DNA of 57,874 bases from Basidiobolus meristosporus CBS 931.73 (Eukaryota > Fungi > Basidiobolomycota), in contig MCFE01000561.1 in assembly GCA_002104905.1 (NCBI GenBank), positions 1 to 57,874 on the forward strand, written 5' to 3'. Numbering within the stretch: the stretch's first letter is position 1; each line of letters begins with the position of its first letter. Below the pieces are notes generated by a model. It was not told the DNA's origin and did no database searches. It was given only the letters and a program-made list of their open reading frames with translations. Positions 1-57,874 of this stretch are shown piece after piece. A program made the translations under genes and the position numbers.

Positions 1-2390
1 TTCGCCCTCTGAAAGAAAAATAACTTCAACGACCCAAATATAAAGAGATAATTACTGCCATGTAACAAACCGTCACACGTGCTGCGGATCTGCTAGGTGG
101 GTGAGAGGGCTCCAAAGAAAGTGCATGTCAATTGTTTATCGTGGCTGTATCACCTAAGATCAGCAAGTAATTCCTGTAGAAAAATAGAAGCCGACGGGAA
201 GAGCCATACGCAAGAAGCGAAATCATGGACAGAAGTGCACCTGACTTGAGAGGCTTACTTGCCTGGGGAATCCATGATCCATTCTCACTGAATGTCACCA
301 ATATTGCTCCTCATTTGTCCCTGCCCACCCCAACATTTTGGGCATGTATTTCAATTGGTTCAGTCCAAGTCAGAGCAGAGTTCAATGCACCAGGTGTTCA
401 CGCATTTGGTGCTGTTTAGGATTCCTATATATATAAGTATCCGACAGCCTCTTGACTAGACCCACACTTTGCCTGTTAATACTGAGATGTACTTTCTTTA
501 ACTAGGCTCAGCACATGCTGGATGATTCCACAGATTTGTGTCGTGTCACATACACCCATGAGCAGAGGACATTTAAAGCGCTATGAGCTCATCCTATGAT
601 GTCACAGTACTCACGATGGTATTATTCTATGCCCAAGTCATCCTCCTCTAACACCATTCGAACAACGTACAGTGGTCAATCGTCGTACGGCCGATTGCTT
701 TAGATCTGTCTGGTCAAACAGCCGAAGAAACAAACAACCACTCATCAAGTAGCACCTGCAAGTCAGAAACTCTTGTGCTGATACACAAATCTCGGATGCA
801 TCCTGACATAAACTTGCAACATATGGGATTTAAACCGACGGGTGATATAGATCGTATTCAATGATTTCCATACTCTGCGGCCCTACATACCTTCTCTGTC
901 AAGACAAACTACCATTGTTAACGGGATTACTTCGGCTCAGAAACTCCAGTATTGCTACTTTCCACGAAACTGTGCCTACGTGTACCGGAGTGTTCATGAG
1001 GGTTTATAGATTGTGGTATGAGCAAAGAGTGGCATACAATGCATCATTCGACATTGTGTTCAATATGGCAATCAATTGCGGCACCTTTAGGTAAAATCCC
1101 GATCTAGATAAACCGTCGATGATATTCCAAAAACCCTCAAGTTTGACCAAAAGGCTCTGGATTTTCGCAACCCAGTCCCCTTGATGCCTTACATGATAAT
1201 TGGCAACAGACCATTCAGTAAATGATTCTCCCGTACCTCACTTCCTATATGCATGGGAGGCCTCACAAGCAGATACCACTAAATACAAAATGGATAGCAG
1301 AATGTATCAATGCCTAAGATTCTAACATAGATCGCGCCTGGAATATGCATGAATTGCAGCGAATAAATGGTAGGTGATTGCTAAGGGTTAGTTGAGACGC
1401 TTGTCTCCAGCCATTGAAATGGTTCACCGTATTTTGAGATGACCATCGACTCGTTGCGGAAACGGAATATATTTGTATATCACTGGTCAGAGTGTTTGAG
1501 GTTACACTGCAGCTTGTAGCCAGACACCTTCTGAAACCCGTCGAAGGACGAAATGGTTGAATTGGCAGGTTGTCAGGCTATTTTACTGAAGGGTCATGGA
1601 TCTTCAGGCCCCTCCTGCACATTGTAAATGTGCAAGATACTTTGGGTTTTCCATTATGCAACCAGATCTCTGGTGGGTTTGCGATATACGAACAAGTAGA
1701 AATAACCAATGCTCGATTCACATCCGACTGCCACCCGGGTTTCTACTTTCGAACGCGCGGCAGAATCGCCAAGCCCCAGTGAAACCTTGCAGACGAGATA
1801 CAAGTTGACATCTTGTAAGATATCTCCTTGCTGGGTCACGTTACTGCCGAGCACACAGGTTTCTAGATCAACACGGTTGTGGCCTATCGTCCGTGATTGA
1901 TGTGGAAATCTGGATTAAACAAGCGATATTCTTGGTTTCCGTATAGAGTGGGCTACAAAGCAGCTCATCACCCCTCTCACAAGTAAATCTGATGTATTCA
2001 AAGTATGAGCCGATTTGTCCAAGGCAAGCTCGCATTTGCTGATTCATTGCCAAGCGATGGGAATGCCCAAACTGTTGGGGAAACGAAAGTTTGATTCATC
2101 CCCTGGAATCTGGGATCGTTTCTGGTTTGAGTTTTGCGAGGCTTCATTCAAAGTAGTCATGAACGACCAGTGTGGTGTCTACTTAAAAATTCTAACGAGG
2201 ATATCGATGATAAACTGTGAAGTTAACCGGGGGTCATTGGATAAGTAAACTTTGGATACGACTGAATTGACATATATTTCATTACTTGTACAGAAAGAGT
2301 GAAAAATCGCGGTTAAATCAATAGATATTGGAATTAAGGGTGTTATTGCGTGATGAATGTGGGGTGTTATTAAAAGCAGCGCTTCTAAAA

Positions 2391-4372
2391 TTAACCTATG
2401 CTTCTGCCCATACCACCAACACTCGCCGCAAGAGAAAGCGCACCATCCCCTTCATAGGTGAAGCCAGCAAATTGTTGCTGTATTGTCTCGGACAGTCGAG
2501 AGTCTTCTGCCACCGAATCATGCGGTACTTCGGAAGTGAACTCTTCATCAAAGTTAGAGGTATCGAAAGCGGAGGCCTAGTGGGAATGTATCATTAGAAA
2601 CCACTCCATCCAGATTGTACGAGTCCACTGTATTCAATATGACACATACCACATTAGGCTTAAACGGCGGCTGATAACGCTTGGCGAGTAATTTAGCCCA
2701 GTCAATCTCAGCGAAGAACGGATGCGACTTGATTTCGTCGGCGCCTTTATTTCCCAATCGCTTAGCGGGATCCCGCTCCAAAAGCTGTAGTGACGGAACA
2801 ACGGTGAGAAATAAGTAACATACCGCAGCAGAGTGATCCAAAAACTTACCCCATTTAAGAGACTTCTGGCATGAGCACTAACATGGTCTGGGTATCTTAG
2901 TTCGTCCTCGATGATTTTACGGTACATTTCATGGGTGTTTTCGTCATAGAATGGTGGCAGCCCGGTAAGCATCTCATAAAGTAGCACTCCAAATGTCCAC
3001 CAATCCACTGTTTTGGTGTACCCTTGACCATATAATAGCTCTGGAGCAAGGTACTCTGGAGTCCCGCAGAAGGTATTTGTAGTCTCATCCTGGTTCATGT
3101 TGAGTTTACAAAGGCCAAAGTCACACAATGCAATATGACCATTATAATCCAAGAGAATGTTCTCTGGCTTTAGATCACGATAAATTACGTTGTAGCTGTG
3201 AAGACGGTCCAATGCACATAGGAGCTCTGCGGCATAAAATCTGCTGCGGGTTTCATCAAAACGGCCTTCACGTTGTAAATGCAAGAACAGCTCGCCACCG
3301 TTCACGAAAGCCAGAATGAGATACAGCTTTCCCGGACTTTGAAATGAGAATTTCAAGGGAACAATGAATGGATGATCAATCTGTCCGAGAACGGTTCTTT
3401 CGGCCAGAGTGTGTGTCACTTCATCCCGGGAAACGATCTTCGACTTGTTCAAAATCTTCATGGCGTAGATTCGGTTGGTGTCGATTTTGCGAACTTGCAT
3501 CACCTAGTTGGCAACATCAGAATTGATGGAAACCACCGACTTCTTGGACTGCTATTACCTTCCCGAAACTTCCCTTCCCAATCAACTTTAACAAATCGAA
3601 GTCATCGACCGATAATGGTTTTGCGCGCTATATCGCCCCGTTTTACTCTGATTAGAATACGCCTGTTCATCGCACAAGTTCACAAGAAACTCACCTCAAT
3701 TCTCTTATAGCATAATTGAACTCGAATGTGGCCCTCCCCACCTTTGACTGAAAACCAGTCATCCTGGAGACGCTGTAACCGATGGGTTAGACAAATCTAC
3801 GGATGCTTTGGTCTGCACCTGCCACCCCATGGGGTATTTCTAAAGACTTACCCCATCAGCAAATTCGGGAGTTATCTGCACTGAACCCAAGAGGATTGCC
3901 TTTCCTGAAGATTTGCGAGGATCTTCGGTTCTCACGTACATGGAAACAGTCACCTCGCTCTCGCAAGAGACATCGCTGTAGAGGAAGAGTTAGACGTGGT
4001 TGACAAGTACCATATGGCTTTGTTGAGTCTAAAAGTCCTCACAAGTTGGCTTTATATTTCCAAACCGGGTTTTCCTGTTCGCCGCCCAAAGCTTCAATCA
4101 GCAAGTCATTCCTGTCAAACTCTAGAACTACGTATGGTAATCTCCAGGTTTCCATTTTGTCAGTTGCCTTTGCGCTTGAGGGTAAGCTTAAATTCTTGGC
4201 TTCGACCACTCGGATAAGCAGGGTGCCAGATTTGGGTGCTTTAAATCTTGGAGATAGCGGCTCCGAACTAGCCAACTTATCTTCTATTACGTTTAAGGAT
4301 AAAAGTCAGTGTCTGTTGCGTCCAAAGTCAAAAAGAAGCCTGGGTACTTTTGGGGGATAATTTAAGAGACAT
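2391..4372 (-). CDS. YPK1: Ypk1/Gad8 (SGK-like) AGC serine/threonine kinase with N-terminal C2 domain; multi-exon
   Basis: Spliced model assembled by hand. ATG at 4372 (MSLKLSPK), GT-AG introns at e.g. 4284-4347, 3504-3558, 2785-2849 and 2577-2649. C2 region ([11 protein letters not shown]...PYVVLEFD...NPVW), kinase motifs [21 protein letters not shown] and [13 protein letters not shown]-terminal PPFKP and hydrophobic motif QFAGFTY, TAA at 2391-2393. Confidence 0.95.
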
Positions 4373-7300
4373 TCGACTACCGTCAGAACTTGAAGAGGAA
4401 GGGGTGTATGTTAGACTTTGTTACAGTTGCTTCTGATACCAAATATATTGGGAAGCCAGCCCACGAGATAATAAGAACTGAGAGCAAGAGTAGGAGACGA
4501 CAACCATTTTGTATCCCATATTAGGGTTCTTGAAGGGGTTGGAGGGGGCTATAATTGGATACGAACCGGGATCAAGGTAGGAGTAAATTAATTATTAAAT
4601 AGAACAACAAGCCAACGGGGCTTGCTAGCAACCGTGTAAGTTCCAGCCGAATATATTATAGCATTCTATTCTCTCAGTATTCATCGTTGCAATATCACAT
4701 TAATGCTAGTAAATAATGCATGCAGAAATTGAGCCATATGATTCCGTTGACTCAGTGGAGCGGATAATGTACTGGGCAATTCAACTCGTATCGATTCTTT
4801 ATACGGCTGCCAGGATAGCCAATTGATATTCACCAAGCAACCTATACTTGGTGGAACAGCGCACTCAGGCAAGATCGCACTCACGAATGCCCTCCAGGAG
4901 TAAATCTCTGAGTAGGCCCTTACACCATGATAGCCACGTCTCGAACATTAAGCTGCATGGATTGTTTCCTCTCAGTGTGGCACCAATTTACGGAAAAGAT
5001 GGTCTTTGCAACACCAGGGTGGTACATTATTATGTCTCTTAATTGTTGATCTGCTCGATTCCAAACCGCCATCAGAAAGAAGAAGGCCACCATAACGAGG
5101 CAGAGAATTTACCCTTACAATCATCACCGAAACCATCAGACTTCAGCGCCGCGTATCCTGTGTATTGTAGCATCCAAACCAAGTCAGTGACTCGATTGGG
5201 CAATTTCCTTGTGCTCCCAGGAATACTATATTACTTGTAATTGTGAGAAAAGGGTGGCTATTCCTGATCCACCCCTGAATGACTGTTTGAGTAAGATCAC
5301 AAGCTGAATCTGTATCTAGCGAATGATTTGAGAGCCCAATGGAATAGCTAGTCCGGTTATTGCTGCAATAAGGCGACAAGTCGCCAGTAGGGGTGGTGTC
5401 TCAAGTGAGCAGCGTAGTATTTTCTGCTGACCGCTGAGCACCATAATTCTCTAGCGTGAGGCGGACAGGGATGCACGAAAGGGCCAGGGAGGGACGGATC
5501 GGTTTGAACAGAGTGGCTAATAATGGGGCCGCATCCAGCAGAATGACGAAAGGTTGCCCGGTGACTAATTGGGGTTTGGAGATACCTTTGATCCTACTCC
5601 TGCCATATTATTGCGGTGCATTGCGTGTTCTCTGACGTTATAGCGAAGTCTGGTGATGGATGAACTTGAAATACGTTGTATGACATTGATGGAGAAATGT
5701 GTGTCAACATCTCACCAATGGCGTAATCCCGGATAGATGCCTGGTTGAGATCAAATACGATGGCAATTTCAGCGTGCAACACGCTAAATGTTGCACATCA
5801 CCTATGAGCCACAAATAGGTCTATCACATGTCTGTTCATGATGTCCCAGGTGTGCACTAGCAAATCGCATTTGTAAAGCACCCTTTCTCGGTAGGAAAAG
5901 CCATGTTTGTGACTCTAGTGGGGGCGTTTCTGGCAGGCAAGAGATCCTTGTATGTCTGATAAAGCACCCTGCTATGATAGCGGTATCTGGAAATCGCTCG
6001 CCGGGATCGCAATAATCATCCTAAATCGGACAACTTGGTGGATAAATACAAACTCGGATGTTTCGTCTCCAGCTGGTTATCTGATCTCGAATGGCGTCAG
6101 AAAGCTGGTTTAAAAGTGACTTACCTGTGGTGACTAGCCCTAAGTGATTACGGGGAAGAGTTTCTTGCTCGCAGCATAGTCCCTTCAAATGGCCCTCAGT
6201 GATGCTTGACATACTAAATAGCGAATTCTCCTAACAGCATAGGATATCCCTTGGTTTCAGATATTCGAGGTTGTATTCAATGGGGCAATACATATTGGGG
6301 ATGATTGCGGGTATGGCGCTATGGAGTGTATTGCTTGGCCAATATGAAGAATGGTGGTGCATGTTAAGCGCTGAATATAACAGTGGCCAACTTCAAGTTG
6401 GCGTTACGCTATGGGATGTGTTTGGAGAGCCGATTCTCTTTTTAAAGTCGAATGAAGTTGATCGATGGTGAGCACCATTTGTTTGTAGCGTCTGATACTT
6501 GAACTTGCAAACAGACGATTGAGATTGCCATCAACCCTTTCGCAGGTATTTGGTATATATGCTTGCAACTTCGCCAAGGCACCGGATCATTATGGATACT
6601 TGGAGAGCCATTGGAGGAATTGATCCACGGGTTATTGCAGCATTCAAATAAGTAGGAATGGGTGGCGCATTGGGAGAAACCTCGAAATCGTGTCTCAGAT
6701 CTATGAAATACTGGATATGCAGTCACCTAAACTTGATTGGCATCTTTCTGGGATTATCTGTACAATACTCCATTCATTGGCAATATAGAGCCATGTCTAA
6801 AGTACTTGACTAATCCATGCTGACATCTTGGTGCTCTAGCAAGACCCTTGGCAAGTCTGCGAGCCTGGGCTATGTAGCTGAAGGTGTAGGGTGTGGTGGT
6901 AGTGGCATATATCGGGGATTGGTAATGGAAGCATTTCAAGGTGTAGGCTAAGTGCGCATATAGAGAGGCCAAATGCTCCTTGCTTTTCCAACATTCAGAT
7001 GAGGATTAGTTAGGGAATCATTGCCAAGTACTTGCTGGAATGGCACTAATGGTAGTTGCATATCATTTACCCCTCGGATGTTTTGAGTGTAATGCAGAGT
7101 TAGATTTTGCATCATTCACTGATTTGAAATATGATGGTGGCAAGTGTCATCAAGGCCTGTTTTTATGCTGCGTGTGTGTTTGCACTTTTCAAGAATTTTC
7201 GACAAGGTGGCGCAGTAAGGGTGGTAAGCACAGGCTAGTTTCTACGTTTGTTACTTGATACGAAGTCGGATTGAGTGGTGGCAATAGCGGTGGCATATCC

Positions 7301-8271
7301 CCGAGGGATTTTTGCACAAGTCTCTATGTGTTAGCATTAGCAAATCAACTCTCCTGGTGCACACATATGCACGTGTATGATATTGCACATGGTAATTAGT
7401 ATCGATGATAAATGCTCATGTATCATATCGCCTATTGGCAATTTCCCCAGCTGAGTGTTCAAATTGCTGGAACATGACTATTAAAAATGCATGTCCAATT
7501 TTCGGATCATTTCAGTGGTCAATGATGTATAATTAATTTAGTCACAATTCTAATCCCAAACTCTTCGAGTCACCTGATGTGCAGTTCCATATTGTGCACT
7601 AATGATGGTATTAATGGCACGTTTTGAATAAGTTGTCACAAACACCTACATATCAGGCAGAAGTTCTCAATCGCCCCATACTGCCCGATGGAACAACTCC
7701 GAAGGCTCTGGTTAGGGTTGGAGCTGGTGTGCCGAATGGGTCCCGAACTCAGAAATAGGCATCCCTGCGTGTGTTTCGACCGTTTTTCTGGCAAGTCCTT
7801 ACGATATCCAAGTCAATAAGCAGCACCTTCGGTAAACCATTAGTGTAGGGAATGTCGTTACAATCATGTCATTCTATTCCAATTCTTAAATTATACATGG
7901 TGGCTAATATCGTGAACGATGAGACATGTTCTGGGCGTTTTGGTCTAGTAAATGCAGTTACTTGATAGGATTCCTTAATATCTCCAATAATGCCATGGGT
8001 CCTTCAGGAACAGATTGTATCCGAGTTGCAGTGATACAGGTGAGCTAATATACAAAGCTGAAATATTTCACTTCATCTTTTGCCTTCAAGAGCATAAACC
8101 GCCAAGTAAATTTGCTTAGATTGAGCTGTATCTAGAACATAATTGATATTCAAGTAAGCGGTGTGATCATCCACTGCCAATGATGGGATGGCTCCACAAG
8201 GCGATAGAGAGGAGTTGCTATGTATATAAACGTGTCGTAGCAAACAACATCATCAAGTATCTTTATCTCTA

Positions 8272-8718
8272 ATGCAGATTTTCATTAGGGCACTCACAGG
8301 TAAAACTATCACCTTGGAGGTTGAGTCTTCCGATGCTGTGGACTGCGTGAAGCAAAGTATTCAAGACATAGAGAATATAGCTCCCGAGCAACAACTATTG
8401 ATTTTCGCTGGAAAACAGCTCGAGAATGGGTATACAATTGGCGAATATAACCTTCAAAAGGAATCCACTCTTCACCTAACTCTGCGACTTCGCGGTGGGT
8501 TTCCTGGAAAGAAAGTAGCAAGATGTTCTCTTACTGGATGCTACAATCGTGTGGTCCGATTCATCGGAGAATGCCAATATTGCAGTCAGAAATTCTGCAG
8601 TCGTCACAGGATCCCAGAGGCCCATGCCTGTACATACCTCACAACATGCAAGCAAATGTCTTTCGATCGTTACGCAGACCGGCTACTAAACGAAAAATGT
8701 GTTGCTAGTAAGGTGTAG
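8272..8718 (+). CDS. Ubiquitin-like domain fused to an AN1-type zinc finger (148 aa, intronless)
   Basis: The N-terminal 76 aa match ubiquitin at about 56/76 positions and end LRLRGG. They are followed by C-x4-C-x10-C-x2-C-x4-C-x2-H-x5-H-x-C (AN1 pattern). TATA-like TATATAAA about 45 nt upstream. Confidence 0.92.
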
Positions 8719-9657
8719 CACCTACTCTAGGCGGACGTTCTTGCTAGACAACCTTCGAGTTGGCGCCAAGCTAGCAAGGCAACATGGCAATTGTCCAGTT
8801 GTAATATCATCACTGCTCAGTCCCAAAGAACCCGATCCGTCTCTATAAGGGGGGATCTCGCATGTAATGAATTGCATAGTTTGTTGGAACATTCGCACCA
8901 TAGTGTGAGCGAGATGCTTAATTCTATTCCGTTACCAAAATAAAACTATGGCGATTCGATGCTGCAACTGTTGTTTGATCACGAGCCAGATCTGCATATG
9001 CGAAATGGTGTTTCGTAAAGAAATATGGCTACTCTTCACTGAATGTCGACTACTCGGTCTTCGAGGCAGTTGAACTGCACCATGTAGCAAGTCCAGAGAC
9101 TGAAGAGTCAATCGGTCATCATCAGACAAGCAGGCTAATGGACTAACCATCTACATTCTTGGGTCCTGGTTGAAGCGTTATTTCACTTTGGATGGTGGTC
9201 ATTGCTCTAGGATCGATGGGATCTATACGCCACAACGCGCTGTCCACATGATATTGTACTCAACATGCAATTTAGGGTAGCCGCCACGGTGGTCTGTTAT
9301 GGGGAAGTGGTACATACATTGAGGTGTTGATATTAGAAAAGATCGATGTTTGCAGAGATTCCTGCGCAAAGAGGGATATCGATGGGTATCGCTCAAGTTC
9401 GGGTGAATCAAGGTGAAGGCCTATGGAGTCCTTTTCAGCTTAGTTTTAGTGATGGGATGAAGACGAGGGACTAGCTCGGAGGAGCTAATTCAATATCGAA
9501 AATTACAAATATAGTGAAATGAGAAATAATCATAATCTAAGTTACAGTGGCTACAGGTACATCATTAATGGTAGAAATAGGAAGCGTACTGAAAATTGAT
9601 CCAACAATGCCCATTTATGCATATGTACATGCACATAGAGGGTACGTTAGAAATAAA

Positions 9658-10580
9658 TTAACAGCAACCAAATGAATTACTGCTTCTGGTGGGTAGATGG
9701 AACGAGCTGGTATTTCTAATATCCCCATCCCCAAACATATCGAACTCCATCTGAGGGATCTTCACCATCTTGGCGATGTAACTGAACGCTTGCTCCACAT
9801 TAGTTCCTTCCTTCGCGCTAGCCTCGAAACACGGGATTTCCATCGATTTCCCGCTATGTCGCAGCGCGAATGCTTTTGCTTGCCTACGGGATACCACTCT
9901 TTCATCGATATCAATCTTATTGCCTATCACAACAAATGGGAATTCCGTCGGATCGGCCACCCCGGCTTGCTTCAAAAACTCGCTCCTCCAGCGCTCCAGA
10001 TGCTCGAATGTTAAATAATTGTTGACGTCGTATACCAGTATACAAGCATCAGCGCCTCTGTAAAATGCCACGCCTAATGATTGAAAGCGCTCTTGTCCTG
10101 ATAAATGCAAGCATGGTCAGAATCGAGGCAGGTGGTTTGGCGCATGTTGAACGTTCGTAAGCTCACCTGCAGTATCCCATATCTGAAGCATGAAGGTTTT
10201 TCCATCATCCAGGTTCACTTCTTTGGCAATAAAGTCCGCGCCGATAGTGGCCTTGTAAGCGTTTGTGAATCGTTTGTGAATGAACTAATGGAATTTTCAA
10301 GCAGTAAGTACAATCGCTTGGCTCGGGTTCTTTGGGAGAAAAGTGAATACTAACTTGATTGCGTAAAGAGGTCTGTAAGTGAGATGGTTCAAGAAGGCAG
10401 ATGAAAATGGGAGCGAGGGGGGCGAGTATAAAAAAGAGAATATGAAGGTTTAGTTAGTTTTTTCTTTGTAAGGAAGAATTTTCGAGAATATCCAGTTCTT
10501 TCGAACGTGGTTTTAGTATCACGGACTTTGCCGACTCCACCATCCCCGATCAGGACAACTTTGAGGATCTCTTTCGTCAT
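9658..10580 (-). CDS. Rab7/Ypt7-like small GTPase (divergent), 4 exons
   Basis: Exons give [18 protein letters not shown] / TSLRNQ / [18 protein letters not shown]...QIWDTA / [17 protein letters not shown]...GNKID...EASAK...GCC*. All G-boxes, the Rab7-type effector loop YKATIGADF and a C-terminal CC prenylation site are present, with canonical GT-AG junctions in consistent phase. Confidence 0.93.
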
Positions 10581-11842
10581 GAACACCGCACAGAAGGGAA
10601 ACTGGGAGAAGGGTTGGATAAAGTAAAGTCAGCGTGTATAGGAGAAAGAAGGCCTAGAGCGAGGAAGGAGGGTCGAAGCTGTTGAAATACTCTGCAGTCA
10701 ACAGAGCTTCACCGAAAAAAGGAAACTAATAAGAATCGACTTGGATTCTCGGAGATTTTGATAGGAAAAAGATGGAGGCCAGGATGAAGTATGAATGGGA
10801 TTCAGGTTGATCGAGAAGCTCACCTCATGAATTCCCGAAATCGCTTTGGTTATGTGGTTGGGGAGTATGGAGGTATTCGGATGCCATCCGAACGAAACAA
10901 ACCTTATTTTCTTGTCAAATGCCGATTCCAACCCGAATGTGCTTGCTGGACTCCATGCTGAACCCATTCTGTGCGCGAGCGTCGAGCAGCCAGCCGTAGT
11001 CTATTGAAAGCCAGGGGCCGTCTACGGCTTCTGGGTTCCTGGATGGTGTGCACTGACCAGTGTCAGATCATGGCTGCAGACGCGCCGTCTTAAAGTGGGC
11101 CTTGTGCTCATGAAATGAGGACAAATTAGTGCTGTGTTTATGAGCCATGAATATCTGAGCTTGATTCTGAATAAGAGGTTCGGCGCCGCCCCAATTTTCC
11201 CATGATCACTATATTTTGGAGCATTTGCAATGGATCTTCTTGGGTACAAGTGGACGCACCGCATCGAGTCTCCCCAATCAAGGCACTCTTCTTCCCTAAT
11301 CCAATGGCTCTTTCCTGCTGCCTGCTTTCGAGCAATACTATGCGGAATGGGCAATATATTCACGCGGAATTGCCATACTGGTCGATACGGGATTGCGATT
11401 GGCCAAAGTTTATTCTCAAATTCAGTCTTCTGTGGACTCCTCACACATTTATATTTATCTAACTTTGTTATGAATGATTTAATGTTCGGAACTAAAAAAG
11501 GTTGGATCACAACTGGTTTTCTACCTCGAACAAGGATCCCTACAATCCTGGAAAGAGCATGATAGGTGAGTAAAGGCAAGCATTTCTAGATCAATTCCGT
11601 ACGAAGAGAATACGGCAATCTAATGGGGGGGGGTAAGGGCATATTGAACATTAAATAGATTATCCAGGAGCAGTATTCAAACAAAACAGTGTTTCCAAAC
11701 GGTGGTTTGGAGCAGAGATTTCTAATGGAGGGGAAGTCTGAATGGGAGAACGGGAGCTTTGGCGGACTCTTTCCTTAGGTAAATGCGGGCGACATTGAAA
11801 AGGAAGGGGTTAGGGTGCCAATTTTCTTGTATTTCCCGGCAT

Positions 11843-12658
11843 TCAGAAAGGCTTGTTCGCTTCTTCGACAAGCTTTATCTGTTCTTGCTGAAGTCTTATC
11901 TGCTCTCTGAACTGCTTGCGATATATTCGTCGCTGAATTGTCCCGGCTCCGAAAACGATGAATCCAATCATGAAGACCACAGAATAGATGTATAGTCCGA
12001 TTGGTGTGGTCTGGATGGTTGTTCCATCCCCATATTGGCTCGGGTCCGAGGCAGGAGAAGAGGGCTTGGGAAGGGGAAGCGAAGCCCGGTAATAAGGCCC
12101 AAATGGCTTGGACGGAACGCTGGAGTCAATTGGCATATTTGTATAGTCAAAGGGAGATACTAAGGGGACTCCTGGCCCATCTGCAGGAGAAGCACTCATC
12201 ACCAATGCGTACGAGTTAGGTATCGTAATATTAGCAAGACTGGCACGAGCGGCTCCACGCTGAGGAAGAAACTGCCCGTTGAAAAGATAAGAGTCCGTTA
12301 AACTGGTGGAATTGGCGGCGGGCAAGATGACGTACCACCCGCTACGATATCTTTCCAACGTCCAGTCTCCCCAGTATTCATTAATTTTAGTTTTAAGATC
12401 ACTAAAGATGAATTTCAGACTCCATTTGGAATTTAGAGACGATGCTGGAAGTGTAATGGTGATGTTTCCACCAAAAAGACCATTTCCTTCATCAAGCCAG
12501 GCCACTCTATAGTTAATTTGAAGGCCGAGGGGATTTGAAGGCTTTGCAATTGAGTCTCTTCTAGCAATGAATGAGGAATGAGTGTGACCCACCAATGCTG
12601 CTGAAAAAATGAGAGCAGTGTTCACGGAGTTCCACTTCAGACACGAGTAAATTCTCAT
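11843..12658 (-). CDS. Single-pass membrane protein with CBM2-like (cellulose/chitin-binding-type) ectodomain
   Basis: 271-aa intronless ORF. Hydrophobic N-terminus; the segment INYRVAW...GGNITIT...WSLKFIF...INEYWG...WYVILP...FNG follows the CBM2 beta-sandwich pattern by eye; Pro/Ser/Thr stalk; TM helix IGLYIYSVVFMIGFIVFGAGTI followed by basic QRRIYRK. The domain call is from memory of the pattern, not a search. Confidence 0.75.
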   Translation of the reverse strand: MRIYSCLKWNSVNTALIFSAALVGHTHSSFIARRDSIAKPSNPLGLQINYRVAWLDEGNGLFGGNITITLPASSLNSKWSLKFIFSDLKTKINEYWGDWTLERYRSGWYVILPAANSTSLTDSYLFNGQFLPQRGAARASLANITIPNSYALVMSASPADGPGVPLVSPFDYTNMPIDSSVPSKPFGPYYRASLPLPKPSSPASDPSQYGDGTTIQTTPIGLYIYSVVFMIGFIVFGAGTIQRRIYRKQFREQIRLQQEQIKLVEEANKPF

Positions 12659-14140
12659 ACTAAATCATATAGAAACAAGCGCACACACTTAGAGGCCTAT
12701 TTAAACCGCAAGGGTCAAACTTATGTTAACAGTTGGGTTGTACAAGAGGGATTCTGACTTAAGAAGAGGCCGGAGAGGAAAGTAGAATGTGAAATAAGGA
12801 AAGAGGACGATATAAGGAAAGAGAAAGAGTGAACAAATGTAAGATGAGAGATATGAACCAGATAACTCTTAGGAACTGAAAGGTCAAACAATTTCAAACC
12901 TACGCAAAAGCTTCGAGATGTTTGGAATTATGCATCTCGAAGCAAGTTTAACTGCACAAAATGGGCTTCTCGGTTATGTTTAGAGACGGGTACATATTAT
13001 TCCATTGTCTGATAGATGAGAGTTCCTAGTGACAATGCTGGATGATACGGAAAAATAGATTGTCCTCGTGCTTGCAGATATAATGGGGCAAGATTGTTGT
13101 TGCATCAATGGATACAGGAGAAGCCTATACAATGCCACATTCTCTGGCAATGGTCGCGCGTCCAGAGCCATCTACTTGAAGTAGCTGAAAACGAGACGGG
13201 GCAGTCATCAGAATCGCACCCACAATATGCCTCACAATGAATTTTGGTAAAGTTGGATTTTGCATTGTTGCTTCATGACCAAACCACTACTCCCACCATC
13301 ACAACCGATCTCTTGAAACAGCCTAAGCTACGTGTGTGCGTATAGCACTGCAAACGAACAACAATGACAGCCGAGCAGTGCTGACACTAGAGTAGAGAAA
13401 TCACCTACGCCAATTCAAGATGACATTCCGAACCTTTCTCTAGCCAATCAGGTCCAATGACCAGCCCTAGGCATGTACGCACTCCAAACACACCGATGTG
13501 GGAAGGATCACACACCTGCGCAATAAGCATACTATTTCCGCGAAGTAAGCGACAATCCTAGACTCTCCAAGGATGCGCTGGTGTACAGGCAATTCAGACG
13601 CCAAGAAACATCTTGTTCGAGCGAGCAGTCCCTCTGCGGAGAAGTCTCGATGAAACTCAACAAAATAGAGCAGGTTGACAATACTAAGGTAAGCCAGATA
13701 CACCATCAAGGCTTCTTACAATAGCCATTTCCAATCGGGCCAATCACCGGACGTCACCCGCACTGGCAATGGTCAATGGCGCTTCGTCCAAGATGCAACA
13801 GTTTCATTGAAAGACGGACACTCCAACACTGAGTTTGAAATGCCCTTCTGGTATTATACTCCAGATCCGATCACATATATGATACATATCATTGCACCCT
13901 TTCAACACATGGCTCCGAAACGATGTTACGAATCCAGCGAATGTCCCCAACCCTACTGGGTGGCGAGTCTCCGATATATATAAAGTTTTCGATGCCTGGC
14001 ATTTGAGCAAGCTTACTCTTTTGGCCGCTCACCTCAGGATCATATTCCCCATATTCGGGCATAAGGAAGGTAGCAGTTAGCAGTCTCCCTGTCTATTCTC
14101 TGCCAGGATAGCTAAATCACTCTAACGAGTAGCATCTAGG

Positions 14141-15265
14141 ATGTCTAAGCTACTTGGGGTTATCATTTTTTTGGCGCTAGCCTGCCTAGGTAAGCGTTAC
14201 CAGCAGCATTTGGCCAGTGCATAATCCACTCACCGAGCCGCAGCTCTAGTCCGCGCTGATCCACTTGTAGACATTCCGCATACCTCGTTGGATATGACAG
14301 TGAGTGAGATCCCGAATTATTCACGACGAGTGGCTATTGCTATCGACCGTGTTGATGATCTGGTTGGGGAGGGCGGTGCCCTGGTTGCCGCGAAGTTTAG
14401 CCATGTCGTCTTGGACTTTGAGATCACCAAGGATCAGGTAAGTGTTGATCTGGGATGAAGCGCAGGTGGCACTTACTCATGTCTGTTGAAGGTTAAATTG
14501 AATGGCGTTCCGATCCAAATGGGAACCTCCAACATCAAGGTACAACAGGTTTATTTCCGTAACCGCTTTTGAAGTGACCACTGATTGATCGATGTTTAGA
14601 TCGATGCCTCATTGGCCCTTACACCACAGGCCTTGATGATCTCTCCGGATCAGGTGCTTGGTGCCTTTGATCAAGGTGTTGTTGGCCTAGAAGTGACGGC
14701 CACTAGAGACAAATTGTACAATTCTACTTTACGTCGGGATGTTGATCGGGTCATTTTGGAGGAGATTATTACTGAAGTAAACGGATGCGAGGTGGTACAG
14801 ACTGACATCAGCCAGCAAATCATCGATCTTGATGATGAAGGAGGATATATGCCATCCTTGAAGGGAGAGCTAGCGATCCCTGAGCCAAACATTCCACCCA
14901 CAGTCGCAGAAATTGGTAAGTTACCCGCACCATCATTTGCTCATGAGGCACCTCACCAAACGGACACTTTAGACCCACTGGCCTCCTCATGCCACTTCCC
15001 TTACCTTAACACCAGACTACACACCTGGCTGCACCAGAATCCAGAGCTGGCCAGGGCTAGCGCGCTTATTACCCTGATGGTAAGTGGGCTCCTTATGTGC
15101 TTTGTACTACTTCCATTGCTAGTATATCGCCGCATACGCGAGTCGGATGGCCTGGACTACCTTCATGATGAGGAATACGCCAGAATCGCGCAATATGAAG
15201 CCGAATTAGAAGATGAAAAATTCGACTCTTACAATAGCCATGAGAATCAAAGATTGATGCATTGA
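14141..15265 (+). CDS. Type I membrane protein of unknown function (signal peptide, ectodomain, TM helix, acidic tail), 4 exons
   Basis: ATG 14141 MSKLLGVIIFLALACL, intron 14190-14243, then exons ALVRADPL...ITKDQ / VKLNGVPIQMGTSNIK / IDASLALTP... join in frame. TM segment ALITLMVSGLLMCFVLLPLLVY followed by RRIR. Confidence 0.85.
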
Positions 15266-16787
15266 TGTTGCGTCTTCCTACTGTTTTCAAATCATCTGTT
15301 CATGCCAACAAATAAATCAACCTCTGGATGAGCCTATTTCCGGTAAGCCTCGATACATTGGTGAGCAACCGTGTGAATATCAACTATTTGCTATTCGCCT
15401 GCGCTTTGCTAAATACACAATGGGTAAGAAGAAAAGCCAGGGCAGGTGCTCCTATAAGGCCAGTGACAAAATTAACCAGTTGAGGTTTCAACGGATGTGC
15501 ATTCATTAATTTCTAAGTACTACAGAATCAGTAGTTATGGCCTCGAGCTTGTCAAAAGTTGGGACGACTAAACATTCCATTGCTGGAGGGATTATATGCT
15601 GAGTCTTGGGTTGGGAATGCCAGTGGCACCACTATCATTAGTAGCAATCTGAAACTACTGCTCAAAGTGATGGAACTAAGCTTAACAGCTGCCACAATTA
15701 TCGTCACGCTGGTATTCTAGATAATATCCGAGGAACCCTACAGTTACAATGTAGTATTCAATGACTGTAGCTCATATCTGTGCCACTGTGGCCACCTCAC
15801 CAGTTGAGCCCATCACCTCCGAAGGGCCTTGTGGCAACCCTACAAGAAAGGTAGGGATTAATTGCATGATTCCATCAGTCTGGATGAAATTGGCAATGCA
15901 GCGTGAAGAACGTGATGTAGAACGTGATCGCCTCCATTTATCCGAACTGAGAGCCGACTGACGAATCAATTTCCAGGTTGTGGGTGCTTGACTTGAAATT
16001 GATCGGCTAGCCAATTTGAGCCGTAGTAACACTGAAAGTATGATGGCTGACTAGTGCTGAGGATTGATTTCTGGGAAGCAAGCCAACAGCGTAATGCATT
16101 GATTAATTTGAGTTGAGGCTGCAGACCTCTGATTTCTGACCGCGGTGAGAGGTCATTGTTTAGGTTTTTAAATTGTTCATCTGCACGCAGTTAGATGGGC
16201 AGCTTGTTTGGTTCTTGAAAGCTCAATCGGATTGCTAAATTATTTTGAATCACCATGTGGTGTTGAAGCAACAGGCACTGGCTTGACACGGATAACATCA
16301 GCCACACCTAATCCCATAGGTACGGAATCTATGGCTTTTCGCCCTCGGTAAAATGTTGTATGGTAATTACCACGATCTCATCACTAGTGGATGTTGAAAC
16401 ATTCTCTATGGATGGTGAATGGTGAGGTTGAACCTGCAAATTCCGCCGTAACATCGATTAGAGATCACATCGGTGAGTCGACTCTTATACCAGAGATCAC
16501 CTGGTATGAGGTAGAACAGCCCCAAAGCCTGATATTCATCGAAGTATCAGTTTAATTGACAGTGCCAGTCGGATGCCCCTAAACTGCCTCCTGAACAGTG
16601 ATTAGAGCAGCACTTCCATATTGAGAGAATCAGCCCAAAACAGTTTTAGATCGTTTTTGCAATGCCAGCTTTTCCTCTTGACAAAACGAGATCATGTCAA
16701 ACCAATGGGACATCTGTAGTACATCCAGTCCGTAGGCTATATAAGAGCATCGTTATTGCCATACTCCAACACCAACTTTAGCACAAC

Positions 16788-17015
16788 ATGTTTTGTCTTC
16801 CTATAGATAAGCTGCACTCACAAGATCGCATGAAAACCCGCAGTATCAAATGGTCTGCTAGCAAGAGACGCCCTTGTCTCCATGAAACCCATCTCCCATA
16901 TCGATGCGATGACAATGGTGCCATTGAAAACCGGTCCACATTGCCTCGCTTCGAGGATCTCTTGGGGACGGACAGAATAGTCCGGGTCACCCTCACTCCC
17001 ACCGTCGCACTGTAA
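16788..17015 (+). CDS. Microprotein family member 1 (75 aa)
   Basis: Shares the C-terminal motif Y-x5-G-x-I-x-NR-x2-LP-x-FE-x-LL-x4-IVRV-x-LTP-x-VAL* with the ORFs at 18789 and 21050. TATATAA at 16738-16744. Confidence 0.85.
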   Translation: MFCLPIDKLHSQDRMKTRSIKWSASKRRPCLHETHLPYRCDDNGAIENRSTLPRFEDLLGTDRIVRVTLTPTVAL

Positions 17016-18788
17016 AAACCACACGCACTTTCTGCGTCCTGAATGGCGAACTCCAAACCTCAATTACTCTTCCCAAACCACCACATTCTACTGCTGGATA
17101 GCACAATCGCATCCTTGAAAGATCCTATGTTGGCTGTTCCCGATTTGTAAAGTACTTAGAAGGCTCTTAAATTAAGCTTGTCAGTGGATGTGCGTGTAAT
17201 AAAGTTGTGTAATCTCGTGAAGCATCTTGACCAAGTTCGAAATCGAGGATTCTCCATTGATTACCAGACATCAACGTTCTTCCAGCCCAAGTCTCTTATT
17301 TGTTGCTTTCTTGATTGCAAAAGATAAGCCCCTTGTTGCTGGGAAGAGTGTGAAACACATGGCTAATGTAGTCGCATCCGATCCTAAATATGGATGCTGT
17401 CCCGACCATGTCCAAGGGAATCTCGCAAAACAATGATGCGAAATCCAAGCCGTAGAAGCGACATCCTCAGATACGAGAATTGAGCCAATCCTTGGGTTCT
17501 GCTGTGATACAGACCCAGCGAACATTCAATTTTTCCGTGGACTGTGAACTCTGCTCCTTTTTCATTTGTGCTGTTTGTCGAACTTCGAGGGTGCCGAATT
17601 ATGTTTTTGTTTATACCAACGAGCGCAGCACTATGATCATGGTCAAAGCACCGAGCCTTATCAAAGAGAACAATCAAGGAGGCCAGTGCCTTCATTTACC
17701 TGTGCAGCTGCCATGATAAGGACTGCATACATCTTTGAAACCATGGTGACCAAGTTGCTAGCAACTCACGAAAGATCGTTTGATAGTCAGACTTAGGGTC
17801 GGTACAGCGAGTACACCTACATCTGTTCCACCTCTTGTTTTCCGCATGCAACTATCTTCTTGAGTGATTGGAATGTTGGTGGTGGAGACCATGCCTTCCT
17901 GTATGCATCCCCGTTGCCCGTATTCCAAGTGTGAGTACGTGTGCGGAATTTGAATACTGAAAAGATCGACTGTTTACCATCCTCAATATGGAAGATATTG
18001 AGAAATCCCATGCATATAGTCGAAATATGACAATTGTATATCGTTGTACTTTTTCCGACGATGGCCAAGAGTCGACCGTTGATTGGGTCGCTGGCTGTTC
18101 GTCAGCTATTAATAAACTTGAAGTTCGTAAGCAGACCTGTTCAGTTGGTAATCAATAGTGTTGGCTATTGTGTCAAACAGTTATACGTCGAGCAGAATGG
18201 AGGTCGACTGCCAAATTTGATTCTTAGCTCAGGCCAATCGCCGCCTTGCATCAAGGCGGCAGTATCCATAGCATGACTTCCAGGCGAGCCCTCATTTATC
18301 CAGGAATCGCGAGTACAGCTCCATCGTGATGTGCATTCTTGAAACTACTGATTCGGCTGCTTGGTCAAACTTTAGGGTTTGTTATGATGACTAAGCTAAT
18401 GCAATGCGCCTATACAAGTCAAGAGTGAATCTTCGGTTTTTGATAAATTACACCATGTTTTAAATGGTATCTGGGAAGATTCAATGTAAGCGTATTCTAC
18501 GTAGCTAAGATGGGATGTCGTTTCATTCTGTTCTAAATCGGTCTCAATTCACTGGATCCGCTTTTCAGAGATCAGTGGCAAATGACAACTCATCCCTTGA
18601 CATGAAGCGGTGATACCATCTATGCAGCTACGGAGGGCCAAATCCGTAGCTAACTTGATTTCTCCAAACCTGATGCAAAATCACCAGCCTTGGGCGTACC
18701 GAACCCAGTATAAAAAGCATTGACATCATCCTAAGTTTCGGTAGACAGCATTCCATTCTTTATTACGCTCATCATTGATCATTTCAGC

Positions 18789-19049
18789 ATGGCTCGCCTC
18801 TGTTGCTTCAAATTCCCTCTAAACAAATATCACCTTCTGGAAACCTCCGAAACTGAGTCTCCCAAGTCTGGGTACTCTCGAATTGTTCCACCACCCAGAA
18901 AGGATTCCCTTAGGCACAACGGCTCTTTAGTGTACACTTTTAATCAGGATGGGACTCTGCAGAACCGCTCCAGCATCCCGCGGTTCGAGCAGATGTTGAA
19001 GAACAATAGCATTGTTCGGGTGAAAATCACTCCTGCCATCGCCATTTAA
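18789..19049 (+). CDS. Microprotein family member 2 (86 aa)
   Basis: C-terminus YTFNQDGTLQNRSSIPRFEQMLKNNSIVRVKITPAIAI* aligns without gaps to members 1 and 3. TATAAAA at 18709-18715. Confidence 0.85.
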   Translation: MARLCCFKFPLNKYHLLETSETESPKSGYSRIVPPPRKDSLRHNGSLVYTFNQDGTLQNRSSIPRFEQMLKNNSIVRVKITPAIAI

Positions 19050-21049
19050 GCCGAGACTTGACCACTGATCAATTTCCACCACCAGACCGGATCCCAAAAT
19101 CCAAGATCCCATCGAACGCCGCCGCTGTGTCTCATGTAGTCCACATCGGAAGTATCATATCCAAGCACCACGTCCGTATTTGGTTAATGTGCTCCCTCTA
19201 CGAATCACAATTACTAGTAGTGAGCAGGTCGTTCATCGATAGCAACATCCTTACTGCTCTGACTAAAGTCATGTATAGCTAACCCAACTGCAAAATGTTA
19301 ACCAACCCAAAGATAATACATAACTTAAGCCTGACCAAATAAACCAGACCAATCTAAATTGAAAATGAAGTTCACTTCGTTCGAATTTCCATAAAAGTCA
19401 CCAATTTGATCAGATCAGGATCAGCTGAGATATGGGGTGACCAAGATTGCTTGCTGCAGGAAGCTGCGATGTTCGATCAGCTACCTTGGCCAGTTGGGAT
19501 ATCCCCTCGTATTGCGAAGCTTAACCTCTTGTTGATCTGTTTTTACCCTCAGGCACTAACCGAAAACCGCCTGATACGTTTCACCATAGACGAATTGGTT
19601 TCTCCTGACAGCTGCCCGAAACTTTGGCTATTTCACTTGGCAATCACGAAAGCTGGCTAAAACCACGTCCCCATTTTGGTCAGATTACCACATGGTAACG
19701 ACACCTGTGAAGAAACTCCGGTCTCCAGGAGATCCTTTGTCGGAGATATTGGCAAGTGCCATCTGTCTATATGACAGTAAGAAATGGCGAGGTATGGTAT
19801 TCTTAATGGGGCCCAATTGGGATGAGCCTCCCAAACCCATCTAGGTGAGCCCTCTGTGATGTCGGTAAAACTCATTTGTACTGCCCCTACGCCTACTGCA
19901 AATAGTGCAAGTCGGCGGCAATATCGATAAAACTCGTGAAATAAGTAGTGATGGCGGTCTCGTCAGCTGAGTTGCACCAAGATAACGAAATGTATCATAA
20001 GCTCAGCCGACCTTGACTCGACCGAGAGGCCCTCGCTGGTCACATGAGCCGCCCAGATTGGATGGTGGTTGAGTTGGATTACTAAAGAACATGTCTCAGA
20101 ATGCGCGGTTGGCCAATCATTCGATTATCTGGTATCTTTTATGGTTCTTGAAATGGCTGAGAGTCGAAACTGATCGTGTCTCAACTGAATTTGCATTGAA
20201 GGCATGTCTTAAGAGAGGATATATTTGTCTTATTGTCCATAAACTACATAGAATATCATTTAACGCTCTTCTCGGCTGAACAGCATCAACTAGTGTCACA
20301 AAGTCACCACGCATGTGATCCACTCGGTTTATTATTAGCAGCGAGAAATCCCAGGGCTGACAGAATAGGTAAGCAATATAAACGACTGTCTAGGCCCCCT
20401 CGCCATGCAAACAAAAGCTTACGAAATTTAGATAATCACTGCACTAGGTTTAGAATGGGCTTTCTTTTGCATAAGATAGGAGACGGTCTACTAAACAGGG
20501 TGGCCGCTGTTGACCACTGGCTGATTTGGGCACAGGTAATATATGGATATCCCAAGTAGGAAGCGAGATTATTTATTTTTAGCCGGCTTGCCTTTTGGTT
20601 TCACCTCATCTTCAGAAATATGTCCGTTACAGTAAATCCCAAGTGGATGGAGCAGCCAGTTGCTCTTCGCCAATTGGAGGGGGACGGACAGCTTTGGTCG
20701 GAAGATCAATCGAAAGGTCAGTGATCATCATAAAAGGGCTTTTCATTGCAATGTATACTAATCCTTAGGACTTGGTCCAAGCGTTTCATAGTGATTGGTG
20801 AGGATGGGTTGATGGTGGAAACTGTTTAATTCATTAGTTCGGGAAAATTATCCCAGATATCTTTACATACAGGATATCAAATGAGAGCAAGCAACTACCG
20901 CTCAACGATATGGGATGGTTGTCTGATTGAGTATCTGTTCTATAGGGATAATCTAACATTGGGTGATATTAAGGGAGTGATGGTAACTAGTGATGATTAG
21001 CTGGATGCTCAGTGAGGATGTCTACGTACACGACTTCGATGGAGATAGA

Positions 21050-21289
21050 TTACAGTGCCACAGTGGGGGTCAACGACACCCGTACGATGCTGTCGGTTAG
21101 GAGCAGATCTTCGAATGGAGGGAGCTTTGTCCGATTCTGAATAATACCGGATTTGTCGCAGACGTATGGCGAAGCATTCGACCGGATTGTGGAGGAATTG
21201 GTGGAAGAGGAATCCTTCGTAAACAAGGATTCTGAGGTGGAAATTGGATGGTAGTGAGGATCACTTTTCAAACAAGGTATGCAGAGCAT
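21050..21289 (-). CDS. Microprotein family member 3 (79 aa)
   Basis: C-terminus PYVCDKSGIIQNRTKLPPFEDLLLTDSIVRVSLTPTVAL* is about 28/39 identical to member 1, with many synonymous codon differences. TATAAA on the minus strand at 21337-21342. Confidence 0.85.
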   Translation of the reverse strand: MLCIPCLKSDPHYHPISTSESLFTKDSSSTNSSTIRSNASPYVCDKSGIIQNRTKLPPFEDLLLTDSIVRVSLTPTVAL

Positions 21290-23369
21290 TGGGCAACTTT
21301 TTTTCGGATGCCAAGGATGGGCGATCAGTGAGTGAATTTATAGTCCAGGAGGATCACCCAGAGGCCCTTCCCAACTGCTTTATTAAAGAGAAACCTTAAT
21401 GATCAAAATCCGAGGCACCATATTTGGTCGGGTACGAAATATAATTCCACCGAGACTTCACCATACATATACGGGTCCCTCCGAAACCACTGGCCCATCC
21501 GTCTCCCTTTCCCAGATAGATGACGAGCTTGATAGGAAAGATGGGCTTGGTCTCCAAAAAAGGCGACTCTACCCATATTTGGCCTCGGAAGAATTCTGTC
21601 TGGATGCGAAAAAAGGATGCCTTGGATCAAGGATGGAAAGAGCTAAGGGGTATTTCCGGTTATGAGTGAGTCCGCACATTCCGAATGCGCTCTCAACTTG
21701 TGCGTAGCCAGAAGCGGATGGGTATTTATTAAGCAATAATGAATTGGTATGTATAGGGATTGGATAAGGCACTTCAGACACCGTTCGTTTATTGTCATCA
21801 TACATCATCCTTGGAAGCGGTGACCGTCCTGAGTTGGGCCGATTGCGGAGTTCTAATACTGGTTTTGAGTCGGCAGGTGACCTAAATTGCGGATACTCGA
21901 GTGATGAGTCAAGGGTAAATCAGTGAGGCCTGCACCTGGTACCGCACTGTAGGCAGATGGTTTGGGGAGAGCAATCGGTGTATTTGATGCACACGCTGAA
22001 TGTTATGGATGTTCCTAAATAATCTAGCTGGGTGTCAATTCAGCCAGGTTCTGGTCGCTATCATGAGACTATGTTCTAAAAGAGGGGGCTTCGCCTGGTG
22101 CAGTTTTGTTAACTGAAACCATGCACAAGCCATGTGGTAGCGGTATGGGTAACGGTAAGGTATATGTGGAATGGATTAACGGGTGTGGCAAATGAATAAT
22201 CGCACGATTGACGGTAGGTAGATTTGGGGTAGATTACCACAGTCACAGAATTCCACCAGATTGCACTTTCCAAAATTCCTTTTCAAGGGCAGGGCAGCAA
22301 TATCTTGGGAGCCGTGCTTTCACCTTCATGGACATCCCAAGATTTAGGCTAATTTGACAGAGCCAGGGTAGAGTCAGTTACAGTCTTGATGAGAATGGGA
22401 CTCCGCCCACTCAGCCAGATAAATACCAGAGTAAAGGTGACGTGGTGGTGAAACTTCTCATGGCAAGCAGAGTCCAGTGACGGAAATACGGCCCGGTCCT
22501 TACTTGGAAACCAACACAAGGGAACGCTATGAAGAATCACTTGCTCTCCAATATATATACGCACGATATTATGCTGATCACATCGATCCCGTTCCAGGCT
22601 GAGATCTCGATTGCTCTTAGCAGATGTCAAATGATCAAAGTGCCAACAATGAATGGTGGGCTGTATTGCGCCTGGACAACTCATTGTTCACTGTGTAATG
22701 TCAGAAATACGCACCTCAAATGGGTATATCCCAAGTAGTGGTCGTCAAGATCAAGCACTGCATCTCCTCTAACTCACCAACCTTCGAACTGCTGTCGTTC
22801 TGATGTTTCAGGTTCATAATCAACCAAGATGCGGCGGTGTTCACGAGCCCAAATGGATATTTACACACAGGTGATGCATATTGGTTCAACACTCAATGAG
22901 GAAGGATCGATCCTCTGAATGAGCGAGCGGCAGACAGCCTTTGAGTGGGGCGGGGTTTTGCTTGCGATCAGGATTCGTTTGTCAATGTCACTTTGGCCAA
23001 TGCCAACAGCCAGAGTTTCAAATACGGCCTTGCATCCAGAGATTGTTTTCCCAACAATCCGATGTGCCAGGAAGTTATCCGCTTTTCTTGATCTGCTTCC
23101 CCATCTGCACTCTATACATCTACGACCCGCACGCACATTTTCGTGTATCCCACGTGCGGCATATTGCAAGCGTCATGCGATCTGAACCTCTTAAATACCC
23201 AGGGAAAGGAAACGTCCAGGTGTTATCCTTTTTGCACTTCTTGTTGGTCGGTGGCTATTTATGAGTCTACATAAGCACTGATCTGGACACAACTTCGCAC
23301 TCTCAATCGTTAGATATCCCAGTGAGTATATCAAGTCATTAGATATTCTCAGCAGTATTGATTCTATCT

Positions 23370-23883
23370 ATGGTAGCAGCAAATAAGCCTAGCGGCGAGA
23401 CGATCGCCAAGTCTAGCAAACTGATCCCTAAAGCCTTTCGATTATCATCGCCCCATGGTCAGAAGAAGAAGCAGACAAAATCCAAACCCCCGCCCCTAAC
23501 CAGGGATAACCTAGAGGTGCACAAGAAGCTGGTATGAACCGTCCCGTTAGTTCCCTGGGCCACTTTCTTTACTGACCATAGCATCCCAGCTGCCGCCATC
23601 CTCGGAGACAAAACTCGATCGTGTCAGTCGCTACGTGAAGGATCAAGCCTCGATCCAGGAGGAGCTCGTCAACAATGCTGACTATTTGTCGTTACCTCGC
23701 ATTGAAAGCATAGAAGGGGCAAGCGTGGCCGATCAGGAGCATTTACAGTCCACAACAGCTATTGGGAATCCGTCCAAGAACAAAGTGCGTCACCTGATTG
23801 TCAAGTTTTTTGTTGAGGTGAAGTCGATCCTATCCAAACCCGAGTCCATATCCTTCCATACACATCCAGAACCAGTTCTGTGA
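23370..23883 (+). CDS. Small hypothetical protein, 2 exons (about 150 aa)
   Basis: ATG 23370 ...KPPPLTRDNLEVHKKL, then a GTATGA donor at 23532, ACTGAC branch point and AG acceptor at 23588-23589. Splicing puts LPPSSETKLDRVSRYVKDQ... in frame with the 23635-23883 ORF. Confidence 0.65.
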
Positions 23884-24601
23884 ATCATTGTAAAGAGGCT
23901 TCGCCAAATGGAAATAGATCTATGCTTGTATACCCCGTCCCCCTCCTCCCAATTGCATTTGTCGGATCTTTCTAATTAAGTGACTCTGTGTTGTGAAAGA
24001 GTACGGCTTTATTAAACTTTCCAGTGCCTGCTCGTTCCCGACTAACCCCTAGCTACTCTGGAGGGAATCTGGCCCCCATCCCCACCCGTAGACCCTAAAA
24101 GCTACCTAAGCGAGCGGATTTTCTTTAATTCATTATACTCTTTTTAGTCAGTCTAATCTCATAGCCCTTGTATTTCTTTACTAGCAGGGCTCGCCAGGGC
24201 ACTGTAACCAACCACCTGAACCATTAAAGCCATTTTCATAGCTAGCACTGTAGCGTATATCCCATGGCTGATGCAGTTAGGATACGAGTCTGTCGAGTGA
24301 TGAAAGTTCAATGGGATAAGGCAGCTTGCAGACGATTTATATTTCCGGAGGCAACGCTTAGCAGGCAAGAACAAAATGAAGGATGGTGGCCAAAGGATGT
24401 GAGATAATGAAAAGTGGATGATGCTACATTTCAGATATTAGTACAATGTCTCCAACTTTGTCATTTGGGAGTGGGTCAACAGAGCACCTATCTTGTGTGC
24501 TCGGATGTATCTACTGTTCGCGTTAGGTAACAACTAGAGATTGCAAGGTGGGATGCCCTTGAAAATATTTACATGAAATGCATGTAGCAGTGGTGCGATA
24601 T

Positions 24602-25249
24602 CTAAGGGCTGCTTCTAAAAACATCGTCCTTCACGTCTTCCCACTCGTAATCCGAGGCTTCGTCGGTGAGCGTATCACAGTCCATACTCAAGTCGCTTTC
24701 TTCGTCGCTGGTTTCCGAGGTTTCGGTGCCAAGTAACATCAACCGTTCCTCCAACCAGGTGAAGAAATTCATCTTGGTGGCCCACCGAGTAAAACCGTAA
24801 TCGCTTTTTCGACGCCATACCTCGCCTCGCGCAGGCCCCTCCACTATGAGTATCCAATGTGTCAGGTAGTCGTCGCTTGCCAAAACCAGGTGTCCGTGAT
24901 TCAAGGAATCCAGGAAGTCTTCGCTTAGGCACTCTTCGACCTCGTCGAAGACCAGATTTTGAGTTAAGGGAAAGGGATCGGATAACTTGATTAGTAGATC
25001 CTTGTAGGGCACTGGGTACTCGTAAGGGACGTAACTGAGAGGGAGTAGTCCGCCGCTTGGGTATGTTCCATTTCCGATTAGACAAAGTACCGCGCGGTAG
25101 TCCTCAGGTAGCCGGATCATATACTCTCGTTCGAAGTTCCGAATTCGCTGTTCCGGAAGAGGTAGCTGGAAATAAATGCCTTTTTCGATAAGTTTCTGGC
25201 CTAACTCGCGTGCTTCTTCAGCGAGTCTGCAAAGTGTCATTGAGGGCAT
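24602..25249 (-). CDS. SMI1/KNR4 (SUKH superfamily) domain protein with acidic tail, intronless
   Basis: PLPEQRIRNFEREYMIRLPEDYRAVLCLIGNG matches the SUKH N-terminal signature (x-E-x3-G/I-x-LP-x-Y). LSDPFP and LIVEGPARGEVW match the bacterial-type subfamily pattern as I recall it. Confidence 0.85.
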   Translation of the reverse strand: MPSMTLCRLAEEARELGQKLIEKGIYFQLPLPEQRIRNFEREYMIRLPEDYRAVLCLIGNGTYPSGGLLPLSYVPYEYPVPYKDLLIKLSDPFPLTQNLVFDEVEECLSEDFLDSLNHGHLVLASDDYLTHWILIVEGPARGEVWRRKSDYGFTRWATKMNFFTWLEERLMLLGTETSETSDEESDLSMDCDTLTDEASDYEWEDVKDDVFRSSP

Positions 25250-27107
25250 ATCGTTGGGACAAAATTGGCTTTTAGGGAAAATACTGGCAGGTCGCCTCCC
25301 TATAGAACGGGTGGGATACTGTTAGAGGGTCGTGAGTATATCGGAGCAGAGTCAACTACTTGGAGGGATTTAGGGTGAGCGTCAATAGAATTGGGGACCT
25401 TGGGCTGTGTATCTTATACGGCTAAAATGTGACGCTTGCCATTCAAGGTGTCTGTTGAATTGATGTGACCACTTTTCCAAGGGGGTTCTATTTTTCAGGG
25501 GAACGGAAAAATATAAACCAACCAGTCGGATATTCTTTGTGGAGCAGGAAATAAGCGATGGAGGGCTCGATCAGGGGGGGGGGAGTAGAGGTCGCTTGTA
25601 AATCTAACAGATGTACAGTGAGTGTAGTGGTCAATTTATAGTAAAAACGACTCGCGTTCTGGCGAATCATGGAAGCAGTAACCAAAGGTTTATAATTTTC
25701 AGCACTGATCCTTATTGGCATCATTATCGTTGCAAGAGATGATAAACTGGAGCCAAACTGGCTTTTGCAGGGGATCCTTCGCATTCGCACATTCTCTGTC
25801 CAACTTGGAAAATGCTCCCTCATTTCATTTACTGCCTATGCTGGTGAGGGCGTGCCTTGGTTCGATCTTACTATATTTGATTCAGTAACCTGTCGGACTT
25901 ATCGGGGGGTTGTCATTTTGTTGAGAATCTGACTAAAATCAGTGCCTTGTCAGTCAAGCCTGAATTCCAAAACCTCATGGTCCATTCGAATGAAATGCAG
26001 TCCGCCAATGGCGCAAGATGGAATCGTGTTTCTTGTGGATGTAAAATGCAACTATTTGGCCAAAACAATCAGAATCAAGTCAGGCAGCGTAACAGCGTGC
26101 TTCCCAAATGAAAAACGAAAGATGAGATAGCAGCGAGATTCACATGTTGAAAGTGGCATATCAGAATCGATATACTGTAGCACTATCCTGATGCCACTTG
26201 GAAACGAATGCTTGTCAGCCATTTGCTCAGCGTGCATCCGCCGTTTTCAAACCACCATGTCACTTGATTAATAATTCGTCGGCTGGTTAGCCTTCAAGGC
26301 GGTTAAATATACCGGTTAAGTAGTGTAGATCGCATGCGTTCCTCAGTCACTGGCAAACCTGAGCTCCAGCGGAACGCCAGTGGATTGGCCCTCGCCACAT
26401 TCCTGGCCCAGGAAGCCAATGGCTACTCCTCCCACTTGATGAAAAACCGAAACCTAACCCTACATCTGGAGTGCTTTGTACTGTGGAAGTCATCATTAAA
26501 GCAACGATTACAATCTCATTGTACCTTCTAGACCATGTTTGGACGGATCTATCCGCATTGGTGTCTGGCAATCCGTTGAGCCTGAACCTTGATTAAGGCC
26601 ACACTTGTTGTGACTGAGCTTCGGTTACCACACACCCGCAAATTCTGATTCGGCAGAACGGTCGGATTTCTCCCTCACCACATCCGTGTTGGGTTAAATA
26701 GGTTTGGGAAAGCCGGCCACTTACGATTTCCAGCATTTCCCCCAACTACCATTCTTGGCCGATTTCAGCCAAGCTACAGACAATGCGCCATTTCCTCGCC
26801 TACCCTCCTCCTTACTAGTGACAGCTGGGCCTGGGGCTCAGCCATCGCATGCAACCCCCACCACGGTGGGCCAAGGCCGCGTGGATGCAACTGATGAGGC
26901 GTCGGTTCTCAGCGAGCCGTGCGGGGGAAGATTCAGATTCGTCCACATATCTATGTTTATTGTTAATTGAAAGTTGCATGTTGCTGGTTGTAGGTCAAAT
27001 ACATAACTTGCTATAGAGTAATCACTACAGTATTGAAAATGATAATGGGTTGCGATCACACTGCTTCGGATACACTGTGGGCGGTGCGGCCGGTCAGGCC
27101 CTTCAGG

Positions 27108-28313
27108 TTACGAGATGGCAAGGAGAACGATCACCACGCCGATCACGATGAAGATTAGCAGCAGCCAGCACATCTTGCCGCGCGCTTTCTTCTGATAGTT
27201 GGCTGCGGAGCCGAGCTCCTCGGCGGCATTGCGGACGTTGACGGCCATGCTTGTGACGTTGCTTTCGATGTTGTCTATTCTGATGTCAGCGATATGATCA
27301 CGTTCAAAGATGGACAATATGCTTACCAAGAAGGGACTGTTGCTCGTTGACGATGGTGCCCAAATCCCTGAAGATCTCGTTTAACTCCGTGATGCCTTGC
27401 TCGATCTCTCGAATCTCGGTTTCTCGCTCGGCAATCAGATTTTCATTGAACTCGATCTCATTATCCAAGCTTTCCAGCTGAAGCCTATGGGATTCACAGA
27501 GGCAATGTTAGTCTGTCGGATCTACAGTGAAGATGCGTGTGCGGCCGACCTTTGCTGTGAGTGGTTGATCAGTGGTTGCTCCTCCGGCGCGCCGTCCATG
27601 TCCCCATCCTCACTATGAAAGCGGTTAGTGACGGGGGGATGGTGGTTTGAAAATGCGGCCCAGTACTTACTCATCGTGATAGGTGGATAGTTTTCTGGCC
27701 CGGTCAACATACTCGCGAGATTTCTCTGCCGCCAACCGCTGTGCGGCCTGGAATTGCTCCAGGACCTTTTGAAAATCTTTCGACAGCTTTTGTTGTTCAA
27801 GTTTGCGCTGTCGCTGTAAGGGAGAAGTTAGGGAGAAGTCCTGAAGTGAAGCATAGCTAGATCGAAGGGGTTACTAACCGCTTCCCGTGGCGAGCTTGCC
27901 TCAAAAGTTCCTAATTCTTTGATGTCACTGCCTGCATCTTTGACCAAGTCCCGAGTAGTCTCTGTGAGATGGTGCCTAGGGAGCCACACGTTAACAAAAT
28001 GGCAAAATATGCTGGACGCTCGCATATCCAATGTCTTACAATTCTTCCCGAGAGGTGGAGGTGTCTTTAGCAGTTCCCATATAGCTCACTAATCTTTGGA
28101 TGGACGTGACATTGCTTGTGATTTTGTAGGTTTTTTGCGCCACTTTCTGGGCCAGTTGCTTGTAACCAAGTTGAGAGATCTCTACAACCGGGATGAGCTA
28201 GGTTAGGTCTACGTGTTAAAGGCGATTGAGAGAGGGAGTGAGAAGGTACCGTTGGCTTCTGATAAGTTGGAGTTCACTGGGTCAAGGCCCCTTTCCAAGT
28301 CATTAAAGGACAT
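27108..28313 (-). CDS. PEP12: Qa-SNARE syntaxin, Pep12/Vam3/syntaxin-7 type, multi-exon
   Basis: ATG 28313 MSFNDLERG; Habc helices (QRKLEQQKLSKDFQKVLEQFQAAQRLAAEK); SNARE motif EIEQGITELNEIFRDLGTIVNEQQSLL/DNIESNV; C-terminal TM CWLLLIFIVIGVVIVLLAIS*. GT-AG introns are in consistent phase. Confidence 0.92.
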
Positions 28314-29685
28314 TTCAAGATATTAATTAAAAATGAAGTAGTTGTGTTCTAAGAGAGCAGGGAGGAGTAAGGTGAGGGTTAAGTTCATCGATTCCGTCAC
28401 ATGATATCCATCTAGATTTCCATTTGGCGTATTACCAATCGTCACTGTCTTAACATCGAACCATCTGTCACGAAATTCAAATAAGGCTAAAATGGCCCTT
28501 AATTTCATCCATCAGCAGCAAGAAATCGTTGCTGGATTTCGTCAAATGGATGCCCTACCTGTGTGATGGGCTCTTTGGATTCCGGGAATCTAGCACACAA
28601 TGAAAGCCATCGGTAGAGGCAAGCGAGCCGTGCGCACTCCCAAGACCCAAGGCTCTGTTTACGTGAATGGTGGGGATTGTGTGTTGACGGGACTTGGATT
28701 CACCCCGCTTTCGTCTGCATAAAGTTATGCCACCGAACCATGCAACATGTATCTTTGGTTGATATTCCTTGAGCGAGCTGTACGATGTAGGGCAAATGAT
28801 CCTTCACCAAGACTAGGTGCATCTGGCGCCCTAGTCTACTCATGCATGAAAGGAGATATCAGAGGAACGAATCCAGTCATGGTTGACCCAGCTATACATG
28901 GATGCCTGACTCGGATATGGCTAGATAGGCAATTTGCTTTAGCTTTTCGATTTATCCTTTTGCCGCAACAAATATCTTCCGGATGATCAACCATTTTCCT
29001 GCTGGATCCTGACTATTCGCCGACTAAGCAACCCCATCGGCAACTGATGGAGATCATCGTGTGCATTCCAGTGTTGCTCCATACCGTGATGGAGACTAAC
29101 CTTGGGAAGGCCGTTTGTCTCAAGCAAACCAGTAGCGAAGCACTACTTGATATCTACTCGCGACCCATATCCAATGCCAGGCCACGTAAGGAAATCAAGT
29201 TTCCCGATTTATCAGTCGATTTGGACGTCGAGGTGGCCAACATGGTTACGAGGGATACCCCACTGAAGAGTCCACTGAAGAGCCTACTCGAGGAGAACCG
29301 TAGTAAGGATTTGCTTTTCAGCATCGACTGATCACTGAAGCGCCAACCTCGGGATACCTGATCCGTTGTGCCTGCAGCCTGGTCAGATGTGATGGGCTCC
29401 ATGCACTCCGGCTGATACGATTAAATCCCTTACTGAGCCGGGGCAAAATCGCCCAGAAGCTCCCATACGGATATGGGGGTTGATGGGGATGATTCCGAAC
29501 TGGCATCCGGGATCTAAACACCAGGCGTCCGGTTTTATGTGTGATGCAGGTGCATGGCAGCAAAGAGACGTTTCCCTGCAACGACTCCTCACGTTCTGTA
29601 CTTCGAATGGCAGTATCTGGTGTTTGGGGATTCCCGTCCGACGTAGATATAGGGCCGCCCACCCCGCTACGTGAGCATAATTTTG

Positions 29686-30185
29686 ATGTGGAATTTTATG
29701 GGAACAATCATCATGGTGGTGGCACTTTATGCGTTGACAGAAGGCGCCCCCGCTCAGAACGTAGGCTTCGCTTCCATCTACGAAAGGAAAATCGCCTCCA
29801 AACGGGAGAATACCGGGACCTTTTTCACCCCTCACAACGACGCCTGCTCTAGTGGCGGTGACGCTTCGAAGCCCACTGATCTCGTGGCGGCCTTGGTACG
29901 GTTCTGCCTAGCATGATGGTCTCTGTTTCTGTACTAACCTATCCATCCCGACCACAGAGCTGGCATGACATAGGCCAGGAAGAAAACGATTTGTCCGAGG
30001 AGGCGGAGATGTGCAACCAGTGTGTCAAGGTGACCGGCCCTGAGGGTTCCGTCGTGGTGAAGATCGTGGATCTTTGTGCTACGTGCAGCCCGGGGGATGT
30101 TGACCTAACGGAGGCTGCTTTCGAGAAGATCAGTGAAATTAGTAAGGGCCGAGTGGAGATTACCTGGGTACCTGTGAAGTGCTAG
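29686..30185 (+). CDS. Secreted RlpA-like double-psi beta-barrel (expansin-related/loosenin-like) protein, 2 exons
   Basis: Signal peptide MWNFMGTIIMVVALYALTEG; GTFF...AC...VAAL; intron 29896-29957; MCNQCVKV...VVKIVDLCATC...DVDLT...F...GRVEITW is the standard fungal DPBB pattern. Confidence 0.9.
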
Positions 30186-33100
30186 ACCGTTCAACACTGG
30201 TAAATAAATTCTTTCAAGCCAAGGGGTCTCTGGATGCTCCTCGGGTTGGAACTAAAAATTTCTGAGCTGTAGTGGAGCGCAGATTCCTGGGGAATAGGGT
30301 TTCTTATTTCCCGTATCTTGGGTGCATCTTGCTGTACTGGTACACCCAATCTAACCCGGTGGGGTTGTACTGCTTCGCCTGCGCGTCTCTCTACTCGTGG
30401 TAGTTCAGTGCTCCAGGCTACAATGTGCCAACCACAATTGACACCCTCAGTGACTGTACTGCAATTCGCCCAAGAATGCAGAAAGGCTCCATTGGTAGCT
30501 AGCTGAATTGCTTGGTTGAACATGTCGAGTAGACATCGCACGTATTTTAATTGTGAGAGTGACTCCACATGACTCAGTTCTCTTTTTGCGCTAGGTAGGG
30601 TGACCGGTGACCTCCATTTTCTATCCAGCTTAGGACCTATACTTTACACCCATTCCCACATGGTTTTCAACAGGATTGTTGAAATTACTTGGATCAGTCC
30701 CTTGTTGTTGACCTGTTTTATATTCCATCGGATCCTCGACTTCAAAACCGATTTGTCCTGATTTTGCAGGACTCTCGGTCATTAGTTCAAAGTTCGACTT
30801 CCAAACAGTGCATCAACACTCTATTTAATTCCGATTTAGAGCCGCCTCTCATGCTACTATATCTTTCAAATCAATTCCAACCACTCACTACCATTTTCTA
30901 CTGACTGTGTGACCCAAGCAGGCAACCTCATATTCTGGTCACTGAATAGAATCTTTAGGATCTAATTCTGCACCAGCATAAGCCAAGTCACAAAGTCAAG
31001 ATTAATATTTAGGTGTAAGAGCAAAACTTGAACGGTCCAGCTTAGTGCAAATATGAAGTGCCACCAAAAACCCCACAATAAACCAAACTGTGATCTGGCA
31101 TACAAAACTGCCTTTGTCTAATTGCCCTGTAACTATGTATGCATTTCATTACGGGCTTCTGAACAACTTTCAGAATGTCCGTGTTCTGGGGACTTAACAT
31201 ATTGCTAAGACTTTTTGAGGTAGATCTCATCAAAAACAAGGGTAGAAATTAGTAAAACTTGTAAGCCATGCCTGAAGTGACTATGCAAAGGTTAATATGT
31301 ACATGTAGACTTAGAGCTTACAACCCCTATGAAAATAACTTGGTCCTGCAGGTGGACCCAATCCAGATCAGCCATCAGGATCCTGCAATGAGGATGTCAT
31401 AGTACAGGCTGCTTGGAATTATTGACCCTCTTAACAATCTTATGACTGGATTGTGATGGTGTCTTACAGTTTTTATTGCCAAACTAAGTAATAAACCTGC
31501 CAGTGTTTCAACAGTCATTAGGTGGAACTTGCATTGAATTCCAACAATCTTAATGTGCCTACATTTATTTGAGTGGACCTAACAGGTAAATGTTTTATAT
31601 GGGAAAAAAGCTTAACATGTCTTGATGGCATTGATGTGGACCTATGTTAGCATTATCATGGCAGTACAGTGGCCTACAGCTAGTCCTGTATAATGCTACT
31701 GTACCAATTTACCAAAGGGTATTTTGTTTTTTACCTCCCCTCATGCCATTGTTGTATTCCACTGTAGAATCACTCCTCTTTACTTGCTTACCCACTTCTA
31801 CCATGGGTGCTTCACATACAGTCTGAATCAAAGAAGCCAAGGTAAGTCTGCCATACATTCTGCTGTAAGAGTCTTGGAGATATTAGAAGCAATTGAGAAA
31901 ACAAGCAGATTATGTGGTTTTCACTTAATGATTTATTGAATGTAAAAGTAGTATTAATACTTTTACAATGGTCTTGGCATAAAGAACATGTAGAGTAGGC
32001 TGAGAAAGATCTCAAGAGCATGTGTGCAAAGTTTGGGGCTGTTTGGACAACTTTGGGAAGTTTCATGTTCTGGGTATCCGATATTTTGGTGAAAATATTC
32101 CAAGTAAATCCGGACAAGGAATTCTGTCAGTATTCTCTACAATTTGAAGGTAATGATCTAAATGACTAATGATGTCTAATATCAATGTGCTTAGTTCTGG
32201 CATGAAAGGTTAAATTTCTATCTAATTGTATACATCCCTGATTATCTTGAAATTGAGTAACAGGTGTTTTTTGAGATAGACCTAATCTGCAAAAAGCTTT
32301 CTTAGCAACATTACTTCTTTTGTAGCCTCACAGGCTGCCATATACTCTGCCTCTGTGGTGGAAAGTGCTATGGTTGGTTGCTTTCTTGAATTCCATGAAA
32401 TTGCTCCTTGACATTAAAGAAAGGTGTATCCTGTGGTGTATATTCTATCTTCTGAGTTTTGTCCCCTATCAGCATCAGAATATCCCACAAGAGCCTGTTC
32501 TGAATCCTTATAAGTGTATCTTAAGCAGATATCAGCTATTCCTTTCAGATATCTTAAAACCTGCTTAACTGCTGCAATATGATCAGATCCATAGTTCTGA
32601 TTATGCTGGCTGACAACTCCCTCTGCATACAAGATATCTGGACAGGTTCCAAGCATGATATACATCCAACTGCCAGCCATAGATTAATAAGGAAAGTCAG
32701 GACTTCCAGATGGCACTAAGCTCTCTTAATTTGGCTGAGTTTTGACCACATTAAGGTTTGTCTCCATTGGGGTAGCTGCTGGTTTACAGTCTTCTATATG
32801 ATACTTCTTCAGTATATCTTAGTATACTTGGTATGGCTTAGGGTGATAGTCTGATTACTTCTGTCTATGAAGAACTTTATCCCTAAGTAGTAATGGAGTT
32901 TTCCTAGATTGGACATCCTCAACACTTTAGATAAGCTGAATTTAGTCTCTTCCAATGTTTCTATGTTATTGGCAGCTATAATAAGGTCATCACATATAGA
33001 GCTAATAGAAATGGATTTGCTCTATCTGGCTTATAGTTTATGCTATAGTCAGCATTACTCCTTTGAAACCAAAGATTCCAAATAAGAATCTATCTTGCAA

Positions 33101-35016
33101 TTCCAGGATTTTGGTGATTGCTTAAGACCATAAAGAGATTTTCTAAGCATGCAGACCAAATGGGGGTTATCTTGGTCAGCAAACCCAGCAGGCTGGTCCA
33201 TATACATATCCTCATCAAGTTCTCCATTCCAAAATGTAGTTTTTAAATCCATTTGATTTACAAAAAACTCATATTTGGCTGCAATAGCCAATATTAATAC
33301 AATGCAATTAAACTTGGCTTCTGGTGCAAAGGTCTCAGTAAAGTCAAGTCCTTTTGTTTGAGAGTACCCTTTGGTCACAAATCTTGCTTTGTATTGTTCA
33401 ATTGTACCATCAGCCTTGTATTTTGTCATAAAAATGTTGTAAGAGTCTTGGACATATTGGAAGTCATTGGGAGAACAAGTAGATTATGTGGTTTTCACTT
33501 GATGATTAATTGAATGTAAAAGTAGTATTTATACTTTTACCTGGTTTTGGCATTACAAACATATAGAATAGGTTAAGGAAGGTCCCAAGAGCATGTGTGC
33601 AAAGTTTGGGGCTATTTGGACAACTTTGAGAATTCTCATGATCTGGGTACCTGGTATTTTGGTGAAAATATTCTAAGTAAATCCCAACAAGGAATTTGGT
33701 CAGTATTCTCTAGGATTTGAAGGTGATGATCTAAGTGACTAAGTTAGGTGAATACTTAGGTGGAATTGCAAGTCTTTATAACACTCCCACTCAGCTAAAT
33801 GTTCATACTCACTAGTCCTAATTATGACCTAAGATACTCAAACTTGTCTCTAGCTAATGGTTTGATAAATATGTCTGAAATCATTTCATCTGTAGGACAG
33901 TAAACTAAGCTAACTAAGTTATTCTCTATAGCTTCACATATGAAGTGATGTCTAATATCTATGTGCTTAGTTCTAGCATGAAAAGTTGGATTTCTACCTA
34001 GTTGTATACATACCTGATTATCTTGAAATAAAGTAATAGGCGTTTTTTGACATAGGCCAAAATCTGTGAAAAGCTTTCTTAACAATATTGCTTCTTTTGT
34101 AGCTTCACAGGCTGCCATGCACTCTGCCTCTGTGGTAGAAAGTGCTACAGTTAGTTGCTTTCTTGAATTCCATGAAATTGCTTCTTGACAGTAAAGAAAG
34201 GTGTATCCTGTGATGGATCTTCTGTCTTCCAAATTTTGTCCCCAATCAGCATCAGAGTATCCCACAAGAGCCTGTTCTGAATCCTTATAAGTGTATCTTA
34301 AGCAGATATCAGCAGTTCCTTTCAGGTATCTGTAGTAATGGAAAGTATTCCATCACTACAATATCTCTAAACCAGTATTGCACTCATTTCTTTATTTTGC
34401 TTTTTGCTATTGTAACACACAAGTGAAAGATCAAGAATCTCCAAATTTGAAAGACAAATGCTCCAGACCCTGACAAGCAATTCACCCAAGAATATTATGT
34501 CATACAGAACATGTAGTAGCCAACATATGTTTCAAATTACAGCTCATTAGAAGCAGTACTTAAGGAGTTATGACCAAAAGGGTCCAAATATTATATATAC
34601 TATGCCTTATTGCTAGGATTACTATGGTGACTTTGATCACATGTAGCTCTTGAACCAGCCAATCAAATCATGTGCAATTTTCAAAGGTGCTGCGCCTATG
34701 TCTAATCTGCGCCACTGCAAAAATTTTAGGCTTGTATCATATGTATTGCTTGCGCAATTGCCCAAAAACATTGATCCTTCAGAATTTTCATATATATGAC
34801 TTCTCCAGCTGAAAAATAAAGGGAGAGCCTCTCTTTCCAGAATCTCCGCACTTCAATTACAAGTTTAAAGATTATAAGACTTCCCCTGCATCACTTGCAC
34901 TGTTGAGTATTCTGACTTTGATCAGTACTATATAGGTAAAGAGACTGCAAAGCTCACAACAATCCAATCTAAGTTCTACAGGAAACTACCACTTTTCTGT
35001 TGAAAAAGTCCCATCT

Positions 35017-35240
35017 AAGACACCCCTTAACTATAAAGACACCCTTTTAGACATCCCATAAGTCTAAAGACCCCCTTAGAGACCCCTTCAAGAAACCCCT
35101 TTACTCTAAAGAAGCCCCTTTAGACACCCCTTTAGTGTAAAGTCCACTTCAGAGACCAATACAAGAGGCCCCTTTACTCTAAAGACACCCCTTTAAGTCC
35201 AAAGACCCCATAAGAGACTTCTACAGCACACCCCTGTAAG
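35017..35240. repeat. Degenerate tandem array of about 12 units, consensus near AGACACCCCTTTA (G-rich on the minus strand)
   Basis: Successive units GACACCCCTTAA, GACACCCTTTTAG, AAGACCCCCTTAG, GAGACCCCTTCAAG, AAACCCCTTTAC, GAAGCCCCTTTAG, GACACCCCTTTAG and so on. Confidence 0.85.
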
Positions 35241-35444
35241 ACAAAGAGGAGTTCAGAATTTCCATATAAGGAGATACTTTTCTCAGAAAGGAACGTGACT
35301 TCCAAATAAGGAAAAGCTACTATAAAGTAAATAAGCCTATTAGCCAACAGAAGGTCAGAACACTGCTGTAGAAGTGATATACACTGCCTACAGTATATTT
35401 TGAACCAAAGATTGAGGAAATTAGTGAAGGTTATATCTTCTATT

Positions 35445-38400
35445 TGTTGTAAGAATTTGTAATTCCACCTAAATATTCACCTAACTTAGTCACTTAGATC
35501 ATCACCTTCAAATCCTAGAGAATACTGACCAAATTCCTTGTCGGGATTTACTTAGAATATTTTCACCAAAATACCAGGTACCCAGAACATGAAAATTCTC
35601 AAAGTTGTCCAAACAGCCCCAAACTTTGCACACATGTTCTTGGGACCTTCCTTAACCTATTCTACATGTTTGTAATGCCAAGACCAAGTAAAAGTATAAA
35701 TACTACTTTTACATTCAATAAATCATCAAGTGAAAACCACATAATCTACTTGTTCTCCCAATCACTTCCAATATCTCCAAGACTCTTACAACAGGTTATG
35801 AGCCCCAAGCTGTCACTCTCTGCAATGTCTACTACTGCTATTACTGGAATTTTTCCCTCTGCTGAAAAGTTGGATGGCTCTAACTACCAAGTGTGGAAGG
35901 TGAAGATGAAGATGCTGCTACAAGAAAGAGGCCTTTGGGATATTGTCATGGGAGAAGAATGCCCTCCTAAAAATGTGGGAGAGGAAGCCTTAAAGTACCA
36001 GAAGAAAGAACAAAGTGCCTTTAACTGCATTTGCCTTAATCTCAAGGACAAATTGCTAATTCAATGCTCAAGAGCAAAAACGGCAAAGAATGCCTGGAAG
36101 GCATTAGAAGACGCCTACCAGTCATGTTCAGCTGCTAAGAAAATGTATCTGAGACAAAAATTCTTTACTACAAAGATGCTGTCAGGAGAAGAAATGAAAA
36201 ATCTAATTAACAGAATTACCCTGCTGGTAGATGAGATGGAATCTGTGGGCGTACCAACTACTGATGAGGATGTGATAGTTACCATCCTGAATAGCCTGAA
36301 AGACAAGTTTCAGGGCCTTGTATCAGACCTAGAGTCCAGAACTGAAGATCTGACCTTAAATTATGTATATGGAAGGCTCCTGGATGAAGAATAAGAAAAT
36401 CAAGCGCCAATAAGAAGGAAGAAGAAAATGCTTTGATAAGCAATGATAACCAACAAAGGAGGTACCCAAGACCCTACAAAGGCAACAGCAACCTATTTTG
36501 CAACTACTGCAAAAGGAAAGGACACACATCAGACCGGTGTCTCAAAAAAAGAGATTATCAGCAAAAGAAGCCTGAATATGGAAATGCTGCAACAACTGAA
36601 GAGAGACTATTCATATCTGCACTAAATATGACCACAAACAAGGATTCTCAAACGTGGTATATTGACTCTGGAGCTTCTCAACACTTTACACACCAAAAAG
36701 AACTTTTTACCCAATATCAAGAAATTCCAATTAAGAAGGTTTTCATGGGTGACAATAGAACACTTGATGCAGTGGGAGAAGGAACTATCCAAGTAAACCT
36801 TAGAAGCAGTGAAGGAAGCCATACACTGACCTTTAAAGAAGTACTCTGTGTACCAGAAATAGCCAAGAACCTACTCTCTGTAAGCAAGGCCACGGCAGAA
36901 GGACTCAGTTTCAGTTTTGACAATTCTGGATGCAGGATCACGGATCAAAATGGTGCTCATATTGCTTTGGGCATCAGAGATCAGAATCTATACAAGTTGA
37001 CTTATATTCCATCATATCTGAAGGCCAATATAAGTAACTTAAATGAAGACACACCAATGCTTTGGCACAGGAGATTTGGGCACATCAATTTTGATTATTT
37101 GCGCAAAATGATCAAAGATCAGCTAATATCTGGAGTGAAAATTGATCCCCCAGCTAATTTGGAGCACTGTGAAGCCTGCTTATATGGGAAACAAGCCAGA
37201 CAACTGTTCAAGAGCTCTGGGCTAATCAAAACTAAGAAAAAATTAGATCTAATTCACTCAGATCTGTGTGGACCTATGCAAAATTTATTCTTAGGTGGGA
37301 TGAAGTATTTAATCACTTTTATTGATGATTATACAAGATACACATGGGTCTACTTCATGGAGAGAAAGGAAGAGGCTCTTTCTAAGTTCAGGGAGTTTAA
37401 AGCCATGGTGGAGAGAGAAACTGGTGAAAAAATCAAGAAAATACGCTCTGACAATGGTGGAGAATATACTTCAAAACTCTTCATTCACTTCTGCAAAATT
37501 CATGGGATAAAGCAAGAGACTACTGCACCACACTCCCCACAGCAAAATGGAGTAGCAGACCAAGCTAACAGATCAATAATTGATATGGCAAGATCTAGGA
37601 TCCATGATCAAAAATTATCCAATGATTTTTGGGCGGAATCAGTTGCCACTGCTGTATATCTTAAAAATAGGAGTTATAACAGAATACTTTGTGATTCTAC
37701 TCCATTTGAAGCATGGTATGGATACAGACCAAGTGCAGAACATCTAAGAATATTTGGGTGTACAGCATATGCCAAAAAACTGGCCGGAAATCAGTCAAAA
37801 TTTGAGCCAAAAAGTGTAAAACGCATATTTTTAGGCTACTGCAATGAGAGTAAGGCATACAGACTCTACAATACCAAAGCAAAGAAGCTTATCAAGTCCA
37901 GGGATGTGTTGTTTGATGAAAATTCAGAGTTTTCACAAAAAATGAGATCAGATGATGATGAAAATCTGATCTCAAGTCCACCAATTGTCAGGATGGAATC
38001 AGAGCAAAACAATGAAAATTTTTTCACTCCAGAGGACTCTACAACCATGGCTCAGCCAGAATCAGTGCCCAGAAATATCCCAGAAGTGATCATTCCAGTA
38101 TCAAATGCCCAGAGATCAAATCAAACAAGAAATAGCCCAAATTACTATATCAATGAGGGTACAAACTTAGCCTATGCCTATTCAGTCCATATTGATGAGC
38201 CCCAGACTGTAAAAGAGGCCCTAAATAGCCCTCAGACAAAGCTTTGGAGATCTGCAATGACTGAGGAATATCAGGCACTGATGGAAAATCAAACTTGGGA
38301 CTTAGTCAAATTACCAATCAACCAAAAATCAATTGGATGCAGATGGGTCTTCAAGACAAAATACAAGGCTGATGGTACAATTGAAAGATACAAAGCAAGA

Positions 38401-40127
38401 CTTGTAGCCAAAGGATACTCTCAAATAAAAGGACTTGACTATACTGAGACCTTTGCACCGGTAGCCAAGTTTAATTCCATCAGATTAATATTGGCTATTG
38501 CAGCCAAATATAAGTTTTTTATTCATCAAATGGATGTAAAACTGCATTTTTGAATGGAGAACTTGATCAGGACGTGTATATGGACCAGCCTGATGGGCTT
38601 GTTGACCAAGATAACCCCCATTTGGTCTGCAAGCTTAAAAAGTCACTATATGGTCTCAAACAATCACCGAGAGCCTGGAATTACAAGATAGATTCTTATT
38701 TGGAATCCATGAGTTTCAAAAGAAGTAATGCTGACTATAGTATATACTATAAGCCAGATAGAGCAAATCCAGTTCTATTAGCTCTATATGCAGATGATCT
38801 TATTATAGCCACCAATAACCTAGAAACATTAGAAGAGACTAAATCCAGCCTATCTAAGGAGTTCAAGATGTCCAATCTAGGAGAACTTAGTTACTACTTA
38901 GGGATTAAGTTCTCCATAGACAGAAGTACCCAGACTATTACCCTAAGCCAATCCAAGTATATTAAAGATATACTAAAGAAGTACAAAATGGAAGACTGTA
39001 AACCGGCAGCTACCCCAATGGGGACAAACCTTAACTTTGTCAAAACTCAACCAAATCAAGAGAGCTTGGTGCCATCTGAAAGCCCTGACTTTCCTTATCA
39101 ATCCATAGTCGGCAGTTTGATGTATATCATGCTTGGAACACGTCCAGATATCTATATTCAGTGGGAGTTGTCAGCCAAGATAATCAGAATTATGGATCTG
39201 ATCATATTGCAGCAGTTAAGCAGATTTTTAGATACCTAAAAGGAACTGCTGATATCTGCTTAAGATACACTTATAAGGATTCAGAACAGGATCTTGTGGG
39301 ATACTCTGATGCTGATTGGGGACAAAATATGGAAGAAAGAAGATCCACCACAGGATGCACCTTTCTTTACTGTAAAGGAGCAATTTCATGGAATTCAAGA
39401 AAGCAACCAACTGTAGCACTTTCTACTACAGAGGCAGAGTATATGGCAGCCTGTGAAGCTACAAAAGAAGCAATGTGGTTAAGAAAACTCTTTACAGATT
39501 TAGGCCTATGTCAAAAAAAACACCTATTACTTTATTTCAAGATAATCAAGGATGTATACAATTAGGTAGAAATCCAACTTTTCATGCTAGAACCAAGCAC
39601 ATAGATATTAGACATCATTACATACGTAAAGCTATAGAGAATAACTTAGTTAGCTTAGTTACTGTCCTACAGATGAAATGATTGCAGACATATTTACCAA
39701 ACCATTAGCTAGAGACAAGTTTGAATATCTTAGGTCAAAATTGGGACTAGTCAGTATGAACATTTAGCTGAATGGGAGTGTTGTAAAAATTTGTAATTCC
39801 ACCTAAATATTCACCTAACTTAGTCACTTAGATCATCACCTTCCAATCCTAGAGAATACTGACCAAATTCCTTGTTGGGATTTACTTAGAATATCTTCAC
39901 CAAAATACCAGGTACCCAGAACATGAAAATTCTTAAAGTTGTCCAAACAGCCCCAAACTTTGCACACATGTTCTTGGGACCTTCCTTAACCTATTCTACG
40001 TGCTTGTAATGCCAAGACCAGGTAAAAGTATAAATACTACTTTTACATTCAATAAATCATTAAGTGAAAACCACATAATCTACTTGTTCTCCCAATCACT
40101 TCCAATATCTCCAAGACTCTTACAACA
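35445..40127 (+). mobile_element. Full-length Ty1/copia LTR retrotransposon (4683 bp)
   Basis: 349-bp LTRs at 35445-35793 and 39779-40127 (TGTTGTAA...TTACAACA; 9 differences by eye), TSD CTATT on both sides, PBS GGTTATGAGCCCC at 35794, purine tract before the 3' LTR, gag-PR-IN-RT-RH order. Confidence 0.97.
35825..39767 (+). pseudogene. Copia gag-pol polyprotein with several single-base frameshifts
   Basis: Gag (KLDGSNYQVWKVKM; CNYCKRKGHTSDRC knuckle), protease (WYIDSGASQH), integrase (WHRRFGH, CEAC, HSDLCGP, RSDNGGEY), RT ([15 protein letters not shown]) and RNase H (GYSDADW, TEAEY, KHIDIRHH). The frame breaks near 36390, 38540, 39150 and 39520. Confidence 0.92.
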
Positions 40128-40480
40128 CTATTGATATATCAAGCTCCCAATAAACTATTTCAGTATTAGCATACTGGAAGTTGTTGTATATTATTGATTA
40201 GCCTCTACATTGTAGAACAAGCCCCCAACTAATCATAATGCAACACAACATATCTAAAATTCCGCTTAACTGCGGCAATATGATCAGATCCACAGTTCCA
40301 ATTATGTTGGCTGACAACTCCCACTGAATATGAGATATCTGGACATGTTCCAAGCATGATGTACATCAGACTGCTGACCATATATTGATAAGGAAAGTTT
40401 GGGCTTTCAGATGGCACCAAGGTCTCTTGATTTGGTGGTGATTTGACCAAGTTAAGGTTTGTCTCCATTGGGGTAGCTGC

Positions 40481-41000
40481 TGTTATGAATAGACACAAGG
40501 CAGGAGGAAAAGCTAGGCACGGCAGGGAAGGACTTAGGTGTGGACCATCAAGGCAAGGCAGGATTCAAGGCAAGGCTGTTTATTCAAGACCTGTGTTTAT
40601 CAGACTGAGGAATACTTAAGGGGAGATAGGACTATATATACTTTTTGGTTATACTGATGCCAAGAGATATTGGCTAATACTAATAGGGTTGTGGGGTGGG
40701 GCACAGCAATGTGCTGGGGATAATAATATAGAAGGCAAGGCACTGAGACAGGATGGGGAGATGGATTGGGTCACCTGATCATGTGTCTAAGTCATGTGAC
40801 CTGGTATTTCCATATATGGTACTGGACTATTAAAAATACAATGGGAAGCTTCCATGGAATGTTCCAATGTGTAACAATGGTTTAGAATGGTCAGGAACTT
40901 TCTGGATGGTGGTAGAAGGTTCCAGAAAGAATCTCTTAGAAATTGAGCTAGGAAGCTGAAACTTGGCATGGGTGTTCATGGTTGTCATTTGATCATGACA
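40481..41000. mobile_element. 520-bp solo LTR of a second LTR family inserted in copia RT
   Basis: TGTTATGA...TCATGACA termini; 5-bp TSD GCTGC (40476-40480, 41001-41005); the empty site GGTAGCTGCTGGTTTACAG is seen at about 32771. Further fragments of this family at 50294-50351 and inverted at about 45323-45514. Confidence 0.9.
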
Positions 41001-41640
41001 GCTGCTGGTTTACAGTCTTCCATTTTGTACTTCTTTAGTATATCTTGAATATACTTGGATTGGCTTAGGGTAATAGTCTGGGTACTTCTGACTATGGAGA
41101 ACTTAATCCCTAAGTAGTAACTGAGTTCTCCTAGATTGGACATCCTGAACTCCTTAGATAGGCTGGATTTAGTCTCTTCCAATGTTTCTAGGTTATTGGT
41201 GGCTATAATAAGATCATCTGCATATAGAGCTAATAGAACTGGATTTGCTCTGTCTGGCTTATAGTATATACTATAGTCAGCATTACTCCTTTTGAAGCTC
41301 AAAGATTCCTAATAAGAATCCATCTTGCAATTTCAGGCTCTTGGTGATTGTTTAAGACCAAATAGTGACTTTTTAAGCTTGCAGACTGAATGGGGGTTAT
41401 CTTGGTAAACAAATTCATCAGGCTGGTCCATATACATGTCCTCATCTAGTTCTCCATTGAAAAATGCAGCTTTACATCCATTTGATGAATAAACAACTTC
41501 TATTTGGCGGCAATAGCCAATATTAATCTGATGGAATTAAACTTGGCTACCAGTGCAAAGGTCTCAGTATAGTCAAGTCCTTTTGTTTGAGAGTATCCTT
41601 TGGCCACAAGTCTTGCTTTGTAGCTTTCAACTGTACCATC

Positions 41641-41989
41641 TATTGTAAGAGTCTTGGAGATATTGGAAGTGATTGGGAGAACAAGTAGATTTTGTGGTTT
41701 TCACTAAATGATTTATTGAATGTAAAAGTAGTACTTGTACTTTTACCTGGTCATGACATTACAAACATGTAGAATAGGTTAAGGAAGGTCCCAAGAACAT
41801 GTGTGCAAAGTTTGGGGCTGTTTGGACAACTTTGAGAATTTTCATGATCTGGGTACCTGGCATTTTAGTGAAAATATTCTAAGTAAATCCCAACAAGGAA
41901 TTTGGTCAGTATTCTCTAGGATTTGAAGGTAATGATCTAAGTGACTAAGTCAGGTGAATAGTTAGGTGGAAATACAAGCTTGTACAACA
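41641..41989 (-). mobile_element. Solo LTR of the copia family inserted into a copy of its own family
   Basis: 349 bp matching the reverse complement of the 35445 LTR; TSD CCATC at 41636-41640 and 41990-41994. Confidence 0.92.
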
Positions 41990-44894
41990 CCATCAGCCTT
42001 GCATTTTGTCTTGAAAACTCATCTACATCCAATGGATTTTTAGCTGATTGGTAATTTGACTAAGTCCCATGTTTGGTTTTCCATCAGGGCCTGATATTTC
42101 TCAGTCATTGCAGATCTCCAAAACTTTGTCTGGGGGCTATTTAGGGTCTCTTTTACAGTGTGCGGTTCATCAATATGGACTTAATAGGCATAGGCTAAGT
42201 TTGTACCCTCAATGATATAGTAATTTGGGCTTTTCTTGTCCAATTGGATCTTCAGGCATTTAATACTGGAATGATCACTTCTGGGATATTCCTTGACACT
42301 GATTCTGGCTGAAGCATGGTGTAGAGTCCTCTGGAGTGAAAAAATTCTCATTGTTTTGCTCTGATTCAATCCTGATAATTGGTGGACTTGGGATCAGATT
42401 TTAGTCATCATCCGATGTCATTTTTTGTGAAAATTTTGAATATTCAGCAAACAACACATCCCTGGACTTGATTAGCTTCTTTGCTTTTGTATTATAGAGT
42501 TGGTATGCTTTACTCTCATTGCAGTAACACAAAAAGATGCATTTTACACTTTTTGGCTCAAATTTTGACTGATTTCCTTGCAGTTTCTTGGCATATCCTG
42601 TACATCCAAATATTCTTAGATGTTCTGCACTTGGTCCATATACATACCATGCTTCAAATGGGGTAGAATCACAAAGTATTCTGCTATAACTCCTATTCTT
42701 AAGATATACAGGAGTGGCAACTAATTTCTCTCAAAAATCATATGACAATTTTTGATCATGGATCATAAATCTTGCCATATCAATTATTGATCTGTTAGCA
42801 TGTTCTGCTACTCCATTTTGCTGTGGGGAGTATGGTACAGTAGTCTCTTACTTTATCCCATGGATTTTGCCAAAGTTGATGAAGAGTTTTGAGGTATATC
42901 CTCTACCATTGTCAGAGCGTATTTTGCTAATTTTTCACCAGTTTCACTCTCCACCATGGCTTTAAACTGCCTGAACTTAGGCAGAGCTTCTTCCTTTCTC
43001 CCCATGCAGTAAACCCATGTGTATTGTGTATAAACATCAATAACAGTGATAAAATACTTCATCCTGCCTAAGGATAAATTTTGTATAGGTCCACACAGAT
43101 CTGAGTGAATTAGATCTAATTTTTTCATAGTTTTGATCAACCCAGAGCACTTGAACAGTTGTTTGGCTTGTTTCCCATATATGCAGGATCCAAAGTGCTT
43201 CAAATTAGCTGGGGGATCAACTTTTACTCCAGAAATTAGCTGTTCTTTGACCATTTTGCACACATAATCAAAATCTCCTGTGCCAAAGCATTGGTGTTTC
43301 TTCATTTAAGCTATTTATACTGGCTTCCAAATATGACGGAATATAAGTCAACTTGCATAGATTCTGATCTCTGATACCCAAAGCAATATGGGCACCACTT
43401 TGATTAGTGATCTTGCATCCAGAATTGCCAAAGCTGAAACTGAGTCCTTCTGCAGTGGCCTTGCTTACATATAGTAGTTTCTTGGCTATTTCAAGTACCT
43501 AGAGTACTTCTTTGAAAGTCAGTGTATGGCTTCCTTCACTGCTTCTTAGGTTTACTTGGATAGTTCCTTCTCTCACTTCATCAAGTGTTCTATTGTCACC
43601 CATGAAAACCTTCTTAACTGGAATTTCTTGTTATTGGGTGAAAAGTTCTTTTTGATGCGTAAACTGTTGAGATACTCCAGAGTCAATATACCACATCTGA
43701 GAATCCTTGTTTATGGTCATATTTAGAGCAGATATGGATAGTCTATCTTCAGTTGTTGCAGAATTTCCATATTCAGGCTTTTTCTGCTGACTATCTTTTT
43801 TTGAAGCACCGGTCTGATGTGTGTCCTTTCCTTTTGCAGTAGTTGCAAAACCGGTTGCTGTTGCCTTTGTAGGGTCTTGGGTACCTCCTTTGTTGGTTAT
43901 CACTGATTATTAAAGCATTTTCTTCTTCCTTCTCATTGGCACTTAATTTTCTTAATTCTTCATCCAGGAGCCTTCCATATACATAATTTAAGGTCAAATC
44001 TTCAGTTCTGGACTCTAGGGCTGATACAAGGCCCTGAAGCGTGTCTGTCAGGCTATTCAGGATGGTAACTATCACATCCCCATCAGTAGTTGGTACACCT
44101 GCAGATTCCATTTCATCTACAAGCAAGGTAATTCTGTTAATTGGATATTTCATTTCTTCTCCTGGCAGCATCTTTATTGTAATGAATTTTTGTCTCAGAT
44201 ACATTGCCCTGGCAGCTGAACATGACTGGTAGGTGCCTTCTAATGCCCTCCAGGCATTCTTTGCTGTTTTTGCTCTTGAGCATTGAGTTAGCAACCTGTC
44301 TTTGACATTGAGGCAAATGAAGTTAAAGGCATTTTGTTCTTTCTTCTCAAGGATTCTCTCCCACATTTTTAGGTGGGCATTCTTCTCCCATGACAATATC
44401 CTGAAGGCCTTTGTATTTTAGCAGCATCTTTGTCACAACCATCCACACCTAGTAGTTAGATCCATCCAACTTTTCTGCAGAGGGAAATATCCCAGTAATA
44501 GCAGTATCAGACAATTTAGAGAGTGACAGCCTGGGGCTCATGACGTATAGTAAAAATCTTGGAAAAACTGGAAGTGATTGGGAGAGCAAGCAGATTGTGT
44601 GGTTTTCACTCAATGATATATTGAATATAAAAGTAGTATTCATACTTTTACATGGTCTTGGCATAGCAAACAAGTAGAGTGGGCTTAGGAAGGTCCCAGG
44701 AGCATGTGGTCAAGGTTTGGGGCTGCTTGGATAACTTTACAAATTCTCATGTTTTGGGTACCTGATATATTGGTGAAGATATTCTGAGTAAATCCCAACC
44801 AGGAGTTTGGTCAGTATTCTCAAAGATTTTTAGATAAAGAGCTAAGTGACTAAGTTGGCTGAAAGTTTAGGTGGAATTACCAATCTTGACAACA

Positions 44895-45163
44895 CATTCC
44901 TCCCCTCTACTGAATTCTGGATGATTCTCTGCTCAGAGTGCTCTGTCATGCTTACTTCCAGCAAATGGCCCATTAAACCAGCTGATGTTACTCTCAATGA
45001 TGGACAGTGCTTGGAACTTTACACAGTGTGCAATGTGTTTGCCAGAATAAAGGTTTCTATGCCTTCTTGAAGGTCTGTCTATTCTTACCAAAATACTTCT
45101 AATATGCAACCTGTTATTGAACAATCTGGGATATGGTAGTCTATCAGAGCTCCAAGTCATTCA
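44895..45163 (-). pseudogene. Relic of the DDE_Tnp_4 transposase (paralog of 50849-51655)
   Basis: Translates as RLPYPRLFNNRLHIRSILVRIDRPSRRHRNLYSGKHIAHCVKFQALS...GPFAGSKHD, closely matching the 50849 ORF. Its continuation TAAGTCTGCCATACATT lies at about 31843-31859, on the far side of the copia block. Confidence 0.9.
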
Positions 45164-46000
45164 TGTTGTCAAAGCTTGTAATTCCATCTGAATACTCACC
45201 TAACTTAGTCACTTGGATCATTACCTTGAAATCCTAGAGAATACTGACCATATCTTGGTTGGGATTTACTCAGAATATCTTCACCAACACATCTAGTACC
45301 CAGAACATGAAAATTTGCAAAGTTATATCATACTATATGAGTTAATATTATGCCACATGACCAAGTGACCTGGCCAGCTCACCATGTGATATTCTAGTCT
45401 GTGCTTTAGCATTTTCTATTTTGGCACACTTCTTATGCCTCACACCAGAACCTAATCAGTATTAGCCAATATCTCTTGGCATCCCTATTGCCAGTAAGTA
45501 TATATAGTTCTCTCTGTTGCAAAGGTTTGCAATTCCACCTAAATATTCACCCAACTTAGTCACTTGGATCATTAGCCACTAATCTTATAGAATACTGACC
45601 AAATTCCTTGTTGGGATTTACATGGAATATTTTTATCAAAATTCCACATACCCAGAACAAGGAAATACTTGGAACTGTCCAAACAGCTCCAAACTGTGCA
45701 CAAGCTCTTGGGATCTTCCTTAGCCCACTCTATGTGTGTATTTTGCCAAGACCATATAACAGTATAAATACTACTTCATATTCAATTAATCATCAAGTGA
45801 AAACCACATAATCTACTTGTTCTCCCAATCAATTCCAATATCTCCAAGACTCTTACAACAGGCTATGAGACCCAAGCTGTCACTCTCTGCAATGTCTATA
45901 ATGGCTATTACTGGAATATTTCCTCTGTTGTAAAGTTGGATGTATCTAACAGCCAGGTGTGAAAGGTGAAGATGAAGATGATGCTACAAGAAAGAGGCCT
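45164..46000 (+). mobile_element. Copia-family fragments: truncated LTR (45164-about 45322), LTR (45515-45860), PBS and gag start
   Basis: Direct similarity to the 35445 LTR; GGCTATGAGACCC PBS-like sequence at 45861; gag start ...KVKMKMMLQERG. Confidence 0.85.
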
Positions 46001-47474
46001 CCAAGTATCTTTGCTGCAAAGAAGGAACTCAAGTAGCTCAGTGTCACAGCCAAGATTTGAGCCATTTACCAATGGGACAGCAGAGAAACACTGTACAGTC
46101 CTTGAAGCACAACAACAGTGCCCCAAGATAAAGCCCTCAGAAAAACCTAGCACAGCATGAAAGGGAAACAATGTGGTGTTTATACTAAAGCCTAAAAATC
46201 AGAAGACATTGAAGATCTGTGAAGCTGTTGAGTGCAATAATGAAGAGTGAGCTAATACTCAAGAGGCTGTCAGAAGCTTAGCACACCATCACCTTAAGGC
46301 TGGCATACCATGGGACCATCAGGAACTCAAGGCCAAGCAGAATGCACTTGACTTGTTCCATGAGCATTATCCTGAATTCAAATTGGCAAACAGATTTTGG
46401 GCCAGCATTAATATGCTAAGAAAGTATCTTAAGAATAGCAGAAACTATCAAAGGCACAAGAGCAAGGGTGCCATGGCTAAATACCAGTAGCTTCCCCAAG
46501 GGCCTTTTACCAGCAGGGCCAAAAGCTCCAGTCAAGTGTTGAAGTGACCTTAGGTAGCTGGATGAGTGCCAATTAGGGACAAGCAGCCAGACATAGATGT
46601 ACCAGCACAACATTTATCAAGGAAAAAGTGTAGTACCACTCAAGAGGCACTCAATCAAAGTAGCAGTGAAGGATCTAGCAGTGATAAGAACCTGCAACTT
46701 TTACTGGAGCCCATCACATCTACAGTTGAGAACTCAAAACAAGCGGAAAGAAATGTCAGGCTGCCATAACAGTGCCAGCAAGGAACAAGCAGGCAAAAAC
46801 AGATGTGCAAGGGCAGAATTTGTCAAGGAGAAAATGTAGTTCAATACAAGAAGCACTCAGACAAAGTGTCAGTGAAAGCCCTGGCAGTGATAAAGGAAAA
46901 GGTAAATGGAAAAATGCCAACCCAAGCCTGACACAGGGAGGCATCCAACAAAAGCTGCAGTTCTTGCCAATTAATGCTACAAGTCAGTAACACACTGAAT
47001 CTTTTCATAGCCAAAAAGACTCACCAACAAGAATACAGCTGTTTTCACAAGAGTTGGAAGTGCAGCCGGGTTGAGCTACTCTCCAGCAAGATAAATGAGT
47101 TGGCAGAAAAAGGCAATTTGTCTACCACAGCCTCCACATCCTCCATAGTTGACAGAGTGGAGATTCCACTCACAGACAAAGCTACAATGTCAAAAGCTCA
47201 AAAGACTATCGCAATGCCTTCATTGGAATTTTGGAACAACAATAGGCACACCAAGAGGTTGCAGCACTTCTTCAAGAGCTGTGCTCAAGAAAATGCACTG
47301 GAATATTGCAAGGATTTATTACAAAGACTGAAAGATGAGGTGTTAGACCTTGCAGTGCTGGCTGAAGACCAGGACATGTGTACACCAGTGAATGAACAGT
47401 GGCATAAAGATGTTGGGCTACTGCCAAAGTCATGGAACCAGAGTGTTACAGCAGAAATACTTATTGAGTGGTGA
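46001..47474 (+). pseudogene. Decayed orphan ORF, copy 1 (unidentified TE-associated protein)
   Basis: Stop- and frameshift-interrupted reading frame collinear with 49031-50293. Conserved core VRSLAHHHLKAGIPWDHQELKAKQNALDLFHEHYPEFK; internal peptide repeat (...LSRKKCSTTQEAL / LSRRKCSSIQEAL...). Confidence 0.7.
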
Positions 47475-47945
47475 ATTTTAATAGAGTTACTTGTGGAGTG
47501 TGGGGTTGGGCTTAATCTTAGTGCAGGGTATAGGGAGTGGTATAGGTCAATACAGTTGGCAATTGAGGTACAACTGAAGTCTCAACAGAAATAAATCAAA
47601 TGGTACGCATGAAAAGTAAGAGAAATGGTTGAGTCAGGAAGTAAGGAGTGTGAAAAAGAGGCAATAGCCAATTAATGCACACAAACCTAGGAGGTGATAG
47701 AGTGTCCGGAATCAGAAAGTGAGCAAATTGGCAGGGAACCAATCAAAAGCTACTTGTACATTATTGTGATGAAAAATTTTGACCAAGTTTTTTGTGAAAT
47801 CTGGGGTGCAATTATTTTTCAACAGTCAGTGGACAGTGTCCTGATGGGATCAATACCTCTTAGTCATGGGACTTTAACTTTGTGATGGCCTTTTGATGGG
47901 ATCATTACAATAATTTATCATAGGGCTATAGAATCATGCCCCAAT

Positions 47946-48975
47946 AAGAAGGTACAAGAAAATGCTTTAATACAAAATGATAACCAACAAAGGAGGTACT
48001 GAATACCCTTTAAAGGCAATAGTAGCCTGTTTTGCAACTACTACAAAAAGAAAGGACACACTATAGACTGGTGCTTCATAGAGAGAGATAGTTGGCAAAA
48101 GAAGCCTGAAAATGGAATTGTTGCACCAACAGAACATAGTCTATGGACTTGTTTCATTGGATAGTGCCCCATTGAGCTATGAGTACCAAAAGTGCAATAG
48201 TGTGCCAGGGGGGGCAAGTGAGTATATACTTAGCAATAGAGTGTGATATATGGACCTTCCTCTTTGTGCAAAGCAGCCCCATTGTTTCACCCACTGTGCT
48301 TGAGAAAATCTATTTTTTGATCTTTTTTTTGGATCAATGTTGTGCATGATATGTACAAGCATGTAAGGAGCAAAGATATGTATCAGGCACCCAATACCCA
48401 TGGCACTCTGAGTCCAGCTCCCCAGGCTTGCAACATTTCACAAAAACTCATGGGACTATCTTGGCCCACTGGCATTTTCTGACACAAAAATTATAAATTA
48501 GCCTTGAAGTAAAACCTGTACAAAGCACTTATAGTGCCAGATAGTACCAGTGGACCAAGATACTGCCATGCTTTTTGTGAAATGCTACAAGCCTGGGGAG
48601 CTAGTTTCAGAGTGCCACAGATATTGAGTACTAGATGCATATCTTTGGTCCTTATGTGCTCTTGCATATCATGCACAACATTGACCCCAAAAAAAAGGTC
48701 AAAAATGGATTTTATCCAGCACAATAGGTGAAACAAAGGGGCTGCTTTGCATGAAGATGAAGAAACATATTTCACACTCTGTGGCCAAGTATAGGCTACT
48801 TGGCCCTGCTGGCACAATATGGCACTACTCAGTACTCATGGCTCAATGTGGCACTATCCAATGGAACAAGTATTTTTATTTGGCATCAACTACAACCACA
48901 AACAAGGATTTGCAGATGCAGCTCATTGACTCAGGAGTATCTCAACACTTTACGCACAAAAGAGAAGCTTCTATC
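47946..48975 (+). mobile_element. Copia gag/protease fragment interrupted by the foldback element
   Basis: AAATGATAACCAACAAAGGAGGTAC...TTTTGCAACTACT matches 36440-36500; after the insert, ACCACAAACAAGGAT...ATTGACTCAGGAG matches 36630-36680. Confidence 0.8.
48145..48870. mobile_element. Foldback / MITE-like element made of two long inverted arms
   Basis: Left arm about 48148-48484 is the reverse complement of right arm about 48533-48870 (roughly 80% by eye; e.g. CATTGGATAGTGCCCCATTGAGCTATGAGTAC vs GTACTCATGGCTCAATGTGGCACTATCCAATG). Spacer about 50 bp; TAT flanks both sides; the host copia sequence resumes in register. Confidence 0.9.
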
Positions 48976-49030
48976 TGTTGGGTAGTATTATGATTATTTT
49001 GGGGCTTGTTCTACATTGTATATTACAGCT

Positions 49031-50293
49031 AGAAAAAGCAGTATTTTTGCTGCAAAGAAGAGACTTAAGTAGCTGAATGTCACAGCCAAGAATTGAGCCA
49101 TTTCCCAATGGGACAGCAGAGGAACACTGTGCAGCCTTTGAAGCACAACAACAGTGCCCAAAGATAGAGCCCACAGAAAAGCCTATTGCTGCATGGGAGG
49201 GAGACAATGTGGTGTCTTGCCAAGGCCTAAAAATCAAAAGGCATCGACAATCTGTGAAGTCATTGAGTGCAATAATAAAGAGTAGGCTTATACTTAAGAG
49301 GCTGTCAGAAGCTTAGCACACCATCACCTGAAGGCTGGCATACCATGGGACCATCAAGAACTCAAGGCTAAGCAGAATGCACTTGACTTGTTCCATGAGC
49401 ATTATCCTGAGTTCAAACAGGCAAATGTATTTTAGGCCAGCATTGGTATGCTAAAAAAGTATCTTAAGAATATCAGAAATTGTGAAAGGCAGAGGAACAA
49501 GAGTGTCATGGCTAAAAAACAGCAGCTTCCTCAAGAGCCTGCTACAAGCAGGGCCAAAAGCTCCAGACAAGTGTCAAAGAGCCATTAGGTAGCTGGAAAA
49601 GTGCCAATTAAGGACAAAGAGGCAGACATGGATTCACCAGCACAACATTTATCAAGGAAAAAGCTTAGTACCACTCAAGAGGCACACAGTAAAAGTAGCA
49701 GTGAAGCACCAAGTAGTGATAAGAACCAGCCGCTTTTATAGGGGCTTGTCACAACTATGGTTGAGAGATCAAGACAAGCCAAAAAAACCTCAGGTTGCCT
49801 GAAGAGTGCCAGCAAGGGACAAGCAGGCCAAAATAGATGTGTCAGAGCATAATTTATCAAGGAGAAGATGTAGTTTGTTACAAGAAGCACGCAGAAAAGT
49901 AGCATTAAAGACCTGGTGGTGATAAAGGACAAGGTTAAGGGAAAATGTTTACCCAAGCCTGAGAGAGGAAGGCATGCAAAAAAAACTGCAGTTCTTGCCA
50001 ACTTTTGCCGCACGCCAGAAACAGACTGAATTACATCATAGACAAGAAGAGCTGCCAACAAGAAAACAGCTGTTTTTACAAGAGCTGGATGCGCAGCTGG
50101 TTGAGCTACACTCCATCAAGGTAGATGAGTTTGTTGAAAAGGTAACCTTTCTACCACAGCCTCCAGATCCTTCATTGTTGACAGAGTGCAGATCCCACAG
50201 ACAGACAAGGCTACAATGTCAAAGCTCAAAAGACTATCACAGTGCTTTCAGTGGAGTTTTGGAACATTCACAGGCACACCAAGAGGTTGCAGC
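49031..50293 (+). pseudogene. Decayed orphan ORF, copy 2, truncated by an LTR insertion
   Basis: Collinear with 46001-47270; ends at CACCAAGAGGTTGCAGC, where the TGTTACGAATAG LTR begins. Preceded at 48976-49015 by a copy of the terminus of the 34331-40250 element. Confidence 0.7.
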
Positions 50294-50351
50294 TGTTACG
50301 AATAGACACAAGGCAGGAGGAAAAGCTAGGCATGGCTGGAAAGGACTTATG

Positions 50352-50596
50352 TGTCACAGGTACTGGCGCAGGTACTTGCCTAATATAGAAGTACTTATAG
50401 TTAGTAATCTTACATAAAGTGAGGGGTAATTTATGCAATAAGGTGAGCAGGTGTGATAGTCAACCAGCTTATGGGATAGTACTAATTGGGTAAGACAAAT
50501 GGGATAAAACTAAAATAAGTGTAGTAGAGATATAGGGAAGTAGAAAATAAGGGAATGAGCACATCTGTCAGTGGGTGTCACTGTTACCCCACTACA
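50352..50596 (-). mobile_element. 245-bp LTR of the Gypsy element (isolated copy)
   Basis: Matches 54626-54870 with 9 differences, all transitions. No matching TSD (TTATG vs CTGTT). Confidence 0.92.
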
Positions 50597-50848
50597 CTGT
50601 TGGATAGTGCCACATAGTGCCAGCCTGTTTATAGTGCCGGATTAATCTGGCTCTCTATGGTACTATCTGGCACTATAATTTCTACCATGATGCCAGTGGT
50701 ATGATACAGTTAATGGTAATTTTACTCAATCTTACTTATGTTGCTCAGAATAGTGCTTTCCTTGCTTTATTTACTCTTCATAATGCTCCAGTCACATTTC
50801 TCTCAGTGGATGTCTTCTTGTATGAGCATACTGTGCATTAATAAGTAT

Positions 50849-51655
50849 CTAAACTATTTTACCTATTCTGCTATTTTCTCCTATACATGACTTTCCTCTG
50901 TATTTACCTACCAATATGCTGAATATCTTTGGATATCCAAATGTGTGCTCTACCCTCACTCTGAAATGATTAAATATCTCATTGTAGAGCTTCTGCTTCC
51001 TGCTAAGCACACCATTCCTTGGCTTCCTATAAGCTGTAATACATCCTAATCTGTGACAATCCTCTCCTATATAGGCTAAGTCTGCCATACATTTCTCCCC
51101 TCTACTGAACTCAGGATGATTCTCTACCCAGAGTGCTTTGTCATGCCTACTTCCAGCAAATGGCCCACTAAACCAGATGATGTTACCCTCAATGTCAGAC
51201 AGTGCTTGAAACTTCACACAGTGTGCCTTGTACTTGCCAGAATAAAAGTGCCTGTGCCCGCTAGAAGGTCTGCTGATCCTCACTGGGAAGGTATCCAAAA
51301 TACTCCTGATATGGAACCTGTTGCTGAACACTCTGGGATATGGAAGTCTATTGGAGCTTCTGAACCTAGTATTCCAAGCTTGCTCTAAGTCATTCATACA
51401 CTCTGCAAGATGGTTCTCCATTGCTGTCAGCTGGGAATGAGAGCTTCTAGGACTTTTGTTGCCATGGATGGTGGGATGAAACCTTGTAGGGCAATAGTTC
51501 TTGTAATAGCAGAGAAGCTTAACAAGGGATCTCCTTGAGTAGATTGGGGTTGATGGTCCACAATACTTGGAATAGATCTCCTCTAGTGTGGCAAAAGGAA
51601 ATCCAGTGGTAGTGATTGGATTGCCAAGAAAAGACCATTCAGATGAGGAATTCAT
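50849..51655 (-). CDS. DDE_Tnp_4-type transposase (IS5 / PIF-Harbinger / ISL2EU-like), 268 aa
   Basis: ILDTFPVRISRP...FYSGKYKAHCVKFQ...G.IIWFSGPFAGSRHD...MADLAYIG...YRKPRNGVL...YN...RVRVEHTFG contains the D-D-E triad and the diagnostic YSGK/HD/KP motifs. The extreme C-terminus may be degenerate. Confidence 0.9.
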   Translation of the reverse strand: MNSSSEWSFLGNPITTTGFPFATLEEIYSKYCGPSTPIYSRRSLVKLLCYYKNYCPTRFHPTIHGNKSPRSSHSQLTAMENHLAECMNDLEQAWNTRFRSSNRLPYPRVFSNRFHIRSILDTFPVRISRPSSGHRHFYSGKYKAHCVKFQALSDIEGNIIWFSGPFAGSRHDKALWVENHPEFSRGEKCMADLAYIGEDCHRLGCITAYRKPRNGVLSRKQKLYNEIFNHFRVRVEHTFGYPKIFSILVGKYRGKSCIGENSRIGKIV

Positions 51656-52013
51656 ATTAAAACTGGTGGATGATTGTATGGAGGTGGTTTGAATTGATTT
51701 GGTGCAATCCGCGTTATTTATCAGATTTTTAATGCATTATGATTAAATCACCATCAGTTACCATGTATCCCATCATTATGTTGCAAAAATCATCCGCAAA
51801 CAATGCCTTGGTACTTTTATTGAAGCTTTACTATAGGTCTATAATCAAATTGGAAATCTGCAATTGATGTGATCTTATCCATGTCAACACAATCCAAGAT
51901 GCATTATGCATAATATATGAAAAATTCAACAATCACATTAGTTTTCATATATATTTTGTATATGACCAGGTTGATGCCAATATACTGATGTATAAGTATC
52001 CAAATCCATTGCC

Positions 52014-53189
52014 ATGGTCCCCACACCAAGTCTCAACTCATCTTTAGTACAACCTAGACAAAACCCATCCCCCAGCTCACAAGTGCGGTCCGGACCGGAA
52101 AAGTCAATGTCAGATCTGTTTGAGTTCTTGCCAAATGACTTTAGTATGGCCCAAGTATCTATGATGAGCCTTCATATAGATACTTGGGCACTACTGATTA
52201 ATCTATCAGAACTAGATACCTTGGAGAGTCAACAAAGATGGAAGAATTTGAGTAGAAAGCTGTGGCATGAGTTCTACATCAAGATGCCAGCCAATGTATG
52301 TAAGAAGATATATAACAAGACAAGTATTGAAGTCAAGAATGAGCTGAGAGTGAGGGGATTTGATGAAGAAGCAGTTTGGGAACAATTTTGCACGCAATTT
52401 GCACAGTACAGGCTGGATGCGTCCATTTGTGCCTCAACTGTGGGAACCAAAGAGATTTTGAATGAGTTTTTGCCTCAAATGACTAATGCACTGCGTGATA
52501 TATTAGTAGCGCTAAGTGGCTTCCAAGAGCAATATACACAGGACTCATCCAGGCAACAGCTCCAAAGTATCACACAGGGGGTAAGTGAGTACCTTGAGGA
52601 ATCAGATGGTGAGCTTCAGAAGGAAAAATACAGACCGCAAGCAACATTGTCCAGATTGCGCCAGCATGCCTTGCTGGATTCCCTACCATCTCTTGCAACC
52701 ACTGCGCACCAGCGCACGTCAGTCCAGACTATGCCAACACCCTTTACCAGAGTGCCCCATGTTGAGTCAATGCACGTTGGGTCAATGCGCGTGCTTCAGA
52801 GCAAAACTACAGGAACTTGCCAAACTGCTCATTTAGACACAAGTCCATTGGAGCGGACCAAGTCACATCAACATGCAGCATCACATCAAACTCAGCCAAG
52901 GGCCATCTCAACGTGTCAAGGTGCGCCTGCACGTGCCATTTTGCCTGACCATCAGCAAGTTACTTCTGGTGAACTGACTGATGATTACCAACATGAAGTG
53001 CCTCAACCACCAGAGCCCTTGGCAAGTAAAACAACGCGTCAGCACATGGCATTCAGGCTGGTTCAGTTAGTTTGGTTAGAGCAATTCAGCGCGGCCAAGC
53101 CGCAGTATTGCACTCATCAACTAGGTGGCAAAATACTGACTACAAATGCCCAAGTAGCCAAGATGATAGTCAGCCAGGAAGTAGTATAG
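52014..53189 (+). CDS. Unknown 391-aa protein, head-to-head with the transposase
   Basis: Uninterrupted 1176-bp ORF in a region where other ORFs are broken. Helical, aromatic-rich N-terminal half and Q/T/S/H-rich C-terminal half. No family recognised. Confidence 0.65.
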   Translation: MVPTPSLNSSLVQPRQNPSPSSQVRSGPEKSMSDLFEFLPNDFSMAQVSMMSLHIDTWALLINLSELDTLESQQRWKNLSRKLWHEFYIKMPANVCKKIYNKTSIEVKNELRVRGFDEEAVWEQFCTQFAQYRLDASICASTVGTKEILNEFLPQMTNALRDILVALSGFQEQYTQDSSRQQLQSITQGVSEYLEESDGELQKEKYRPQATLSRLRQHALLDSLPSLATTAHQRTSVQTMPTPFTRVPHVESMHVGSMRVLQSKTTGTCQTAHLDTSPLERTKSHQHAASHQTQPRAISTCQGAPARAILPDHQQVTSGELTDDYQHEVPQPPEPLASKTTRQHMAFRLVQLVWLEQFSAAKPQYCTHQLGGKILTTNAQVAKMIVSQEVV

Positions 53190-54625
53190 GTGTGCAAAGT
53201 GAGTCACTACCAAATGCTTCAGTAGTAATCCCTGTGAGAAAAAAACCCAGGATAGGATGATGCAATTGCTTTGAATTGCTATTATTTGTAATGATCCCAA
53301 CAACTCATTTTTTTTGCAATCTGAATTGAGCCATTGCAAATCAGTGATCATCAAATTTCTGATATAAGTAATATCAAGATTGTCTCATATTTGAGACAGA
53401 ACCCCTGTAAATAAACACCCTGTATATATACATCATCTGTAATACCAGTGCAGATACTGGATCTGTTTTGCACATACCTGATTGCTTGCATGCTAGCTAT
53501 GACACCTTGTCCAATCACTGGGATCAAGGATATACTTGGTCAATGGGCAAAATGTGATATTTGAGGTCAAATTGGGTAGCTTGCTTAGTAGTCAATGAGC
53601 CGATTGGGGACTGCCAGCTTCAGGATACTTTTGGACCAATTAACCACTGAGATACTGTCCAATTGGAACGATGGTAACCAAAATGGTAAGTATCAGTGTA
53701 GGTTATAGTGTGATATACATTTATTTCCATTTACATTAAAGAAACATATCCAAATACCGGATTTTACCTGCCATAATAGCGGTATCTGATTGCGCACGTT
53801 GTGGTGGTGTATAAGTCCAAGGGAGAGATACGTCCAACACTTCTCAAGTGTTTTGTGTGTGGGGTGTTCACTGGGTGCGATAACCTCTGGCAAAAGCTTG
53901 CTAGGAATACTTGGGTTCTGTCTCTAATCTAATGTGAAGGGGAATAAAGCCACAAGCTTGTCAAGGGAAAACTATTGAGCTACAATCCCCAAATTAGTTG
54001 GCGTCTTAACAAAAGTATGTGCTGGGTTCAGCGTCCTTTGAGATGACAATGTACTAAAGCTTCCAAAGTCAAAACAACTGTAAACTCCACCAGCAGGGAC
54101 TTGATAAGAATGCAGCTTTGGTCAATAGTTACAAAGACAGAAAAGTATCTTTGCCTGTACAAGAACAAACTTGGGAAAGAATCAAATATAATAAAAGATA
54201 CCTACTCTGAGTATTCCTCACAAGTAGTGCCTCCAAGGTCAGTTGGCTGTCAGCGCAGTTTCCTGGGAGTGTCCTGTGGTCTAGGGTTGGAAGTTCAGGT
54301 AGCAGCAGGTAGCAGTGATCACACTAATCAACAAGTCGGTATATTGATAAAAGGGATGATGATTTATTGTTGAGGGATAGCCTCCCTTATATACTTTTCT
54401 TACCGGCTAAGTGATTACTAATCATGGTGTTCCAGAAGGTTCCGGAGATCAATAGAAATCTTAATGACATCAGAATGACCTAAGAATGTTCTAAGTAGGT
54501 GCCGGAAGGTTCTAAGAGGCACAGCACATCCAACCACTCAGGAATCAGTATTCTGAAACCTGTGTAACATGGGGATACCATATACGGTATGGAAATGGTA
54601 GGGATGGTGACACGGGCTGATCATG

Positions 54626-57600
54626 TGTCACGGGTACTGGCGCGGGTACTTGCCTAATATAGAAGTACTTATAGCTAGTAATCTTACATAAAGTGAGGGG
54701 TAACTTATGCAATAAGGTAAGCAGGCGTGATAGTCAACCGGCTTATGGGATAGTACTGATTGGGTAAGACAAATGGGATAAAACTAAAATAAGTGTAGTA
54801 GAGATATAGGGAAGTAGAAAATAAGGGAATGAGCACATCTGTCAGTGGGTGTCACTGTCACCCCACTACATCCACCCCCCTCTCAGCTTTGAACTTGGGT
54901 CAAAGCAAACTAATCTTGATGTGCAAAATTCCTATGCTTGAATAACTTAAGTCGATTTCCAGCAACTGGTGCTCTCAACTGGGTGTTGTCAAGCTCAGAT
55001 ATGTAATAACTTCCATTTCCAATCACTTTGGAAATGAGGTAGGGGCCAGTCCATTTGTTGTCAAACTTCCGACTCCATTGCTTGTCCAAGGTAGAATCAT
55101 AGAGTAATACTGGGTCTCCTAGTGATAGTGGTTTTGGTCTTGTTGGGTGTGATTTGTCAAAGGGCACCTTGTTCTTTAGTCGTGTATCCTTAAGTTGTTC
55201 AGCAGCTCTGCTGATATTCAAGTCATGGTGATCAAGTTGCTGTATGCAAGTTGCAAGGAGGTCTTCAGTCTGCATATTGGATCTCCAATTCAATGAGTTC
55301 CAAGTGACTGTGTTTAACTCAACTGGTAGTATGCAGTCATGTCCATAGAGTAGCTTGAATGGCGATAATCCAGTTGTCCTCTTAGTAGTAATTCTATCTG
55401 CCCAGAGTGCTAGATGTAATTGCTGTGGCCACAGTGTTGTGTTATTCTCACAGGCCTTGACAAGAGAGTTCACCAATGGTCCATGTCCTCTCTCTATCAT
55501 TCCATTGGCTTGAGGGTGGTAAGCTGTTGTGAAAGCTATGTGTATCTTGTACTTTGAGCACAACTCCTGGATCATTTGGGATGTCATCTCTCCTCTGTCA
55601 GCAACAAACTGTCGGATGCAGCCAAATCTGCAGATGATGTCTTCAAGTATAAATCTCCATATGGTATGGCTCTTGTTGTTGGGCAAGGCTCGAGCCTCTG
55701 CCCATCCACTAAGGTCATCTCTAGCAACAATCAGGTACTTTTTTGATCCAGCTGTTGGCATGTGGACAAGGTCAATACCAACCTTTTGCCATAGACAGAT
55801 TGTGTAAGTAGGATGCAGTGGTTCTTCATAACGCTTGGAGGATCTCTTCTGGCAGGCTACACATGACTCAACAAAGTGCTGGACATCATAGTACATGTTT
55901 TCCCAGTAGTACCTCTGAGCTGTGGTATTGTATGTGGCTTCTCGTCCTCTATGTCCTCCTGGTTCTCCTTGGTGGATACTTGTCATGATGTTCAGTTGCT
56001 CTTGAGGGGTGGTGACTACTCTTCTTGGCATAAGTCCAGGCTTCACTCGCTTAAAGAGAAGATCATCTTTAAGATAGTAGTGGTGTGCCTTCTTCCTGAG
56101 TTTTCTAAACTCCTGAATATCCATCCAACTAGGTTTCTTAAGTGTCCTTAGATATTCCTTGATCAGACTCCAGGTAGTTCTCTCTTGGTCTTTGATGGCA
56201 ATCTGTCGGATCTCTGCATCAATAATATCATCAAAGTGAGGGTCCAAGTCTTCAAATAATTGTGGTCCCTTCCTGGAGAGTGCATCAGCCATGACATTTG
56301 TCTTGCCAGGGATATGTTTGACCTCAAAGTCAAACATTTTCAGCCATGCCATCCATCGGTTTGTGGCATCATCAGGTAGGTCAGGCTTGTTGATCATTCC
56401 TATAAGTGGCTTGGCATCTGTCTCCAGGATAAAATGTGTCATGTAGAGTTGTGACTTCAGTTTCCTCAGCATCTTCACAACTCCTAGTAGTTCTCTCTTA
56501 ATCTGTGAGTATCTTTGTTCTCTAGGAGAGAATAGGCAGCTCTCATATCTGCAGGCATAGCGGTTGCCATCTTCATCATCTTGTCCAAGTAGTGCTCCAG
56601 CTCCTATGGGGCTTGCATCCACTGTCAAAATAGGTGGGCATTCAGTGTTTTGATAGTCAAGAGGTCTTAGAACTGGTGGAGATACTAAGGCCTCTTTCAG
56701 TAATTGCATGGCTTCTTCTTGCTCTTCTCCCCAGATAAATGGGGTATTCTTTCTCTGTAGTCGGTAGATTGGTTCTGCTATCTCAGAAAATCTTGGGATC
56801 CAGATCCTAAAGAACCCACAAGCTGCCACAAAGCCACGAGCTTGTGTTAGATTTGTGGGGGTAGGCCAGTTGCATATCTTTTGTGTCTTGGAGTCTCCAG
56901 GTGAGCGACCAAAGGTGTTGCATTTTTGTCCAACAATGGATATCTCTGATACACCAAAGCTGCTTTTCTCACCACTGATGGTGAGTCCAGCTTCTTCAAT
57001 GGCTCCTAGTATGGCATCATTGTCTGCAATATGGTCATAGACAAACTTTCTTACTCCAGGCATAACTTCAGTGGTGTCCCGGAATTTTGATCCTTTGATG
57101 CCTATGTCATCCACAAAGACAGCAAGTTTCTCAGGTATAAACTGGTATAGCACATTCACCATGCATCTCTGGAACTGAGCCACGGAGTTTGTAGCCCCTT
57201 GGCTGAGTCTTGTCATCCTTAATAGTCCAAATGGTGTCTGTAGTGCAAACATATCTCTTGATGTCTCATCAAGGGGAATCTGGTCATATCCTGAGTAGAG
57301 ATTGTATGTTGAGTAGATGGAGTGGCCACTAAAGCTTTCTGCAAAGTCATCAATAGATGGAGGTATAGCAGCATCTCTGATAGTGACAGCATTTGCAGGT
57401 TGCATATCTTGAATGAATCGGAGCTTTCCATTCTTCTTTTTGGTTACAAACCATCTGTTAGCATAGGGCCCATGGCAAGGTTCTAGGATACCAGCTTCTA
57501 TCTTCTTCTTAAGTAGGTCATGCACATCAGCTTGGAGTCCTCTGGGCAGTGGGTAGGGCTTAAATGACCAGGGTGTGTGGGGCACTGTATGAATCTTGAT

Positions 57601-57874
57601 GGGTTTTTCAACCGATGTCTTTAAGAGTCCCATCTCCTTGTCATTATATGAGAAGACCTTATCATGCCTTTTCAAGGTCTCCTTAAATAATAGTATCTCC
57701 TCTGGTGTAAGGTTTCCATCACCAATGATAAGTTGCTTAAGTCTCTCAGGTGTAAGTCGTGTATCATCTGGTGTTTCTTCTGGTGGTCTAATGTAATCAG
57801 CAGGTCGGGATCCATCAGTCAAAGGTGTAAGTGATGGTCTAATCTTCTGTTCTACTGTCTTGTATTTTGTTCGA
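54626..57874 (-). mobile_element. Ty3/Gypsy LTR retrotransposon, 3' part (LTR 54626-54870, PPT, pol); continues beyond the window
   Basis: TG...CA LTR followed by TCCACCCCCC (purine tract on the minus strand), then the RT-RH-IN order. Confidence 0.95.
54910..57874 (-). CDS. Gypsy Pol (RT, RNase H, integrase), open to the window edge
   Basis: RT (QGATNS, FVDDIGIKG), RNase H (LTVDASPIGAG, ETDAKPL), integrase H-H-C-C (HQGEPGGH...CVAC), D-D-E core (DLVH, ADRG, IERGH) and WTGPY module; no chromodomain. The frame stays open upstream of 57822 (RTKYKTVEQKIRP). Confidence 0.95.
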   Translation of the reverse strand, partial: RTKYKTVEQKIRPSLTPLTDGSRPADYIRPPEETPDDTRLTPERLKQLIIGDGNLTPEEILLFKETLKRHDKVFSYNDKEMGLLKTSVEKPIKIHTVPHTPWSFKPYPLPRGLQADVHDLLKKKIEAGILEPCHGPYANRWFVTKKKNGKLRFIQDMQPANAVTIRDAAIPPSIDDFAESFSGHSIYSTYNLYSGYDQIPLDETSRDMFALQTPFGLLRMTRLSQGATNSVAQFQRCMVNVLYQFIPEKLAVFVDDIGIKGSKFRDTTEVMPGVRKFVYDHIADNDAILGAIEEAGLTISGEKSSFGVSEISIVGQKCNTFGRSPGDSKTQKICNWPTPTNLTQARGFVAACGFFRIWIPRFSEIAEPIYRLQRKNTPFIWGEEQEEAMQLLKEALVSPPVLRPLDYQNTECPPILTVDASPIGAGALLGQDDEDGNRYACRYESCLFSPREQRYSQIKRELLGVVKMLRKLKSQLYMTHFILETDAKPLIGMINKPDLPDDATNRWMAWLKMFDFEVKHIPGKTNVMADALSRKGPQLFEDLDPHFDDIIDAEIRQIAIKDQERTTWSLIKEYLRTLKKPSWMDIQEFRKLRKKAHHYYLKDDLLFKRVKPGLMPRRVVTTPQEQLNIMTSIHQGEPGGHRGREATYNTTAQRYYWENMYYDVQHFVESCVACQKRSSKRYEEPLHPTYTICLWQKVGIDLVHMPTAGSKKYLIVARDDLSGWAEARALPNNKSHTIWRFILEDIICRFGCIRQFVADRGEMTSQMIQELCSKYKIHIAFTTAYHPQANGMIERGHGPLVNSLVKACENNTTLWPQQLHLALWADRITTKRTTGLSPFKLLYGHDCILPVELNTVTWNSLNWRSNMQTEDLLATCIQQLDHHDLNISRAAEQLKDTRLKNKVPFDKSHPTRPKPLSLGDPVLLYDSTLDKQWSRKFDNKWTGPYLISKVIGNGSYYISELDNTQLRAPVAGNRLKLFKHRNFAHQD

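Follow-up and report, generated by a model that had tools for sequence, protein, structure and literature searches.

The window analysed here is the whole contig MCFE01000561.1 of Basidiobolus meristosporus CBS 931.73 (assembly GCA_002104905.1), 57,874 nucleotides in length. Three small genes with intact single-exon open reading frames (ORFs) were located in it: m1 (16788..17015, + strand, 75 aa), m2 (18789..19049, + strand, 86 aa) and m3 (21050..21289, - strand, 79 aa). The positions and lengths of these ORFs in the preliminary description were exact. A 38-residue C-terminal block, which had also been described, aligned gap-free in all three proteins with the stop codon directly after it; in the alignments this module occupied 16899..17012 (+) in m1, 18933..19046 (+) in m2 and 21053..21166 (-; residues 42-79, also covered by the AF2 model) in m3. 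The three genes detected one another by tblastn inside the window with E-values of 1e-10 to 3e-16, and the same search for a fourth copy in the window found none, for a total of three. Block identity between m1 and m3 was 27/38 (71%, against about 72% in the earlier estimate), while m2 was the most divergent member, with 17/38 identical positions to m1 and likewise 17/38 to m3. When the DNA flanking m1, m2 and m3 was compared, no alignment was obtained, and therefore the coding sequence alone has been kept. The contig also holds copia, gypsy and Harbinger elements.

Each gene was preceded by a TATA element: TATATAAG at 16738..16745 (+), 50 nt 5' of the m1 ATG; TATAAAAA at 18709..18716 (+), 80 nt 5' of the m2 ATG; and TATAAATT at 21335..21342 (-), 53 nt 5' of the m3 ATG. 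An element upstream of every gene had been noted correctly; the distance given for it was 45-75 nt. The same pattern, TATA[AT]A, was found 39-80 nt 5' of the ATG in 8/8 intact members of the family described below, an arrangement expected by chance with a probability of about 1e-12. An in-frame stop lies 9 nt 5' of the m1 ATG. In the gene records for the contig, m3 was a called gene, annotated as a hypothetical protein in GCA_002104905.1, and neither m1 nor m2 was found, in keeping with the earlier remark that such genes are easily missed by annotation. At least one further family member elsewhere in the genome was, like m1 and m2, missing from the B. meristosporus reference annotation. The genes m1 and m2 thus provide a concrete, selection-validated example of fungal microprotein genes overlooked by gene callers.

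To quantify selection, substitutions were counted by the Nei-Gojobori method. Among m1, m2 and m3, the block showed saturated synonymous sites (pS 0.65-0.84) and a much lower pN of 0.23-0.36, and Fisher tests of pN against pS gave p = 7.6e-8, 0.0073 and 5.9e-6 for the three pairs; for m1 vs m3 alone, pS was 0.79 and pN 0.23. The excess of third-position changes reported earlier was recovered, with position 3 differing in 25-28 of the 38 codons and positions 1 and 2 in 6-17. Outside the module, pN between paralogues rose to 0.46-0.59. Cross-species pairs were saturated at synonymous sites as well (pS 0.78-0.84), with pN of only 0.21-0.30 (Fisher p 1e-13 to 6e-16). Between m3 and the Basidiobolus ranarum protein P0002, pS was 0.74 and pN 0.16 in the module; in the non-module part the values were 0.87 and 0.26 (p = 3.5e-9), indicating purifying selection between species there too. 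Saturated pS, low pN in the block and intact frames bear out the proposal that these are old duplicates under purifying selection. The sense frame, and no other, was open in 8/8 intact members; antisense ORFs over m1 (16778-17056) and m3 (21012-21140) were rejected as true frames on this ground. On the evidence of the aligned sequences, m1, m2 and m3 are shown to be genuine single-exon protein-coding genes, each with its own TATA element.

Counting B. meristosporus and B. ranarum together, eight members of the family were intact and two further copies were degraded. Membership required both an N-terminal octapeptide ending in Lys and a module in which P, F, T-P and A are invariant and which stops three residues past T-P-x-[VI]-A; m1, m2 and m3 carry both. 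Profile E-values from m1, m2 and m3 to the Basidiobolus homologues ranged from 1e-14 to 1e-30. P0002 (KAK9759684.1) was 58% identical to m3 over its full length, with the first eight residues identical, and from this similarity looks like the m3 orthologue. The other homologues were P0004 (ORY02426.1), P0005 (KAK9695546.1) and P0007 (K7432_012912), all uncharacterised, as is P0002. These four proteins share with the window genes the octapeptide pattern, the disordered middle and the 38-residue module at the stop, and fall in the same length class (84-95 aa). P0004/P0005 and P0007 differ from the window genes in belonging to other subfamilies, without N-terminal cysteines, at a clathrin-side locus. 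This second cluster adjoins the gene for the clathrin heavy chain in B. meristosporus as well as in B. ranarum; each of its two cross-species pairs grouped with 97-99% support. At least three subfamilies are older than the split between the two species. Independent single-exon gene models in two genomes exist for m3, P0002, P0004, P0005 and P0007. One extra B. meristosporus copy (L002:10537-10656, minus strand) contained the C-terminal block and had no in-frame ATG past the upstream stop. Being small and clustered, with clear orthologues in two species, the family is experimentally tractable.

Relatives outside the genus were sought at the protein level. A profile search over 1.84 billion representative proteins yielded no credible relative beyond Basidiobolus, only Basidiobolus proteins and two repeat artefacts, and a word-indexed profile search returned five proteins, all from Basidiobolus. 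The artefacts were P0003 (2073 aa, E 5.5e-28), a perfect tandem-repeat protein scoring via 33 repeated weak stretches, and P0006 (577 aa), a repetitive protein encoded on a bacterial metagenome contig of phage-like character, with an hhalign probability of only 8.7%. A single metagenome locus (L006) was rejected: it matched the search pattern alone, and the match read a 613-aa bacterial-type ORF in another frame. A Pfam-A scan of the three window proteins and all nine family sequences with E up to 10 gave no hit above the gathering threshold; DUF1489 (11.9 bits, cut-off 25) and TED_complement (E 0.023) were single-member chance hits far under the cut-off. The PDB sequence profile search (E up to 10) and Foldseek of the m3 model vs PDB each returned 0 matches, and VIA-align of the model against 48,161 chains gave none with a Z of 2 or more. 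Nothing usable came from a feature search of the ESM Atlas, whose own model had a pLDDT of 0.24, so that the structural neighbours listed for it are meaningless. A search of the literature for B. meristosporus and its transcriptome brought up nothing bearing on the family. No named family was thus matched by Pfam, PDB sequence or fold searches, as had been claimed. The description of the family as undescribed stands in that sense, and needs amending in that five members are already public as 'hypothetical protein'; judged from protein-level searches, the family has so far been found only in Basidiobolus. It offers one data point on the origin and diversification of lineage-restricted small proteins in an early-diverging fungal lineage.

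All intact members had the same three-part architecture. The N-terminal octapeptide consisted of Met, then hydrophobic-x-hydrophobic, with an invariant Lys at its end; it was followed by a variable, disordered linker of 29-49 residues rich in Ser, Thr, Arg, Lys and Pro, and by the 38-residue module up to the stop codon. The middles had been called variable and probably disordered, and 59-70% of their residues in m1, m2 and m3 were disorder-promoting. The module core in all members was [LIM]-P-x-F-[ED]-[DEQ]-[LM]-[LM] ... [RH]-x-x-[LI]-T-P-x-[VI]-A-x, in which P, F, T-P and A were invariant. AF2 modelled residues 41-70 of m3 with a mean pLDDT of 73-82 and placed a beta-bridge at 44/50 and a helix at 59-64. 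Two independent AF2 models, both showing a hairpin plus a helix, reached a pLDDT of about 80 in the module only, and were disordered elsewhere; confidence in the extreme C-terminal tail was just about 60-64 in both. The module is accordingly predicted to form a beta-hairpin, a short amphipathic helix and an extended tail, with no globular fold. A homodimer prediction for m3 residues 36-79 scored 0.02 against a mark of 0.32, from a run with the alignment unused and the partner fold uncertain, and weighs neither way on self-association. No signal peptide or membrane segment was found in the family members (maximum Kyte-Doolittle value over 15 residues, 1.0 or less). The window subfamily began M-L/F-C-x-P-C: m3 and P0002 had Cys3 and Cys6, m1 had Cys3, and m2 had a C-C pair at Cys5 and Cys6. 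These cysteines were missing in the other two subfamilies, and therefore lipidation cannot be a family-wide mechanism.

Fungal MSDIN-type precursors have a conserved head, a hypervariable middle and a conserved tail, and m1, m2 and m3, as clustered paralogues with diversifying middles (non-module pN 0.46-0.59), are superficially similar. They might on this basis be precursors of processed peptides, RiPP-like or hormone-like, whose termini are recognition sequences and whose middle is the product. The middle, however, is long (29-49 aa) and of low complexity. It is also under purifying selection between species (m3 vs P0002), as a hypervariable core would not be, and the tail is the largest conserved part and predicted to be structured. 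The signal peptide and Kex2-separated repeats of dikaritin-type precursors are absent, and neither the large ORFs nor the annotated neighbours of either cluster included a peptidase, prolyl oligopeptidase, UstYa, methyltransferase or other tailoring enzyme. We regard processed-peptide precursors as quite improbable.

Intron-rich genes are typical of Basidiobolus, and the ORFs could in principle be terminal exons of larger genes with introns, with the apparent microproteins an artefact of ORF reading; the L002 copy that lacks an in-frame ATG could require such an upstream exon. Against this, 8/8 intact members begin with ATG and the conserved octapeptide, with the TATA pattern 39-80 nt upstream and in-frame stops 9-168 nt 5' of the ATG. 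Five members were called as single-exon genes in two genomes, and no credible longer protein with the module came out of the profile search, which leaves the last-exon explanation very improbable. The presence of transposable elements on the contig, and of degraded family copies elsewhere, would suit transposon fragments or decaying, non-functional duplicates. Pfam showed neither a transposon domain in m1, m2 or m3 nor a match to a named family, the window holds only three copies with unalignable flanks, and the frames are intact, with nonsynonymous change depleted despite saturated synonymous sites both within and between species. Because of this selection signature, an origin as transposon debris or decaying copies is effectively refuted, and its probability is close to nil.

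That the 38-residue module and the N-terminal motif have both been kept at saturated synonymous divergence implies a specific molecular partner. The architecture, namely conserved termini, a disordered middle and the lack of a signal peptide or membrane segment, makes the term 'small regulatory proteins' of the preliminary description a reasonable guess. The proteins may, with low confidence, be intracellular adaptor or regulator peptides. The C-terminal module would fold onto a conserved partner, and the invariant Thr-Pro, close to the free C-terminus, could serve as a proline-directed phosphorylation switch. In the window subfamily, the N-terminal cysteines might be S-acylated and hold the protein on a membrane in the manner of GAP-43. 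Our best guess, a weak one, is that these are putative docking microproteins whose tail carries an invariant Thr-Pro and whose N-terminal cysteines, in the window subfamily, are possibly lipidated; the docking and phospho-switch ideas come from motif resemblance and are offered with low confidence. The whole account, three genuine microprotein genes found only in Basidiobolus and having a putative intracellular docking role, has a probability of roughly 0.55 in our estimate. As a family without an assigned function, it is of moderate rather than high interest. A bolder and, we think, unlikely version is a genus-specific invention of paralogous, partly membrane-tethered docking peptides, in which the invariant hairpin-helix-Thr-Pro tail, regulated by phosphorylation, would be a pseudo-substrate of, or a clamp on, some conserved enzyme of signalling or trafficking. 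If true, this would amount to a lineage-specific regulatory layer made wholly of microproteins and mostly invisible to current annotation.

The family was compared with known systems. GAP-43-type N-termini are dual-cysteine palmitoylation signals; m1, m2, m3 and P0002 resemble them in having Met, a hydrophobic residue and one or two Cys in the first six residues, then Lys. The likeness is a functional analogy only, as there is no homology past the first few residues and only one of the three subfamilies has the Cys. Another comparison was with small enzyme regulators that are intrinsically disordered and act via short docking motifs, for instance inhibitor peptides of phosphatases or kinases. 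The family is like them in size (<100 aa), in being mostly disordered with conservation in short terminal segments, in lacking a signal peptide or membrane segment and in having an invariant Ser/Thr-Pro-type site, but no such family was matched in Pfam or PDB sequences. The PP1-docking RVxF pattern is [RK]-x(0,1)-[VI]-{P}-[FW], and by inspection the conserved [RH]-[VFM]-x-[LI]-T-P has Leu/Ile where Phe/Trp is needed. Calcineurin PxIxIT docking uses a strand of P-x-I-x-I-T type, in which Pro is the first residue; the best register in the family, [VIYF]-[RH]-[VFM]-x-[LI]-T, was without that Pro in every member, and there was no RCAN or Calcipressin Pfam hit, so a PxIxIT or RCAN-like site was rejected. 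Classical C2H2 beta-beta-alpha zinc fingers share, as a fold analogy only, an aromatic-x-Cys hairpin and a short helix with conserved Phe and Leu at similar spacing. In place of the two Cys and two His required at canonical spacing, the module offers no more than one Cys, which is Phe or Ser in m2 and others, and no conserved His or His pair; a zinc site is therefore impossible, and no Pfam zf hit or Foldseek or VIA-align match was obtained. Among known motif patterns considered for the tail, LIR, acidic dileucine, PIP-box, 14-3-3 and PDZ class II each failed to fit every member. Those that we take to match the tails of all members were pT-x-x-[VI] (FHA-like) and bare Thr-Pro only.

The preliminary description had placed three single-exon ORFs in the window, and their coordinates, strands and lengths were matched exactly: m1 at 16788-17015 (+, 75 aa), m2 at 18789-19049 (+, 86 aa) and m3 at 21050-21289 (-, 79 aa). 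The C-terminal block that they were said to share was recovered as well; the last 38 residues aligned without gaps and ended at the stop codon, with 27/38 identical residues between m1 and m3 and 17/38 each for m1/m2 and m2/m3. Mutual tblastn matches within the window gave E values of 1e-10 to 3e-16, and no fourth copy was found there by this search. No alignment among the three was obtained in DNA beyond the coding regions. The ORF m3 is a called gene on MCFE01000561.1 (GCA_002104905.1, Basidiobolus meristosporus CBS 931.73); no gene on record matched the product of m1 or m2, and the existing annotation is gene-free from 15265 to 21050, the span holding both.

Across the 38-codon block, third codon positions differed at 25-28 of 38 sites, versus 6-17 at positions 1 and 2. 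By the Nei-Gojobori method, paralogue pairs showed a saturated pS of 0.65-0.84 versus a pN of 0.23-0.36 (Fisher p = 7.6e-8, 0.0073 and 5.9e-6 for the three m1/m2/m3 pairs). The sense frame was the sole open frame of six in all eight intact members from two species. A TATA[AT]A element was present 39-80 nt upstream of the ATG in every one of these members (-50 in m1, -80 in m2 and -53 in m3); with a background frequency of 0.00076 per base in the window, the chance of finding it within a 42-nt span in 8/8 members is ~1e-12. In-frame stops were located 9-168 nt upstream of the ATGs in family members. As judged from the sequence, codon-position bias, selection, the sole open frame, TATA elements and upstream stops speak for each gene being a single-exon transcription unit of its own and against terminal exons.

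Antisense ORFs over m1 (16778-17056, -, 92 aa) and m3 (21012-21140, +, 42 aa) resemble each other. They were ruled out as coding frames, since the sense frame alone was open in 8/8 members, and the m1 antisense frame was stop-free only in m1. Because that frame has the same third codon position as the sense frame, the antisense likeness mirrors sense-strand conservation.

A word-indexed search with m3 yielded one homologue, P0002 of B. ranarum (KAK9759684.1, 84 aa), with 58% identity to m3 and residues 1-8 exactly alike. When a four-sequence profile was run against 1.84 billion representatives, P0004 of B. meristosporus (ORY02426.1, 95 aa) and P0005 of B. ranarum (KAK9695546.1, 89 aa) were added; a clathrin heavy-chain gene adjoins both, demonstrating a conserved gene neighbourhood. 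Searching the clathrin loci revealed P0007, an annotated 91-aa protein of B. ranarum (1057-1332 of locus L003), and its intact 87-aa B. meristosporus counterpart at 8917-9180 (+) of locus L002 on MCFE01000057.1, with a TATA element at -53. Unlike the annotated P0007, this counterpart is missing from the called genes of its contig; it is a new gene call, as are m1 and m2. A fourth-subfamily copy, degraded in both species, also adjoins the clathrin heavy-chain gene: at L002:10537-10656 (-) the C-terminal block is intact and no in-frame ATG follows the upstream stop, and a decayed version with a degraded block lies at about 2813-2974 (-) of L003. This copy may be a pseudogene; otherwise it would require an exon further upstream.

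A further profile search, built on nine sequences, recovered five annotated Basidiobolus proteins and no others. Five members of the family already have database entries as hypothetical proteins. Three other matches were rejected. P0003 reached an E value of 5.5e-28 against the family profile, but it is a tandem-repeat artefact: the protein has 2073 aa with about 33 identical 63-residue repeats, and its score is the sum of weak repeated matches, a warning for short-motif profile searches. P0006, a repeat protein encoded by a phage-like bacterial contig, gave an hhalign probability of 8.7%, and the metagenome locus L006 is an alternative frame within a bacterial ORF. A literature search found nothing relevant to the family. 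There is no characterised relative, and the closest known entities are Basidiobolus "hypothetical proteins". The family is a set of lineage-restricted orphan microproteins, a new sequence family without a demonstrated new mechanism; its copy number and genus restriction, based on predicted proteins, are lower bounds.

Three cross-species pairs, compared over their full length, showed pS of 0.78-0.84 and pN of 0.21-0.30 (p from 1e-13 to 6e-16), and the non-module part was also constrained between m3 and P0002 (pS 0.87, pN 0.26, p = 3.5e-9). In the maximum-likelihood tree, each of the two clathrin-locus pairs grouped with 97-99% support; the tree did not resolve the grouping of m1, m2, m3 and P0002. 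At least three subfamilies therefore predate the split of B. meristosporus and B. ranarum. The family shows gene birth and death.

All intact members were tripartite: an N-terminal octapeptide, a variable linker of 29-49 residues (55-70% disorder-promoting) and the 38-residue module. The octapeptide consists of Met, a hydrophobic-x-hydrophobic pattern and an invariant Lys at its end, with a five-residue shift in m2. Lys8 and the module residues P, F, T-P and A were invariant in 9/9 sequences; the module core reads [LIM]-P-x-F-[ED]-[DEQ]-[LM]-[LM], five residues, then [VIYF]-[RH]-[VFM]-x-[LI]-T-P-x-[VI]-A-x and the stop. No stretch was hydrophobic enough for a signal peptide or a membrane segment (Kyte-Doolittle maximum over 15 residues <=1.0). 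The family proteins are conserved, intracellular, largely disordered microproteins with two conserved termini. Two AlphaFold2 runs, one with m3 first and one with P0004 first, agreed that only the module is confident (pLDDT about 80). In both, a beta-bridged hairpin leads through a turn into a helix of 6-7 residues over F-E-x-L-L, and the last 10-15 residues are extended at lower confidence. Nothing resembling the module was found among solved structures and sequences, and the ESM Atlas gave no usable result for the family; such an absence of likeness would be expected of a partner-folded module rather than an autonomous domain.

The TATA elements, upstream stops and conserved N-terminus contradict the view that the ORFs are terminal exons of larger genes, as does the absence of the module from any credible longer protein. 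An origin as transposon fragments or pseudogenes is likewise contradicted by the selection signature and by flanks that cannot be aligned. The idea that these genes encode peptide precursors is weakened: the members have no signal peptide, tailoring enzymes were not found near either cluster, and the middle part is under constraint.

The family members might act through the C-terminal module, which would dock onto a conserved partner; we give this tentative reading a probability of roughly one in four. The invariant Thr-Pro would then serve as a proline-directed phosphorylation switch. By inspection of the family alignment, the canonical PP1 RVxF, calcineurin PxIxIT and C2H2 zinc-ligand patterns were absent. 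The N-terminus of the window subfamily is M-L/F-C-x-P-C (C-C in m2), which we take to resemble GAP-43-type dual-cysteine acylation signals, and this analogy suggests that these members may be membrane-tethered via the cysteines. Both other subfamilies lack these cysteines, which excludes tethering as a family-wide mechanism.

Elsewhere in the window, a 289-aa ORF at 2634-3503 (-) has a strong match to a protein kinase domain (E 4e-61) and probably represents a single exon of some larger gene. A copia-type LTR retrotransposon coding region at 35666-39239 (+) is broken into three ORFs: gag (35666-36394, +), protease/integrase with the start of RT (36433-38553, +) and the remainder of RT (38550-39239, +). 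It sits in an AT-rich stretch at ~32-46 kb with a GC content of 0.36-0.39 versus about 0.45 elsewhere. A Harbinger/IS5-type DDE_Tnp_4 transposase ORF at 50849-51655 (-) is head-to-head with a 391-aa ORF at 52014-53189 (+) that has no Pfam match, and a 970-aa Ty3/gypsy-type pol ORF (RVT_1, RNase H, integrase) at 54910-57822 (-) runs toward the contig end.
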